The notes under the pieces are model-generated. The model saw only the letters and a list, made by a program, of their open reading frames with translations, was not told the DNA's origin and searched no databases. From assembly GCA_963765575.1 (NCBI GenBank), contig CAVXWZ010000001.1:352001-416000 (forward strand): a DNA stretch of 64,000 bases, written 5' to 3'. Source of the DNA: an uncultured cyanobacterium. Its GTDB lineage: Bacteria; Cyanobacteriota; Cyanobacteriia; PCC-6307; Cyanobiaceae. Of the stretch, positions 1 through 64,000 are shown piece after piece; the first letter of the stretch is position 1; each line of letters begins with the position of its first letter. The translations under genes and the position numbers were made by a program.

Positions 1-352
1 GGAAATAGCTGGTGCGCTCGCGGATCTCGCGCCGGTCGAGACCCTGCAGCTCCATGCCGAAGGCCACGTTCTGGGCAGCCGTGAGCCAGGGGTAGAGGCT
101 GTACTTCTGGAACACCATGCCCCGGTCCGAGCCCGGGCCGCGCACGGGGGCACCGTCGAGGGTGATCACGCCGGCACTGGGCTGATCCAGCCCGGCCACC
201 AGCCGCATCATCGTGGACTTGCCGGAGCCGGAGCTGCCCACCAGGGCCACGAACTCGCCGGTGTTGACGCTGAAGTTGATGGTCTCGAGCACGAGCTTGC
301 GGCGGCGGCCGGTGCCGAAGCTCTTGCTCACCTGATCAACGCAAAGCTGCAT
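1..352 (-). CDS. ABC transporter ATP-binding subunit (NitT/TauT type), runs off the window edge
   Basis: Manual translation from ATG at 352: MQLCVDQVSKSFGTG...GEFVALVGSSGSGKST (Walker A)...MVFQKYSLYPW; follows the permease. Confidence 0.9.
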   Translation of the reverse strand, partial: MQLCVDQVSKSFGTGRRRKLVLETINFSVNTGEFVALVGSSGSGKSTMMRLVAGLDQPSAGVITLDGAPVRGPGSDRGMVFQKYSLYPWLTAAQNVAFGMELQGLDRREIRERTSYF

Positions 353-380
353 GAGGGGATCGACGGCGTTGGCGGCGGAC

Positions 381-1148
381 TCAGTTGGCCCAGGCACAGG
401 CCCGGCGCATCACCAGCCGGAAGCCCAGATCGATCACCAGCCCGATCAGGCCGATCACGATCAGTCCCAGAAAGATCTCATCGGTGCGTAGAAAGCGCTG
501 GGCCAGGCTGATGCGCTTGCCCAGCCCCTCGTTGGCCGCCACCAGTTCGGCGACGATCACCAGATTCCAGGCGGCGGCCATGTTGATCCGGTAGGCGTCG
601 ATCACCTGGGGGGCGATGCAGGGGGTGATCACCCGCAACAGCACCTGGGAGCTGCGGCCGCCGAGGGTGAGGGCGGTCTCCACCAGTTCGCGGGGCACGA
701 ACTTCACCGCATCCATGATCATCAGCGTGTTGAAGAACAGGGTGCCGATGAAGATCAGCAGGATCTTCGGCAACTCGCCCAGGCCGAAATAGATGATCAG
801 CAGGGGAATGAACGCCGGTGCCGGCATGTAGCGGATCAGCCCCACCAGCGGCTCCAGCAGCCGGTTGATCACGGTGCTGGTGCCCATGGCGATGCCGAGG
901 GGCAGGGCCACGATGGCCGAGAGGCCGAAGCCGCCCAGCACCCGCCCCACACTTGCCACCAGGTCGGCCCAGAGCAGCCCCTCGCTGGCCTGCTCCTGGC
1001 CGGCCGCCCACACCGCCGCCGGACTGGGCAGAAACAGGGGATCCACCAGCTGGAGGCCGGTGACCAGGGTCCAGATCAGCAGCACCACCAGCACCCCGGT
1101 GAGGCCGAGGATCCAGGGGTGCCGGACCAGCTCCTGCAGTCGCGCCAT
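381..1148 (-). CDS. ABC transporter permease (NitT/TauT family), probably for guanidine uptake
   Basis: Hydrophobic ORF with EAA-like loop ELVETALTLGG and AWNLVIVAELVAANEGLG; operon context. Confidence 0.9.
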   Translation of the reverse strand: MARLQELVRHPWILGLTGVLVVLLIWTLVTGLQLVDPLFLPSPAAVWAAGQEQASEGLLWADLVASVGRVLGGFGLSAIVALPLGIAMGTSTVINRLLEPLVGLIRYMPAPAFIPLLIIYFGLGELPKILLIFIGTLFFNTLMIMDAVKFVPRELVETALTLGGRSSQVLLRVITPCIAPQVIDAYRINMAAAWNLVIVAELVAANEGLGKRISLAQRFLRTDEIFLGLIVIGLIGLVIDLGFRLVMRRACAWAN

Positions 1149-1169
1149 GGCCGCCAGCGCCTCCCCGCC

Positions 1170-2207
1170 TCAGTTGGCCTGGGCCGCTTTGACGAAGCGG
1201 CCCTCGAACAGGCCGTCGAGCGGCGGCGGGCTGTCCGCCAGCCCCACCTGCTGCAGGAAGGTGCTGATCTGCTCGGCGGCGAAGGGCAGCGAGGCCATGG
1301 TGGTGCCGGGCTCGAGGGCCTGCAGGTTGTCGTCGAGGCTGAACAGGGTGGTGCCGGCCTCGTACTCCCGGTACTCGTCTTCGCTCACACCGCCGCGGGC
1401 ACTGAGGATGGTCAGTGAGCCCTCGGGATCAGCCTCCATCGCCGCCAGGGTGGCGAACCAGGCATTCACCACCGCCTGCACCTTCTCCGGGTTGTTGGCC
1501 ACGAACTCCGAGCGGCACACCAGGTGGTCGCTGATGGCGCCGGGGAAGTCGGCCGAGGAGAACAGGGTGGTGCTGCCGTCACGCCTGAGGGCCTGGGTGG
1601 TGAAGGGAGCGAACACGCCCACCGCATCCACCTGGCCGGCCACAAAGGCGGCGGCGGCGGCGCCTGTCTCCAGGGGCACGAAGGTGATGTCGTCGGCGGA
1701 GAGGCCCGCCTCCTCAAGGCCGAGCAACAGCAGATAGTGGTCCACGGTGCCTTCTTCGGCGGCCACCGACTTGCCCTGGAGATCGGCGATGGTGTTGATG
1801 CCCTCGGCCACGATGATCTGGTCGTTGCCGGTGGAGTTGTCGTTGGTGAGCACCACCTGCAGGTCGGCGCCGCCGGCGACCGAAGAGATCGTGTCGTTCA
1901 GGGTCTGGCTGTTGCAGTCGAGCTGGCCGGCGTTGAGGGCGTTGATCGAATCGAGGTAGCCGTCAAACCACTGCAGGGTCACCGGCACGCCGAACAGGCC
2001 CTTCTCCTCGGTGACCTGCCAGGGGATCCAGCCGGGCCAGGCGCTGAAACCGATCCGCACCGGCGTGTCGGAGCTGCCGCCGCCCTGGTCGCCGCCCCGG
2101 CCGCCACAGGCGGTGAGGGCGCCGGCGCCGAGGCCGAGCAACAGCAGGGTGGCCAGCAGGCGGGTGCGCGTGCGGCGCCGGGGACGGGGAGTGGTCATGG
2201 GGATCAA
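1170..2207 (-). CDS. ABC transporter substrate-binding lipoprotein, probably guanidine-binding
   Basis: Lipobox LTAC; IGFSAWPGWIPW and STGNDQII motifs; same operon as gdmH. Confidence 0.85.
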   Translation of the reverse strand: MIPMTTPRPRRRTRTRLLATLLLLGLGAGALTACGGRGGDQGGGSSDTPVRIGFSAWPGWIPWQVTEEKGLFGVPVTLQWFDGYLDSINALNAGQLDCNSQTLNDTISSVAGGADLQVVLTNDNSTGNDQIIVAEGINTIADLQGKSVAAEEGTVDHYLLLLGLEEAGLSADDITFVPLETGAAAAAFVAGQVDAVGVFAPFTTQALRRDGSTTLFSSADFPGAISDHLVCRSEFVANNPEKVQAVVNAWFATLAAMEADPEGSLTILSARGGVSEDEYREYEAGTTLFSLDDNLQALEPGTTMASLPFAAEQISTFLQQVGLADSPPPLDGLFEGRFVKAAQAN

Positions 2208-2263
2208 GGCGGAGTTGGGGTTGGAGCTGGAATCGATGGAGTCGGATCAGGAAGCGGCAGGCG

Positions 2264-2989
2264 TCATGGGCTCACCAGCTCCGGAATCGGCGCCTCGGAT
2301 GCGCCGCGCGCGGCCTGCAGCAGCGCCCGCTGCTGCTCCAGCCAGGCGTGCCAGGCCGCCAGGCCCTCGCCGTTGGTGGCCGACACGCGGATCACGGCGC
2401 AGCGCGGATTCACCTGGCGGATGTGGGCTTCGATCCGCTCCACGTCCACCGGCAGGTAGGGCAGCAGGTCGGTCTTGGTGATCAGCACGCAGTCGGCCTC
2501 GCGGAACATCACCGGGTACTTGAGGGGCTTGTCTTCCCCTTCGGTGACGCTGAGCAGGGCCACCTTGCGGTGCTCGCCGATGGCGAATTCGGCGGGGCAC
2601 ACCAGGTTGCCCACGTTCTCCACCCAGAGCAGATCGAGGCCGGCGGGATCGAGGCGCTGGCCCAGCAGCCGGAGGCCGCCACTCACCATCGCCGCATCCA
2701 GATGGCAGGCGCGGCCGGTGGTGATCGGCACCACCGGCACGCCCACGGCCTGCAGCCGCTCGGCGTCGAGCTGGGTGGTCATGTCGCCCTCCAGCACCGC
2801 CATGGCGTAGGTGCCGGCCAGCTGGGCCAGGGAGCGCTCCAGCAGGGAGGTCTTGCCGGCGCCGGGGCTGCTCATCACGTTCAGGCAGAGCAGCTGCCAG
2901 GCGTCGAAGTGCTCGCGGTTGTGCTCCGCCTGGTGCTCATTGGCCGCCAGCAGGTTGAGGCCGAGGGTGTCTTCCAGGGACATGTGCAT
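2264..2989 (-). CDS. hypB: HypB-like nickel-insertion GTPase (GhaB-type accessory of guanidine hydrolase)
   Basis: [37 protein letters not shown] motifs. Confidence 0.93.
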
Positions 2990-2994
2990 GGCGA

Positions 2995-3405
2995 TCAGGC
3001 GCAGGGGGAGAGTGATGCAGAAGGGTGGCCGGAACAGGCCTCGCTGCGGTGATCGAGGCTGTAATCCACCGAGCGGATCTTCAGCTCGCGGCCGCTCACG
3101 ATCTCCTCCATCGGGTGCTGGCAGCAGGGGGAGCGGTAGCCCGCTTCGGCGCTGGGCTGGTAGGTGCCGTTGCAGAGCACGCAGCGGCCCACCAGGGGCA
3201 CCGATTCGATCGCCAGGCGGGCTCCGGCCAGCCAGCTCGACTGCACGGCCGCCTGCCAGGTGGACACCAGCTGAGCGGGTTCAACGCAGGTGAAGTCCCC
3301 CACCAGCAGGTGCACGGTGGCCACCTTGGGTGTGGCCGGGGCGTGGCCCTGCTTCCACTCGTTCATCGAGAGCAGCAGGCACTTGGTCATGTCGACTTCG
3401 TGCAT
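2995..3405 (-). CDS. hypA: HypA-like nickel metallochaperone (GhaA-type)
   Basis: N-terminal MHE, CxxC, SPCC, SGRELKI. Confidence 0.9.
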
Positions 3406-3409
3406 GGTC

Positions 3410-4615
3410 CTATCTCCATTTCTGATCGACGGCCATGTTGCAGTGATCGTGCAGCCAGGCCGGTTTCTCTTTCCTGGGCAGCTGGCCGCTCACCACCAGG
3501 TGGGCCATCACATCGCAGATCACGCGGGTGGCCATCAGCGAGGTCATGTCGCTGATGTCGTAAGGGGGCGACACCTCCACCACCTCAAGGCCGCAGACCG
3601 GCACGTTGCGCACGATCAACTCCAGCAACTTCAGTGCTTCGCGGGGCAGCAGGCCGCCGGGTTCGGGCCAGCCGGTGCCGGGCACGAAGCCGGCGTCGAT
3701 GCAGTCGATGTCGAAGGAGATGTAGACGCAGTCGGTGCCATCGGTGGCGCGCTCGATCGCGTACTGGGCGGCCGCCTCCAGGCCCATGTCGCAGATGTCG
3801 GTGACGGTGAGCACGTTGGTGCCCCGCTCGCGGCACACCTTCACCCCTTCGCGCGGCACCTGCCAGCCGCCGATGCCCAGTTGCACCAGGTTTTCGGCCG
3901 GGGCGTTGGCCATGTTCGTGGCGTGGAACCACGGACAGGTGTGCATGCGCTCGTCGAGGTCGATCTCCTGGGTGTCGACATGGCGATCGAAGTGGATGAT
4001 GCCCACCTTCTTGTCGCCCAGGTGGCGGCAGACGCCCCGCACGGTGGGAAAGCCGATCGAGTGATCGCCGCCGAGGATGATCGGGAAGGCGCCACTGGCG
4101 AACACGTGGGCCACGCCCTTGGAGATCTGATCGAAGCTCTTCTCGTTGTTGGCGGGAATCGTGAAGATGTCGCCCACATCGCAGAGCCGGATCGACTCGC
4201 GCAGGTCGACGCCCATCTCGTAGTTGTAGGGCGTGTAGAGGGCCGAGATGCGGCGGATGCCCTGGGGCCCGAAGCGGGTGCCGGGCCGGTAGGTGGTGCC
4301 GGAATCGTGGGGCACCCCCAGGATCGCCACATCGAACTCGCCGACGCGGTTCACGTCTTCGATGTAGGGCGCCTTCATGAAGGTGTTGATGCCCGCGTAG
4401 TGGGGCAGCTCGCCGCGCGAGAAGGTGGAGATGCGCCGATCGACGATGCTCTCGGCCGCCTCCAGGCCATAGCGCAGGCCCTGATCCACCTCCTGCTGCC
4501 AGCCGGTGAGCGGCAGGCGGGCTTCCTTCTCCAGGGCCTCGGCGCCCTGGCGGCCCGTGGCTGGAGCCTGAGTGCGCCGGTCAAAGGCCCCTTCAGGGCC
4601 TGGAGATGCGGTCAT
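3410..4615 (-). CDS. gdmH: Ni-dependent guanidine hydrolase (arginase/agmatinase family)
   Basis: GGDHSIG, HFDRHVD, SFDIDCIDAGFVPGTGWPEPGG; downstream of a guanidine-I riboswitch and upstream of hypA/hypB; start placed at ATG 4615 rather than the longer ORF call. Confidence 0.9.
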   Translation of the reverse strand: MTASPGPEGAFDRRTQAPATGRQGAEALEKEARLPLTGWQQEVDQGLRYGLEAAESIVDRRISTFSRGELPHYAGINTFMKAPYIEDVNRVGEFDVAILGVPHDSGTTYRPGTRFGPQGIRRISALYTPYNYEMGVDLRESIRLCDVGDIFTIPANNEKSFDQISKGVAHVFASGAFPIILGGDHSIGFPTVRGVCRHLGDKKVGIIHFDRHVDTQEIDLDERMHTCPWFHATNMANAPAENLVQLGIGGWQVPREGVKVCRERGTNVLTVTDICDMGLEAAAQYAIERATDGTDCVYISFDIDCIDAGFVPGTGWPEPGGLLPREALKLLELIVRNVPVCGLEVVEVSPPYDISDMTSLMATRVICDVMAHLVVSGQLPRKEKPAWLHDHCNMAVDQKWR

Positions 4616-4644
4616 GGCACGACACGGAGGTGGGGGTGTGCGGT

Positions 4645-4763
4645 CTCCCGGGCTTTTATCCCTCCGTGCAACCGGGTGACCCCGGTGAGCTTCTCTCGGA
4701 CCAGACGTCTCAAGGGCATGGCATGGAGGGCCACACCTGATCGAGACCGGAACCCTAGAAGCT
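4645..4763 (-). ncRNA. Guanidine-I (ykkC-yxkD) riboswitch
   Basis: Minus strand reads CUUCUAGGGUUCCG...GUCUGGUCCGAGAGAAG...CACGGAGGGAUAAAAGCCCGGGAG, the conserved ykkC blocks, about 30 nt upstream of gdmH. Confidence 0.93.
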
Positions 4764-4777
4764 GCTTCCGCCCCGGA

Positions 4778-4819
4778 ACCCTCTCCCAGGAGTTGGCTGA
4801 GCGTTGTGGTGGTTGTTAC
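4778..4819 (-). promoter_or_regulatory. Candidate NtcA-activated promoter
   Basis: Minus strand GTA-N8-CAC (4819-4806), 22-nt spacer, then GAGGGT -10-like hexamer (4783-4778), just upstream of the riboswitch; one mismatch to GTA-N8-TAC. Confidence 0.55.
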
Positions 4820-4921
4820 CGAGCCCCGAAGCTGACCTGCAGGGAGCCGGAAACCCACAACACCAAGCTCCGGCGCTGAGCCCTCAATGGCGAGAATCAA
4901 GGCATTGCCGTTGCGATCACC

Positions 4922-5200
4922 GTGAAGTACTCCACCTATCGCTACGCCAGGATGCTGCCCGTGATTCTGGGAATTCTGGCCTATGCCCTGTGGCGGGTGT
5001 TGAAGGCCTACGACGCGCTCTTTGGCCATCCCCTTGTGCTGATGCTTCTCTTCCTGCCTGCGTTGATCGTGGCTTACTTCACGATTGTCAGAAACGGATA
5101 CTGTCCGGAATGCAAGATGCCCTTTGGCCGGGAAATCAGTCGCACCTGTGTGCGCTGCGGCCATGTGTTCAGCCGCGATGACTCCGTTTCCAGGAGCTGA
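4922..5200 (+). CDS. Small membrane protein with C-terminal zinc-ribbon
   Basis: Two hydrophobic segments, then CPEC-x11-CVRC. Confidence 0.55.
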   Translation: MKYSTYRYARMLPVILGILAYALWRVLKAYDALFGHPLVLMLLFLPALIVAYFTIVRNGYCPECKMPFGREISRTCVRCGHVFSRDDSVSRS

Positions 5201-5251
5201 CTGGATCCATCAGCCAACACCAGGCGACGGCGTTGAGCACGGCGCCGCCGT

Positions 5252-6641
5252 TCAGAGCATCCGCTCGGGTTGTACCCAGCGATCGAAGTCGTCCCCGCTC
5301 AGCTCCCCCACCACCAGGGCCGCCTGCTTGAGGCTGAGCCCGTGCTGGTGGGCGTGTTTGGCGATGGCGCAGGCGCGGTCGTAGCCGATGGCGGGGGTGA
5401 GGGCTGTGACCAGCATCAGGCTCTGGTCGAGCAGGGCGGCGATGCGGGCCCGATCGGGCTCCAGGCCCTCGATGCAGTGCTGGCGGAAGGCAGTGCAGCT
5501 GCCCGCCAGCAGCTCGATGCTCTCCAGCACGTTGTGGGCGATCAGGGGCTTGAACACGTTCAGCTCGAAGTTGCCCTGGCTGGCGGCCATCTGCACGGCG
5601 GTGTTGTTGCCCATCACCTGCACCGCCACCATGGTGAGGCTCTCGCACTGGGTGGGATTCACCTTGCCGGGCATGATCGAGCTGCCCGGTTCGTTCTCCG
5701 GCAGCACCAGTTCGCCGAGGCCGCAACGGGGCCCACTGGCCAGCCAGCGGATGTCGTTGGCGATCTTCAGCAGCGATCCGGCCAGCACCGTGAGCGCCCC
5801 GTGCAGGGCAGCCAGGGGCTCATGGCCGGCCAGGGCCTGGAACTTGTTGGGGGCGCTGGTGAACGGCAGCTCGAGCCGGGCCGAGAGCCGGGCGGCCACG
5901 GCTTCCCCAAAGCCCGCCGGAGCGTTCAGACCCGTGCCCACGGCGGTGGCGCCGATCGCCAGTTGCCGCACCTGGGGCAGCACGGCAGCGAGGCCCTCCA
6001 GCCCCAGCTGCAACTGGGCCGCATAGCCGCTGAACTCCTGGCCGAGGCTGAGGGGCACCGCATCCTGCAGGTGGGTGCGGCCGATCTTGACGATGCCGCT
6101 GAAGGCTGCGGCCTTGTCGGCCAGCTGCTGCTGCAGGGCCTCCAGCGCCGGCATCAGCCGCTGCTCGAGCTGCAGCGCCACCGCCACGTGCAGGGCGGTG
6201 GGGAAGGTGTCGTTGCTCGACTGGCTGAGGTTCACGTGGTCGTTGGGGTGCACCGGGGCTCTTGCTGCCCAACACGCCACCGGCGGCCTCGATCGCCCGG
6301 TTGGCGATCACCTCGTTCACGTTCATGTTGGTCTGGGTGCCGGAGCCCGTCTGCCACACCTTGAGGGGAAATTCGGCATCGAGATCGCCGCTGGCCACCT
6401 CCTCGGCCGCCGCCACGATCAGTGCCGCCAACTCCGCGCTGAGCTTGCCTTCGGCGGCATTCACCTCGGCGCAGGCGGCCTTGAGCTGCCCGAAGGCCTG
6501 CACCACCGCCAGGGGCATGGCCTGGCCGAAGGGGAAGAAGTGGATCGAGCGCTGGGTCTGGGCGCCCCAGTAGTGCTCAGCCGGGACGGCGAGGCTGCCG
6601 AGGCTGTCGGTTTCGCGGCGCTGGCTGCCGGGATCGCTCAT
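5252..6641 (-). CDS. fumC: Class II fumarate hydratase, frameshift near 6255 (probably a read error)
   Basis: [12 protein letters not shown] in one frame; [18 protein letters not shown] and [15 protein letters not shown] in the next. Confidence 0.93.
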
Positions 6642-7282
6642 TGGCGCGGGGTCCCGGAGCCCACCACCTCGGCGTTGAGCTCGTTGATGCTCACGGTGCT
6701 GGTGCCACTGCGGAAGGACTCGGGCAGGGGGATGTCGGTGGCCTCGCTCACCGCCTCGTTGATCGACCCCAGGTTCACCTGGCCCTCGGCATCGAGCAGC
6801 ACGCGGCCGTCTTTGGCGAACACCACCACCTGGGGGGTGAAACCACGCCAGTAATGGGCCGGGTCGTCATTGCCGGTGTCGGCACGGTTCTGCAGCGGGT
6901 CGGTGACCAGGGGAATCAGATCGATGGTGTTGCCCCAGAGGCGCTGCAGCTCCGATACCACCGGCGCGAACTGCTTGCTGGCGGCATCGTCGTCGAGGTA
7001 ATAGACCACCACCGCCGCGCGGCCCTTCGCCAGGGACTGGGCCAGGGTGCCGCGGGGGGGCACCAGGGAGCCGTTGCCGGCGTAGAGGGCGTAGATGTTG
7101 CCGTCGTAGGTGTCGCTGGTGAGGGCGGCGCCGGCGGCGGCGGGAGCCAGCAGCGGCAACAGCAGCAGCAGCGAGAAGGTCAGCGAGAGGGCGAGGCGCA
7201 GCACCGCCGCAGGCCCCCTGGTGTGGCTGGAATGGTCCGCTGCCCCTTGCTGCCCCACGTTGCTCTCCCGGTGTGGCGCCAT
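6638..7282 (-). CDS. Thioredoxin-like thylakoid protein (photosystem I accumulation factor family)
   Basis: [18 protein letters not shown] motif after a signal/TM segment; start uncertain. Confidence 0.75.
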
Positions 7283-7298
7283 TGTGGCTGCCAGGGCG

Positions 7299-9026
7299 CT
7301 ACTGGCGGCCGAGGCTGCGGCCCATTCCCTGCAGGATGCCGCGCCCCACCAGGCCGATGGCCCGGCCCACCACCTGGGTGAGCAGCACCACCACCAGATC
7401 GCCGATTCCCTTGAGCAGGGAACGCAGCTGGGGGGCGATGGCGTCGCGGGTCTCCAGCGCCAGGGTCACGAGCTGCTGCAGCCCGGCCAGCCGGCGCAGC
7501 TCCCCATCCCGCGGCTCCAGAAGCTGCACGCTGGCGATGCCGGTGCCCTCGAGGGTGAGCAGCTGGCGGCGGCTTTCGTAGAGCGCGATCGGCCGCTCCA
7601 CCCAGCTCAGCCAGCGCTGCTGGGCATTGAGCTGGTTGCGCAGCCGCTCCAGGCTGCGGGTGGAGAGCAGTTCGGGGCGCAGCAGATAGCGGCGCAGCTC
7701 CGGCCAGGACCCGCAGCAGGCGAGCACATCGGCGGCCAGCAGCTCGGCGCTGCGCAGCAGCCAGTTGGCCACCAGCTGCTCGAGATGCAGCACCGCCCGC
7801 GGGTCATCCACCGGCAGCAGCTGACCATCCACCAGCAGCGGCCTGGCCAGCACCAGGGCGGCGAGCATCGGCTGGGCGTCGGGCAGTTCGGGATCGCCGG
7901 CCTGCAGGTCGCTGCCGCTCACCAGGGTGGCGGCCACCGGCTGCAGATCGCCCGCCAGGGGCAGCTGCACGTAGGGACTGGCCATCTGCCGCAGCGCCTG
8001 CTCCCGCAGTTCCGGTTGCAGGGCGCGCCAGCGCGCCATCAGGTCGAGGACGGCATGGCCTTCGCTGCCCCCCGGCCCGCTCGCCGGCCCGCCGGCCGCC
8101 ACTTCCGTGGCCAGCTGGCGGCGCAGGCGATCGAGTTGCTGCACCAGGGCGATCAACAGGTCGATGCGGCGGTCGTGGTTGAGACCGTCGATCGCCAGCA
8201 GCTGGCCACTGCGGTTGGCCAGGCCGGTTTCGATCGCCTGGGTGAGCCGCCGCTGCACCGTGTGCCAGATGCCGGCGGCATTGCGCTCGCGCAGGGTGAG
8301 GCTGCCGCCTGGGCCGGGCAGGTCGCCACCGCCGGCCAGCGACGACGGGGTTTCTGCCTGCAGCTCCGCCGGGCCGTTGGCCTGGGGTTCGCTCCAGGCC
8401 ATGCTCACCGGTCCCCACAGCCACAGCAGCAGCCGCCGGGCCCAGGCCAGTTCGCGCAGGCGGCCCTGCAGCATCAGCCGGGCCAGCGGATGGATGGCGG
8501 GGCGGGCCAGCAGCAGCTGGCAGCCGGCCATCGCCATGGCGATCTGATCCAGGCCGCTGAGCAGCAGGGCCTGGCCCAGGCCGACCTTGCCGGCCCCCAT
8601 CCCGCCCGCTGCCACCCCGCTCGCGGACGCTGCGCGCGCGGATTCAGCAGTGGCGGCGGGGCTGAGGTCGAGCACGCGGCCCCCGCCGCGCAGGGTGGCG
8701 ATGGCCTCCAGCAGCCGCTCGGGGCTGGGGTCCTCCAGCAGCCCCTGAGCGGGCAGTTGCAGCAGGGTCTCGCGGCTGAAGCCATGGCCGGCAGCGAGCA
8801 GCACCAGCAGGGGCGCTGGCTGCCAGCGCTCACGCAGCAGCGTGGCTTCCCGTCGCAGGCTGGCCGCAGCGGTGCCGCTGGCCGGGCGCCAGAGCAGCAG
8901 CGCCGGGGCCGACTGCAGATCGCCGACGCCCTCCACCACCGTGAGGTCGGGGAGGGCGTCGCGGAACAACCGTGTCAGGCCGGCGGCGAGCAGGGGTTCA
9001 GCGATCAGCAGGAGCTGGGTGCTCAC
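7299..9026 (-). CDS. DUF3685 / Ycf55-like protein with degenerate receiver domain
   Basis: LLSTRSLERLRNQLN, ALETRDAIAPQL, LTQVVGRAIGLVGRGILQGMG. Confidence 0.8.
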   Translation of the reverse strand: MSTQLLLIAEPLLAAGLTRLFRDALPDLTVVEGVGDLQSAPALLLWRPASGTAAASLRREATLLRERWQPAPLLVLLAAGHGFSRETLLQLPAQGLLEDPSPERLLEAIATLRGGGRVLDLSPAATAESARAASASGVAAGGMGAGKVGLGQALLLSGLDQIAMAMAGCQLLLARPAIHPLARLMLQGRLRELAWARRLLLWLWGPVSMAWSEPQANGPAELQAETPSSLAGGGDLPGPGGSLTLRERNAAGIWHTVQRRLTQAIETGLANRSGQLLAIDGLNHDRRIDLLIALVQQLDRLRRQLATEVAAGGPASGPGGSEGHAVLDLMARWRALQPELREQALRQMASPYVQLPLAGDLQPVAATLVSGSDLQAGDPELPDAQPMLAALVLARPLLVDGQLLPVDDPRAVLHLEQLVANWLLRSAELLAADVLACCGSWPELRRYLLRPELLSTRSLERLRNQLNAQQRWLSWVERPIALYESRRQLLTLEGTGIASVQLLEPRDGELRRLAGLQQLVTLALETRDAIAPQLRSLLKGIGDLVVVLLTQVVGRAIGLVGRGILQGMGRSLGRQ

Positions 9027-9123
9027 GCGGCAGGGCCTGGCGTTGGCCCAGGCTACCGAGGGCGGCCAGGGGGGGCCAAGGCTGTCCGGTCAGTGCCGAA
9101 GGCGGTCAGCATGGCGCGGTCGA

Positions 9124-9600
9124 TCAGTGGCGCGGCCGGCCGGTGAGGTGGAGGGTGTAGGTCTCGATCCGGTAGCCGGTGTGCCGCTCGATCTGCTCCA
9201 GCAGCTCCGGCGGCAGCGCCACATCCAGATCGCGGATCGCCCCCGACTCCACGCAGGTGAGGTGGCTGTGGGGATCGCTGCGGTAGCCGTAGAGGCGGCC
9301 GCTGGCCCGGTCGAGGCATTCGATCACCCCGGCGGACTGCAGGGCTTCGAGGTTCTGGTAGACGGAGGTGTGGCCGATGTTGCGGCCGAGGTCGTTGAGC
9401 TTCTCGAAGATGTCGCGGGCGCTGAGGTGACTCTTCTCGCTCCAGAGCAGATCGAGCACCATGCGGCGCTGGCGGCTCAGGCGCATGCCCAGATCACGGC
9501 AGCGGCGGTAAACCTCGTCAACGCTCGCGCAGATCGGATCACTGGTGGAAGTGCCGGGCTGGATGCCGGTGGGCCCAGTTGTGGCGGGGGCGGCACTCAA
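9124..9600 (-). CDS. Fur-family transcriptional regulator
   Basis: RLSRQRRMVL, HLSARDIF, TSVYQNL, HSHLTC. Confidence 0.88.
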   Translation of the reverse strand: MSAAPATTGPTGIQPGTSTSDPICASVDEVYRRCRDLGMRLSRQRRMVLDLLWSEKSHLSARDIFEKLNDLGRNIGHTSVYQNLEALQSAGVIECLDRASGRLYGYRSDPHSHLTCVESGAIRDLDVALPPELLEQIERHTGYRIETYTLHLTGRPRH

Positions 9601-9687
9601 GCGTGACAGCGGCTCTTGACACCGGCATCGGGACTGGTCCAGTTATAGGTCAACCCGCAATGACTCCGCCTAGGCGATGCCTCCCGC

Positions 9688-10461
9688 CTAGGCGATGCCG
9701 CCGCTGCCCGGCTGGTTGAAGACATCCTGCAGGCGCTCGCTGCCGATGGCCCGCAGGGCTTCGGCCAGATCCACGCGGCCGTCGTAGAGGGCCCGGCCCA
9801 CGATCACCCCCTCCACCCCCAGGGGTTCGAGGGCCAGCAGGGTGAGCAGGTGCTCCAGGCTGCCGATGCCGCCCGAGGCGATCACCGGCACGTCGCTGGC
9901 CTCGGCCATGGCGCGCAGGGCCTCCAGGTTGGGACCGGCCAGGGTGCCGTCGGTGGCGATGTCGGTGCTGATGATCGCGGCGATGGCGCTGCCGCTGAAG
10001 CGCCGGGCCAGGGCTGTGGCCTCGGTGCTGCTCTCCTCAATCCAGCCGCGGGTGGCGACGCGGCCGTTGCGGGCGTCGATGCCCACGACGATGCGGCCGG
10101 GGTGGCGGGCCGCCAGCTGGTCCACCAGCTCAGGCTGCTCCAGGGCCACCGTGCCCAGGATCACCCGATCGAGACCGCAGCCCAGCAGCTCCTCGGCGCG
10201 CTCGGCGCTGCGCACGCCGCCGCCGAGCTGCACCGGAATGTCCAGGGCGGCGGTGATCGCCTTGACCGCCGCATCGTTGCGCGGCAGGCCGCTGCGGGCG
10301 CCATCGAGATCCACCAGGTGCAGGCGCTCGGCGCCCTGCCGCTGCCAGTTCAGGGCCTGGGCCACCGGGTCGTCGCTGAAGCGCGTCACCTGGTCGTAGT
10401 CGCCCTGGTGCAGGCGCACGCAGTGACCGTCGAGCAGGTCGATGGCGGGGATGACGTGCAT
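9688..10461 (-). CDS. hisA: ProFAR isomerase
   Basis: MHVIPAIDLLDGHCVRLHQGDY, LHLVDLDGA, QLGGGVR, TDIATDGTLAGPN; start at ATG 10461. Confidence 0.95.
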   Translation of the reverse strand: MHVIPAIDLLDGHCVRLHQGDYDQVTRFSDDPVAQALNWQRQGAERLHLVDLDGARSGLPRNDAAVKAITAALDIPVQLGGGVRSAERAEELLGCGLDRVILGTVALEQPELVDQLAARHPGRIVVGIDARNGRVATRGWIEESSTEATALARRFSGSAIAAIISTDIATDGTLAGPNLEALRAMAEASDVPVIASGGIGSLEHLLTLLALEPLGVEGVIVGRALYDGRVDLAEALRAIGSERLQDVFNQPGSGGIA

Positions 10462-10519
10462 CGCGGTCGTTGGGCGCTGAGCTTCTGACAGGCAGGCTGC
10501 CAGAGCCGGCGCCGCCGCC

Positions 10520-11521
10520 ATGGTGGTGGGCACGAGCGCGCCCCCCTTGGCCTTCCTGCTGGAGCTGGTGCCGGCCCTGGTCGTCGGTCTGTTGCTGGCG
10601 CGCCGGTACCAGGGGCTGGCCGCCCGGCTGGCGCCGCCGCTGATGCAGTGGGGGGTGCCGCTGAGCATCACCGCCCTGCTGCTGCGCAGCGGCCTGCACT
10701 GGCGCTATGGCGAGGTGCTGGTGCTCACCCTGGCGGCGGTGTTGGGCGCTCTGCTGCTGCTGGCGGGGGTGCCGCGGCTGCGGGCCCGGTTCAGCACGCC
10801 GCCCCAGCGCCTCGGGGCGGTGGTGGGCAACACCGCCTACTTCGGCATTCCCGCCGCCCTGGCGCTGCTGCCCGCCGGCGCCGTGGGCTACAGCATCAGC
10901 TACGACCTGGCCGCCACCCTGATCACCTGGTGCATCGGCCCCGCCCTGATCGGCCGGGAGGCCCTGCAGGCACCGCTGGTGCTGCGGGCGATGGTCGCCA
11001 GTCCGGCCACCCGGGGGTTGCTGGGGGCACTGGTGTTGCAGTGGACCCCCTGGCAGGCGTCGCTGGCCGCCGCCCTGTGGTGGCCGGCGCGGCTGGTGAT
11101 CTGGCTGTCGCTGGTGGTGGTGGGGCTGCGGCTGGGTCCGGCCCTGGGGCAGCGGCTGCCGCTGCGGCTGCTGCCGGCCCTGACGGTGAAGCTGCTGTTG
11201 TTTCCGCTGCTGCTGCTGGCGGGGGTGCAGCTGCTGGGCATTCCCGAGCCCGCCAGCTCGGCGGTGGTGCTGCAGGCGGCGGCGCCCACCGCTGTGTCGG
11301 TGTTGCTGCTTTCGGAAGCTGCCCAGGGCGATGGAACGGCTGCCGAGGGCGGGACGGCTGCCCAGGGCGGGACGGTTGCCCAGGGCGGGATGGTGAGCCC
11401 GCAAAGCGATGGGACGGTGTTCGAGGCCGCCGCCCTGGTGTTCTGGAGCACCCTGCTGGCCTTGGTCACGGTGCCGCTGTGGGCCTGGCTGCTGGGGGCC
11501 GGCCGAACCCCCGGGGCTTGA
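10520..11521 (+). CDS. AEC (auxin efflux carrier) family transporter
   Basis: GNTAYFGIP and LQAAAPTAVS motifs, many TM segments. Confidence 0.8.
   Translation: MVVGTSAPPLAFLLELVPALVVGLLLARRYQGLAARLAPPLMQWGVPLSITALLLRSGLHWRYGEVLVLTLAAVLGALLLLAGVPRLRARFSTPPQRLGAVVGNTAYFGIPAALALLPAGAVGYSISYDLAATLITWCIGPALIGREALQAPLVLRAMVASPATRGLLGALVLQWTPWQASLAAALWWPARLVIWLSLVVVGLRLGPALGQRLPLRLLPALTVKLLLFPLLLLAGVQLLGIPEPASSAVVLQAAAPTAVSVLLLSEAAQGDGTAAEGGTAAQGGTVAQGGMVSPQSDGTVFEAAALVFWSTLLALVTVPLWAWLLGAGRTPGA
11321..11394 (+). repeat. In-frame 18-bp tandem repeat, about 4 degenerate units, inside the AEC gene
   Basis: Unit GGGACGGCTGCCCAGGGC; encodes GTAAEG-GTAAQG-GTVAQG-GMV. Confidence 0.8.
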
Positions 11522-11560
11522 ATGGCGACCAGTTCGGACGGCCCGCCGGGCTGCTGCAGC

Positions 11561-12505
11561 ATGAAGATCCTGGTGATGGGGGGCACCCGCTTCGTGGGCC
11601 GGCCCCTGGTGCAGCTGCTGCAGGCGGCGGGCCATGAGCTCACCCTGTTCACCCGCGGCCGCAATCCACTGCCGGCGGGCGTGGAGTCGCTGGTGGGTGA
11701 CCGCAGCACGGCGGCGGGGCTGGCGGTGCTGCAGGGACGCCGCTTCGAGGTGATCGTGGACAGCTCCGGCCGCAGCCTCGACGACACCCGTGCCGTGATC
11801 GAGCGCACCGAAGCCCCCGCCCACCGCTTGGTCTATGTGAGCTCGGCCGGGGTCTACGCCGACAGCGAGCTCTGGCCGCTGGATGAAACCAGCCCCACCG
11901 ATCCCGCCAGCCGCCATGCCGGCAAGGCCGACACCGAGGCCTGGCTGCGCCAGCAGGGGATCGCCTTCACCAGCTTCCGGCCCACCTACATCGTGGGGCC
12001 CGGCAACTACAACCCTGTGGAGAGCTGGTTCTTCGATCGCATCGTGCACGGGCGGCCCGTGCCCCTGCCCGCTGATGGCAGCACCATCACCCAGCTGGGT
12101 CACGTGCGCGACCTGGCCACCGCCATGGCCCGCTGCATCGAGGTGGAGGCGGCGGCGAACCGCATCTACAACTGCAGCGGCCGCCAGGGGGTGACCTTCC
12201 GCGGCCTGGTGGCCGCCGCCGCCCGTGCCGCCGGCCGGGATCCGGCCAGCGTGGAGATCCGCAGCTTTGATCCGAGCCGCCTCGATGCCAAGGCGCGCAA
12301 GGCCTTTCCCCTGCGTCTGGCCCACTTCCTCACCGACATCACGCGGGTGCGGCGGGAACTGGCCTGGGAGCCCGCCTTCGACGTGGAGGCCACCCTGGCG
12401 GACAGCTACGCCAACGACTACGCCCTGCGCCAGCCCAGCGCCCCCGATTTCAGCGGCGACGACGCCCTGCTCAGCCCCGCCGCAGGTAGCCCCAGGCCGA
12501 GCTGA
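11561..12505 (+). CDS. NAD-dependent epimerase/dehydratase (CSP41-like RNA-binding protein)
   Basis: MKILVMGGTRFVG, YVSSAGVY, RPTYIVGPGNYN, KARKAFPLR. Confidence 0.85.
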   Translation: MKILVMGGTRFVGRPLVQLLQAAGHELTLFTRGRNPLPAGVESLVGDRSTAAGLAVLQGRRFEVIVDSSGRSLDDTRAVIERTEAPAHRLVYVSSAGVYADSELWPLDETSPTDPASRHAGKADTEAWLRQQGIAFTSFRPTYIVGPGNYNPVESWFFDRIVHGRPVPLPADGSTITQLGHVRDLATAMARCIEVEAAANRIYNCSGRQGVTFRGLVAAAARAAGRDPASVEIRSFDPSRLDAKARKAFPLRLAHFLTDITRVRRELAWEPAFDVEATLADSYANDYALRQPSAPDFSGDDALLSPAAGSPRPS

Positions 12506-13064
12506 GCGCCAGCAGCAGCGAGGGCCAGAACAGCCAGTAGCCCAGCTGATGCAGGGCCAGGGGCAGGTCTATGGGCAGGCCTGATGGCCCAGCGGCAGCG
12601 AGTCGCCAGCTGCAGGGCCAGAGCAGCAGCAGCAGGCTGCTGAACTGCAGCACGGTCTTGGCCTTGCCGCCCAGGGAGGCGGGGCCGCCGCCGCTGGCCC
12701 CGGAGCGCCAGCCGGAGATCAGCAGTTCGCGGCCCAGCAGCAGCCAGATCGCCCAGAGCGGCAGCTGCTGGGGCCAGGCCGGCTGGGCGCCGAGCCAGAG
12801 CAGGGGAGCGGCGATCAGGATCTTGTCGGTGAGGGGATCGAGGCGCGCCCCCCAGCTCGTGCCGCCGCCGGCGCGGCGTGCCAGCCAGCCATCAGCGCCG
12901 TCGCTGAGGCCGCCCAGCACCAGCAACCACCAGGCCCACGCGGCCCAGCCGGCGCCGAGGGCCAGGATCAGCGGCAGGCCCAGCAGCGCCCGGCCCACGG
13001 TGAGGCCATTGGCCAGCCGGCGCAGGTGGGCCCCGGCGTGCTGCGGTGGATCGACGCGGCCCAT
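12471..13064 (-). CDS. CDP-alcohol phosphatidyltransferase (PgsA-like)
   Basis: DGADGWLARR...GARLDPLTDK signature. Confidence 0.85.
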   Translation of the reverse strand: MGRVDPPQHAGAHLRRLANGLTVGRALLGLPLILALGAGWAAWAWWLLVLGGLSDGADGWLARRAGGGTSWGARLDPLTDKILIAAPLLWLGAQPAWPQQLPLWAIWLLLGRELLISGWRSGASGGGPASLGGKAKTVLQFSSLLLLLWPCSWRLAAAGPSGLPIDLPLALHQLGYWLFWPSLLLALSSAWGYLRRG

Positions 13065-13153
13065 CGCGGCTGGCGGCTGCTGGGGCGCCCATTGTGAAGG
13101 CGGCGCCTTCCCAGGCCCAGAATGGTTCCACCGTTCTTCCGCCCCCTGCCGCC

Positions 13154-13618
13154 GTGGTGCAACAGCCCGTCTCCGCCGTGATGACCACCCCGGTGCTCAG
13201 TGTCACGGTCGACACGCCCCTGCAGAACGCCGTGAAGCTGCTCAGCGATCACCACATCAGCGGCCTGCCGGTGGTGGATGCCGACGGGGCCCTGGTGGGG
13301 GAACTGACCGAGCGCGACCTGATGGTGCGCGAGAGCGGCTTCCAGCCGGGCCCCTACGTGATGCTGCTCGATGCGGTGATCTACCTGCGCAACCCGCTCA
13401 ACTGGGATCGGGAGGTGCACCAGGTGCTGGGCAGCACCGTGGGCGAGGTGATGAACCGCAACCCCCACAGCTGTGCGGCCTCGCTGGGTCTGCCGGCGGC
13501 GGCAGGCCAGCTGCATGAGGGCGCCACCCAGCGGTTGTTCGTGCTCGACGACGCCCGCCGACCGCTGGGCGTGCTCACCCGCGGCGACGTGGTGCGGGCC
13601 CTGGCCGCCGGCGCCTGA
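13154..13618 (+). CDS. CBS-domain pair protein
   Basis: ISGLPVVD...VGELTERDL; LGVLTRGDVVRAL. Confidence 0.85.
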   Translation: MVQQPVSAVMTTPVLSVTVDTPLQNAVKLLSDHHISGLPVVDADGALVGELTERDLMVRESGFQPGPYVMLLDAVIYLRNPLNWDREVHQVLGSTVGEVMNRNPHSCAASLGLPAAAGQLHEGATQRLFVLDDARRPLGVLTRGDVVRALAAGA

Positions 13619-14270
13619 ACGGCTCAGGGGCCGCTGGGCCCCAGGCCACCACGGCAGAGTCGGCCACCAGCCAGCACTGCTCCCGGGGGTTGATGGGGTG
13701 GCCGCCGGTGAGATCCCCGAAGGCCGGCAGCGCCAGCCGCTGCTGCTGGGGGTCGTAGCTGAAGCAGGGCAGCCGCAGCCGGTCGGCGCCGCGGCCGACC
13801 AGGGCCACCGGGTGCAGATGGCCGCAGATGTTGAGCTGGCCGGGCCGCGGCTCGGGTGCATGGCTGAGCCACCAGGGGCCGAGCTCCTGGCTGGGTTGCT
13901 GGGGCAGCCCGGCGATCCAGCTGCCGCGCTCATGGTTGCCCCCCACCAGCTCCAGCGGACAGTCCAGCAGCTCCGGCAGGGCCGCGAGCTTGGCGCGCAG
14001 CTCGGCGGTGAGGCCCAGGCGGCTGTGGATCAGGTCGCCCAGCACCAGCACCCGCTGGGGCCGCAACCGGTGCGCCAGCTCCAGCAGACGGTTGACGTTG
14101 CCGGCATCGCCATCGCTGGGCAGGGCCACGCCGTGGGCCTGGAGGGTTTCGGCCTTGCCCAGGTGCACATCGGCCAGCAGCAGCACGCGGCGCCGGGGGT
14201 CGAAGGCGGCCCGGTCGCTGAGCAGCTGCAGCTCCTCCCCCTGCCATTGGAAGCCAGTGCTGCTGTTCAC
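13575..14270 (-). CDS. pdeM: Ligase-associated DNA damage response metallophosphoesterase/endonuclease
   Basis: ADVHLGK, LGDLIH, GGNHE, CGHLHP, LPAFGDLTGG. Confidence 0.85.
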   Translation of the reverse strand: MNSSTGFQWQGEELQLLSDRAAFDPRRRVLLLADVHLGKAETLQAHGVALPSDGDAGNVNRLLELAHRLRPQRVLVLGDLIHSRLGLTAELRAKLAALPELLDCPLELVGGNHERGSWIAGLPQQPSQELGPWWLSHAPEPRPGQLNICGHLHPVALVGRGADRLRLPCFSYDPQQQRLALPAFGDLTGGHPINPREQCWLVADSAVVAWGPAAPEPFRRRRPGPAPRRRG

Positions 14271-14878
14271 CGCGGGCCGATGGCGCGCTGGTAGGCGGGG
14301 CGGGCCTGGGTGGCGGCGATGGTGGCCTGCACGTGGGGCCAGGGGCTGAGGTCGATCTCGGGGAAAAAGATGGGCAGGTAGGCCAGGTAGGCCTGCACGG
14401 CGCAGTCGGCGGCACCCCAGCACTCGCCCACCAGCGGCCCGCCGCCGGCCAGCTGGTCGTTGAGCACGCCCATCAGGCGCGGGAATTCGCGCTCGCGGTT
14501 GCTGGCCACGAACAGGGCCACCGCCAGGGTGGAGTTGGCGAACAGCAGCCACTGGGCCACCAGCGCCCGGCGGGCGGCCCCCTGCTCCGCGTCAGCCACC
14601 GCCGGGCCCGTGAACTCGCCGCCGTAGCGCTCGGCCAGGAACAGCAGGATGGCGCCGCTCTCGAACAGCTGCAGCGCTCCGCCGCCGGGTGCCTCCAGGC
14701 TGTCGTCGGCCAGGGCCGGCAGCTTGGCGAAGGGGTTGATGGCGGTGAAGGCCGGCTGGCGGTGTTCGCCCGCCTGCAGATCCAGCTCGATCAAGCGGTA
14801 GGGGATTCCCTTCTCCTCCAGATACCAGCGCGGCATGGAGGCGCGGGTGCGGGCGCCGCCGTAGAGGGTGAGGGTCAC
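14267..14878 (-). CDS. Glutathione S-transferase
   Basis: LYGGARTRASMPRWYLEE, INPFAKLP, LFESGAIL. Confidence 0.9.
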   Translation of the reverse strand: MTLTLYGGARTRASMPRWYLEEKGIPYRLIELDLQAGEHRQPAFTAINPFAKLPALADDSLEAPGGGALQLFESGAILLFLAERYGGEFTGPAVADAEQGAARRALVAQWLLFANSTLAVALFVASNREREFPRLMGVLNDQLAGGGPLVGECWGAADCAVQAYLAYLPIFFPEIDLSPWPHVQATIAATQARPAYQRAIGPR

Positions 14879-15000
14879 GGACTGGCGGCAGGGCGGCGGC
14901 CAGCCTATGGGCGTAGGGCGCCAGGCAGAGGCGCCAGCAGAGGGCGGCGCCCGCCGGGTTGCGGCCACACAATCGGAATGGCGGCAGCGAGCGAGGGCCG

Positions 15001-17148
15001 ATGGCGAATCCCGAAACCAACCCTGACCCAGTCAGCGATCCAGCCAGCGGCCCCGATGCCCGCCAGCAGGCCTGTCTGCTGACGCTCGCGCCCCATCTGC
15101 TGGGGCGGGCGCGGCGCGGCGTGGTGGGCAGCAGCCGCTATGCCGAGCGCCTGCGCGAGGCCGTGCGCCAGGCGGCCGGCGACCCCCAGGCCCGGCCGGT
15201 GCTGATCAGCGGCGAGCCGGGGCTGGAGAAGGACAACCTCGCTGCCCTGATCCACTTCGGCAGTGCGCGGCGCCGCCGGCTGCTGGCCCGCATCGATGCC
15301 GTGAGCCTGGGCGAGGAAGGGGTCGCCCTGTTTGGCAGCGCCTCTTCGGGTGGCGACGGCTCCCTGCTGGATTGTCTCGGCGATGGCGCCCTGCTGATCG
15401 ACAACCTCGATCGCGCCGATGCCCGCCTGCGGCCCCGTCTGCTGGAGCTGCTGCGCAGCGGCCGCTGGCGGGCGCCCGGGGCCGGCAGCCGGGAGCGGCA
15501 CTTCAGGGGCCGGCTGTTCTGCACCACCGAATCGGCCCTGCCGGAGTTCGACTGCTGGGCCGCCGTGATCCGGGTGCCGCCGCTGCGGGTGCGGCGCCAG
15601 GACCTGGGCGAATGGCTGCGCTACGGCCTCTGCCAGCAGGCACGCCGGCTGGGCTGGAGCAGTCCGCCGCGGGTGAGCGAGGCGGCGGTGAAGCGGCTGC
15701 AGAACCACGACTTCCCCGGCAACGTGCGCGAGTTGGAGGGACTGATCGAGCGGGCCCTGCGCCAGTGCGCCGCCGAGCGGCCGGCGGAACTGCCGGAGGA
15801 GGCCTTCTGGACCGGGTCGCGCACGGCGCCGGCGCGGTTTGACCTCTGGCGCTGGAAACCCCGGCTGCGCTTCTGGATGCGCGCGCCGCGGCTGTGGAAC
15901 ACCCTGCTGTTCGGCCTGGTGAGCTGGCTGTTCGTGCTGGTCAACCTGTGGCTCTGGCTCGGCCCCCAGGACCGGGCCCACAACGGCGCCCTCAACCTCT
16001 TCTGGGCCTGGTGGTGGCCCCTGATCCTGCTCGGCTTCCCGCTGGTGGGGCGGCTGTGGTGCTCCTTCTGCCCCTTCATGGTGTGGGGTGAGATCAGCCA
16101 GCGCCTGGCCCGCCGCCTGGGCTGGCAGCCGCGCCCCTGGCCGCGGGGCGACAGCGACCGCTGGGCGGCACCGCTGCTGGCGGCCGGCTTCGCCCTGATC
16201 CTGCTCTGGGAGGAGGTGTGGGACATGGAGAACAGCGCCTGGCTGAGCAGTTGCCTGTTGCTGGCGATCACCGCCGGGGCGGTGTTGGGGTCGCTGCGCT
16301 TCGAGCGGCGCTTCTGGTGCCGGTTCCTCTGCCCGGTGGGGGGCATGAACGGGCTGTTCGCCAAGCTCTCGATCCTGGAACTGCGCGCCGAGGCCGGCAC
16401 CTGCAGCGGCAGCTGCAGCAGCTATGGCTGCTTCAAGGGCGGCCCGGCGGTGGGGGAGGGTCTGGCCACCGCCGGCTGCCCCCTGGGCACCCACCCCGCC
16501 CACCTGGCCGACAACCGCAACTGCGTGCTCTGTCTCACCTGCGCGGCCGCCTGTCCCCACCGCTCGGTGCAGCTGCGCCTGCGTCCCCCCGCCGCCGACC
16601 TGCAGCGGGAGATGCAGCCGCCGGCCGGCGAAGCCGGGCTGATCCTGGTGCTGGCCGGCGGCATCGTGCTGCACCACTGGCAGCGGCTGCTGGGCGGCTT
16701 GCCCCTGGCACCTGCCAGCCTGCAGCAGGGGCCGCTGCTGCCGCGGCTGGCCTTCGCCGCCCTGGCCCTGGCCCTGCCCGGCCTGGTGTTTCTGCTCAGC
16801 CGTCCCCTGCTGGCGGCCCGGCAGCGGCGCCTGCTGCTCTATGCCCTGCTGCCGCTGCTCTGGGCCCTGCTGCTGGCCCGCCACCTGCCCCTGGGCCTGG
16901 CCGAAGCGGGGCAGCTGCTGGCGGTGAGCCTGGGGCCGCTGGCGACCGGCCTCGCCCATTGGCCGTCCTGGAGCGCTGACCCCCACGTGATCGGCTTCTG
17001 CCAGAGCGCAGCAGTGTTGCTGGGTCTGGCCTGGGTGGTGCCGCTGCTGCGGCGGCTGTGGCCGGCGCCGCGCCTGCAACTGGCGGGGCTGGCCGTCGCT
17101 GTGGTGCTGGCGGCCGGCGGCCGCTGGCTGGTGGCCCTGCCGGGATAA
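15001..17148 (+). CDS. Sigma54-type AAA domain fused to a polytopic 4Fe-4S (NapH/CcoG-like) membrane domain
   Basis: VLISGEPGLEK, FPGNVREL, WCSFCP, WCRFLCPVGG, CVLCLTCAAACP. Confidence 0.8.
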   Translation: MANPETNPDPVSDPASGPDARQQACLLTLAPHLLGRARRGVVGSSRYAERLREAVRQAAGDPQARPVLISGEPGLEKDNLAALIHFGSARRRRLLARIDAVSLGEEGVALFGSASSGGDGSLLDCLGDGALLIDNLDRADARLRPRLLELLRSGRWRAPGAGSRERHFRGRLFCTTESALPEFDCWAAVIRVPPLRVRRQDLGEWLRYGLCQQARRLGWSSPPRVSEAAVKRLQNHDFPGNVRELEGLIERALRQCAAERPAELPEEAFWTGSRTAPARFDLWRWKPRLRFWMRAPRLWNTLLFGLVSWLFVLVNLWLWLGPQDRAHNGALNLFWAWWWPLILLGFPLVGRLWCSFCPFMVWGEISQRLARRLGWQPRPWPRGDSDRWAAPLLAAGFALILLWEEVWDMENSAWLSSCLLLAITAGAVLGSLRFERRFWCRFLCPVGGMNGLFAKLSILELRAEAGTCSGSCSSYGCFKGGPAVGEGLATAGCPLGTHPAHLADNRNCVLCLTCAAACPHRSVQLRLRPPAADLQREMQPPAGEAGLILVLAGGIVLHHWQRLLGGLPLAPASLQQGPLLPRLAFAALALALPGLVFLLSRPLLAARQRRLLLYALLPLLWALLLARHLPLGLAEAGQLLAVSLGPLATGLAHWPSWSADPHVIGFCQSAAVLLGLAWVVPLLRRLWPAPRLQLAGLAVAVVLAAGGRWLVALPG

Positions 17149-17170
17149 TGACCTGAACGCCACCACCGCG

Positions 17171-17251
17171 ATGACCACCGCCCTGCTGATCGCCCTGGCC
17201 GTCTCCCTGGGGCTGATGACCTGGATCATCAAGCGGCTGGAGCAGGCCTGA
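17171..17251 (+). CDS. Putative 26-aa single-pass membrane microprotein
   Basis: MTTALLIALAVSLGLMTWIIKRLEQA*, host-like GC3, 22 nt after the upstream stop. Confidence 0.5.
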   Translation: MTTALLIALAVSLGLMTWIIKRLEQA

Positions 17252-17273
17252 CGCCCCAGCCCGGCGCCGGCGC

Positions 17274-18431
17274 TCAGGGGGGCAGGGAGCCGGCCAGGCG
17301 GGCACAGCCGCCAGCCTGGGCCTTGGCCGCATACATCGCCCGGTCGGCGGCAGCCAACAGCTCCTGCACCCCGCGGGCGTTGTCGGGGTAGCGGGCGATG
17401 CCGATGCTGGCTGAGAGCGCCAGATCGAGCTGCAGCTCGGCCAGGGGCTGTTCGCTCACCTGGATCAACTTGGCGGCGATCTGGCCCAGTTCCGCGTCGC
17501 CGCCGGCCTGGGACACCAGCACCACGAACTCATCGCCCCCCTGGCGGCAGAGCAGGTCGGTTTCGCGCAGCACGCCCTGCAGGCGCCGCGCCATCAGCTG
17601 CAGCACCTGATCGCCCATGGCATGGCCGTAGCGGTCGTTGACCTGCTTGAAGCCATCGAGATCGAGGAACAGCAGCGCCACCGCCCCGTGATGGCGCCGG
17701 GCCAGGGCCAGGTCCCGTTCCAGTTGCTCCAGCAGCACGGTGCGGTTGGCCAGGCCCGTGAGCTGGTCGTGGCGGGCCTGGTGGAGCACCGCCTTCTCCG
17801 CCGCGTAGCGCTCGGTGACGTCCTCGAGCATGCCCACGAAGTAGCGGGGCTTCTGGTCGGCGTCGCGCACGGTGGAGATGGCCAGGTGGTGGCGCCGCTG
17901 CTCGCCGCTGCTCACCCTGTTCCAGAGGTCGCCCTGCCAGTGCCCCCGGCTGAGCAGGCTGCCCCACAGCTCGGCATAGAAGCTCGGCCCGTGGCGGCCG
18001 GAGCGCAGCAGGTTGGTGTGCCGCCCGAGCACCTCCACGGGCCGGTAGCCGCTGAGCCGGCTGAAGGCCTCGTTGACCATCAGGATGCGGCCCTGGGGGT
18101 CGCTGACGACGATGCCCAGCCGCGACGCCTCGAACACGGTGCTGGCCAGCGCCCGTTCCTGGGCCGCCGCTTCGCTCACGGCCAGGGCCGCACGCATGGT
18201 GAGGTGGCTGTTGACCAGCGCCTGGCTGCCCAGGGCCGCCAGGACGCTGGCCCCCAGCCCGCCGGCCAGCAGCAGCGTGAGGCGGTGCTGCCGGCCGCCC
18301 GGCGCCGCCAGCAGGCCGGTGAGCAGCAGTCCCCCCGCCAGCACCAGCAGCGGCAGTGCCCGCAGGGGATAGCGCCTTCGTGGCTCGGGCGGGGTTGCCA
18401 CGCGTCCGGCTCCGGGGCCCGGGCCCCCCAC
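17274..18431 (-). CDS. PAS-GGDEF diguanylate cyclase with N-terminal TM segments
   Basis: HDQLTGLANR, FLDLDGFKQVND, GGDEF; start uncertain. Confidence 0.9.
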   Translation of the reverse strand: MGGPGPGAGRVATPPEPRRRYPLRALPLLVLAGGLLLTGLLAAPGGRQHRLTLLLAGGLGASVLAALGSQALVNSHLTMRAALAVSEAAAQERALASTVFEASRLGIVVSDPQGRILMVNEAFSRLSGYRPVEVLGRHTNLLRSGRHGPSFYAELWGSLLSRGHWQGDLWNRVSSGEQRRHHLAISTVRDADQKPRYFVGMLEDVTERYAAEKAVLHQARHDQLTGLANRTVLLEQLERDLALARRHHGAVALLFLDLDGFKQVNDRYGHAMGDQVLQLMARRLQGVLRETDLLCRQGGDEFVVLVSQAGGDAELGQIAAKLIQVSEQPLAELQLDLALSASIGIARYPDNARGVQELLAAADRAMYAAKAQAGGCARLAGSLPP

Positions 18432-18524
18432 ACGACAGCACTGGCCTAGCAGGGCCAGGCCCGCCCTGCCTGAGGTGCCAGCCGATCCTCAGGTGTCAAC
18501 CAACCATCGGGGGCCAGAGACTGG

Positions 18525-18833
18525 GTGCAGGTTGCAACCCCGCATGCCTTGGCGCCTGTTCGTCGTCCGATCCTCCAGGGTGTTGTTCTGGCGGCCGTCG
18601 TCGTTCTGGGGGGCTGGCTGCCGGCTCAGGGTGCCACGGTTCTCGATGAGCTGATCCGCGGCCATTGCCTCAAGGCGATCAGAGCTGAGGAGGAGGTGTC
18701 CGGCCTTGCGGCACCGGACGGCATGGACGCCTACACCTGCGATTGTGTGGTGGAGGAGTTCAACAAGGGCACCTCGATTGATCAGGCCATCGCCAGCTGC
18801 AAGCAAGCCGCGATCGAGGCCTTCGGCCTCTGA
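18525..18833 (+). CDS. Small secreted Cys-containing hypothetical protein
   Basis: Signal-like N-terminus; C, CxC and C pattern. Confidence 0.55.
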   Translation: MQVATPHALAPVRRPILQGVVLAAVVVLGGWLPAQGATVLDELIRGHCLKAIRAEEEVSGLAAPDGMDAYTCDCVVEEFNKGTSIDQAIASCKQAAIEAFGL

Positions 18834-18839
18834 AGGGGC

Positions 18840-19490
18840 GTGCTCTGGCTGCGATGGGCCCATGACCCGCCTCGGCCCGTGACCCCCTTCGCTGTGCTGG
18901 TGCTCTTGGCCTCGTGGGGCTGGGGCCAACCGCACCAGGCCCGAGCAACCGCCACGGCCATCGATGCGACCATCGATGCGGCCATCGACGCGGGCAGCGG
19001 TGGAGCCCCGGAGATGATCGTGGCCTTCGCCGAAGATCCCCACCGCAGCCTGGCCGCGGCGCGCCTGCAGCGCCAGCGGCCCAACGCCAGGCTGCTGATT
19101 CAGGGCAGCCGCTCGCTGCTGGAGCTCTCAGAGCGGCGTCTGAAGGCGGCCCGCCTGTGGTCCGATCCCCCGCCCCGGCTGCTGGAGCTGCGCGGACACT
19201 GCGACACCGTGGGACAACTGACCCAACTGGTGCCTCTGCTGGAGCGCCAGTCCGTTCCGGGGCGGCTGACCGTGGTCACCAGCCGGCCCCATCTGCAGCG
19301 CTCCGTTGCCATTGCCCATGTCCTCACGTTCCAGCGGGGCTGGCGGGTGGCTGGTGTGGCGGTTGACGAGGGCTTCATCACCCCCCAGCACCCGCTCAGC
19401 ACCCCCCGGGACATGCTGCGCGCCCTGCTCTGGCGCCTCACCGGCTGGCATGGCCGCCTCAGCCGCTGCAGCCAACACCCGCCGCTCTGA
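18840..19490 (+). CDS. YdcF/DUF218-like protein
   Basis: CDTVGQ, VVTSRPHLQRS, RDMLRALLWRLTG. Confidence 0.65.
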   Translation: MLWLRWAHDPPRPVTPFAVLVLLASWGWGQPHQARATATAIDATIDAAIDAGSGGAPEMIVAFAEDPHRSLAAARLQRQRPNARLLIQGSRSLLELSERRLKAARLWSDPPPRLLELRGHCDTVGQLTQLVPLLERQSVPGRLTVVTSRPHLQRSVAIAHVLTFQRGWRVAGVAVDEGFITPQHPLSTPRDMLRALLWRLTGWHGRLSRCSQHPPL

Positions 19491-19499
19491 CGCCTGCCC

Positions 19500-22040
19500 T
19501 CACACCAGCCCCTCCAGGCGGGTGGCGTCGTGGATCAGGCGCTGCAGGCGCTCCTGCAGCGACTCGTTGCTCATGCGGTTGTTGAGGCGTTCGGCCAGCA
19601 GCGGGAAAGCCAGCGGCCCCGGCCGGGGGGTGCGCTCCAGCAGCAATCGGCAGCCCAGCAGCCGCTCCAGGGCCGCCCGGATGCGGGGCAGCTCCAGCTG
19701 CTCCTGCAGCACCTCGCGGCGGGCCTGGGCCAGCAGCCGGTTGCTGGGTTCGTGGCGGCTGAACACGTCGTGCAGCAGCGCCGCACTGATCTGGATCTGG
19801 CCGCCGCTGCGGCCCTGGCCGGGGTAGCCGTTGCGCACCAGGCCGGCGATCTGGGCGATGGAGCGGAAGCGGCGGCGGCCCAGTTCCGAGAGGTTCACGG
19901 CCTGCTCCAGGTCGGCCTGCAGCTCCTCCACCTCCAGCAGCCCGTCGCCGTGCAGCTCCAGCAGCTCGGCAAACGGGTAGCCCCGCGGCGCCAGCAGCTC
20001 GAAGCCGTAGTCGTTCACCGACACCGTGAGCGTGCTGGGCCGGTGGCGCGCCAGGCGCCAGGCCCACAGGAAGCCCAGGCCCTCGTGCACGAAGCGGCCC
20101 TCGAAGGGGTAGGCGTAGAGGTGGCTGCCCTCGCGGCTGCGGCACACCTCCACCAGAAACTCGCCCTCGCGCGGCAGCCGTGAGAGCTCGCTCTGGCGGC
20201 GCAGCAGCGGCTCCAGGGCCCGCAGCTCGGGGGTGTCGAGCAGCGCTTCTCCCTCAGCCGCAGCCTCGCCCCCAGCCGCGGCAGTGCTGAGGGCCCTGGC
20301 GCAACGGTCGACCTCCGCCCGCAGCCCGGCGCTGAGCAGGTCGGAGAGGGCCATCTGGCCGCCGGCCCAGGCCGGCACGGCGGAGCTCTTCTTCGTGGTG
20401 GCCTTCACCTGGGCGGTCATCTCCCGCAGGCGCACGAACTGCAGCTGGCGGCCGGCGAAGAAGAACACATCGCCCGGCTTCAGCCGCGAGATGAAGGTCT
20501 CCTCCACATGGCCCAGCACGGCCCCGCGCACGAAGCGCACCGTGACCGAGCGACCGGCGGTGATGGTGCCGATGTGCAGCCGGTGCAGGCGGGCGACCGC
20601 CCGCTCGCGCACCACGTAGGTGAAGGGCTCGCCACCGCGGCCGGGGGCTGTGCGTTCGAGCTTGCGGTAGCGGGGGTAGGCGCCCAGGCAGTCGCCGCCG
20701 TCCTCGAGGAAGCGCAGACACCAGAGCCAGTCGCCGCGGCTGAGGCCCCGGAAACTCCAGGCCGTGCGCACCGTGGCCCACTCCCGCTCCGGCTCGAAGC
20801 CCGGCCCGCAGGCCAGGGTGGTGAGGTGCTGGAGCAGCACGTCGATCGGCGCCTCGGGGGGCCGGCGGTGCTCCACCAGGCCCGCGGCCAGGCCCCGCCG
20901 CATGGCGCTCACCTCCAGCAGTTCGAGGGCGTTGGTGGGCATGAACAGCACCTGGGAGGTGCCGCCGGGGGTGTGGGCGCTGCGGCCGGCGCGTTGCAGC
21001 AGCCGGGCCAGGTTTTTGGCCGAACCCACCTGCACCACCCGCTCCACCGGCTGGAAGTCGACCCCCAGGTCGAGGGAGCTGGTGCACACCACCCAGCGGA
21101 TGCCGCCGGCCTTCACCGCCGCCTCGATCGCCTCCCGCTCCCCCCGGTCGATGGCGCTGTGGTGCAGGGCCAGGGCGCCCTCCATCTCCGGGCAGGCGTA
21201 GCGGAGGCACTGGTGCCAGCGCTCGGCCTGGTTGCGGGTGTTGGTGAACAGCAGGGTGGAGACGGCGGGATCGAGGGCCGCCACCAGCTCCTCGTACATG
21301 CGCAGGCCCAGGTGACCGGCCCAGGGAAAGCCGTCGATCGCCTCGGGGAGCAGGCTGCGGATGCTGGTGGGGCGCTCGATGGCGGCGCTGATGATCAGGG
21401 GCTCGGGCTGGGCGGTGCCCAGGGCCGCCTGAGCCGCCTCCCGCAGGTTGCCGATGGTGGCGCTGATCGCCCAGCTGCGCAGGCCCGGCCGCAGCCCCCG
21501 CAGCCAGCTCAGGCAGAGCTCGCACTGGCTGCCGCGTTTGCTGCCCATCAGCTCGTGCCACTCGTCGAGCACCACCGCCTGCAGGCCGCCGAACAGCTCA
21601 CGGGCCTTCGGGCCCGCCAGCAGCAGCGACAGCGATTCGGGGGTGGTGATCAGGATCTGGGGTGGCTGGCGCAGCTGCCGGGCGCGTTCGCTGCTGGCCG
21701 TGTCGCCATTGCGGATGCCCACCCGCAGCGGCCAGCCCATCGCCTCGATCGGGGTGCGGATGGCCAGGGCCAGGTCGCGGCTCAGGGCCCGCAGGGGGGT
21801 GAGGTAGAGCAGGCGCAGCCCGGGGGTTGCCTGGTCGCCTGCGGCCGCCGCCTCGGCGAGCAGCTCGGCGATCGGACCCATTACTGCCGCGTAGGTCTTG
21901 CCGGAGCCGGTGGGCACCTGGATCAGGCCGCTCTCACCGCCCAGGTAGGCGTGCCAGCACTGACGCTGGAAGGGCAACGGTGACCAGCCCTGCCGCTCGA
22001 ACCAGGCCTCGATCGGCGCCAGGGCCGCGGCTGGATCCAT
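19500..22040 (-). CDS. Ligase-associated DEXH-box helicase (Lhr-core)
   Basis: PTGSGKT, TTPESL, DEWHELMGSKRG, SAT, TSSLDLGVDF, QRAGRSAH. Confidence 0.92.
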   Translation of the reverse strand: MDPAAALAPIEAWFERQGWSPLPFQRQCWHAYLGGESGLIQVPTGSGKTYAAVMGPIAELLAEAAAAGDQATPGLRLLYLTPLRALSRDLALAIRTPIEAMGWPLRVGIRNGDTASSERARQLRQPPQILITTPESLSLLLAGPKARELFGGLQAVVLDEWHELMGSKRGSQCELCLSWLRGLRPGLRSWAISATIGNLREAAQAALGTAQPEPLIISAAIERPTSIRSLLPEAIDGFPWAGHLGLRMYEELVAALDPAVSTLLFTNTRNQAERWHQCLRYACPEMEGALALHHSAIDRGEREAIEAAVKAGGIRWVVCTSSLDLGVDFQPVERVVQVGSAKNLARLLQRAGRSAHTPGGTSQVLFMPTNALELLEVSAMRRGLAAGLVEHRRPPEAPIDVLLQHLTTLACGPGFEPEREWATVRTAWSFRGLSRGDWLWCLRFLEDGGDCLGAYPRYRKLERTAPGRGGEPFTYVVRERAVARLHRLHIGTITAGRSVTVRFVRGAVLGHVEETFISRLKPGDVFFFAGRQLQFVRLREMTAQVKATTKKSSAVPAWAGGQMALSDLLSAGLRAEVDRCARALSTAAAGGEAAAEGEALLDTPELRALEPLLRRQSELSRLPREGEFLVEVCRSREGSHLYAYPFEGRFVHEGLGFLWAWRLARHRPSTLTVSVNDYGFELLAPRGYPFAELLELHGDGLLEVEELQADLEQAVNLSELGRRRFRSIAQIAGLVRNGYPGQGRSGGQIQISAALLHDVFSRHEPSNRLLAQARREVLQEQLELPRIRAALERLLGCRLLLERTPRPGPLAFPLLAERLNNRMSNESLQERLQRLIHDATRLEGLV

Positions 22041-22049
22041 GCCCAGCGA

Positions 22050-22469
22050 CTACATCCGCGACATGGCGGTGATCTTGGCCAGCTTGACGGGGTCGAGACC
22101 CTTGAGCTCCTCAATCGAGAGCAGCTTGTCGCGCACCAGGTTGGCGAACACGAACAGCAGGCCCGGCAGGCGGAAATCGAAGCGGCCCTCGATGGCGTGG
22201 CGCTGGATGCTCAGGAAGTCGTGCAGTATCCACACGCTGTCCATGTTCTCGAGGCTCTCGGCATGGGCCTGCACGGTCTGCACCAGGGCGCTGATGGTGC
22301 GCTGCTGGGCGGTGTCGAAGGCGCGCCGGGCGACGAGCTGCTCTGCCTCGCTCCAGCCGTCATCGGCCGCTGGCCGCGGCTGGCCGGGCTCCGGAGCGGC
22401 CTGGCTCGAGGCCGTCTGGAGGGGCGCTGCCGCTGCCGTGGCTGGCGATTGATCGGATGCCTGTCCCAC
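22050..22469 (-). CDS. frp: Fluorescence recovery protein
   Basis: WSEAE...WILHDFLSIQRHAIEGRFDFR...FVFA resembles FRP; downstream of ocp; start uncertain. Confidence 0.85.
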   Translation of the reverse strand: MGQASDQSPATAAAAPLQTASSQAAPEPGQPRPAADDGWSEAEQLVARRAFDTAQQRTISALVQTVQAHAESLENMDSVWILHDFLSIQRHAIEGRFDFRLPGLLFVFANLVRDKLLSIEELKGLDPVKLAKITAMSRM

Positions 22470-22518
22470 TAATGCCCTGTCATGAACTGCTGACTTTTTG
22501 AACCTACAGCGTTCGTTC

Positions 22519-23238
22519 TCAGGCCGCGAGCGCGCCATGGTGGCGCCGGTGGCAGGCGGGAAGCTCGTACCACGGCAGGGCCGGATGGCTGTGGTGCTCG
22601 CGGTGGTAGCCGAAGTGGAAGCAGGCCAGCAGCGAGAGCGGTTCGGGCCAGGCCAGGGTGATGGCCCCGTGGGGTGCCGCCGTGGCCCGGCCGCGGTGGG
22701 GCAGGTAGGTGCCGAACAGGAACAGCTGCAGGGAGCTGAGCGCCAGGGGCAGCACCCAGACGGTGAGCACGGCCTGGGCACCGTGGCCGTGCAGGGCGGA
22801 AGCCGCCAGGGCAGCACCGCCCCAGAGGGCCACCAGCAGCGTCAGGGAGGAGGGGCTGAGATAGCCGGCCAGGAAACGCAGATACCAGCGGATCGCCCCG
22901 GGCTGACGGGGGGCGTGGAAGTCGGGATCACGGTGGCTGCCGGGGGCGCGGTGGTGCAGCAGGTGGTTGCGGCGGCAGAGCCGGTAGGGCAGGCAGGCGT
23001 AGAGGCCCAGGGCGATGCGGCCGAGACCGTCGTTGAGGCCCTGATGCCCGGGCACCAGGGAGCGGTGCATGGCGTCATGGCCAACGATGAACAGGCCGGT
23101 CTGGAGCTGGGTGCGCACCAGCACCAACGCCAGCACGACCCCCGCCGGCAAGACCGGAGCGAGGGTCAGCAGCAGCACCAGGCTGAGGCACCAGCCGCCG
23201 ATCAGCCCCAGGGCCAGGGCGGTGCCTCGGGCGATCAC
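22519..23238 (-). CDS. crtW: Beta-carotene ketolase (desaturase-type His boxes)
   Basis: TGLFIVGHDAMH, HLLHH, FGTYLPH, GYHREHH; lies between ocp and frp. Confidence 0.85.
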   Translation of the reverse strand: MIARGTALALGLIGGWCLSLVLLLTLAPVLPAGVVLALVLVRTQLQTGLFIVGHDAMHRSLVPGHQGLNDGLGRIALGLYACLPYRLCRRNHLLHHRAPGSHRDPDFHAPRQPGAIRWYLRFLAGYLSPSSLTLLVALWGGAALAASALHGHGAQAVLTVWVLPLALSSLQLFLFGTYLPHRGRATAAPHGAITLAWPEPLSLLACFHFGYHREHHSHPALPWYELPACHRRHHGALAA

Positions 23239-24188
23239 TTGCCGAGCTTGAGCAGTTCGGCGGGGGAGGCGAGCAGGTCGATGGCCACGAAATAGATCTT
23301 GTTGTCGGGATCGAGCAGGAAGCGCCAGGCCACGTTCATGCCCACGCCGGCGCCGAACCAGGGGGTCTGGACCTTGCCGGTGACCTTGATCTGGTTGAAG
23401 CCACCATCGGCTGGCTCGCTGTAGCCCCGTTCGGGGATCAGGCGCAGGTTCTGGCACTCCTCGCGGAAGAAGCGCGCGATCGCATCGGCGCCCACGATCG
23501 GCCGCTGGAATGGCGGCTGCAGGGCGCCGTCGGCCAGGAACAGCTTGATCAGATTGTCGAAGTCATTGGCGTTGAGCTGCTCCATGTAGGCGATCACCGT
23601 GGGATTGAGCACCCCTTCGATGAACACCTTGGTGCGCTTGTTCTCGGCGGTGGGCACTTCCACCGGCTCCATCATCCGCTGGCCTTCGCCCTTGCCGGGA
23701 TCGAAGCCCATGTCCACCACGAAGTTGCGCAGCACGGTGATCTGCTGGCCGGACTCCAGGCCCCGCAGGCTGGCGAGCACGGAGGCGGCGTTGGCGGAAA
23801 GCGCGTAACCGTCGGGAATCGGGGCCACAGTGCCCTCATCCATCCACACGCCCAGCTGATACCAGAAGCCCAGCTTGATGTTCACCGACCAGTTGGCGTA
23901 GGTGCGGCCGATCTCGGTGTCGGCGCGGTTGGCCAGATCACACATCGCCTGGCTCTGATCGGTGAAGGACATCGCCTTCAAGGCCTTGAGCACGGGCTCG
24001 GCGAACTGCATGCGGGCAGCGCCGGGGGCAGCGATGGTGATCGTCTTGCCCATCTCGAGGTAGGCGTACCAGATCAGGGCCAGCTGATCTTCGGCGCTCA
24101 GCAGCCTGTAGCGGGCGGTGAGGGCGGGAACGGCCTCGGCTGAGAGCGTTTCAGGAAAAATCTTGGTGGCCTTGTCCAGCGTGAACAT
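23235..24188 (-). CDS. ocp: Orange carotenoid protein
   Basis: EDQLALIWYAYLEMGKTITIAAPGAA, KLGFWYQL, LQPPFQRPIVG, VQTPWFG. Confidence 0.96.
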   Translation of the reverse strand: MFTLDKATKIFPETLSAEAVPALTARYRLLSAEDQLALIWYAYLEMGKTITIAAPGAARMQFAEPVLKALKAMSFTDQSQAMCDLANRADTEIGRTYANWSVNIKLGFWYQLGVWMDEGTVAPIPDGYALSANAASVLASLRGLESGQQITVLRNFVVDMGFDPGKGEGQRMMEPVEVPTAENKRTKVFIEGVLNPTVIAYMEQLNANDFDNLIKLFLADGALQPPFQRPIVGADAIARFFREECQNLRLIPERGYSEPADGGFNQIKVTGKVQTPWFGAGVGMNVAWRFLLDPDNKIYFVAIDLLASPAELLKLGK

Positions 24189-24275
24189 GGGGAAGGGCTC
24201 CGGCGATCAAAGGTCCAGTCCAAAACCTAGGCGGTGTCTGCCCCCCTCGCCTGGTGTGGGGACCCGCCATGGCCT

Positions 24276-25937
24276 TCAGCCCGGCGGCAGCAACGCCAGG
24301 GCGCTGGCGAGGCTGTCGGCTTCGGCGGCGAGCTTGTCGCGGCGCCAGCGGGCGATGCGGGGGAAGCGCACGGCGATGCCGCTGCGGTGGCGGCGGGAGC
24401 GCTGCAGCCCCTCGAAGGCCAGTTCGAACACCTGCAGGGGCTGCACGGCCCGCACCGGCCCGAAGCGCTCAGTGGTGTGGCTGCGGATCCAGCGGTCGAG
24501 CTCGGCGATCTCGCCGTCATCGAGGCCGGAATAGGCCTTGGCGAAGCTCACCAGCCGGCCGTCGCCATCCCAGAGGCCGAAGGTGTAGTCGGTGAAGAGG
24601 TTGGCGCGGCGGCCGCTGCCGGCCTGGGCGTAGAGCAGCACGGCATCGAGCCGCAGGGGGTCGAGCTTGTGCTTCCACCAGGGGCCCCGCCGCCGGCCGG
24701 CCAGGTAGGGCGAGTCGGCGGCCTTGAGCATCAGCCCTTCGGCGCCCGCTGCCCGGGCCTGCTGGCGCCGGCCCTCCAGCTGCTCCCAGCCCTCCAGGGC
24801 CAGCCGGGGGGAGAGGCGCAGGGGGCCGTCGGGCGGCTCCGCCGCCGGCTGGTGGGCCGCGATCAGGGCGTCGAGGGCGGCCCGGCGCCGGCTCAGGGGC
24901 CAGCCACGCCGGTCTTCGCCGTGCTGCTCCAGCAGGTCGTAGGCCAGCAGCACCGCCGGACACTCGCCCAGCAGCCGGCGGCCGGGCGCCTTGCGGCCCA
25001 GCCGCCGCTGCAGCTGGGCGAAGGGGGCCGGCCTGGCGGCCCCCGCCGGCCACACGATCACCTCGCCATCGAGCACGGTGCCATCGGCCAGCTCGTCCGC
25101 CGCGGCGATCAGCTCCGGGAAGGCGTCGTTGATCAGCTCCTCGCCGCGGCTCCAGAGAAAACTGGTGCCGCTGCGGCGGATCAGCTGGCCGCGGATGCCG
25201 TCCCACTTCCACTCGCACAGCCAGGCCGTGGCGGGGCCGTCCAGGGGCGGAGCACCATCCTGGGCCGGCGGCAGCGGCGAGGCCAGGAAGAAGGGATAGG
25301 GGCGGCTGGGGGCGGCTTCCTGGGCTCCGGCCGGGGCGACCAGCTGCTCGTAGGCCTGGGCTGAGGGGCTGAACCCACCCATCAGCCGATGGGCCAGCAG
25401 GGGCTCCTCGAGGTTGCTGAGGCGGGCCAGGGCGCGGATCACCAGCCCGCGGGCCACCCCCACCCGCAGGCCGCCGGTGAGCAGCTTGTTCACCACCAGC
25501 AGCTCGCCCGCGTCCAGTGCGCTCCAGAGCTGGCGCACCGCCGGGCCCTGCTGGTCGCCATCGAGGCCGGCGGCGCCGGGCAGCAGCACCTCCATCCAGT
25601 GCTGCAGCGATTGCTGGCTTTCGCTGCGGGGCTCCACGGTCGGGGGAGCTGCCGGCTGCAGCTGGCGCCAGAGCAGGGCGATGGTCTCGGCCGAATCGCC
25701 CACCTGGGCGTAGCAGTCGTCGAACAACCACTCGGGCAGCGTCGAACCCTCCAGGCAGATGCGACGCAGCCGCAGGCCGGTGATCAGGCGCTGGCGCTGT
25801 TTGCCCAGCAGCACCTGCAGGGCCCAGGCGGCATCGGCGGGGTCGGCGCCGGCGAAGTAGCGCACCAGGGCCTCCACCTTGGCGTTGGTGCCGGTGACGC
25901 CATCGAGTTCGGCATAGAGCGCGGCAAACCTGCGCAT
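24276..25937 (-). CDS. ATP-dependent DNA ligase
   Basis: EWKWDGIRGQ (KxDG motif), LDGE, EGLMLK, RFPRI. Confidence 0.93.
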   Translation of the reverse strand: MRRFAALYAELDGVTGTNAKVEALVRYFAGADPADAAWALQVLLGKQRQRLITGLRLRRICLEGSTLPEWLFDDCYAQVGDSAETIALLWRQLQPAAPPTVEPRSESQQSLQHWMEVLLPGAAGLDGDQQGPAVRQLWSALDAGELLVVNKLLTGGLRVGVARGLVIRALARLSNLEEPLLAHRLMGGFSPSAQAYEQLVAPAGAQEAAPSRPYPFFLASPLPPAQDGAPPLDGPATAWLCEWKWDGIRGQLIRRSGTSFLWSRGEELINDAFPELIAAADELADGTVLDGEVIVWPAGAARPAPFAQLQRRLGRKAPGRRLLGECPAVLLAYDLLEQHGEDRRGWPLSRRRAALDALIAAHQPAAEPPDGPLRLSPRLALEGWEQLEGRRQQARAAGAEGLMLKAADSPYLAGRRRGPWWKHKLDPLRLDAVLLYAQAGSGRRANLFTDYTFGLWDGDGRLVSFAKAYSGLDDGEIAELDRWIRSHTTERFGPVRAVQPLQVFELAFEGLQRSRRHRSGIAVRFPRIARWRRDKLAAEADSLASALALLPPG

Positions 25938-26095
25938 GGCCCGCTCCGGCAGGGCCGCGACGCTAGGGCGTGGGCCGGCGCGCTTCGCGGTGGGTCGATA
26001 GGCTGGGCCAATTGCAGGCACGAAACTGATCCAGCCACTGGGTTGAATCTGGTCAACCGACTGATTTTGATTCAGCTGATTAACCCAGTTAAAAG

Positions 26096-27212
26096 ATGAG
26101 TTCTGATCAGGAATTGGAGCTGGTCACCCGGTTGATTCCAGCCTCCAGGGCACCGATTGAGACGACCGCCGGGCCCAGGCCTGGGCTGCGGGCGGCGGCG
26201 TCTGCGGTGTTGCTGGCGGTCTGCGCCAGCAGCCCGGCCCTGGCGTCGCCGGCAGGGCCGCCACCATCGCCGCCGCTGGTCGACACGATCCGCTGTGAAC
26301 ACAACCCGCTGATCGCGCCCGATCTCAGCCCCACGATCGGCACCAACATCAATGGCCCGTCGGTGATTCGCACCCCCGACTGGTTGCCCAACCGCCTCGG
26401 CCGCTACTACCTCTACTTCGCCCATCACCGCGGCGATTTCATCCGCCTGGCCTACGCCGATGAGCTGTGCGCTGCCTGGACGATCCATGAACCCGGCAGC
26501 CTGCGGGTTGAGCAGGCCGAGGGGTTTGTGCGCCACATCGCCTCACCCGATGTGCACGTGGACCACGCCAACCGGCAGATCCGCATGTACTTCCACGGCC
26601 CCAGGGCCAGCGGTGGCGGCCAGCACAGCGGTGTGGCCGTCTCCAGCGATGGGATCCACTTCTCGGTGCTTGGCCCCGTGCTCGACGATCCCTACCTGCG
26701 GGTGGTGGCCTGGCGGGACGCCTGGCTGGCCATCGCCAAGCGGGGCACGTTGGGGGGCGTGATCCACCGGCGCAGCGAACCCGGGCGAGCCCTTTGTCGA
26801 AGGCGCCGTGGTGATTCCCCGCATGCGGCACGCCGCCGTGCTGCCCTGGCGGGACGATCTGCTGGTGTTCTTCAGCCGCATCGGCGACGCGCCGGAGCGC
26901 ATCCTGCTGACGCGGCTGAGTTTCAGCGAGGGCTGGCAGCGGCCGCAGCTGTCCGAGCTGCGGGAGGTGCTGACGCCCCTGGGTGCCAGCGAAGGCGCCG
27001 AGCTGCCGCTGGCCCGCTCCCGCTCCGGTGCCACAGGCCCGGCGCGGCAGCTGCGTGATCCGGCGATCTTCAGCGACGGGGGACTCACGTACCTCTTCTA
27101 TGCCATGGCCGGCGAAGCGGGAATCGGCATGGCTGAACTGCGGCTGCGGCCCCTGGAGCCGCAGGCCGCAGGCCTGGTCACGGGTGCTGCAGCAGGGCCG
27201 CCTCCACCGTGA
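26096..27212 (+). CDS. Secreted beta-propeller glycosidase-like protein, frameshift near 26780
   Basis: NINGPSVIR.PDW...YYLYFAHHRG, HIASPDV, then RHAAV...DAPERI...QLRDPAIF in the second frame. Confidence 0.6.
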
Positions 27213-28269
27213 GGCCGGGGCCGAAGGCCAGGGCCAGCCAGGGTCCGCTGATGCCCCGGCGGCGTAGCCGCTCAAGGATGAACAGGATCGTTGCCGACGA
27301 CATGTTGCCGTGCTCGTGCAGCACGCCCTGCGACTCGGCGATCTGCTCCGGCGCCAGGCCGAGCGCATCGGCGCTGGCCTGAAGGATGCGCGGGCCGCCG
27401 GGGTGCAGGGCCCAGGCGGCGATGGCGCCCAGCTCCAGGTTGCGCTCCCGCAGCCAGTCCTCCAGCCAGGGGCGCAGCTGGGCGGCGACCGCCGCCGGCA
27501 CCTTGGGCGAGAGGCCCATGGCGAAGCCGTGGTCGCCGATCCGCCACGACATCAGCTCGGCGGTGCCCGGAATCACGGTGGAGCCGGAGGCCAGCACCCG
27601 CAGCGCCGGCCGCTGCTCCGGCCGCAGCAGCGGTGGCCACCAGGGCGGCGGCACCGTCGGCGAAGAGGGCATTGGCCACCACCTTCTCGGGGTCCCAGCC
27701 GTAGTGCAGGTGCAGGCTGCAGAGCTCCACCGAGCAGAGCAGCACACAGGCGCTGGGGTCGGCTTCCACGAAGGCCCGCGCCACCCGCAGCCCGTTGAGC
27801 GACGCCGTGGCAGCCCATGAAACCCACCTGGGTGCGCTCCACCCCGGGCGGCAGGGGCAGCTGCTGGACCAGGTGGAGGTCGAAGCCCGGTGCCTCGAAA
27901 CCGGTGCAGCTCACCGTCACCAGGTGGGTGATGCGCTCCGGCGGCAGCTCGGCATCGGCCAGGGCCCGGCGCGCCGCCGCCAGGGCCAGGGGTCCGGCAT
28001 GGCGGGCTGAAACGCTGCATGCGCTCGGCGGTGGAGGGATTGTGCTCGCCGTAAAAGGGCAGGCGGGCCGCGATCGGCTGCTCCGGCTCACCGCTCTCCA
28101 GCAGCACGCTGTGGCGGGTGTGCACCTTGGTGCGCCGCTGGATGCGCTCCAGCAGGGCGAAGCGCTCGGGGCTGTCGGCGATCAAGAGCCGGGCCAGGGC
28201 CACGGCGTCGTTTTGATTGGCCCTGTAGTCGGGCACGGCGGTGCCGATGCCACGGATGGTCAGCGGCAT
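27178..28269 (-). CDS. Type III polyketide synthase, about three frameshifts
   Basis: GIGTAVP, THLVTVSCTGF, GFMGC (catalytic Cys), ELCSLH, ALFADGAAA, HPGGPRIL, GNMSSAT, AFGPGL spread across frames. Confidence 0.88.
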   Translation of the reverse strand: MPLTIRGIGTAVPDYRANQNDAVALARLLIADSPERFALLERIQRRTKVHTRHSVLLESGEPEQPIAARLPFYGEHNPSTAERMQRFSPPCRTPGPGGGAPGPGRCRAAAGAHHPPGDGELHRFRGTGLRPPPGPAAAPAARGGAHPGGFHGLPRRRSTGCGWRGPSWKPTPAPVCCSARWSSAACTCTTAGTPRRWWPMPSSPTVPPPWWPPLLRPEQRPALRVLASGSTVIPGTAELMSWRIGDHGFAMGLSPKVPAAVAAQLRPWLEDWLRERNLELGAIAAWALHPGGPRILQASADALGLAPEQIAESQGVLHEHGNMSSATILFILERLRRRGISGPWLALAFGPGLTVEAALLQHP

Positions 28270-29450
28270 GGCAGGGCCTCGGCGCTGGCGGCGGGCGGCT
28301 GGTTGAGCTGGCGGATCAGCCGCCGGGGCAGGGGCGGCCAGCGGCTGGCCAGCTGGAACAGGGCGTTGGCGGCGGGGGGGCGGCGCAGCACGGCGGCGAC
28401 GCCGCGGCAGAGCCGCTGGCGGCGGCCGATGCGGCGCCGGTGGAGGCGCGTCCACTGGCGCTCCAGGGCTGGATCCCAGCGCTGCACGCCCTGCAGCACC
28501 AGCGGGGTGGCGGCGGCGGCGGCACTGAGGGCCCAGCCCATCCCCTCGCCGGTGAAGGGCTCCACGTAGCCGGCCGCATCGCCGAGCACCAGGAAGCGCT
28601 CCCCCGCCAGGGCCGTGGCCCTGCGGCTGAGGGCCGGCGTGCACTGCCAGGCGCCGGCGGCCAGGTTGTCGGGGCTGGCAAATCCGGCCTGCTCCAGCAC
28701 CACCGCGGCGGCGGCGGCAGGCCCGCCGGCGGCCGCCAGCAGGTCGCGATCGAAGGCGGCGGCCAGATCCAGGCGGCCGTCCTCCAGCCGCACCAGGCCC
28801 ACGTAGCCCTGGCGGCCCACGGCCATGTGGATGCAGCCCGCTGGGTAGCCGCAGCTGCTGGCGGGAAGCACGCAGCCCGCCCCCAGGCGTGAGCGCGGCT
28901 GGATGCGCACATCGGCGCCGGGCACAGCCTCAAGGCAGCGGTGGGCCAGCCCCGCCGCCACCAGCACCACGGCGGCGCCCACCGTCTGGGGCTGCTGTCC
29001 GTTGCTCTTGAGCTGCACGCTGCGCCCGTGGGCCTGCACCGGCCCCAGCCGGGCGGTGGTGCCGCTGCGCACGTGGGCACCGGCGGCGATCGCGGCCTCC
29101 AGCAGGGCCTGATCGAAGCGTTCCCGCGACAGGGCCCGACCCTCGCTGAGCGGGAAGCTGGCCTGGCGGCCGCCCAGCCCCACCTGGATGCGATCCAGCG
29201 GCACCCCGCCCTGGCCCTCAATCAGACCGTCCAGATCCATGGCGGCGAGCACCGCCCGGGCCTGGCCGTTGAGACAGCAGCCGCACACCTTCCAACGCGG
29301 CAGGCGGCGCTTCTCCACCAACAGCACCTGCAGGCCGCGGCGGGCCAGGTCGAAGGCCGCCAAGGCTCCGGCCGGACCGGCACCCACCACCACGACGTCC
29401 CAGTCCTGAGCTGGCCAGTGTTGATCAGGGTCGCCGCTGCTGGACCCCAT
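28260..29450 (-). CDS. FAD-dependent oxidoreductase (geranylgeranyl reductase-like)
   Basis: VVGAGPAG, KVCGCCL, GDAAGYVEPFTGEGM. Confidence 0.88.
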   Translation of the reverse strand: MGSSSGDPDQHWPAQDWDVVVVGAGPAGALAAFDLARRGLQVLLVEKRRLPRWKVCGCCLNGQARAVLAAMDLDGLIEGQGGVPLDRIQVGLGGRQASFPLSEGRALSRERFDQALLEAAIAAGAHVRSGTTARLGPVQAHGRSVQLKSNGQQPQTVGAAVVLVAAGLAHRCLEAVPGADVRIQPRSRLGAGCVLPASSCGYPAGCIHMAVGRQGYVGLVRLEDGRLDLAAAFDRDLLAAAGGPAAAAAVVLEQAGFASPDNLAAGAWQCTPALSRRATALAGERFLVLGDAAGYVEPFTGEGMGWALSAAAAATPLVLQGVQRWDPALERQWTRLHRRRIGRRQRLCRGVAAVLRRPPAANALFQLASRWPPLPRRLIRQLNQPPAASAEALPCR

Positions 29451-29451
29451 C

Positions 29452-30186
29452 TCAATCCCGGCTCCAGCGCAGAAGGTAACGCTCGGGCCAGCAGCGGCGC
29501 AGCTCGGCGCCCGCCAGCCCGGCCCGCTCGGCCATGGCGGCCACCTCGGCCAGCTGGAATGCCCCCCGCACCGACAGCGGTCCATCGATGTGGACCACCG
29601 GCGATCGGCTCAGCAGCCGCGTGCCGCTCCAGGCCAGGGCGAAGCCCAGGGGACTGCGGATGAGGTCGTTGACCAGCACCAGCCGGCGAGCGCGCTGGGC
29701 CATCAGCGCCAGCAGGCGCTCGGCGTCGGCGTTGTCGAGGTGGTGCAGAAACAGGGAGGTGAGCACCACGTCATAGCCCTCGGGGCTGGCGGCCCCGGGG
29801 CCCAGGGGCCAGGACTCGGCGAGGGCATCGGCGGCGAAGAAGCGCACCGGGGCGCCGCGGCGGCGGGCGTTGGCGGCGGCGATCGACACCGCCTCGGGGT
29901 TGAGGTCGCAGCCCTCGAGGATCAGGGGGATGGCGCTGCGCTGGGCCATCAGGGCCAGATCGATGGCGGTGTCGCCGCCGCCGCAGGCCAGGTCGAGCAC
30001 CCGCAATGGTTGGCCGGGCTGGCTGGCGGCCAGCTCCCGGATCGGCGCCATCAGGCTGGCCGAGCAGCGGCTGATGGCATTGATGCGCCGCAGGCCCGCC
30101 AGGGCCCGTTCGTGCTCAGCGGGATCCAGCCCCGGCTGATCCATCAGTTCCGGCAGGCGCTGCCGCGTCGCCAGCGGGATCGGCAT
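29452..30186 (-). CDS. SAM-dependent methyltransferase
   Basis: ELMDQP, VLDLACGGGD, SLFLHHL, DGPLSV. Confidence 0.88.
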   Translation of the reverse strand: MPIPLATRQRLPELMDQPGLDPAEHERALAGLRRINAISRCSASLMAPIRELAASQPGQPLRVLDLACGGGDTAIDLALMAQRSAIPLILEGCDLNPEAVSIAAANARRRGAPVRFFAADALAESWPLGPGAASPEGYDVVLTSLFLHHLDNADAERLLALMAQRARRLVLVNDLIRSPLGFALAWSGTRLLSRSPVVHIDGPLSVRGAFQLAEVAAMAERAGLAGAELRRCWPERYLLRWSRD

Positions 30187-31224
30187 GGCTGGGGTGGGGC
30201 GGCGTGGATGGGTCCATGGTGGCGCGCTCCGCGGCGAAGCCGCCCTCCAGGGGTGAGGCGCTGAGGCCCTCCACCTCCTGGAGGTAGCGGGCCAGGCCGT
30301 CGCTGTGGCCGTGGGTCACATACACCTGGCTGGCGCCGGTGTCGCGCACGCTGCGGATCAGGCCAGGCCAGTCGGCGTGGTCGCTCATCACGAAGCCGCG
30401 CTCGTAGCCGCGTCGGCGCCGGGCGCCGCGCACCGCCATCCAGCCGCTCACAAAGGCCGTCTGGGGCAGCTTGAAGCGCTTCATCCAGGCCGAGCGGTGG
30501 GCGGAGGGGGGCGCGATCACCAGCCGGCCCGCGAGCGATTCCCCCTTCGCCAGGGCGCTCAGCGGCCGGGTGGGCGGCATCGCCACACCGGCCTGGCGGT
30601 AGGCCGGCATCAGGGCCTCCACGGCGCCGTGCAGCAGCACCTCCTCCACCACGCCGATGGCGTGCAGTTCGGCCAGCAGCCGCTGGGCCTTGCCGAAGGC
30701 ATAGGCGAACAGCAGCGAGGGCCGCTCCGGTGCCGCCTGCCACCAATCGCGGATCTGGGCGGCCACTGCGGCGCCGCTCTGCCAGCGGTAGATCGGCAGC
30801 CCGAAGGTGGCTTCGGTGATGAACACATCCGCCTGCACCGGCTCGAAGGGGGCGCAGCTGGGGTCGGCGCAGCGCTTGTAGTCGCCGCTCACCAGCCAGC
30901 TCTCGCCGCCCGCCTCCAGGCGGATCTGGGCGGAGCCGAGCACGTGGCCGGCGCTGTGGAACGACACCCGCGCGTCGCCGATGCGCAGCCGCTCGCCGTA
31001 GGCCACCGGCAGCAGCTTGATCGTGGCCCCGAGGCGCTGGCGCAGGATCGGCTCGCTGGCGTCGATCGCCCAGTATTCGCCGCAGCCCGGCCGGGCGTGG
31101 TCGGCGTGGGCGTGGGTGATCAGGGCGCGGGGCACCGGCCGCCAGGGGTCAATCCAGGCCGCCGCCGCCGGGCAATAGAGCCCTTGGGGGGTGAGCTGCA
31201 GCAGGGCGCCGGGGGGCAGGGCAC
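30116..31224 (-). CDS. Ligase-associated DNA damage response exonuclease (MBL/beta-CASP)
   Basis: GLYC...WIDPWRPVPRALITHAHADH, AGHVLGSAQ, EATFGLP, SDHADW; the frame stays open upstream of the ORF call, so the start is probably disturbed by an indel. Confidence 0.88.
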
Positions 31225-31603
31225 TGGGGGGCTGGGCCGTGGATGCGGCGGTGGGTCGGTGCGCTGAGCTTTCCAGCTGGACGGGTGCCGGGATGCCGAT
31301 GTCGTTGTAGCGGCTGGCGGGAGAGAACCACTGGCTCCCCTTGCCTCAGGGGCCGCCGCCAGCAGCTGCTTCGCGGATGCAGAAGCTGAACGCTCTGTGG
31401 CTTGTGGGCCGGGAGGTCGCCCGCTAGTTCCTGCTGGTCTGGGGATACCAGCTCCATCTCAGCCAGGCATTGTTCGCCCTTGGAGCACTGCTTGGCCCTG
31501 GTCTGCTCGTCAGCGGAAGTGTCGCCCCATACAGCCCGATGTCGTGGGGTAGTCCAGCGGCTGAGGCTGGATCCCCTGCCAAGCACGCTGCCCGCCATGG
31601 TGG

Positions 31604-33880
31604 ATGGATGCTGCCCTGGGTGTGGTGACTGCAGACAACGAGCCCGGGTCCCCCAGCGTCGGCGGCGGTTGGCCGGTGATCGACGGCTGGGCCAGGGCCA
31701 CCCTCTCGCCGAAGGGCCCCCTGCTCTGGCAGACCCTGCTGCACAAGAGCGCCTGCCTCTCCTGCGCCTGGGGCACCGGCGGCCAGAACGGCGGCTTCCG
31801 CGACGAGCTGGGCGAGCCCCTGCAGCGCTGCCTCAAGAGCGTGGAGGCGATCAGCGCCGAACTGCAGCCGGCGGTGCCGGAATCGGTGTTCTCGGGCCGC
31901 AGCATCGGCGCGCTGCAACAGCTCAGCTCGCTGGAGGCCGACCGCCTCGGCCGCCTCAGCCACCCCTTGATCCTGCGCGAGGGCCGCAGCCACTACGAAC
32001 GGCTCGGCTGGGACGACGTGTTCGAGCTGGCGGAGGCCGCCTTCCGTCGCCCGCCGGAACGGGTGGCCTCCTACAGCTCCGGCCGCTCCTCCAACGAGGC
32101 CGCCTACCTGCTGCAGCTGCTGCTGCGGGCCTGGGGCTCCAACAACCTGGCCGACTGCTCCGACCTCTGCCACGCCCCCTCCACCGTGGGGCTGGCCGAG
32201 GTGTTCGGCTCGGGCACCTCGATGGTGAGCCTGGAGAGCCTGCAGCAGGCCGACTGCGTGGTGCTGGTGGGCTCCAACGCGCCGGCCAACCACCCGCGGC
32301 TGATGAACGAGCTGATCCGGCTGCGGGAGCGGGGCGGCTCGGTGCTGGTGATCAACCCGGTGCTGGAGGTGGGGCTGCTCAAGTTCGGCTCGCCCGCCTT
32401 TCCGATCAAGTCGATGCTGCGGGGGTCGGAGATCGCCTCGCTGTTCCTGCAACCGGTGCCGGGCAGCGACACGGCGGTGTTCCTGGGCATCCAGAAGGCG
32501 TTGCTGGAGGCCGGCTCGATCCAGTGGGACTTCCTCAAGGCCCACACCGAGAACTGGCAGGAAGTGCTGGAGCCGCTGCAGGCCACCTCCTGGGAGGCGA
32601 TCTGCGCCTGCTGCGGCCTCAGCCGCGAGGAGATCGAGCAGGCCGCCGCCATGATCAGCCGCGCCCGAGGCGTGGTGTTCGCCTGGGCGATGGGCATCAC
32701 CCACCACGTGAACGGCACCGCCAATGTGCAGGCGATCGCCAACACCGCCCTGCTGAGCGGCAATGCCGGCCGGCCCGGGGCGGGCACGATGCCGATCCGG
32801 GGCCACTCCAACGTGCAGGGCTTCGGCTCGATGGGGGTGTCGGTGAAGCTGCGGGCGGCGATGCAGGAGGCCCTCGAAGCCCTGCTGGGGCGCCCCCTCA
32901 GCCGGGTGCCCGGCTACGACACCCGCGCCCTGATCGAGGCCGCCGACAGCGGGGCCGTGGACACGCTGCTCTGCCTGGGGGGCAACCTCTGGGGCGCCAA
33001 TCCCGATTCGCAGCAGGCCCGCCGCGCCCTGGGCCGCATCGACACGGTGATGTATCTGGCCACCAAGCCCAACCAGGGCCATTTCCATGGCCTGGCGGCC
33101 CAGACCACCCTGCTGCTGCCGGTGTTCAACCGCTTCGAAACGCCGCACCGCACCACCACCGAGTCGGGCAACAACTTCGTGCGGCTGAACGAACCCGGCA
33201 GCACCCACCTCAAGCAGGCCGATCTGATCAGCGAGGTGGGTTTCCTGGCGGAGCTGGCCCGGCGGCTGATGGGCAGTGAGCCCGTGGACTGGGGCCGCCT
33301 GCAGGATCCCGCCTACATCCGCGAGCTGATCGCCCGCACCGTGCCGGGCTACGGCCCGATCGCCGCCATCGACTCCACCAACAGGGAATTCAGCGTGGAG
33401 GGGCGGGTGTTCGACAGACCCCACTTCCCCACCCCCTCAGGGCGGGCGCGGATGCGGCCCACGCCCCTGCCGGCGCTGTCGTTGCCGGGGCCCGATCACT
33501 TCGGGGGCCTGGCGCCGGGCGAGAACGGCCTGGTGCTGGCCTTGATCACCGCCCGCAGCTACTCCCAGCACAACACCGTGGTGTACAAACCCGGCGATGC
33601 CTACCGGGGCATGCCCCACCGCAACACCATCCTGATGAACCGGGGCGACCTGGCCAGCTCAGGCCTGGAGGCCCACCAGCGGGTGACGGTGCAGGGGGAG
33701 GCCGGCAGCCTGGAAGCCGTGGAGATCATCCCCGGCGAGATCCGCGAGGGGGCGGCGCTGATGTTCTATCCGGAGGTGAACGTGCTGATTCGCGCCCCGG
33801 TGGATCCCCGCAGCGGTACCCCGGCCTTCAAGCGGGTGCCGGTGCTGGTGCGATCAGCCGCACGCGAATTCCACCGCTGA
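31604..33880 (+). CDS. FdhF/YdeP family molybdopterin oxidoreductase
   Basis: CLSCAW, YSSGRSSNEAAY, NNLADCSDLCH, RGHSNVQG. Confidence 0.88.
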   Translation: MDAALGVVTADNEPGSPSVGGGWPVIDGWARATLSPKGPLLWQTLLHKSACLSCAWGTGGQNGGFRDELGEPLQRCLKSVEAISAELQPAVPESVFSGRSIGALQQLSSLEADRLGRLSHPLILREGRSHYERLGWDDVFELAEAAFRRPPERVASYSSGRSSNEAAYLLQLLLRAWGSNNLADCSDLCHAPSTVGLAEVFGSGTSMVSLESLQQADCVVLVGSNAPANHPRLMNELIRLRERGGSVLVINPVLEVGLLKFGSPAFPIKSMLRGSEIASLFLQPVPGSDTAVFLGIQKALLEAGSIQWDFLKAHTENWQEVLEPLQATSWEAICACCGLSREEIEQAAAMISRARGVVFAWAMGITHHVNGTANVQAIANTALLSGNAGRPGAGTMPIRGHSNVQGFGSMGVSVKLRAAMQEALEALLGRPLSRVPGYDTRALIEAADSGAVDTLLCLGGNLWGANPDSQQARRALGRIDTVMYLATKPNQGHFHGLAAQTTLLLPVFNRFETPHRTTTESGNNFVRLNEPGSTHLKQADLISEVGFLAELARRLMGSEPVDWGRLQDPAYIRELIARTVPGYGPIAAIDSTNREFSVEGRVFDRPHFPTPSGRARMRPTPLPALSLPGPDHFGGLAPGENGLVLALITARSYSQHNTVVYKPGDAYRGMPHRNTILMNRGDLASSGLEAHQRVTVQGEAGSLEAVEIIPGEIREGAALMFYPEVNVLIRAPVDPRSGTPAFKRVPVLVRSAAREFHR

Positions 33881-33884
33881 ACCG

Positions 33885-34226
33885 ATGCTCCAGGCGGTCA
33901 CGCGGGTGAAGATCTGCGGCATCCGCGGCTTGGGCGATGCTCTGCTGGCCGCCGATGGCGGAGCCGATGCGGTGGGTGTGCTGCTGGGCCAGAAGCACCC
34001 CAGCCCTGATTTCATCGCGGCGGATCAAGCCCAGAGCGACCTGGAGGATTCTGGCGAGTTGATCCGACTGGTCGAGCAGACCGCAGCCCGGGTCGTTCAG
34101 TTGCATGGCGCCGTGACGCCGGAGGGGTTGCGGGAATTGCACCGTCGCCTGCCTGGGCTCACGCTGCGCGAGGCGATTCAGGTACTGACAGCAGAACTGC
34201 GCACCCAGCCCAGCACAAACGTCTGA
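33885..34226 (+). pseudogene. Truncated phosphoribosylanthranilate isomerase-like fragment
   Basis: TRVKICGIR...GADAVG...VVQLHG, only 113 aa. Confidence 0.65.
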
Positions 34227-34242
34227 TCCGCAAACTTCAGCG

Positions 34243-34716
34243 TCACAGGAGGGGCTGGGGGGGCAGCGGTTTGCTCAACAGGCGACGGCCGAGGTCGCCG
34301 TAGCCCTGGCGCTGGTAGAGGGCGGCGGCGCGGGGGTTGTCGGCCTCCACCTCCAGGCGCAGCACGGCGATGCCGAGGGCATGGCAGGCGGCCTCCGCCA
34401 GGGCGAGGGCCCGGGCCCCGGCCCCTTGGGAGCGGCCCTCCGGGGCGATGAACAGTTCATCGACAAAGGCGATCCGGCCCTCCATCTCCAGGCTGAAGGA
34501 GAAGGCCAGCAGCAGATAGCCGATCGCACCTCCCTCCTGCTCAACCCACCAGAGCCGGCCCAGCGCCGGGTCGTCGAGCAGCCCCTGCAGCAGGGCCCGC
34601 TTGCGGCGTGCTTCGAAGCTGTAGCCGAAGTGGTTGTAGAACGCCTCCACCAGGGGCAGCAGCCGATCGAGATCCCCCGGCTCGACCACCCGCAGCTCGA
34701 TTTCAGGGCTGTCCAT
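34243..34716 (-). CDS. GNAT acetyltransferase
   Basis: FVDELFIAPEGRSQGAG, LEVEADNPRAAALY. Confidence 0.85.
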   Translation of the reverse strand: MDSPEIELRVVEPGDLDRLLPLVEAFYNHFGYSFEARRKRALLQGLLDDPALGRLWWVEQEGGAIGYLLLAFSFSLEMEGRIAFVDELFIAPEGRSQGAGARALALAEAACHALGIAVLRLEVEADNPRAAALYQRQGYGDLGRRLLSKPLPPQPLL

Positions 34717-34741
34717 TCAGGCGTGGGGATGGGGGCAGAAC

Positions 34742-35028
34742 CTACGGCTGCCGGGGCTTTTGGCGCAGCAGACGCAGGCCCACCACCTCGCCTTTGAATC
34801 CCTGGTCGTAACGGCTGAGGAAGGTGTCTGAGCACCAGCCCGGGGGGATGTGGGCCAGCAGTGGTTCCACATAGGGATGCAGCTGGGCCGTTTCGCTGCG
34901 AAGGGTGTGGGCTGGATAGAGGCGAAGCTCGCCGCGGCATCGCCCGGCAGCTGCTCCGCCACGGCGCGGATGTCGGCGCGGGTGCGCACTTCCAGCTCGT
35001 CTGGGGAGAGGGCATAACTGGGATCCAC
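34742..35028 (-). CDS. Small hypothetical protein, probable frameshift near 34910
   Basis: MDPSYALSPDELEV... joins ...LRSETAQLHPYVEPLL... in the adjacent frame. Confidence 0.35.
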
Positions 35029-35250
35029 CGCGGCAGTCGAGCACCTTCAGGCCAGACAGATGCTGGGGCTCCAGGCCCTACATCTCCAGCAGTTCCTCGC
35101 CCGTGCGGCCAAAGGAGAGCACGCGATCGAAACGCATGGGCCGGGGCCGAGCTGGAACTCCATGCTGGACGGTAGAGGGAGGGTCTTCTGCTTGCGCTGC
35201 GAGCACATGAACAACTGAACTCGCGACCTGCTCGCCCTTCAAAATGGCTG

Positions 35251-36006
35251 ATGCTGCCGACCGTTGCGACTGTGGTGATCCGCCTGTCCCGTCTGCTCCC
35301 GCTTGCCCTGGCCCTCAGCTCCGCTGGATTGGCGGCACCGGCGCTGGCCGACAGCACCGAAGCCACCTGCATCCTCAGCCGCCACGACCACACGATCCCG
35401 GTGGAGAAGGGGGCCTGCATGTTCAGTCAGCGACAGGGCAACGTGAACGTGCGTTTCGGGGCCTGGGCCTTTTCTTTCCCCAGCGCCGAGCAGGACAGGA
35501 CCTACCAGCGCAGCAACACCACCGAAGGCATCCGCTTCAACCGGGCGGGGCAGTACACCCTGCAGGTGTTCTGGGATTCCTCCCAGGCGGCGATGGCCAA
35601 GCCGCAGGGATGGGCCACCGACAACTTCTTTCTGGGCCGCTGGCAGGGTGAGAGCACGGCGGGCCGGGCGGTGATTGATGTGCTCAGCGTGGAACCCAAT
35701 CGAATCCGCTGGGGCAACCAGGCCAACGGCCTCTGCGACAGCGACTACAGCGTGGAGAACCTCCCCTGGGGCCGCAACGGCCGTTATCCCGATCAGCTGG
35801 TGCCGCCCAGTCAGCCCACGGATCTGGTGTTCGGCGTGGCCCGGCTCACGCTCAGGCCCACAGCCTGCAGCACGGGGGATGCGGTGATCCAGCTGGCGAT
35901 GCCGCTGGATGGCTCCAGTGCGCTGGAGGTGGTGACCTATGACGCGAAAGGCCAGGTGACCGCCCAGTACGGCAGCTTCACACCACTTCCCTCCCCCAGG
36001 CCGTGA
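35251..36006 (+). CDS. Secreted hypothetical protein
   Basis: Signal peptide ending ALA-D, paired Cys, host-like codon usage. Confidence 0.7.
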   Translation: MLPTVATVVIRLSRLLPLALALSSAGLAAPALADSTEATCILSRHDHTIPVEKGACMFSQRQGNVNVRFGAWAFSFPSAEQDRTYQRSNTTEGIRFNRAGQYTLQVFWDSSQAAMAKPQGWATDNFFLGRWQGESTAGRAVIDVLSVEPNRIRWGNQANGLCDSDYSVENLPWGRNGRYPDQLVPPSQPTDLVFGVARLTLRPTACSTGDAVIQLAMPLDGSSALEVVTYDAKGQVTAQYGSFTPLPSPRP

Positions 36007-36087
36007 GGAGCAACGGCTCATCACTCCCCTTCCACGCCTCCATGGAGACCGTTGACCTGTGGACACGGAACCAGGGGAACCCCACGG

Positions 36088-36267
36088 CGGGCAGCCGTGA
36101 GCGCGGGCCCGTCGATCGCCGATTTGCTGGAGCAGACCAACCGGGAACTGGGCTGGCCAAGGTTCTGGAACGCCATGGCGTGACCCCACCGCAGCCGCCC
36201 TTGGAGAGTTTCACGAAGAAGGACTTGATTGCTCTGGTGCGGCAGTTGTTGCGGGAGAGTTGAGAGA
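36088..36267 (+). repeat. Internally deleted direct-repeat copy of 38133-38530
   Basis: GGCGGGCAGCC(G/A)TGAGCGCGGG...GACCAACCGGGAACTGG and GCCAAGGTTCT.GAACGCCATGG...CTGGTGCGGCAGTT occur at both places; about 220 bp of the middle is missing here. Confidence 0.85.
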
Positions 36268-36347
36268 GGCCGACAGGCTTGGAAACAACATGCACATCCA
36301 CAGGGATCCGGAAGTTGGTGCTGTTGTGGTTGCCCCCTTGATCCCCT

Positions 36348-37545
36348 TCACACCGCCACCGCCAGCTCCGGATAGAACGCCGCCGGGATCGGCTGCTGCA
36401 GCCGCCAGCGAATCGCCATCGGCCGCTCGCCTTCGTGGCTCAGGTAGTCGGCAAAACCAAGGCAGTGGAACGGCATGCGTGACGCCGCCCCTTTTGTTTT
36501 CCTCGCGCACAAACAGCAGCACCTGGCTGCCCCGCTCGCGGTGGTGGATGTAGCGCTGCCCGGTGGCGGAGGCTTCCCTGGTGAGGCTCTGGCTCTCCCA
36601 GTGGAACTCCCATGGGGAGATGGCGTAGTCGTTGTAGCGGGTGGTGGGGGAGAACAGGCGCTCGGATTTCTTGAGGGTGATGAAGAAGACGTCGCACTGG
36701 GTGGCTTCATCAAAGAACACCCCCTCGCGGCCAGGGAAGGGGCGGGCCTCGTTCAACAACCCAAAGGCGGCGAACACCTCGGCGCGGGAGTAGCGGCCGT
36801 GGAGGTCAAGGGGATGGGGGGCGGTTCGGCGCGGCCAGGAACGGCCAGTCGAGCGGCGCCACCAGGTGGTCGGTGCGCTCTAGCAGCAGCTCGAACAGCT
36901 CCACCAGCTCGGCGCGGAGGTCGGCGGCGGCCCAGAGCCGGGCGAGGGCCTCGGCCAGGGGCACGTGGTGCCGGCCGCTGCCCCACAGCTGGGCCATCAG
37001 CATGCGCCAGCTGCGCTCGGTGGCAGGATCGAAACCCGCCGGATCAGGCGCCATGGGCTGCTGCAGCTGATCCGCCAGCCAGCACAAGCGCTCGGGGTCA
37101 TCCAGATGCAGCAGTCCGCCGGAGATGCCCCGCCCCAGCCGCTGCTCATCGGCGCTGGGCTCGCCCGAGGCCGCCCCCGGCCAACCACCCCAGCTCCCGC
37201 TGCAGCAACGCCCACGACCCCGCCACCCGGTAAAACTCCCCCAGCTCCATCCCCAGCCCCTCCAACACCCCCGCCAGCGAACAGCGCCCGAGGCTGCGGC
37301 ATTCGGCTACCAGCTGGGGCCGCCGGCTGGGCAGCGACTCGCGCAGGTTCGGCCAGCACCCGCTCGCTCGACACGCGATCGAGCTGCAGGCTGCAGCCGG
37401 CCGGCAGGAAGGGAAAGCCGGTTTCGATCTGCTGGCGCAGCTGGTCGCGCGTGCCGCCGAACAGGGCGCGGTAGCGGAGGTCGAAGCGGAAGCTGCGGTG
37501 GGCCTGGCCGATGAAATCCAGCACCGTGAGGCAGCTTTTTCTCCG
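36348..37545 (-). pseudogene. 3' remnant of a DUF3427-domain SF2 helicase, several frameshifts, 5' part missing
   Basis: KSCLTVLDFIGQAHRSFRFD, FPFLPAGC, REGV...SPTTRYNDYAIS..FHWESQS, SHEGERPMAIRWRL. Confidence 0.8.
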
Positions 37546-37684
37546 GGCAGAGACGCAGCCCGCGGCCACACGTTCCAATCCCCTGGGCTTCTGCAGCAAG
37601 GGTGGAGTAGCTGTTTCACCCTGGGTAGAAATCAAGGCGAAATCGCCCAGAATCCGCAATCCTGTAGCCAGCTGTCCGTTTCCG

Positions 37685-38147
37685 ATGCCTCTCCGTTCGG
37701 CCACCGAATTCCCGATCACGCCAGATCCAGAGGCTCTGGAGAGCACCTACCAGGACTGCCGCGCGGCCCTGGTCTCGGCCAACCGCTCCCGGGGGATCCT
37801 CAAGGCCCAGAGCGACCGACGTGGGGTGGTCATCACCGAGCTGCAGCGGGAATTAGTTGAGCTGGAGGCGGATCTGGCCGATGAGGCCCGGGCCAAGGCG
37901 CGGCTCCATGCCCTCAACGCCAAGCTCGGCAGCGTGATCCGCGAACTGGAGGAAACGGGCGATGCGATGGTTGGTCTGATCGACGAGAGCGAGCGGCAAA
38001 GCGGCTTCTGGCTCGTGGAGATGTTCCGCCGCTTGATTGAGCAGGCGACGCGCTGGCGCACGGTGAAAGCAAAGGCTGCTGCGTTGGCCGCCGAAGCAGC
38101 CGAGGAGAGCTCAGATCTCCTCGAACCAGCTCGGCGGGCAGCCATGA
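37685..38147 (+). CDS. Coiled-coil hypothetical protein, 3' end frameshift-affected
   Basis: MPLRSATEFPITPD...ELQRELVELEADLADEARAKARL..., heptad-rich. Confidence 0.6.
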
Positions 38148-38528
38148 GCGCGGGTCCCGTCGATCGCCGATCTGCTGGAGCAGACCAACCGGGAACTGGC
38201 GGGCACCGATGCCCGGGTGTACCGCCGGATGGCAGACCATCTGCAGCGCTCCAATGCTGCACTCCAGACCCTCCAAGATCCCCATCCAGAAGGAACAACT
38301 CAAGCCCCCATAGCCCTGCTGGGGAAGGGGAGCTTCCTGAAGCAATCTGTGGCCAGCCTCAAACGGCTGTGCAAGGAGCATGGGATCAAGGGCTACTCCA
38401 AGCTCCAGAAGGTTGCACTTGCCAAGGTTCTTGAACGCCATGGTGTGACCCCACCGCCGCCACCGTTGGAGAGTTTCACGAAAAAAGAGTTGATTGCTCT
38501 GGTGCGGCAGTTATTGGGGGAGCGCTGA
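38144..38528 (+). CDS. Small protein with Rho-N/HeH-like helical nucleic-acid-binding motif, frameshift near the start
   Basis: SIADLLEQTNRELAG...QSVASLKRLCKEHGIKGYSKLQKVALAKVL...TKKELIALVRQLL. Confidence 0.6.
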
Positions 38529-38531
38529 GAG

Positions 38532-40341
38532 ATGGCCACGCAGCGCTACTCGGTGACCCCCCATCCGATCGACACCCTGCTGACGTGGGTGAAGAGCGGC
38601 GAGATCGCCATTCCTGAGATCCAGCGGCCTTTCGTGTGGGAGGCCACAAAGGTGCGGAATCTGCTGGATTCCCTCTACCAGGGGTTTCCGGTGGGCTACC
38701 TCATCGCCTGGCGAAACCCCACAGTGAAGCTCAAGGACGGCACCACTTCTGCGGGGAAGCGCATCCTGATCGACGGACAGCAGAGGGTGACGGCCCTGAT
38801 GGCGTCGCTCCTGGGAATGGAGGTTCTGACGAAGGACTACGCGAGTGTTCGCATCCGCATTGCCTTCAATCCATTGGCAGGCGAAGACGAGCCGAGCTTT
38901 GAGGTGAGCAATCCTGCCATCGCCAAGAATCCGCTTTGGATCGCGGATGTCTCAAAGCTCTTCCAGACAGATGCGGATCTGTTTGAGCAGACCGATGCCT
39001 ATGTTGCACGCAATCCTGAGATCGATCGGAATCGAGTTGGCAAATCGCTCCAGAGACTCCTGAAGATCGTGAACAACTCTGTTGGCTTGATCGAGCTGGC
39101 TGAGGATCTTGACATTGAGACCGTTACCGAGATTTTTATTCGCGTCAACTCGGCTGGGGCCGAGCTCTCCCAGGCCGACTTTGCCATGTCAAAGATCGCC
39201 GTTAACGAGACCTATGGCGGCAACACACTCCGCAAGGCCATCGAATACTTCTGTCACCTAGCGATCTCGCCAGACTTCTTCTCCCAGATCGAGAAGAACG
39301 ATCCGGAGTTCGCCAGATCAGAATTTCTGACCAAGATGGCTTGGCTTAAGGACGTCAATGACGATCTCTACGACCCCACCTACACCGATATGCTGCGGGT
39401 GGCCTTCACCTCTGAATTCGGGAGAGGCAAGCTGCAGGATCTCGTGGCCCTGCTTTCAGGCAGGAACTTTGCCAGTAAGCAATACGAGGAGAGCATCGCA
39501 GAAGAATCCTTTGCCAAGCTGAAGCAGGGTGTTCTGGCGTTCATGAACAAGACCCATTTCGATCGGATCACGATGATCTTGAGATCGGCGGGGTTCGTGA
39601 CCAGCGACCTGATCCGCAGCCGCAATGCCATCAACTTTGCGTATATCCTCTATCTCAGGGGCAGGCGAGATCATTTGGCGGCGGATGATATCGAGCGGCT
39701 GGTTCGGCGATGGTTTGCCATGTCGATCCTCACCGGACGCTATTCCGGCAGCCCAGAGACAGCCTTCGATCTCGATATCCGTCAGATTGATTCCCAGGGT
39801 CTGCAGGCCTATGCCGAAGCGGTGATCGAGAACGAGCTGCCCTCCACCTTCTGGTCTGGGATGCTGCCCCAGCTGATGGATACATCGTCTTCGACGAGCC
39901 CCTACTTCATCGCTTATCAGGCAGCCCAGGCGCGGCTTGGGGATCGTGGCTTTCTTTCGGCGGGTATCACGGTGCGCGATCTTCTGCTGAATCGCGGCGA
40001 CAAGCACCATGTGTTCCCACGTAAGCATCTACAGCGGGGAGGAGCATCCAGGAGTCGATACAACCAGATCGCCAACTTCGTGATGGCGCAGAGCGAGATC
40101 AACATCGCGATTGGCGACAAGGCCCCCGAGGTCTACTTCGCTGAACTGCGCGAGCAGGTGAATGGTGGCTCCAAGCGTTACGGCGGCATCACCGATACAG
40201 CGGAGCTGAGGGCCAATCTGGTGATGAATTGCGTGCCGGTGGCTCTGCTTGGACGGTGAGCCCATGGAGTACGACACCTTCTTGGTGGAGCGGCGGCGAC
40301 TGATGGCGGACAAGATCCGCCAGTGGGTTGAGGTGCTGTGA
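38532..40341 (+). CDS. GmrSD-like (DUF262 plus C-terminal HNH-like) protein, frameshift near 40250
   Basis: [29 protein letters not shown]...NQIAN; the alternative frame ends [17 protein letters not shown] overlapping the hsdR start. Confidence 0.82.
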
Positions 40342-43300
40342 CCACAAATTTCGCCCAGCTGCGCCCTTACGACGAGCAGCTTTTCCGGCTGGGTGTGCTG
40401 GCCGAGCGCTATTTCCCCGAGGATCCCAATACAGCGCTCATCAAACTGCGCCAGCTCGGCGAGCGGTTGGCCCAGCAGGTGGCGTCCCGGTTTGGGGTGT
40501 TCACCAGCCTTGAAGAATCACAGCTGGCCCTGATCCGCCGGCTGGAGCTGGAGGGACTGATCGAGCGGGAGGTGGCCGGCCTCTTCCACGATCTGCGCAA
40601 GACCGGCAATGCGGCCACCCATGGGCTCCAGGGCGACCATGCCAGTGCCTTGAGCACCTTGAAGATTGCCTGGCAGCTGGGGGTGTGGTTCCACCGCACG
40701 TTTGGTGATCCGGAGTTCCGCAGCGGTCCCTTTCGGCCTCCCCAGCCGCCCGTTGATGAGAGCGAGGAACTGAGCCAGGAGCTGGCACGTCTGCAGAGTG
40801 CGCTCGACGCCTTTCGGGCGAACGAGACGGCGATGGCCGAGCAGCTCAGTGCCGCTGAAGCCCAGCTGCAGCAGGCCCTGGGCGAGCAGCAGCAATGGGA
40901 ACAACTGGCCGAGCAGGTGGAGGCCGACAAGGCAGCCCTCGCTGCCCAGCTGCAGGAGCTGCAGAGCGCTGCCGCCCAGCAACCAGCAGCCGTGACTTCA
41001 GGCCTGCGGCAGGCAGCGCGCACGGCCGCCGCCGCGATCGAGCTGGATGAGGCCGCCACCCGCCAGCTGATTGATGAGCAGCTGCGGGCAGCCGGGTGGG
41101 AGGCGGATACCCAAGCGCTGCGGTACGGAGCGGGGGCTCGGCCGCAGAAGAACCGCAATCTCGCCATTGCCGAGTGGCCCACCCGCAGCGGCCCGGCCGA
41201 CTACGTGCTGTTTGTGGGGCTCACGGCCATCGCGGCGGTGGAGGCCAAACGGGCCAACAAGGATGTGGCGGGCGTGCTGCCCCAGGCCCAGCGCTACTGC
41301 CGCGATTTCCAGCCCAGCAGCGACACTGGAGGAGCCCAGCCAACCGTGGGGCCCTGATGGGGAGTACCGCATCCCCTTCGCCTTCTCCAGCAACGGCCGG
41401 CCGTTTCTGCAGCAGCTGCGCACCAAAAGCGGGATCTGGTTTCGGGATCTACGCCGCAGCGAGCAACCTGGCCGTTCCCCTCGACGGCTGGTATTCCCCG
41501 GAAGGGCTGAGGGAGCTCGCCCGGCAGGACGTGGCCGGCGCCGATGCGCAGCTGCGCCGGGAGGCCTTCAGCTACGGCTTTCCGCTGCGCCCCTACCAGC
41601 GGCGGGCGATCGAGGCCACCGAAGCGGCGATCGCCGCAGGCCAGCGGGAGCTGCTGCTGGCGATGGCCACCGGCACCGGCAAAACCAAAACCTGCATCGC
41701 CCTGATCTACCGGCTGCTCAAGACGGGGCGCTTCCGGCGGGTGCTGTTTCTGGTGGATCGCTCGGAACTGGGCACCCAGGCCGCCGATGCCTTCAAGGAA
41801 ACGCGGATGGAGAGCCTGCAGAGCTTCGCCGACATCTACGGCATCAAGGAACTGGGCGAGCGCGAGGCCGAATCCGACACCAAGGTGCACATCGCCACCG
41901 TGCAGGCGATGGTGCAGCGGCTGCTGCTCGGCAGCGAGGAAGACAAGCCCACGGTGGACACCTACGACCTGATCGTGGTGGACGAATGCCACCGGGGCTA
42001 CCTGCTGGATCGGGAGCTCAGCGATCGGGAACTGCGCTTCCGGGATTTCAACGACTATGTGTCGAAGTACCGGCGGGTGCTGGAGCGGTTTGATGCCGTG
42101 AAGATCGGCCTCACGGCCACGCCGGCCCTGCACACGGTGGAGATCTTCGGGCAGCCGGTGTTTGTGTACAGCTACCGCGAGGCGGTGGTGGATGGCTACC
42201 TGGTGGATCACGAACCACCGATCCTGATCTCCACGGAGCTCTCCAGCGAAGGCATCCGCTGGGCCGCAGGAGAGGAGGTGAAAACCTACGACCCCGGCAC
42301 GGCCCAGATCGAGCTGTTCACCACGCCCGATGAGCTGCGCTTCGAGGTGGAGGCGTTCAACCGCCAGGTGATCACCGAACCCTTCAACCGGGTGGTGTGT
42401 GAGGTGCTGGCGAAGGAGCTGGATCCACTCTCGCCGCACAAAACCCTGATCTTCTGCGCCACCGATGCCCACGCCGATCTGGTGGTGCTGCTGCTCAAGG
42501 AAGCGTTTCGGGAGCATTACGGCGAGGTGGCCGATGACGCGGTGGCCAAGATCACCGGCGCCAGCGACAGGCCGAAGGAGCTGATCCGCCGCTACAAGAA
42601 CGAAGCCTTCCCCAATGTGGCCGTCACGGTGGATCTGCTGAGCACCGGGGTGGATGTGCCGGCCATCGGCAACATCGTGTTCCTGCGGCGCATGAACAGC
42701 CGCATCCTGTATGACCAGATGATCGGCCGTGCCACCCGCCTGTGCGAAGCGATCGGCAAGGACAGCTTCCGCATCTTTGATGCCGTGGGCATCTACCAGG
42801 CCCTGCAGAACTTCACCCAGATGCAGCCGGTGGTGGCGAACCCGAAGATCAGCTTCAGCCAGCTGCTCGGTGAACTGGAGAGCACCGGCGAGGAGGAGAG
42901 TGAGCTGGTGCGCGAGCAGCTGATCGCCAAGCTGCGCCGCAAGCAACGGCACCTGAGCGAGAACGCCGAAGCGCGGTTCCGGCTGCTCACCGGCGATGAA
43001 CCTGCCGCCTTCATCAGCCGCCTGCAGCAGCTGCCGATCGCCGAGGCGCGCCGCTGGCTGGGCACGATCAACGGCCTGGGCGAGCTGCTCGATGAGCAAT
43101 GGCAGGGGCCTGCCCAGCCCCAGTTCGTGTCGGAGCACGACGACGAGCTGCGCGCCATCGAGCGGGGCTATGGCGACGCCACCCGCCCGGAGGACTACCT
43201 GGAGGGCTTCACCGCCTTCGTGCGCGATCCCGGCAACGATCTACCGGCCCTCACCACGGTGCTGCAACGGCCGTGGGAGCTCAGCCGCAAGGATCTGCGG

Positions 43301-43696
43301 GAGCTGAAGCTGGCCCTCGATCAGCGCGGCTACAGCGAAGCCACCCTGGCCACCGCCTGGCGGGAAACCACCAACCAGGACATGGCCGCCTCGATCATGG
43401 GCTACATCCGCCAGGCGGCCCTGGGTGATCCGCTGGTGCCCTATGAGCAGCGGGTGGAGCGGGCCCTGCAGCGGATCCTGGCCTCGCGGGCCTGGACCAC
43501 GCCCCAGCGCCAATGGCTGCAGCGCATCGCCAACCAGACCAAAGCGATCACGATCGTGGACCGTGAAGCCCTCGACGACGACGCCCTGCTGTTCCGCCGC
43601 GAGGGGGGCGGCTGGCCACGGCTGAACAAGCTCTTCGGCGGCGAGCTGGAGACGGTGCTGCACCGCTTCCAGGAAGCGGTGTGGGAGGCGGCTTGA
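40338..43696 (+). CDS. hsdR: Type I restriction subunit R (EcoKI-like), frameshifts near 41330 and 41460
   Basis: GPADYVLF...VEAKR, MATGTGKT, DECHRGY, GLTATP, LLSTGVDVP, QMIGRATR. Confidence 0.92.
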
Positions 43697-43766
43697 CCCG
43701 CTGTACCACGGCTTCATCAAAGCCCACGTGCCGCATGGGCACGCCAAACGGTGGTATCATCAACGG

Positions 43767-44045
43767 GTGATCAGGTCGTTTCGTTGCCGAGACACCCTTG
43801 CGCTCTTCGAGGGTCGGCCGGTGAGGCGCTTCGGCAGCATCGCCCGCGTGGCTTGCCGCAAGCTGGCCATCCTCGATGCCGCCGGCTGCCTCAACGATCT
43901 GATGATTCCGCCAGGCAACCGCCTGGAGCCGCTCCGCGGAGACCGCCATGGCCAGCACAGCATCCGCATCAACGATCAGTTCCGGCTCTGCTTCGTCTGG
44001 ACGGAAGCCGGCCCAGAGGAGGTTGAAATCGTTGACTACCACTGA
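43767..44045 (+). CDS. higB: HigB (RelE-family) toxin
   Basis: IRSFRC...PPGNRLEPLRGDRHGQHSIRINDQFRLCFVW...EIVDYH. Confidence 0.9.
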   Translation: MIRSFRCRDTLALFEGRPVRRFGSIARVACRKLAILDAAGCLNDLMIPPGNRLEPLRGDRHGQHSIRINDQFRLCFVWTEAGPEEVEIVDYH

Positions 44046-44331
44046 ATTGATGCTGGTGCCCCCGGGTGAGGTGCTGCTGGAGGAGTTCCTGCGGCCGATG
44101 GGAGTCAGCCAGTACCGGCTGGCCCTGGCCATCGGCGTGCCGGAGAGCCGCATCAACGCGATCGTGAAGGGGCGGCGGGCGATCACCGCCGACACCGATC
44201 TGCGCCTTTGCCGGTTTTTTGGCCTCAGCGAGGGCTTCTGGCTGCGGATGCAGGCCAGCCATGACCTGAAGCTGGCCAAGCAGGCACTGGCCAGTGTTCT
44301 GCCAGCGATCGAGCCGTTGCAGCACGCCTGA
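44032..44331 (+). CDS. higA: HigA antitoxin (HTH)
   Basis: PGEVLLEEFL.PMGVSQYRLA...GRRAITADTDLRL..FFG.SEGFWLRMQ. Confidence 0.9.
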   Translation: MTTTELMLVPPGEVLLEEFLRPMGVSQYRLALAIGVPESRINAIVKGRRAITADTDLRLCRFFGLSEGFWLRMQASHDLKLAKQALASVLPAIEPLQHA

Positions 44332-44369
44332 TCTAGTCTTGGTATCGACCGTCTTGGAAGGCCAGAGCG

Positions 44370-44630
44370 ATGCGCGCCAAGCTCTTCCGCAACGGCCGCA
44401 GCCAGGCGGTGCGCCTGCCGGCTGCCTTTCGCTTCGAGGGAACGGAAGTGGAGATCGAGCGCGACCCGGAAACCGGCGCCGTGGTGCTGACGCCGGTGCG
44501 GCCATCGGCCCGTGCCTTGCTGGAGCTCAGGGATGCGTTGCTGCAGGAGCCTGGCTTCCGGGCCGAACTGGATGCGTTGTTCGAGGGGTTGCACGACACC
44601 CGTCCTGCCGAACCGGTGGACTTCCCCTGA
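44370..44630 (+). CDS. vapB: VapB antitoxin (AbrB fold)
   Basis: AKLFRNGRSQAVRLPAAFRF. Confidence 0.9.
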   Translation: MRAKLFRNGRSQAVRLPAAFRFEGTEVEIERDPETGAVVLTPVRPSARALLELRDALLQEPGFRAELDALFEGLHDTRPAEPVDFP

Positions 44631-45040
44631 TGGCTGCGGGGAACGAGAGGTTGATGCTGGACACCAACGCCATGAGCGCCTTTCTCAAACGACGCTCGCC
44701 ACGACTGGATGCCTGGGTGCGTGAGCAACGTTGTTGCCTGTCCGCCATTGTGGTGGCCGAGATCCGCTACGGGCTGGAGAAGCTGCCGCCCACTTCGCGG
44801 ATGCAGACGCGGTTACAAGAGCTGGCGGAGGCCACCCTCGAGACCCTGGAGATCCTGCCCTGGTCGGAAGCGTGCACGAGGATCTACGGCCGGCTGCGCG
44901 CCGATCTCGAACGCCATGGCAAGCCTCTGGCGGTGATGGATCTGCTGATCGCCAGCCATGCCCTCAGCGAAGGCTGCGCCCTGGTGACGGCCGATCAGGC
45001 CTTCGCCAACGTGGCCGAACTCCACCTGGAGGCCTGGTGA
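44630..45040 (+). CDS. vapC: VapC PIN-domain toxin
   Basis: MLDTN, AEIRYG, MDLLIASHA, LVTAD. Confidence 0.9.
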   Translation: MAAGNERLMLDTNAMSAFLKRRSPRLDAWVREQRCCLSAIVVAEIRYGLEKLPPTSRMQTRLQELAEATLETLEILPWSEACTRIYGRLRADLERHGKPLAVMDLLIASHALSEGCALVTADQAFANVAELHLEAW

Positions 45041-46504
45041 TGGCAGGCACCACCACCCACGACATCGTCGCCAAGCTCTGGAACCTCTGCAATGTGCTGA
45101 AGGACGACGGGGTGACGTACCACCAGTACGTGACGGAGCTCACCTATCTGTTGTTCCTGAAGATGGCGAAGGAAACCGGCACCGAAGCCGGGATCCCCGA
45201 GGAGTGGCGCTGGGATGCGCTGGAGCCGCTCAAGGGCCTCAAGCAGCTGGAGCACTACAAGCTGCTGCTGCTGGAGCTGGGCAGTTCCAGCAGCGGCAGC
45301 TCGATGCTGGTGCAGGAGATCTTCGCGAATGCCACCTCCTTCATCCGCAAGCCCGTCACGCTGAACAAGCTGGTGGAGGAGATCGACAAGCTGGATTGGT
45401 ACAGCGCCCGCCAGGAGGGCCTGGGCGATCTGTATGAGGGGCTGCTGCAGAAGAACGCCGAGGAGAAGAAATCCGGGGCGGGGCAGTACTTCACGCCCCG
45501 GCCGCTGATCGATGCGATGGTGGCGGTGATGCAGCCGCGGCTGGGGGATGTGATCCAGGATCCGGCGGCGGGCACCGGCGGCTTTCTGATTGCGGCCCAG
45601 CACTGGATCCGCGAACACCAGGACATCAGCGAGCTGGATGAGGCGCAGCAGAAGCGCTTCTACCAGAGCACCTTCTACGGCATGGAGCACGTGCAGGACA
45701 CGCACCGCCTGGCGCTGATGAACCTGATGCTGCACGGGCTGGATTCGGTGCAGGGCGAAGGCGGCATCCGCTATGGCGACACCCTCAGCAGCGATGGCGA
45801 GGGGCTGCCGAAGGCCAGCTTGATCCTCACCAATCCGCCCTTCGGCACCAAGAAGGGCGGCGGCCTGCCCAGCCGCAAGGATTTCACCTTCCCCACCAGC
45901 AACAAGCAGTTCTGCTTCCTGCAGCACATCTACCGGGCGCTGCAACCCGGCGGCCGGGCGGCGGTGGTGCTGCCCGACAACGTGCTGTTCGAAGGCAACG
46001 TGGGCAAGCAGATCCGCGCCGATCTGATGGACAAGTGCAACCTGCACACGATCCTGCGCCTGCCCACCGGCATCTTCTACGCCCAGGGCGTGAAGACCAA
46101 CGTGCTGTTCTTCACCCGCGGCAGCAGCGAGAAGGGCAACACCAAGGAGGTGTGGGTGTACGACCTGCGGGCCAACATGCCGGCCTTCGGCAAGCGCACG
46201 CCCCTCACCCGCGAGCATTTTGCGGACGTTCGAGGCGGCCTATGGCCCTGATCCGCTGGGGCTGGCCCCGCGCACGGCCACCGGGCCCGAGGGCCGCTGG
46301 CAATGCTTCAGCCGTGAGGAGATCGCCGCCCGGGGCGACAGCCTCGATCTGGCCTGGCTGAAGGACGACTCTGCCGAAGATGGCGCCGACCTGCCGGAGC
46401 CGGCGGTGCTGGCCCAGGAGGCGATGGTGGAGCTGGAAGGGGCGCTGGAGGATCTGCGGGCGATCCTGGCGGAGCTTGGGGAAGAGGTGGAGGAGTTGGT
46501 GTGA
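45040..46504 (+). CDS. hsdM: Type I methyltransferase subunit M, frameshift near 46230
   Basis: IVAKLWNLCNVLKDDG, GQYFTPR, DPAAGTGGF, NPPF, DSLDLAWLKD. Confidence 0.93.
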
Positions 46505-48086
46505 TGGAGGGGCGGGAGTTGCCGGTGGGGTGGGTCAAGCGCCCTAGCGCATGAGATTGGCTGATCTCGAGGCTGACGAGTTGATGCAAGCCAGGCATCA
46601 AGATCAGACTATGAGCATGACACCGTTCCTGCGATTATCGGCGATCCGAGTCAATGCTGATGAAGTCAAGCGAGATCGGATCAAGAAAGCAGAGGCTGTC
46701 CTGAGCTCGAGAGTTAGGCTGAGTTCATAGCGACATATGCTGACCTGCGTATGCAACGAGCTGGCGATGGACGGCTTGGGCAGATGCGGCATCCGCAGAT
46801 GCGCCATTCAGTCAGGATCGTTGCCTCGCTGACGAGCTCCAGCTAGACTGATCTGATGCGATTGTCATCGCTATGGTATCTGAGTCCTCGGCGAAGCAGA
46901 TGTCTGATGCATCAGCGCTGAAGCAGACAGAGGAGGCGCATCAACTCAGCACAAGCGCAAACTGAGTCGGAGCTTCAGTTCCCACTTGCCCCTCTCAACG
47001 AACAACGCCGCATCGCCGCCAAGCTCGACACCACCCTCGCCGCTGTCGATGCCTGCCGCCAGCGGCTCGATGGCGTGGCGGCGATCCTCAAGCGCTTTCG
47101 CCAGGCGGTGCTGGCGGCGGCGACGTCGGGGGAGTTGACGCGGGAGTGGAGGGAGGAGAGGGGGAAAGACATCTAGTTGGGAATGATGTTCAGCTGGCTG
47201 AGCATGCCGTACAGCATTGAACTGATGGAACATCGGCCAAATCCCAGAGATCGGAAGGCTCTGAAATACCCGTGCTTCCATGGGCAATCTGCAGGAAGGT
47301 GACGCTTGATGGCACTGAGTCTCGTCTACACCTCGGACCTTGGCTGAGATGCCAAAGAATGCTCGATGATGGACGATGTCCTCTTTCAATCGCACTAACT
47401 GGCCTGAGCTGGTCGGAAAGTCAGCCATCTTATCGCGGCGAAGAGACCTGTGATCTATGCGGGATATCTAATCCGAGTGCGCTGCCGCCCGATGCGCTGG
47501 ATACCAGAGTTCTTGAATCTGAGCTCTTAACAGTCCTGTCCGCGAGAGATTATTGCTGGCGAGTCAAGTCAGATGGCTGTCAGTCAGTCTAACATCAATC
47601 CAAGAAGCTTCGGCATACCCATTCCTTCTACCCTCAGTTGAAGAGCTGGAAGAAATCGTCCGCCGCGCCCAGGAACTCTTCTCCCTCGCCGACCAACTCG
47701 AAGCCAAGCTCACCGCCGCCCGCAGGATCGTCGATCGCCTCACGCCGGCCCTGCTGGCCAAGGCCTTCCGCGGCGAGCTGGTGCCCCAGGATCCCAACGA
47801 CGAACCGGCAAGCGTGCTGCTGGAGCGGATCCGGGCGGCCCGTCAGGCGGACAATGCTCGGGGGAAAACCATCCGGTCCAGGCGAACCATCACGAATCGA
47901 TCACGAACGAAGACCGTATCACCCACGAACATGCTCACACGCGATCAGATTGCCCAAAACCATCTCAGCTCCATCCTTAAGGAATGCGGATCTCTCTCGG
48001 CTGAGGCTCTTTTGAGTGCCTCTCAGCTCGAGATTGACGATTTCTACGATCAGCTGAGGGACGAAGAGTCACGGCTTCTTGCGTGA
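46504..48086 (+). CDS. hsdS: Type I specificity subunit S with C-terminal extension; both TRDs heavily frameshifted
   Basis: ELPVGW; PLNEQRRIAAKLD...KRFRQAVLAAATSGELTREWR; LLAKAFRGELVPQDPNDEPASVLLERI. Confidence 0.8.
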
Positions 48087-48134
48087 GAACCGCAGCGACT
48101 CTCCTGATAGCTCTCGGCTGATAGAGAGTGCCAC

Positions 48135-49711
48135 ATGAGACTCGATCGTCTAACTATCCCAAGTTATCGAAACCTTCAGTCCTTTACGCTCGATTTTGAT
48201 GAGTGCCAGGCGACGACGGTTTTGATCGGGCGAAACGGCTCGGGTAAATCTAATCTATTCGAAGCGATTGTGAGATCTTCCGAGAGCTTGAATCTGGTGG
48301 TCCGCCACCATTCGCCTACATGCTTGAGTATTCATGTCGTGATCATAAGATCAGGATTGACGCTGATCCTGGACGGGCAAACAAACGTCTCGCTATTTCT
48401 GTAGACGGCACGGGATGACTCAGTCAGCGTTTAAGCAAGGTCTCCAGATTACTGCCAACTACGTCTTCGCGTATTATTCGGGCTGGAGTAGCCGTTTAGA
48501 GCGCCACTTCGATCGACCAACCCGCAAACACTATACCGCCATCCTGAATGCTCGCCACAAGCAGCTTCCCCTACGAAGGATGTTTTTCTGCCGCAAGGAG
48601 TACAGTCAACTTGTCCTTCTGGCCTTCTTTCTTGAGAAGACGGCGGCGGCGCGTGATCTGCTTGAGAAGTATCTGGGAATCAAGGGTTTCGACTCAGCTC
48701 TTTTCGTGCTAAAGACCCCATGGTGGCGTGGAAGCGGGGCTCCAAAGAAAATTCAACTCGAAGAGGGGGATGCCCGATTCTGGTACGCGCGAGGTGCATT
48801 TAAGGACTTTCTTGATCGTCTTTGGGAATGTTCGCTAGCGCCAATCCGCAATAGCGAGACCGTGGACCGCGATGTCCGCAGGCAAGGTGAAGCAACCGAA
48901 AGGCTCTACTTGTTCGTCAAGAATGAGGACGGATCTTGGAGGGGCTTAAGCAAGGAGAATCTGATTCAAAGGATCTTTTCGGCTATCTAGAGAGCCTCTT
49001 CCTCTGTGACCTGATAGACGAAGTCCGGGTAACAGTCGAAAGAACTGATGGTACGCGTGTGAAGTTCACGCAGATGAGCGAAGGCGAGCAGCAGCTTCTC
49101 ACTGTCCTCGGCCTCCTTCTATTTACGCAAAATGATGAGTCGCTGTACCTGCTCGATGAGCCCGACACACACTAAACCCAGTTTGGACTTATGACTTTCT
49201 CAAGCTCCTCCAGGACAACATTCGGGCCGATAAGGGTCAGTTGCTCGTGGCAACTCACAACCCGCTGATGATTGGCAATCTGCGTAAGAACCAAGTGCGC
49301 ATTCTTTCCGTTCAAAACGAGATCGTCGTTTCGCGGGAACCCGAAGATGATCCGCTTGGGATTGGGGTTGAGGGTCTCCTTAAGTCGGAACTGTATGGAT
49401 TCGCTCAACCTCGCGCCTGAGATTCTGAACAGACTGGATCGCCACTACTTTCTTCTTGGAAAAGAGAGCCTTCTGACAGTGAGCAAGACGAGCTGAGAGA
49501 GCTCGCTGCAGAGCTTAATGAGCTTGGATAGTTCGCGTTCTACACCCAAACCCGTACTTTGAAAGCTTCGCTGGTGCTCTGGCACGCCGATGTCCCACAC
49601 GATGAGACCGTTATCACTAAGGCGGAGATCCAAGCGCAGGTTGAGGTGGCGAATGAGGTGTTAACTGAGTTAATCGAGGAAGAGAGGTCTCCCGAGAAGA
49701 TTAAGGCATGA
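48135..49711 (+). CDS. ABC-type ATPase (PtuA-like), multiple frameshifts
   Basis: GRNGSGKSN (Walker A), MSEGEQQ (signature), LLDEPDTH (Walker B/D-loop), ATHNP (H-loop). Confidence 0.8.
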
Positions 49712-50520
49712 GGCACATCCCGCTCCACGACAACTGCCCAGATCCCGAGTGGTGTGAACGGGCAGCCGACTCTTCTCGATCAGCTTAAGGCTGCACCTGA
49801 TATTGCGGCGCGTCATGAGCTTATTGATGGCAACAGCATCTCTTTGGCGCGAGCTAAAGGAATGGCTGCTTGCACTCTCCCATGGAAAGTGCTGGTTTTC
49901 TGAAGCGAAGGATTGTTTCAGCTACTGGGATGTGGAGCACTTATCGCCCGAAGAAGAGCGCGAGGAATGAGCGTGGCTACTTCTGGCGAAGGTTACTGGT
50001 GGCTAGCATTTGACTGGCACAACTATCGTATCTGCGGGAATGTCGGCAATCGAAAGAAAGGTGCATATTTCCCATTGCGTGACGGCTGTCCCCGTGTTGG
50101 GCCACTTGGTGACCTCCGGTACGAACAGCCACTGCTGCTTGATCCAGCTGATGAAGACGATCCCAATCTGCTCTTTTCAATCTCGAGGGGGAGGCGATAC
50201 CTGCGCCACATGTAACGATGCATGGGAGCGGGACCGAGTCATATATTCTGTAGAGATATAGGCTGGATTATCCACCACTTTTGACAGGCGAAAGTTGGTC
50301 TGGGCGAGTGCTGGAGCCAGGTCCAACATATCTTGCTGAGTTGGCGCTATATCAAGCTGATCCTACCAACGCGATCGCAAAAGAATCTTTGAAGAATGCA
50401 GCGAGGCACATTAGAGACATGATAAGAGCTGACAAGGAGTTTTCGTCTGTTGCTGAGAGCATGCATTCTGAGCAGCGGAGAAGAGAGGGTTACTTCTTTA
50501 TTGCAGAATTAATCCAATAG
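49708..50520 (+). CDS. HNH endonuclease (PtuB-like), multiple frameshifts
   Basis: KCWFSE...WDVEH..PKK, YWWLAFDWHNYRICGNVGNRKKGAYFPL, PLLLDP; ATG overlaps the ATPase stop. Confidence 0.75.
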
Positions 50521-51046
50521 TCTCCCGCCGAGGGCCTTGATTTCTCCTTCGCGCACAATCTTGTGGGTAACACAATTCGTTCTTATAGGAGCCTCCAAAT
50601 CGAGCCGGTTAGGCCGACGATGAGTCAGGCAGGCCTCATCCGTGGGGTTTGAATTGTTCGAGGTGCCCTTGTATCTATCGGCAATTGAATTCGCTTTCTC
50701 TCTCAGGGATTAACCCCTACCCATCTGGAGCGGATCCTGGTACCCTAGTCCGCAGCGCGCAGGCCCTCGCAAAGTGGACGGCGCAAGGCTGCTGGCAACT
50801 GGGAGCCGTTCGCTGTTGAGGCCACCCCTGAGGCGCCGGCTTCCTGATCACCCTGCCTTATCAGAACAGGTCGCGGATGCCGGGCGTCTTTCCTGGTGCA
50901 GCTCCTCTCCGACGCAGACCCCACCTATAGGTGCAGTGCTGTTGATGGATTCCTGGCGGTGGCTACGAAGGTTCAGTACTGCAAAGGCGCCTTGGCCTTT
51001 CCCAGTCCTACGGTGGCGTCAAAACTTGGCGTATGAAGTCTTCAGC

Positions 51047-51998
51047 GTGAAGCGTCATCGGCTGGTTCTGGAGGGGGGCGATGCTGAGGCGCTTCGCATC
51101 AGCGACGACCAACTCGCGGAGCTCCTGGCGGCTCTCAAGGAGGGGGCGCGCCTCGCGTTGCGCTTTCAGGCGGAGGGCATCAGCAGTCAAACGGGCCCCA
51201 GACCCCGCTGGCTGGAGGCCTGCACCAGCCATGTGATCACAGGCCTGAGCGCCGGCTCTGCGGTGCTGGAGCTTGAGGCGCCCACCCTGGAGGAGGCCGC
51301 CCCTGACGTCTTCCCGTCGACAGGCCAGTTCAGCCTGTTGGAGCAGGAGGAGCCCCCCGTTCCACAGGGCAGCACAGCCCTGGAGCTGTTCGCGGTGGTG
51401 CTCCGGCAGATTCAGCAGGGGGATGGCTCCACCCTGAAGGCCGATCGGGCACTCCTGGAGGGTTGCCTGCGCTTTGCCCGCGTGCCCGGTTGGATCCTTC
51501 AGCGGCATCAGCCTTGGGCCCATCGACGGCGAGGGCCCGCCCGTGACCCTCAAGGCCTCAGACATTCCCCTCATCGAGGCGTTGGTGCAGCAGACGCCCC
51601 TCCCCCAGGCCATCCGCTTCACCGCCAAGCTCGACACCATCTCCTCCACCAGGCCGTCGGTCACCCTGCTGAGCGACGACGGCGAGAAGATCCTGGCCAG
51701 GCTTCCGGGCAGCGTCACCACCGAGGAGTTGCGGACCCTGTTCGGGCAACGCGTGATGGTGGCAGGCATTGGCCACTACCGCCCATCGGGACGCGTGCAA
51801 CAGATTGCCATCAGTCAGATCCACCTGGCTGCGGCATCTGATGAGCTATTCAGCGAAACTCCCCGGGCGTGGGGCTCAACACCTCTGTTTGCGCCCGCCA
51901 CTCAGGAGCCTGGATCCGGTGTCGCGAACTTCTTCGGCACCTGGCCAGGGGAAGAGTCTGACGACGAACTCACGGCTGCCCTTTCCGCCATTCGATGA
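51047..51998 (+). CDS. Uncharacterised protein of about 315 aa upstream of a PIN gene, frameshift near 51490
   Basis: Joins ORF segments MKRHRLVLEGG... and ...FFGTWPGEESDDELTAALSAIR; stop overlaps the PIN start. Confidence 0.6.
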
Positions 51999-52440
51999 CG
52001 GCGGCCACAAGCCCCGGGAGGCCCTTCCTGCTCGACACCAGCGTGATTCTCCATCTGGTGCGGGGGAATGCTCTCGGGCAGCAGATACGAGACACCTATG
52101 ACTTGCTTCACTGCCAGCCTCGGCCTTTGGTCTGTGTGGTGAGCCTGGCCGAGGCGCGGGTGCTGGCGGAAACCAATGGCTGGGGAGACGCCAAACGCAA
52201 TGCCCTGGACACAGCCTTCCGCTCCCTGACGGTGGTGAACATCAACCATCCCACAGTGATCGAGGCCTATGTGAAACTCGATCTTCATGCCCGTTCCCAT
52301 CCGCTCGGGGCACGCAGGATGGGCAAAAACGATCTGTGGATTGCTGCGACTGCCGTTGCCGCTGATGCTTTCTTGCTGACGACGGACAAAGACTTTGAAT
52401 GCCTGATCCCATCCCATGTTCAAGGACAGGTGATTTCTGC
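51995..52440 (+). CDS. PIN-domain (VapC-like) protein, 3' end uncertain
   Basis: LLDTSVI, SLAE, KNDLWIAATA, LTTDKDF. Confidence 0.85.
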
Positions 52441-52511
52441 ACAGTTGGCGTTTGGAGTTCACATCCTGCCGATACGCCGGTGGCACTGGCAAGAGCAGCC
52501 GCTCCAGCCCC

Positions 52512-52882
52512 TTGGCCACCCGCGCCGTCTTCTCCTTCACCGGCTTTCCCGGCGTCCCGGAGCGCCACCTCTACCTCCACCACGACGGCTACCCCACCGG
52601 CGCCGCCTGGCGCTTTGCGGCGGCCCTGCGCGAAACCGCTGACGCCTCCAGCTTCCTCGCCGCCTTTCTGAGCACCCAGCACCAAGCGGAACCCTGGCCA
52701 GCCCAGATCAGGCCGCCGATGCCGAGTACCGCTACCGGGTGCAGCTGCTCCCCGGCACCGATCCCCAGCTTAAGGTGCAGTGCTGGCGTCGGATTCCGGG
52801 CGGCGACAGCTGGATTCCCCGCTGCGGGCCCATGCCGCTGGCGGCCTTCATCCAGCGCTTCCTGCCCGGTGATCCGCTTTGA
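52512..52882 (+). CDS. Hypothetical protein with YxHxDGYP motif, frameshift near 52695
   Basis: MATRAVFSF...LYLHHDGYPTGAA...DAEYRYRV. Confidence 0.55.
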
Positions 52883-53070
52883 CCCGGCCAAGCGCCTGCG
52901 AACCCTGGAGCAGCGTGGCCTGGATTTTCTCGATGCTGAGAGCGTCTTCGCCGGCCCCACGATCCAGGTCCCTGATCGAAGGCGAGACTATGGTGAAGTG
53001 AGAATTGTCTGTGTTGGATTGCGGCATCAGGCACATCATCTCCATGCGAAAGGCCAATGAGCGAGAGCAA
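52869..53070 (+). pseudogene. BrnT toxin remnant (internal deletion/frameshift)
   Basis: FDPAKR..TLEQRGLDF.DA..VF...DYGEVR; HIISMRKANERE in another frame. Confidence 0.7.
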
Positions 53071-53263
53071 CGTCGTTTTCTCCCCCACCTCTCCTGAAGG
53101 TAAGATCCATTCTGATCTTCAGCGCGTGGATGCCCATGACATCCAACCCGAAGAGTATGAGGAGATCCCCGAAATCACGGAGGAAGATCTCACGCACGCC
53201 GTGATCAAGCGACCTGGTCAGCCTGATCAAGCTTTTCTGGAAGCACCAACCCAAGAATCTTGA
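53057..53263 (+). CDS. BrnA-like antitoxin N-terminal part, no obvious RHH domain
   Basis: SDLQRVDAH.IQPEEYEEIPEIT; directly follows the brnT remnant. Confidence 0.55.
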   Translation: MSESNVVFSPTSPEGKIHSDLQRVDAHDIQPEEYEEIPEITEEDLTHAVIKRPGQPDQAFLEAPTQES

Positions 53264-53274
53264 CCCATTGGCCC

Positions 53275-54228
53275 TCAGCGCCTCAGCGCTTCCCGGTGGG
53301 CACTTAGGAACATCTCCTGCTCCCGACTGAACGGCCGAATCAGGTTCGCCCCCTCGATTCCCCAGCAGCGCAAGGCCTCCCGGGCCGCCTCGTGTTGCCA
53401 GATCAGCTGTCCGCCCCAATCGAAGCTGATCCAGTGGCGATCAAACAGTTTGTCCACATGGGGGGAGAGCAGCAGGCCATTGGCGCCGCTCAGCCGTTCG
53501 CTGTTGTCGCAGGATCGCCAGGGCTTGATGTGGCTGGCCACCAGGAACTCCTGCCGCGCCAGCCCCGTGACCCGGCAGGCCGGCTCCAGCTCCGACACCC
53601 GATGGCGAAACAAGCCCTGCCCCAGCCGCGCTTTGGTGAGTGCATTGCGCTCGGTGCTGCTGGGCACCTCCCGCAGTCGCTGCATGTCATCGAGCAACGC
53701 GGCGGTGTACTCCCCCTCTTCCGCCAGCACCACCAGGTGCACTCGCACCGCCGGATCGGCGTGCTCCTCGATCAGCTGGAGCAACAGCAGCCCCAGACTT
53801 TCGCTCAGCCCGGCCAGGTACACCCCCTGGTTGCCCCGGCCTGTGCTGGTGCTGATCGGGCTGTGGCGCTCCGGCAGCAGCGGTTGCAGCAACGCAAAGA
53901 ACGTCTGCGGCACCAGCGCCTTGCGCAGCGGCTGCCAGTTCACCCGCACCAGCCAGCCCTCCTGGCTCCAGTTCTCCCCTGCTGAGCCGAACTCCGGCGG
54001 CTTGGGTGCCGTGATCGCCGCCGTTTCCACCAGGCCGAGCTGGCTGATCCGCCCCTTGGCATAGCTGAACACCACATCCCCCCGCTGGCAGCGGCTGAGG
54101 TTGTCGTAGGTCACGTTGCGGGCGCCGTTGGCATTCGTCTTCGGCGACCAGATGTAGCCGCCGTCGGTCTCCTGCCGGTACGTCTGCTTGTGGTTCACCC
54201 ACCAGTAGGAGGGCACGGATTCAGACAA
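53275..54228 (-). CDS. HNH endonuclease with EVE/PUA-like N-terminal domain
   Basis: YWWVNHKQTY..E..GGYIWSPK...GDVVFSY; ARLGQGLFR...CRVTG...LVASHIKPW...NGLLL.PHVDKLFD. Confidence 0.85.
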   Translation of the reverse strand: MSESVPSYWWVNHKQTYRQETDGGYIWSPKTNANGARNVTYDNLSRCQRGDVVFSYAKGRISQLGLVETAAITAPKPPEFGSAGENWSQEGWLVRVNWQPLRKALVPQTFFALLQPLLPERHSPISTSTGRGNQGVYLAGLSESLGLLLLQLIEEHADPAVRVHLVVLAEEGEYTAALLDDMQRLREVPSSTERNALTKARLGQGLFRHRVSELEPACRVTGLARQEFLVASHIKPWRSCDNSERLSGANGLLLSPHVDKLFDRHWISFDWGGQLIWQHEAAREALRCWGIEGANLIRPFSREQEMFLSAHREALRR

Positions 54229-54295
54229 GGCTGGCCTCGTTGTAGCCGTGGTGGGGCGGTGTGTCCTCAGGCGGGCCGTCTCGATGGAATCACCA

Positions 54296-54617
54296 CCTCA
54301 CCCCGTTGCTCGCGGAATCCGTCCAGCCGCTGGCGGCACAGCTGCAGCAGCGCGTCGCGCTCGGTGTCGCTCAGCTCCTCCGCGCCGATCAGGCTGTAGA
54401 GCCCATCGCCATAGCGGGTGATGCCGTTGCCGGTGAGCACGCGGCCCACCATCCGTTTCCCCAGGATCCGCCGGGCGATGTCCTGCGCCGGGGCCGGGCT
54501 GCGGCGGCCCAGCAGTTCCATGAGCATCAGGGGTTGATCGATGGGGCTCATGCGCATCCGCTGGGCGATGGTGTGCCGGAGGCGCTCGTAGGTAGTGGAG
54601 GGGTTTGGGGGCATGGG
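54296..54617 (-). repeat. Array repeat A: 5' fragment of an HNH/HIT-type gene
   Basis: MPPNPSTTYERLR..IAQRMRMSPIDQPLMLMELLGRRSPAPAQDIARRILG...REQRGE; near-identical DNA at five other places. Confidence 0.9.
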
Positions 54618-54625
54618 AGACCCCA

Positions 54626-55020
54626 TCAGGGATCACGGTCAGAACCTGGCAGGATCAGTTCGTTCACACGACCAGCAGCGCTTTCACCTGTCGGTTGTAG
54701 TGCGTTCGATCCAGCCCCAGAGGGGTGGGATCAGCGTCATAGCGGAATTGCACGGCGTAAACGGTGAGCTGAGCCAGCGGCTCCAGATCTGCCGTGCTCT
54801 CACCGGCTGCGGCGAGAGCAGCAGCAGCCGACGCAGATCATGGGTGAGAGGCGCATCAACGTCCAGATGCAGCAGCCAGGCTTTCAAGCCTTCTCACGGC
54901 CTGCTGAAGCCAGAAGCCCCAGGCACCCTCCCGGAACACGGCGGGATCGCTGCTGGCCTCAGCCGTCTCCAGGTCGGCAGTGGCGATCTTCAGCACGCCT
55001 TCCGGCTCAGAGAGCACCAT
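54626..55020 (-). CDS. HEPN-domain protein, frameshifted
   Basis: MVLSEPEGVLKIATADLE...GFWLQQAV(EK).LKAWL...THDLRRL. Confidence 0.7.
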
Positions 55021-55354
55021 CGAGCAAGCGCCCCTCCCGATAGGCCCTGCCGATCACGTGACTGCGCCAGTGGCGGCGCTCCACGCACTCCCGCTGCGAA
55101 TAGAGCAGAAGATCGAGGGACACATCCGCCTGAGCCAGCTCGTCCCAGAGCTGGTTGAGCACCTCGAAGCGGTGGTGGCCCTCAAGCCAGGCATCCGGTG
55201 CGGTGATCAGCAGGTCGATGTCCGATTCCGGCCCCGCTGTGCCACGCGCCCGGGAGCCGAACAAGCGCACTTCGGCGCCTGGGATCCTTTGCCGGATCAC
55301 AGCCGCCATCCGCTGGAGGCGCTGCTCGATCGGTGGCGCGGCGGCGCTGGTCAT
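55007..55354 (-). CDS. Minimal nucleotidyltransferase (MNT) antitoxin
   Basis: LFGSRARG...SDIDLL...REGRLL. Confidence 0.88.
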   Translation of the reverse strand: MTSAAAPPIEQRLQRMAAVIRQRIPGAEVRLFGSRARGTAGPESDIDLLITAPDAWLEGHHRFEVLNQLWDELAQADVSLDLLLYSQRECVERRHWRSHVIGRAYREGRLLDGAL

Positions 55355-55389
55355 GCCGCCATTCTGGGCAGGGTCTTATCGGGCTGGTA

Positions 55390-55450
55390 GCGGGGGTGGG
55401 GAAACCGGGCTGGGCCGTCATGGGGGTGGCACTGGAGGAGGAGAAGAATT
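55390..55450. repeat. Array repeat G: diverged copy of the G-rich upstream motif only
   Basis: GGGGGTGGCACTG...GGAGAAG; 55420-55620 is also duplicated at 57374-57575. Confidence 0.7.
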
Positions 55451-55530
55451 GGCGTCATGACATGCCCTTCCCCGGACCCCGCCTCACTCCAGGAAGCGTA
55501 CCTACGATGGATTCCTTGCCTGGGGGTGTG

Positions 55531-55755
55531 ATGGCGTTTGCGCCCATGTCTGACCTTCTCCAACTCCCGCAGAGCGAGCGGCTGGCCCTGGCGATCGCCC
55601 TGTGGGACAGCCTCGATGACCAGGCCCGGGATGGGGCGTTGCCGGTCGACCCTGCCCTCTGCGCGGAGCTCGACCGGCGCTGGGCCACCCATCTCGACAA
55701 CCCGGACGAGGCTCTGGCCTGGGATGAGGTTCGGAGCCAGCTCGACCTCGGCTGA
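55531..55755 (+). CDS. Addiction-module antitoxin (TIGR02574-like), copy 1
   Basis: LLQLPQSERLALAIALWDSL...ELDRR...WDEVR. Confidence 0.85.
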   Translation: MAFAPMSDLLQLPQSERLALAIALWDSLDDQARDGALPVDPALCAELDRRWATHLDNPDEALAWDEVRSQLDLG

Positions 55756-55757
55756 CC

Positions 55758-56048
55758 ATGCGCCCAGTTCGCTTCCTGCCGGATGCGGTGCAGGATCTTC
55801 TGGCGACTCAGCGCTGGTATGGCATGCGGGAGCCTGCGTTGGCTCGTGACTTTGCTGAAGTCTGCGCTGCTGCGGTGGAGCGCATCCGCTGCGATCCCCG
55901 ATCCTTCCCCTTGGTTCACGGGCAGATCCGCAGGCTCGTCATGAAGCGTTTTCCCTATGCCGTCTACTTCCGGGAGCAGGGCGATGAAATCCTGGTGATC
56001 GCCCTTCACGGCCGCCAGGATCCCAAGCTTTGGCAGCAGCGCACCTGA
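55758..56048 (+). CDS. ParE/RelE-family toxin
   Basis: VRFLPDA..DL....WY...IRRLVMKRFPYAVYF...ALHGRQDP. Confidence 0.85.
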   Translation: MRPVRFLPDAVQDLLATQRWYGMREPALARDFAEVCAAAVERIRCDPRSFPLVHGQIRRLVMKRFPYAVYFREQGDEILVIALHGRQDPKLWQQRT

Positions 56049-56163
56049 AACGTCCGTTGGACAGACCCCATTCATGGGCCTGATGTGGAAACGTTCCTAC
56101 GTTGATTCGCCTGGAGACAGCTGAGTGGGGTTCCCGATGGCTGGGCAACTGCCTGGCGGCCCG

Positions 56164-56578
56164 TCACTCGCAGCGGCCCCGTGCCCTTGTGAGCACCCGG
56201 TACTTCACCGAACCGCTGATCGGGCTGCGGTGGCGGGAGCGATGGGCAAACACCTCCTCACCCCGTTGCTCGCGGAACCCGTCCAGCCGCTGGCGGCACA
56301 GCTGCAGCAGCGCGTCGCGCTCGCTGTCGCTCAGCTCCTCCGCGCCGATCAGGCTGGTAGAGCCCATCGCCATAGCGGGTGATGCCGTTGCCGGTGAGCA
56401 CGCGGCCCACCATCCGTTTCCCAGGATCCGCCGGGCGATGTCCTGCGCCGGGGCCTGGGCTGCGGCCGGCCCAGCAGTTCCAGGAGCATCAGCGGTTGGT
56501 CGATGTGGCTCATGCGCATCCGCTTGGCGATGTACTGCCGGAGGCGCTTGTAGGTGGGGGAGGGGTGCGGGGGCATGG
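56164..56578 (-). repeat. Array repeat B: longest 5' fragment, reaching the start of an HNH zinc finger
   Basis: MPPHPSPTYKRLRQYIAKRMRMSHIDQPLML...EEVFAHRSRHRSPISGSVKYRVLTRARGRCE*. Confidence 0.9.
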
Positions 56579-56787
56579 AGCGATGGTGGCGGCTGCCGGG
56601 CGCCTGGGCCAGGTTTGGTTTCGGGCGGCCCGTCAGGCGAACCCCCTGCTGGGATCCCTTCTGGTGCGGGCGTCGTGGCGGCTGCAGCCAACCCGGCTCC
56701 AGCTGTGGCTGTGCCGCCCCATCCCTCTGCCCAGACAGAGACAGCATCCCTGCCCCCACTGCCAGACTGGTGCCGCTGGAGGGCGTC

Positions 56788-57180
56788 ATGCAGGAAATCC
56801 TTTTCGTGGTCGAGGAAGCGGAGGATGGCTCCTTCCGGGCCAGCGCAGCTGCCGCCGCGATCCACACCGAGGCCGACACCCTTGAGGAGCTCCACCGGGA
56901 GATCCGCGACGCCGTCGTCTGCCACTGTCGATCCCGGCAAGGCGTTGCCGACTCCGTGATCTCGCACATCCATCCGATGAGGCAGATGAACTGTCATGGC
57001 CCTGTGGATTTCACGGACGTCAACGGCCAGTCTTGGCCGACTATTGTCAGGAGCTAGTGGTGACTCGCAGACATCCAGTCACATGCGGTTGACCCAGATA
57101 TCGCACGAAGTCGCATTCAGATTCCGCCGACAGCCTCTGAGGCGTTGTCACCTTGCGGCAATCATTAAGGATTGAGCCGG
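56788..57180 (+). pseudogene. HicB-like (DUF1902-type) gene plus degenerate HicA-like remnant
   Basis: MQEILFVVEEAEDGSFRA...IHTEADTLEELHREIRDAVVCH; downstream fragments DVNG and SSHMRLT. Confidence 0.6.
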
Positions 57181-57289
57181 CCAGTGGGCTGTCGCTCGGA
57201 GCTGCAGCCTGGTACTTTGAGGCCCCCGGGCGGCTAATCCCCTATGGCCGCTCCAGAGTCATGCGGATTTGATGATGGGGCTTCCATGC

Positions 57290-57400
57290 CGCATGCGCCG
57301 GCGATCTGCCGGAGGCGCTCGTAAGTGGGGGAGGGGTGCGGGGGGCATGGGGGCATCCTGGCTGGGGTGTGACGGGGGTGGCACTGACCAGGGAGAAGCT
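57290..57400 (-). repeat. Array repeat C
   Basis: TGCCGGAGGCGCTCGTAAGTGGGGGAGGGGTGCGGGGGGCATGGGGGCATCCTGGCTGGGGTGTGACGGGGGTGGCACTGA. Confidence 0.9.
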
Positions 57401-57481
57401 TTGGCGTCCTGTCATGCCCTTCCCCGGACCCTGCTCCACGCCAGGAAGCGTGCCTGCGATGGATTCCTTGCCTGGGGTGTG

Positions 57482-57575
57482 ATGGCGTTTGCGCCGATGT
57501 CCGACCCGCTCCAACTCCACCAGAGCGAGCGGCTGGCCCTGGCGATCGCCCTGGGGGGGACAGCCTCGATGACCA
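57482..57575 (+). pseudogene. Addiction-module antitoxin copy 2, truncated
   Basis: MAFAPMSDPLQLHQSERLALAIAL; identity to copy 1 ends at CCTCGATGACCA. Confidence 0.8.
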
Positions 57576-57645
57576 TGCCCCCGGTATCCAGGATGGTGGA
57601 AATGCCTTGGCCTGGTGCCAGAATGAATGTCGCGTCGATGTCCTG

Positions 57646-57822
57646 ATGCCCAAGACCGACCCAGAGCTTCAGCGGCTGCGTCAGCAGGCCAGTTCACTGT
57701 CGCTGGGTTCGCGCATCATCCGTGCGGTGGCCAGTTCCACGGCCATCGAAACGGGTCAGTCGGTTGCTGAAATCGAACGTGAACTCAGGAATCGACAATC
57801 CTCCCAGTCAACACCTGCCTGA
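57646..57822 (+). CDS. Putative Fic antitoxin (58 aa)
   Basis: RAVASSTAIETGQS resembles the (S/T)xxxE(G/N) inhibitory helix; adjacent to a Fic gene. Confidence 0.6.
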   Translation: MPKTDPELQRLRQQASSLSLGSRIIRAVASSTAIETGQSVAEIERELRNRQSSQSTPA

Positions 57823-58415
57823 ACAGATCCTCCATTGGGGTGACATTCAGCACGGCCCCCGCCCGGATCGCGGCGAAGTACAGGTCCCGCTGACGATCCC
57901 ATTCTGAATAGTCGAGCGGACCAATCCCCGCTTGGCACGCCATCACATCAGCCAGCAGTCGGGCGATTCGACCATTGCCTTCGCGGAACGGATGGATGAG
58001 CACGAATTCAACATGCACCTCAGCAAGTCCCCTGATCAGTGCACCCATCGAGTCTGGGTTGAACGGAGTCAGCCGACACCAGATACTCCGATTCGAATGA
58101 CTTGAGCAGATCTGGCAAAAGATGAGCACTCGCGAAAGCAAAGCCTTGTTTGCTCAGATTGAACGTCCGAACCTTTCCTGCCCAGGAATAGACAGACCCC
58201 AGCCATTGCCGATGCCAGCCGATCAAATCTGAAATCCTCAGGCGGTTGGTTGGAGCCCCATTCCCGATGATCGTCTGATAGAGATCGAGAAGCAGGTCCC
58301 GCTCCACGCCCTCCATCACCGCCGGATCCTTGATGCCCAGGCGATTGCTCAGAACCAGATCATTCGATCCTGGCTCACACTCCGCGGCAGAGCCGACGAC
58401 CCTGTAGCGACTCAT
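57785..58415 (-). CDS. Fic-domain protein, frameshift near 58050
   Basis: HPFREGNGRIAR; N-terminal VLSNRLGIKD, WH..WLG.VY.WAG..R. Confidence 0.88.
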
Positions 58416-58471
58416 CGGTTCTCTCCCAGGATCTGCTGAAGCTCACTGGCCCCGCAGCGCTCACAGCGGCT

Positions 58472-58620
58472 GGCAGTTCCATGAGCATCAGCTCGATTGG
58501 TCTCATGCGCATCCGCTCGGCGATGGTCTGCCGGAGGCGCTCGTAGGTGGGGGAACGGGCCGGGGGCATGGGGGCATCCTGGCTGGGGTGTGACGGGGGT
58601 GGCACTGATGGAGGAGGAGC
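58472..58620 (-). repeat. Array repeat D
   Basis: MPPARSPTYERLRQTIAERMRMRPIELMLMEL plus the G-rich motif. Confidence 0.9.
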
Positions 58621-58705
58621 GATGGCCCCCCTTCCTCCATTGCCCCCACCCACCCGATGGGACCGACGCCATGGCCTCCCTGCTGATCCGGCCCAAGGGC
58701 ACGGA

Positions 58706-58722
58706 GGTAGACACTGTCTACC
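58706..58722. promoter_or_regulatory. Palindromic operator candidate for the DUF1778 antitoxin
   Basis: GGTAGAC-ACT-GTCTACC, perfect 7-bp arms, about 40 nt upstream of the start. Confidence 0.55.
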
Positions 58723-58759
58723 CATGAAGCTAGGCTGCAAGGAGGTTTGCGGCACGGCC

Positions 58760-59033
58760 GTGGCTGCCACTCCTCGCCTCAGCTGGAACCTGCGGGTCTC
58801 GCCCGACGATCAGGCCCTGATCGATCGCGCCGTCCGTGCCTCCGGGCTCACCCGAACCGACTTCGTTCTGCAGGCGGCCCGCACCGCCGCCCGTGAGCTG
58901 CTGGTCCAGCAGAGCTGGCAGTCCGTGTCGTCCGAACAGTTCGACCAGCTTCTCCGCCTGCTGGATGCTCCCCCAAGCCCCACGTGACCGCCTGCAACGC
59001 ACCATGACCGCGCCGAGGCCCTGGCAACGCTGA
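58760..59033 (+). CDS. DUF1778 (TacA/AtaR-type) antitoxin, frameshift near 58975
   Basis: NLRVSPDDQALIDRA....G.TRTDFVLQAA..AA...FDQLLRLLDAPP. Confidence 0.85.
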
Positions 59034-59533
59034 TGGAGCTGCTGGCGCCGCAGCCCCTGGCCAGCCACCACAGCACAGTGGGCTTCGACTGCGGCGACAC
59101 CAGCCTGGATCACTGGCTCCGGCAGCGTGCCCTGCCGAATCAGCAGAGCGGTGCGACACGCACGTTTGTGGTCTGCGATGGCGACGGCACCGTCAAGGCC
59201 TATGTGGCTCTGGCCTCCGGTGCCGTGGCGGTGGCCTCAGCACCCGGGAGCTTTCGTCGCAACATGCCCGATCCCATTCCGGTTGTGCTGCTGGCACGGC
59301 TGGCGGTCTGCCGCAGTGTGCAAGGTCGCGGCATCGCGCGTGCCCTGCTTGCCGATGCGTTCGAGCGGGTCCTTCAGGCCAGCGAACGGATCGGCGTTCG
59401 CGGCATCGTGGTCCACGCTGCTTCCGCGGACGCCCGCAACTTCTATCTGCACATGGGTTTCGATCCCTCACCCATCGATCCCGACACCCTCCTGATCCGT
59501 CTCTCGGATGTGGCGGCAACCCTGGGGTTGTGA
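59033..59533 (+). CDS. GNAT toxin (TacT/AtaT-type)
   Basis: FDCGDTSLDHWL...RRNMPDPIPVVLLARLAV...QGRGIA...FYLHMGF. Confidence 0.9.
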   Translation: MELLAPQPLASHHSTVGFDCGDTSLDHWLRQRALPNQQSGATRTFVVCDGDGTVKAYVALASGAVAVASAPGSFRRNMPDPIPVVLLARLAVCRSVQGRGIARALLADAFERVLQASERIGVRGIVVHAASADARNFYLHMGFDPSPIDPDTLLIRLSDVAATLGL

Positions 59534-59615
59534 GCGGCCCTGGATGGAGGCTTCGTAGCCGTAACCCCCTCGCCGCTGATCAGCGAGGTTCCGCTGTTCC
59601 TGTTCCGGGTGATGA

Positions 59616-59826
59616 CCTGCGCCGGGGCCGGGCTGGTTGTTGCCTGGCAGATCCGTGGCCCAGCAGTTCCATGAGCATCAGCGATTGATCGATGGGGCTC
59701 ATGCGCATCCGCTCTGCGATGGACTGCCGGAGGCGTTCGTAGGTGGGGGAGGGGTGTGGGGGCATGGGGGAATCCTGGCGGGGTGAGACGGGGGTGGAAC
59801 TGACAAAGGAGAAGCCTCGCTGCCGT
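59616..59826 (-). repeat. Array repeat E
   Basis: MPPHPSPTYERLRQSIAERMRMSPIDQSLMLMELLG plus the G-rich motif. Confidence 0.9.
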
Positions 59827-59918
59827 GGCGCTCACGCGCTCTCCTTCACCCCACAAGGGCCTGGCGCCCAGAGCCCATCAGCGGGTCAGCCCCGTGGGCA
59901 CGTAGCACGCGCGCTAAC

Positions 59919-60203
59919 ATGGAAGGGTCGTTTCGGCTTGAGTACTACAACGCTCGTGTTCGCGAGGACATCGAGGACTAGGCCTCCTGCGATCTCCTGA
60001 AAGCGCGATGCATCACTCTCGGCGGCGGCCTGTTCGAACTCAGGCCCAGAGGCCGTTCCGGCATCGGCCGGGCCTTCTACTGCTTCTGCGGTGGCCGGGT
60101 GATCACCGTGCTCCATGCCTTCGTGAAGAAGACCCAGAAAACAGCCAGGCGTGAGCTCCTCATCGCTCGCGAACGCCTCAGGAACGTCAAACGCTATGCC
60201 TGA
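59919..60203 (+). pseudogene. RelE/Gp49-like (HigB2-type) toxin with early stop/deletion
   Basis: LGGGLFELRPRGRSGIGRAFYCF...LHAFVKKTQKT; TAG near 59980. Confidence 0.75.
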
Positions 60204-60531
60204 CATCCCCTATCAACCGGTCATCCGCGATCGCGGTGCCGAACGCGCCCGGCTCGATCAGGTGCCGGGCTACAGCGAAGCGCGGCAGGAGGCCGCCGTG
60301 GAATTCCGTCTGCTCCGGCAGCTCCTGGAGGCACGCCAGCGGGCCGGTCTCACCCAGGAGGAGGTCGCCGTGCGGATGGGCACCACGCGCAGCGCCATCA
60401 GTCGGCTCGAGGGATCCCGCAAGCACATACCCGCACTGTCCACTCTCCGCCGCTACGCCGATGTGCTCGGCTGCGATGTGGAAATCCAGCTGGTGCCTCG
60501 AACCCCTGATGAAGCTTCACCGCCTTGGTGA
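60196..60531 (+). CDS. XRE-family HTH antitoxin
   Basis: ARQRAGLTQEEVAVRMGTTRSAISRLE...LSTLRRYA. Confidence 0.88.
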   Translation: MPDIPYQPVIRDRGAERARLDQVPGYSEARQEAAVEFRLLRQLLEARQRAGLTQEEVAVRMGTTRSAISRLEGSRKHIPALSTLRRYADVLGCDVEIQLVPRTPDEASPPW

Positions 60532-60549
60532 GCGGCGGTGGAGGGCATC

Positions 60550-60878
60550 GAGGCGCTGGCGGCACAGCTGCAGCAGCACGTCGCGCCCCTCGCCGTAGCG
60601 GGTGATGCCGTTGCCGGTGAGCACGCGGCCCACCATCCGTTTCCCAGGATCCGCCGGGCGATGTCCTGCGCCGGGGCCGGGCTGGCTCCTGCCCCAGCAG
60701 TTCCAACCGCTGCGCGGAAGCCTTCGGCTACAGCATCAGCGGTTGATCGATGGGGCTCATGCGCATGTGCTCGGCGATGTAGGCGCGGAGGCGCTCCGGG
60801 GGAGGGAGGCAGAAGCATCGGGGCATCCTGGCTGGGGTGTGACGGGGAGGGCACTTGTAGGCAGAAGCCTTGCTGCCG
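60550..60878 (-). repeat. Array repeat F, with an internal deletion and a short insertion
   Basis: Matches repeats A and B (GCTGGCGGCACAGCTGCAGCAG...CCAGGATCCGCCGGGCGATGTCCTGCGCCGGGGCC) plus the G-rich motif. Confidence 0.9.
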
Positions 60879-60953
60879 TCTCCTCGATCCATCCCATCGC
60901 GTCCTCCGTCGTGGAGCGTGCCTACCCTGTGTTCTCAGCCGTCCGCCGTGGCG

Positions 60954-61172
60954 ATGACACCCCTGTCTGACCTCCTTCAGCTGCCCCAGAGCGAGCGCCT
61001 GGCCCTGGCGATCGCCCTCTGGGACAGCGTGGATGACGAGGCCCGCGATGGGGCGCTGCCGCTCGATCCCGACCTCTGCGCTGAGCTGGATCGGAGCTGG
61101 ACGGCCCATCTCAGCAACCCTGACGCAGCTCTGGGCTGGGATGAGGTGCGCAGCCAGCTCGGCATCGAATGA
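60954..61172 (+). CDS. Addiction-module antitoxin copy 3
   Basis: LSDLLQLPQSERLALAIALWDSVDDEARDGALP, paralogous to 55531-55755. Confidence 0.85.
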   Translation: MTPLSDLLQLPQSERLALAIALWDSVDDEARDGALPLDPDLCAELDRSWTAHLSNPDAALGWDEVRSQLGIE

Positions 61173-61345
61173 CGCTCCCTGCAGTGCGCTTCCTGCCTGA
61201 GGCGCTGGAGGAGCTCCTGGAAACCCAGCACTGGTACGGAACGCGTGAGCCGGCGTTGGCCAACGACTTTGCCCAAACCGTTGCTGCTGCGGTGGAGCGC
61301 ATTCGCCACAGTCCCCAATCCTTCCCCTTGATTCACGGCCGTTCC
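61169..61345 (+). pseudogene. ParE-family toxin, truncated after FPLIHG
   Basis: Paralogous to the first half of 55758-56048. Confidence 0.8.
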
Positions 61346-61347
61346 TC

Positions 61348-61704
61348 TTGCCTGAACGGGGACGTGCCCGGAATTGGTCGCGCTTCCTCCTGAACATGCG
61401 GGGGTGCTGCTCGAAGATCCTCAGGTACAGCCAGGGGCTCACCAAACAGCACTCACGTACTGACGAGATGATGGTTGACGCCGACCTGCGCAATCTGGAG
61501 GTGCTGGGTGAAGCGGCGAAACAGAATCCGCCGGCGCGGTTCGTGAGCGCCCCCCCAGGTGCCCTGGCGACGCATGTCTGGCCGCCGCGATGCTGGGTAC
61601 ATGCCTACTTCGGCCTGGAAGAAGACACCATCTCGCAGATTGTTTGCAAGAGCATTCCAGCCCTGACTGACCAGTTGGACCAAGTGGTTGAGGCTGAGCT
61701 CTGA
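61348..61704 (+). pseudogene. DUF86/HepT-like HEPN remnant
   Basis: DADLRNLEVLGEAAK...VHAYFG....I..IV...IP.L; RxxxxH region degraded. Confidence 0.65.
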
Positions 61705-62045
61705 TGGCGGCTGGTGCGCTGAGCGCGTTGTGAAGAGCACTGAACGCGCCAGTTTGTTCTCAAAACGCTCAGGAGGCCATCACCTCGACATGGCAGCGCA
61801 GGCAGGGTGCCCGGGCAGCACGGCTGTCGTCAGTGGCAGTCGGGCGCGGTTGGCCAGCCTTTCGACCCGCGCGTCAAAGCTGTTGTGTTGCCGAGGTGGT
61901 GCCGCCAGGCCCATGGCTTCTCAGCGAGAAGGCTGCTCCAGCTCAGAAGCCTTCGGCTTGAGGATCGTCTTCAGACCCTGCTGCGCTACCAACACCCAGC
62001 CGACCGCCTGAGACAATCCAACCTCGCCGACCCCCAGGGAAAGAC

Positions 62046-62570
62046 ATGACCGTTCTGGGGAGAGAGGCGATCCTGCAGGCGATCCAGCAGGGCTCCATCA
62101 CGGTCACCCCGTTCGATCCCGAGCGGCTGGGTCCCGCCTCGCTCGACCTCACCCTCGCCCCCACCTTTCGCGTGTTCCGCAAGGTGCACGAGGTGATCGA
62201 AGTGCGTGAGCACACCGATTACAGGCAGCTCACCGAGAAGATCGAGGTGCCCGAGGGCCAGCACATCCTGATCATGCCGGGCGAAACGGTGCTCGGCATC
62301 ACCCAGGAGCGGCTGCGCCTGGGCCCCGGGCTGTGCGGCTGGCTGGAGGGTCGCAGCCGTTTCGCGCGGCTGGGCCTGATGGTGCACATCAGCGCCCCCT
62401 TCATGGGGCCGGGGATCGACAGTCAGCAGGTGCTGGAGATGAGCAATTTCGGCCCCGCTCCCCTGGCTGTGCATCCCGGCACCGCGATCTGCCAGTTCGT
62501 GTTCCAGAAGCTGCAGGGCAGCGAGAGCTACGCCGGACTCTTCGCTGGCCAGACGGAAGACTCCTTTTGA
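62046..62570 (+). CDS. dcd: dCTP deaminase (trimeric dUTPase superfamily)
   Basis: PASLDLTL, EGRSRFARLGL, LEMSN, ICQFVF. Confidence 0.85.
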   Translation: MTVLGREAILQAIQQGSITVTPFDPERLGPASLDLTLAPTFRVFRKVHEVIEVREHTDYRQLTEKIEVPEGQHILIMPGETVLGITQERLRLGPGLCGWLEGRSRFARLGLMVHISAPFMGPGIDSQQVLEMSNFGPAPLAVHPGTAICQFVFQKLQGSESYAGLFAGQTEDSF

Positions 62571-62619
62571 GCGTCGGTGCTTTCACGCGTTTCCCTTGGT
62601 TGCTCCAGGTCCGCTGAGA

Positions 62620-62904
62620 TCAGAAAATCCCCAGGGTTTTCTTCTTGCAGTAGCCCGCCCCAATGTTCATCCAGCCCGAGTCACAGGGCTTTCCGTCGGT
62701 GGGCTTCACCTCGTAATAGATGGGTGAATTGCAATGCTGCTTCAGGTCATTCACATACCCAAGCGGACACTGGTCATAACCCGGCAGTTTGGGAATCCGC
62801 TTCTGAGCCAGTGCTGGCCCAGGCGTCAGCAGCGGAAGGGCCAGAGGCGGCAGGGTCAGAGCACAGTGGCCAGACCAGGGGTAGCGTCTGCACTGGGGGA
62901 GCAA
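62620..62904 (-). CDS. Small secreted Cys-rich protein
   Basis: Signal-like ALA-Q, then CPLGYVN...C...CDSGW...GYC; start uncertain. Confidence 0.6.
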   Translation of the reverse strand: MLPQCRRYPWSGHCALTLPPLALPLLTPGPALAQKRIPKLPGYDQCPLGYVNDLKQHCNSPIYYEVKPTDGKPCDSGWMNIGAGYCKKKTLGIF

Positions 62905-63018
62905 GCAACTGATCAGACCCTAGGAGTTTGTCGCGGGTCGTGCCACGTGCCGGAGCCGATCCCACCACGACGACGCCGGAGGGGGGCGAGCAGCTCGGGG
63001 CCAGCTGCGGTGAGCAGA

Positions 63019-64000
63019 ATGGCGACCATGCAGAGCAGACAACCGCCAACCACGCCCTGCCACCGATCGCCGGCTCTGAAGCGGAGATCCTTGCGCTTGT
63101 TCACGGATACCGGTCCGGTGTCTGCTGCCGCACACCAATCTCAACCTGGAGCAGATCCGCTCAGGCTTTGCCTGCGCGCTCCACATGCACCAGCCCACGA
63201 TTCCAGCCGGGGCGGAGGGGGAACTCATTTCCCATCTTCAATACATGCTGGAGCATCCAGGGAGGGCGACAACCACAACGCCGAACCCTTTGCCGATTGC
63301 TATAAGCGCCTCGGCGTCATCATCCCCCAGCTGATTGAAGAGGGCTGCAACCCCCGGATCATGCTGGATTATTCGGGCAATCTGCTCTGGGGCTTTGAGC
63401 AGATGGGCCGCCACGACATTCTCGATGCCCTCCAGACGGCTCGCCTGCGATCCCAGCCTCCAACCCCATGTGGAATGGCTCGGCACCTTCTGGGGCCATG
63501 CGGTGGCGCCCTCCACCCCCATCCCCGACCTGAAGCTGCACATCCTGGCCTGGCAGCATCAGTTCGCGGCCCTGTTCGGAAGGGAGGCCCTGCAACGGGT
63601 GAAGGGATTTTCACCGCCGGAGATGCACCTGCCCAACCACCCCGACACCCTCTATGCCTTGGTGAAGGCCCTCAGGGAGTGTGGCTACCGCTGGCTGCTG
63701 GTGCAGGAACACAGCGTGGAAAACCTCGATGGCTCCAGCCTGCGCCAGGAGCAGAAATATCTCCCCAATAAGCTCGTGGCGCGCAGCTCCAGCGGCGAAA
63801 CGGCCACGATCACGGCGCTGATCAAAACCCAGGGCTCCGACACCAAGCTGGTGGGCCAGATGCAGCCCTGTTACGAAGCCCTGGGGCTCGGCAGGCAAGT
63901 CGCTGGGAGCCACCACGGTGCCTTCGCTCGTTTCCCAGATTGCCGACGGGGAAAATGGTGGCGTGATGATGAATGAGTTCCCGCCGGCCTATCAGCCAGG
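63019..64000 (+). CDS. Glycoside hydrolase family 57-like protein, frameshifted, runs off the window edge
   Basis: ACALHMHQP, DNHNAEPF, LDYSGNLLWG, GFSPPEMHLP, DTKLVGQMQP across frames. Confidence 0.8.

Follow-up and report, generated by a model that had tools for sequence, protein, structure and literature searches.

Toxin–antitoxin pairs stacked between 5′ fragments of an HNH-HIT gene in a cyanobacterium and most of its relatives, and their likely exchange by recombination in the fragments

How toxin–antitoxin (TA) clusters and defence islands gain genes without an integrase or a transposase is an open question, and a locus in an uncultured, small cyanobacterium of freshwater type from the family Cyanobiaceae bears on it. 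In the accessible sections of a recent study, the mechanisms of gene gain in chromosomal TA clusters are called 'poorly characterised' (Belot et al., 2026; PMC13617665). The window, which is the whole stretch of 64,000 nt that was analyzed, contains a series of different TA modules, each joined to a copy of the same repeat. The first-pass annotation had described seven direct repeats on one strand and had proposed an integron-like locus, in which the 5′ end and upstream region of one gene serve as a reused recombination anchor. The number, places and common strand of the copies were confirmed by DNA alignment, with 71–93% pairwise identity and repeat-versus-repeat E-values down to 1e-139.

The repeat consists of a leader and the 5′ end of a gene for a 333-aa protein. 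An intact homologue of the gene in copy A matched both Pfam HNH and HIT; the anchor gene is an HNH-HIT fusion, a defence-type gene. All copies lie on the minus strand. Copy A (54267..54670; repeat extent 54288–54670) is the terminal HNH-HIT remnant with 55 nt of leader. It retains nt 1–366 of about 1002, with an internal 39-nt deletion, and is fused to the last codons of the gene (ORF 54267–54614), so the earlier description of copies simply truncated on the left does not hold for A. Copy G (~55391–55433) is the leader motif alone, without gene start or coding part. Copy B (56165..~56720) combines a stub of nt 1–449 (56165–56578) with a second leader type. Stub and leader are also present in C (57269..57400, until about nt 81), D (58473..58620, until about nt 103), E (59605..59815, until nt 144, with an insertion marker common to several species) and F (60540..60867, degenerate, until nt 340). 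The predicted protein start MPPxPSPTYERLR was clear in A, B, D and E, frameshifted in C and degenerate in F. Copies were confined to two arrays in the source genome, which rules out scatter of the repeat across the genome. This confinement, the lack of inverted copies in 29 regions and the variable ends speak against an IS or MITE. A Pfam scan of 27 ORFs in 50.8–64 kb gave no transposase match, and no tRNA that could act as target was found within the window. In Rfam the repeat matched no family, its single match being far below the gathering score, and a promoter and terminator scan of the array showed no excess over shuffled sequence.

Right of copy A lie a HEPN toxin gene in frameshifted pieces (54684..55020, minus strand) and an intact MNT antitoxin (minimal nucleotidyltransferase; 55007..55354, minus strand; Pfam NTP_transf_2). 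Copy G is followed by an addiction-module antitoxin (55546–55755; Pfam Unstab_antitox) and a ParE toxin (55758–56048; Pfam ParE_toxin), both intact and on the plus strand. Between B and C a broken HicB-like ORF and a HicA-like remnant were found (56788..57170, plus strand); between C and D, an antitoxin remnant (57474–57580, plus strand), a small candidate Fic partner (57646–57822, plus strand) and a frameshifted Fic gene (57785–58415, minus strand; Pfam Fic). The pair between D and E (58760..59533, plus strand) consists of a TacA (DUF1778-type) antitoxin with a frameshift close to its end in the assembly (Pfam TacA1), and a TacT GNAT toxin (59033–59533; Pfam Acetyltransf). A HigB/Gp49-type toxin with an internal stop (Pfam Gp49, HigB/RelE type) and an intact XRE antitoxin (60196–60531; Pfam HTH_3) form the pair between E and F (59920..60531, plus strand), and beyond F lie an intact addiction-module antitoxin, a truncated ParE and a HepT remnant (60954..61704, plus strand; Pfam, HepT-like). 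This last module is 79.5% identical in DNA to the copy at 55532–55921, and the antitoxin/ParE module is present three times in the window. Among the earlier cargo labels, MNT, antitoxin, ParE, Fic, DUF1778/GNAT, HigB-type, XRE and HepT were backed by Pfam, and HEPN and HicA were borne out through intact homologues in relatives (L045:573–971, Pfam HEPN, and L045:4111–4263, HicA match). Neither the HicB-like ORF nor the Fic partner matched a Pfam family, so these two are candidate assignments based on position. The array is bordered by an HNH nuclease gene (53275..54228, minus strand; Pfam HNH_2), which usually stands on the inner side of the terminal copy and does so also on contig C3 and in relatives, and by a dCTP deaminase gene (62046..62570, plus strand; Pfam DCD), the usual outer flank in the genus.

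Misassembly is unlikely. Contigs from four runs in four studies, mostly 95–99% alike, bridge neighbouring units; independent contigs covered A-HEPN/MNT-G-antitoxin, MNT-G-ParE-left end of B, and Fic-D-TacA/TacT, and also D-TacA/TacT-E-HigB through HigA to F, with a 226-nt skip in HigB. No single contig of these runs was found to span the whole array. Arrays are also present in the single-contig genomes G002, G012 and G013, which counts against misassembly. At two frameshifts, including that in TacA, all four runs differed from the window by one base, and some frameshifts of the window may be assembly errors.

The comparison with relatives showed that TA pairs are stacked between broken fronts of the anchor gene in the source cyanobacterium and most of its relatives. 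Relatives with the same anchor, other cargo and variable copy number, which the first-pass annotation had named as support, were found, with 0–1 up to 12 copies, and 22 of the other 31 genomes from this genus carried the repeat. A TA gene lay in 80 of the 85 gaps between copies in the 29 regions. About 27 TA families recur across the arrays in differing order; the operons are free-standing type II, and 109 of 140 are read in the direction opposite to that of the anchor. Another contig of the source genome carries a second array with wholly different TA cargo. Locus L150, with one gene and no stubs, represents the ground state. When the N-terminal 115 aa were used as query, none of 250 other genomes of the phylum matched.

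The ends of 96 incomplete copies ranged from nt 14 to nt 945 with no single site, and on the leader side homology fades over about 40 nt. Part of the scatter in the ends could reflect a fixed site that was eroded afterwards. Thirteen junctions were common to several genomes; in the eight junction groups with both neighbours named, the module behind was the same in all eight and the module in front differed in six. Complex insertion markers within stubs were common to 8 and to 14 genomes or loci. Blocks of up to 93–97% identity were shared between species, against flank-tile medians of 77–89% (0–5 tiles per genome, a weak baseline), and 35 of 41 copies had their nearest relative outside their own genome. 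These blocks, nearest relatives and markers indicate that units were acquired horizontally rather than by in-place duplication. The contrary explanation, tandem duplication of [TA + gene start] within each genome, after which the TA genes would diverge or be replaced and species would exchange little, would agree with the threefold antitoxin/ParE module and with G013, whose newest stub is nearest (94.8%) to its own intact gene. However, same-family pairs inside one genome are only 78–80% alike, compared with the 93–97% of the between-species blocks, and the nearest neighbour lay in the same genome for only six of 41 copies. In-place duplication is largely refuted as the main process and quite improbable as an account of the arrays, although the first units may have been born in this way. 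In near-identical strains, contigs fuse one copy to the cargo of another (56568->58586 in X8; 54606->57341 in X1 and X6); where such joints fall inside repeats, they can stem from best-match assignment.

Our main reading, to which we give a probability of about 0.62, is that a genus-wide TA array split by 5′ HNH-HIT stubs grows and reshuffles via homologous recombination in the stubs, with no recombinase of its own.

Integron arrays and CALINs have units of about 1 kb, one orientation of the punctuation, strain-variable order and TA cargo, and the array shares all of these. The attC model, built from 17 sites, finds five clear sites outside its training set. Across 42 sources it placed no attC between units, nor any in the window even with filters off (best in the array, 7.6 bits), confirming what had been read by eye. 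The earlier report of no integrase was likewise upheld, the only tyrosine-recombinase match of the contig being a fragment that lies some 58 kb away from the array. No crossover point fixed across units was found. Because attC and a fixed crossover point are absent, the term 'integron-like' fits in appearance only, and unlike integron sites the punctuation measures 50–1000 nt and derives from coding sequence. Integron or attC-cassette identity was rejected, with no attC at unit boundaries, dispersed ends and no adjacent IntI; the array is not an integron.

A resident IntI or other tyrosine recombinase might still make the units in trans, with attC and the 3′ gene halves deleted later; for example, an [HNH-HIT + TA] segment, bounded by a secondary site and by the attC that follows the gene, could be cut out and inserted again. 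True attC arrays start 10–20 nt behind the stop codon of the same HNH-HIT gene in seven loci (G013, G009, G023, L062, L122, L138 and L150). Only G018 and G013 have IntI adjacent to arrays, and G023 retains a remnant. In the source genome IntI and attI were not found beside the array; contig C2 has an IntI gene whose frame is open, in an integron that appears to carry a MazEF-like cassette. These attC arrays and the IntI genes near arrays in three genomes also count against our proposal. On the other hand, arrays occur equally where an HNH gene, not attC, comes next, L150 has attC yet no stubs, and the missing attC between units and the dispersed end points likewise oppose the explanation. We consider action of an integrase in trans unlikely.

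A further argument comes from the other island edge, where the 3′ remnant of a PLD-helicase-DUF3427 gene was found (36343..37567, C1:388343–389567, minus strand; family assigned from an intact homologue). In relatives this remnant is the anchor of a mirror array of 3′ stubs, which follows the helicase gene in seven of ten loci and has no attC among its stubs, a point against the integrase as well. Because this mirror array follows the PLD-helicase gene, the process is not confined to gene starts: reuse of the 5′ end and leader as anchor, as proposed earlier, was supported, and its limitation to the gene start was not. The mirror array also bears on another possibility, that the HNH-HIT protein or nearby restriction enzymes cut in or near the gene, and that copying from a donor plus end-joining duplicates the outer end each time. 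This geometry works without a circle, and the island is rich in restriction-type genes. However, the mirror array is built on a different gene, and most copies, including all in the source genome, cannot encode an intact nuclease. Moreover, among the best 80 of 594 matches to the HNH-HIT family, none of the 56 non-picocyanobacterial loci with at least 4 kb upstream contained coding stubs. Repeated nuclease breaks are also improbable as the source of the units. The same absence counts against homologous recombination in the stubs, our preferred reading, and among these matches arrays as a general trait of the family were rejected.

Tandem partial copies of the target are typical of integrative elements. 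The units could be relics left by repeated insertion of a mobile element (ICE, prophage or tycheposon-like) that targeted the 5′ part of the gene, supplied a replacement start and was trimmed to its TA genes. Trimming of mobile elements to TA islets is described in the available text of Belot et al. (2026; PMC13617665). Against this, the 84 ORF clusters of the arrays contain no recurrent integrase remnant (64 representatives were profile-scanned, plus the core families of the window and C3), and no fixed att point exists. A search of the plasmid collection for the anchor was negative, phages gave only three 46-nt matches, and viral contigs only relatives of about 50% identity. Such relics are very improbable. 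A plasmid or phage source of the anchor was rejected, with nothing beyond these weak matches.

Recombination in the stubs would proceed as follows. Rarely, TA-module DNA beside an HNH-HIT gene would be joined illegitimately inside the resident copy, through anchor-assisted joining of DNA from outside or through partial duplication in place, giving [old TA][5′ stub][new TA][gene]. This first step would need a less usual geometry, because simple anchor-assisted integration, as proposed for T6SS arrays by Kirchberger et al. (2017; PMC5361080), leaves the anchor unduplicated. Crossovers inside stubs, possible because each unit has homology on both sides, would then add, delete and reorder units, each running from the 3′ part of one stub through a TA module into the beginning of the stub that follows. 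The pattern of this second step is seen in the arrays, and RecA is the enzyme that we infer; no recombination event was observed, which counts against the proposal. Units probably move between species by natural transformation, and the ComEC and DprA frames of the source genome are open, as judged from sequence. Thus the broken copies likely act as reusable swap points for trading and reordering TA pairs without a dedicated integrase.

In a third step, visible as a trend, deletion and frameshift would erode stubs and toxins. Polarity is a trend: the terminal copy was the longest in just 11 of the 21 arrays, with rho −0.44 across 101 copies that are not independent of one another. Among 119 TA instances, 24 had a broken or missing toxin with an intact antitoxin and four the reverse, in an automated tally that left out the 21 of 140 instances that had no toxin reference and counted its references, taken from the same set and including the HigB fragment of the window, as intact. 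Toxins are longer and often closer to the broken junction, a caveat on this tally. Finally, addiction might favour recombinants that keep the resident TA module over those that replace it, which would account for almost all cargo being TA. This step is weakened by Photorhabdus, where addiction gives chromosomal neighbourhoods no protection in the parts of PMC13617665 that treat it. A wider reading, which we hold tentatively and put somewhat short of even odds, is that the pseudogene stubs form shared heritable homology arms, a recombinase-free counterpart of the integron, by which at least 27 TA modules circulate between species at both island edges, addiction turning replacement into accumulation.

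The array resembles T6SS and Rhs displacement arrays. In the sections available, Kirchberger et al. (2017; PMC5361080) describe sequential displacement in Vibrio cholerae T6SS immunity arrays, cite Rhs C-terminal displacement, and propose that such arrays arise through homology-facilitated illegitimate recombination and that homologous recombination spreads them. As far as these sections go, both systems accrete beside a conserved gene without a recombinase, same-genome copies do not cluster, and the toxic half is lost first. There, however, the newly arrived module takes the place of the former effector, of which remnants persist, whereas here a piece of the anchor gene stays between all units, so that each unit is flanked by homology. 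The cargo also differs, being about 27 unrelated intracellular type II TA families rather than alleles of one secreted-effector slot, and it is not an immunity gene paired with a secreted effector tip that the anchor gene carries as a fusion or feeds; a second, mirrored array at the other island edge is a further difference. TA clusters in small chromosomal spots of Photorhabdus, with high turnover, share the clustering, the pseudogenisation of toxin before antitoxin and the suggested spread by homologous recombination (PMC13617665, accessible sections). Unlike the array, the Photorhabdus spots are associated with transposases, integrases or Tn3 res sites, and gene-stub punctuation is not seen for them in the same sections.

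A literature search, with most subscription journals outside its coverage, turned up no account of the array. Standard annotation is likely to overlook the stubs, since they are pseudogenes. They form a readable record, in which each gain leaves a stub whose end can be matched across species. Freshwater and estuarine picocyanobacteria have up to 42 TA pairs per strain, located in genomic islands, and in the portions available the accounts give counts and expression without array structure or accumulation mechanism (PMC12413379, PMC5498466). In structural terms, the array goes part of the way to explaining why non-marine picocyanobacteria are rich in TA pairs, as far as that richness is set out in the available part of PMC12413379.

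The repeat was identified as the 5′ end and leader of an HNH-HIT gene, here called the anchor. The anchor is intact in three relatives (G013, G009 and G010), where its 333-aa product carries the Pfam domains HNH and HIT. The top-scoring named homologues were from Cyanobium or Synechococcus, which suggests a picocyanobacterium of this group as the host. The repeat positions and single orientation reported in the first-pass annotation were borne out: copies A–G (54,288–60,867 of the window) all lie on the same strand and are 71–93% mutually identical. Coding sequence was found in six copies, copy G being the leader motif only. Copy A, the terminal gene, has lost a large internal part, and copies B–F are 5′ stubs. 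Most toxin-antitoxin (TA) labels proposed for the cargo agreed with Pfam; neither the HicB-like ORF nor the partner of Fic had a Pfam hit. The Fic gene converges on its small candidate partner, and the two overlap at their 3′ ends (57646–58415), an unusual arrangement for a TA pair; every genome in which both were seen, G002, G011, G015 and G023 included, showed this layout.

Misassembly, named earlier as a risk, was rejected, as arrays also occurred in single-contig genomes. Adjoining window units were bridged by contigs of four studies, the whole array being spanned by none. The bridging contigs showed alternative joins inside copies, such as copy B to the cargo of copy D (contig X8 of a near-identical strain); such joins may partly stem from best-match assignment within repeats.

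Of the 31 other genomes in the genus, 22 matched the anchor (E ≤ 1e-8), at no fewer than two places in each, and one query gave no match in a further 250 genomes from the phylum. The gene family was also surveyed across all prokaryotes, using the best 80 of 594 loci, 62 of them with at least 4 kb upstream. Among these 62, coding stubs were present in 4/6 picocyanobacterial and 0/56 other loci, one of the latter having a 42-nt duplicate that is non-coding; an upstream repeat occurred in 60/733 control tiles. For this fused family, the survey did not carry the pattern outside picocyanobacteria. Arrays usually lie between dCTP deaminase or GH57-like genes on one side and a defence island on the other, and locus L150 represents the empty state, with the flank, a single gene and zero stubs. 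The array is real and genus-wide.

Across 29 array regions, a TA gene was found in 80 of 85 inter-copy gaps (median 769 nt), and no copy was inverted. The cargo comprised 27 TA families in 140 instances, 109 of which run in the opposite orientation to the anchor, and the families reappeared in varying order across arrays. A rough tally of the 119 instances with both references gave 74 intact, 24 with the toxin broken or missing and the antitoxin intact, 4 with the reverse, and 17 otherwise damaged. Toxin-first decay is also described in the parts covered of Belot et al. 2026 (PMC13617665). Five gaps lack a recognised TA gene. In three of them (L042 15.3–15.8 kb, L044 11.2–11.9 kb and L142 9.3–9.9 kb), at least two of which have a common junction, the gene starts suggest one small unannotated gene, which may encode a TA or defence component not yet recognised. 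The G002 array (L033 3.5–4.6 and 10.6–14.2 kb) is interrupted by IS3-, IS481- and IS21-family transposase genes, and the G023 array has captured an hsdR 3′ fragment.

The locus had been described as integron-like, with no attC visible. The latter was confirmed by a covariance model built from 17 attC sites, which recovered five clear sites outside the training set and found none in the window or between array units. The resemblance to an integron is one of appearance, as attC sites are absent and the copy ends are scattered over nt 14–945 of the anchor; the window array is not an integron. Other contigs of this genome carry its IntI gene, whose frame is open, along with its six attC sites (C2:324875–327517, C2:556783, C11:394465–395162 and C11:664751); one cassette there resembles MazEF by eye. 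In seven loci, attC arrays open directly behind the anchor stop codon, on the strand opposite to the anchor (L036 12063–12149, L039 11465–11553, L042 3845–3935, L062 318–377, L122 10994–11078, L138 2395–2484 and L150 10861–10947). The distance from stop codon to attC is ~10–20 nt, and the spacer differs between all genomes read. IntI lies near arrays in three genomes. Because attC adjoins the stop codon and IntI is near, we retain as a rival that IntI may have made the first units. In G013, an intI remnant is oriented towards its own cassettes.

The possibility that the repeat is scattered genome-wide was not borne out, since in this genome it occurs only in the window array and a second array on contig C3 (55.7–62.2 kb; L001 11700–18200). 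The C3 array adjoins the same HNH gene on its inner side (92% identity) and its outer flank is GH57-like (81%), but its cargo is unlike that of the window array: VapBC, DUF433/DUF5615, HicB, an addiction module, BrnTA and MazEF. Its blocks share 94–97% identity with the G012 array.

Thirteen broken-end junctions were common to more than one genome. Where both neighbours could be named, the module behind the junction was constant in 8/8 groups and the module in front varied in 6/8, the pattern expected from crossovers inside the stub. Of 41 copies, 35 were most closely related to a copy from another genome, and complex insertion markers within stubs were common to 8 and to 14 genomes or loci. 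Blocks shared between species reached 93–97% identity, against flank medians of 77–89% from very few tiles. Copies near the 3′ end of the gene tended to be more complete (rho −0.44), and the longest copy was terminal in 11 of 21 arrays. A 39–40-nt segment (nt 155–195 of the anchor), containing one arm of a short imperfect palindrome, was absent from 49 copies (20 genomes or loci) and retained in 23; the gap occurs on more than one allele background and is either an inherited marker or a recurrent deletion.

For the features observed directly (the array, its spread, shuffled order, cargo-linked junctions and absence of attC), the best mechanism, with a probability of roughly 0.62, is that illegitimate joins create stub-TA units, which homologous crossovers within stubs then shuffle. 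Units would be born by rare joins within the anchor and exchanged by RecA-type crossovers, probably following natural transformation; addiction might, speculatively, favour adding units over replacing them, although Belot et al. 2026 found that addictive TAs do not protect their surroundings in the long term. ComEC and DprA are open frames.

The array is a kind of homology-anchored accretion array. Its mode of working resembles that of the Vibrio cholerae T6SS sequential-displacement arrays, as far as the sections available describe them (PMC5361080), but the cargo here consists of free-standing TA operons and an anchor piece remains between all units; it is not a member of that type. The passages covered of picocyanobacterial TA papers (PMC5498466, PMC12413379, bioRxiv 10.64898/2025.12.17.694815) give TA counts and island location and contain no stub-array structure, and the parts covered of PMC5398294 describe a variable defence locus without stubs. 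No published description of a stub-TA array was found in the literature searched, most subscription journals lying outside its coverage, and the array is apparently undescribed so far.

At the opposite edge of the island, TA genes lie downstream of a PLD-helicase-DUF3427 gene, together with stubs that repeat the 3′ end of this gene on the same strand, in 7/10 loci (L034, L039, L044/L072, L047, L071, L124 and L138; window counterpart 36343–37567), the remaining three having at most 1.3 kb of DNA downstream. These mirror arrays indicate that the array-building process is tied to neither one gene nor a promoter. The window also carries type I restriction-modification genes (40338–46504), in which hsdR and hsdM are each apparently split over frames and two small TA-like operons (43821–45040) lie between them.
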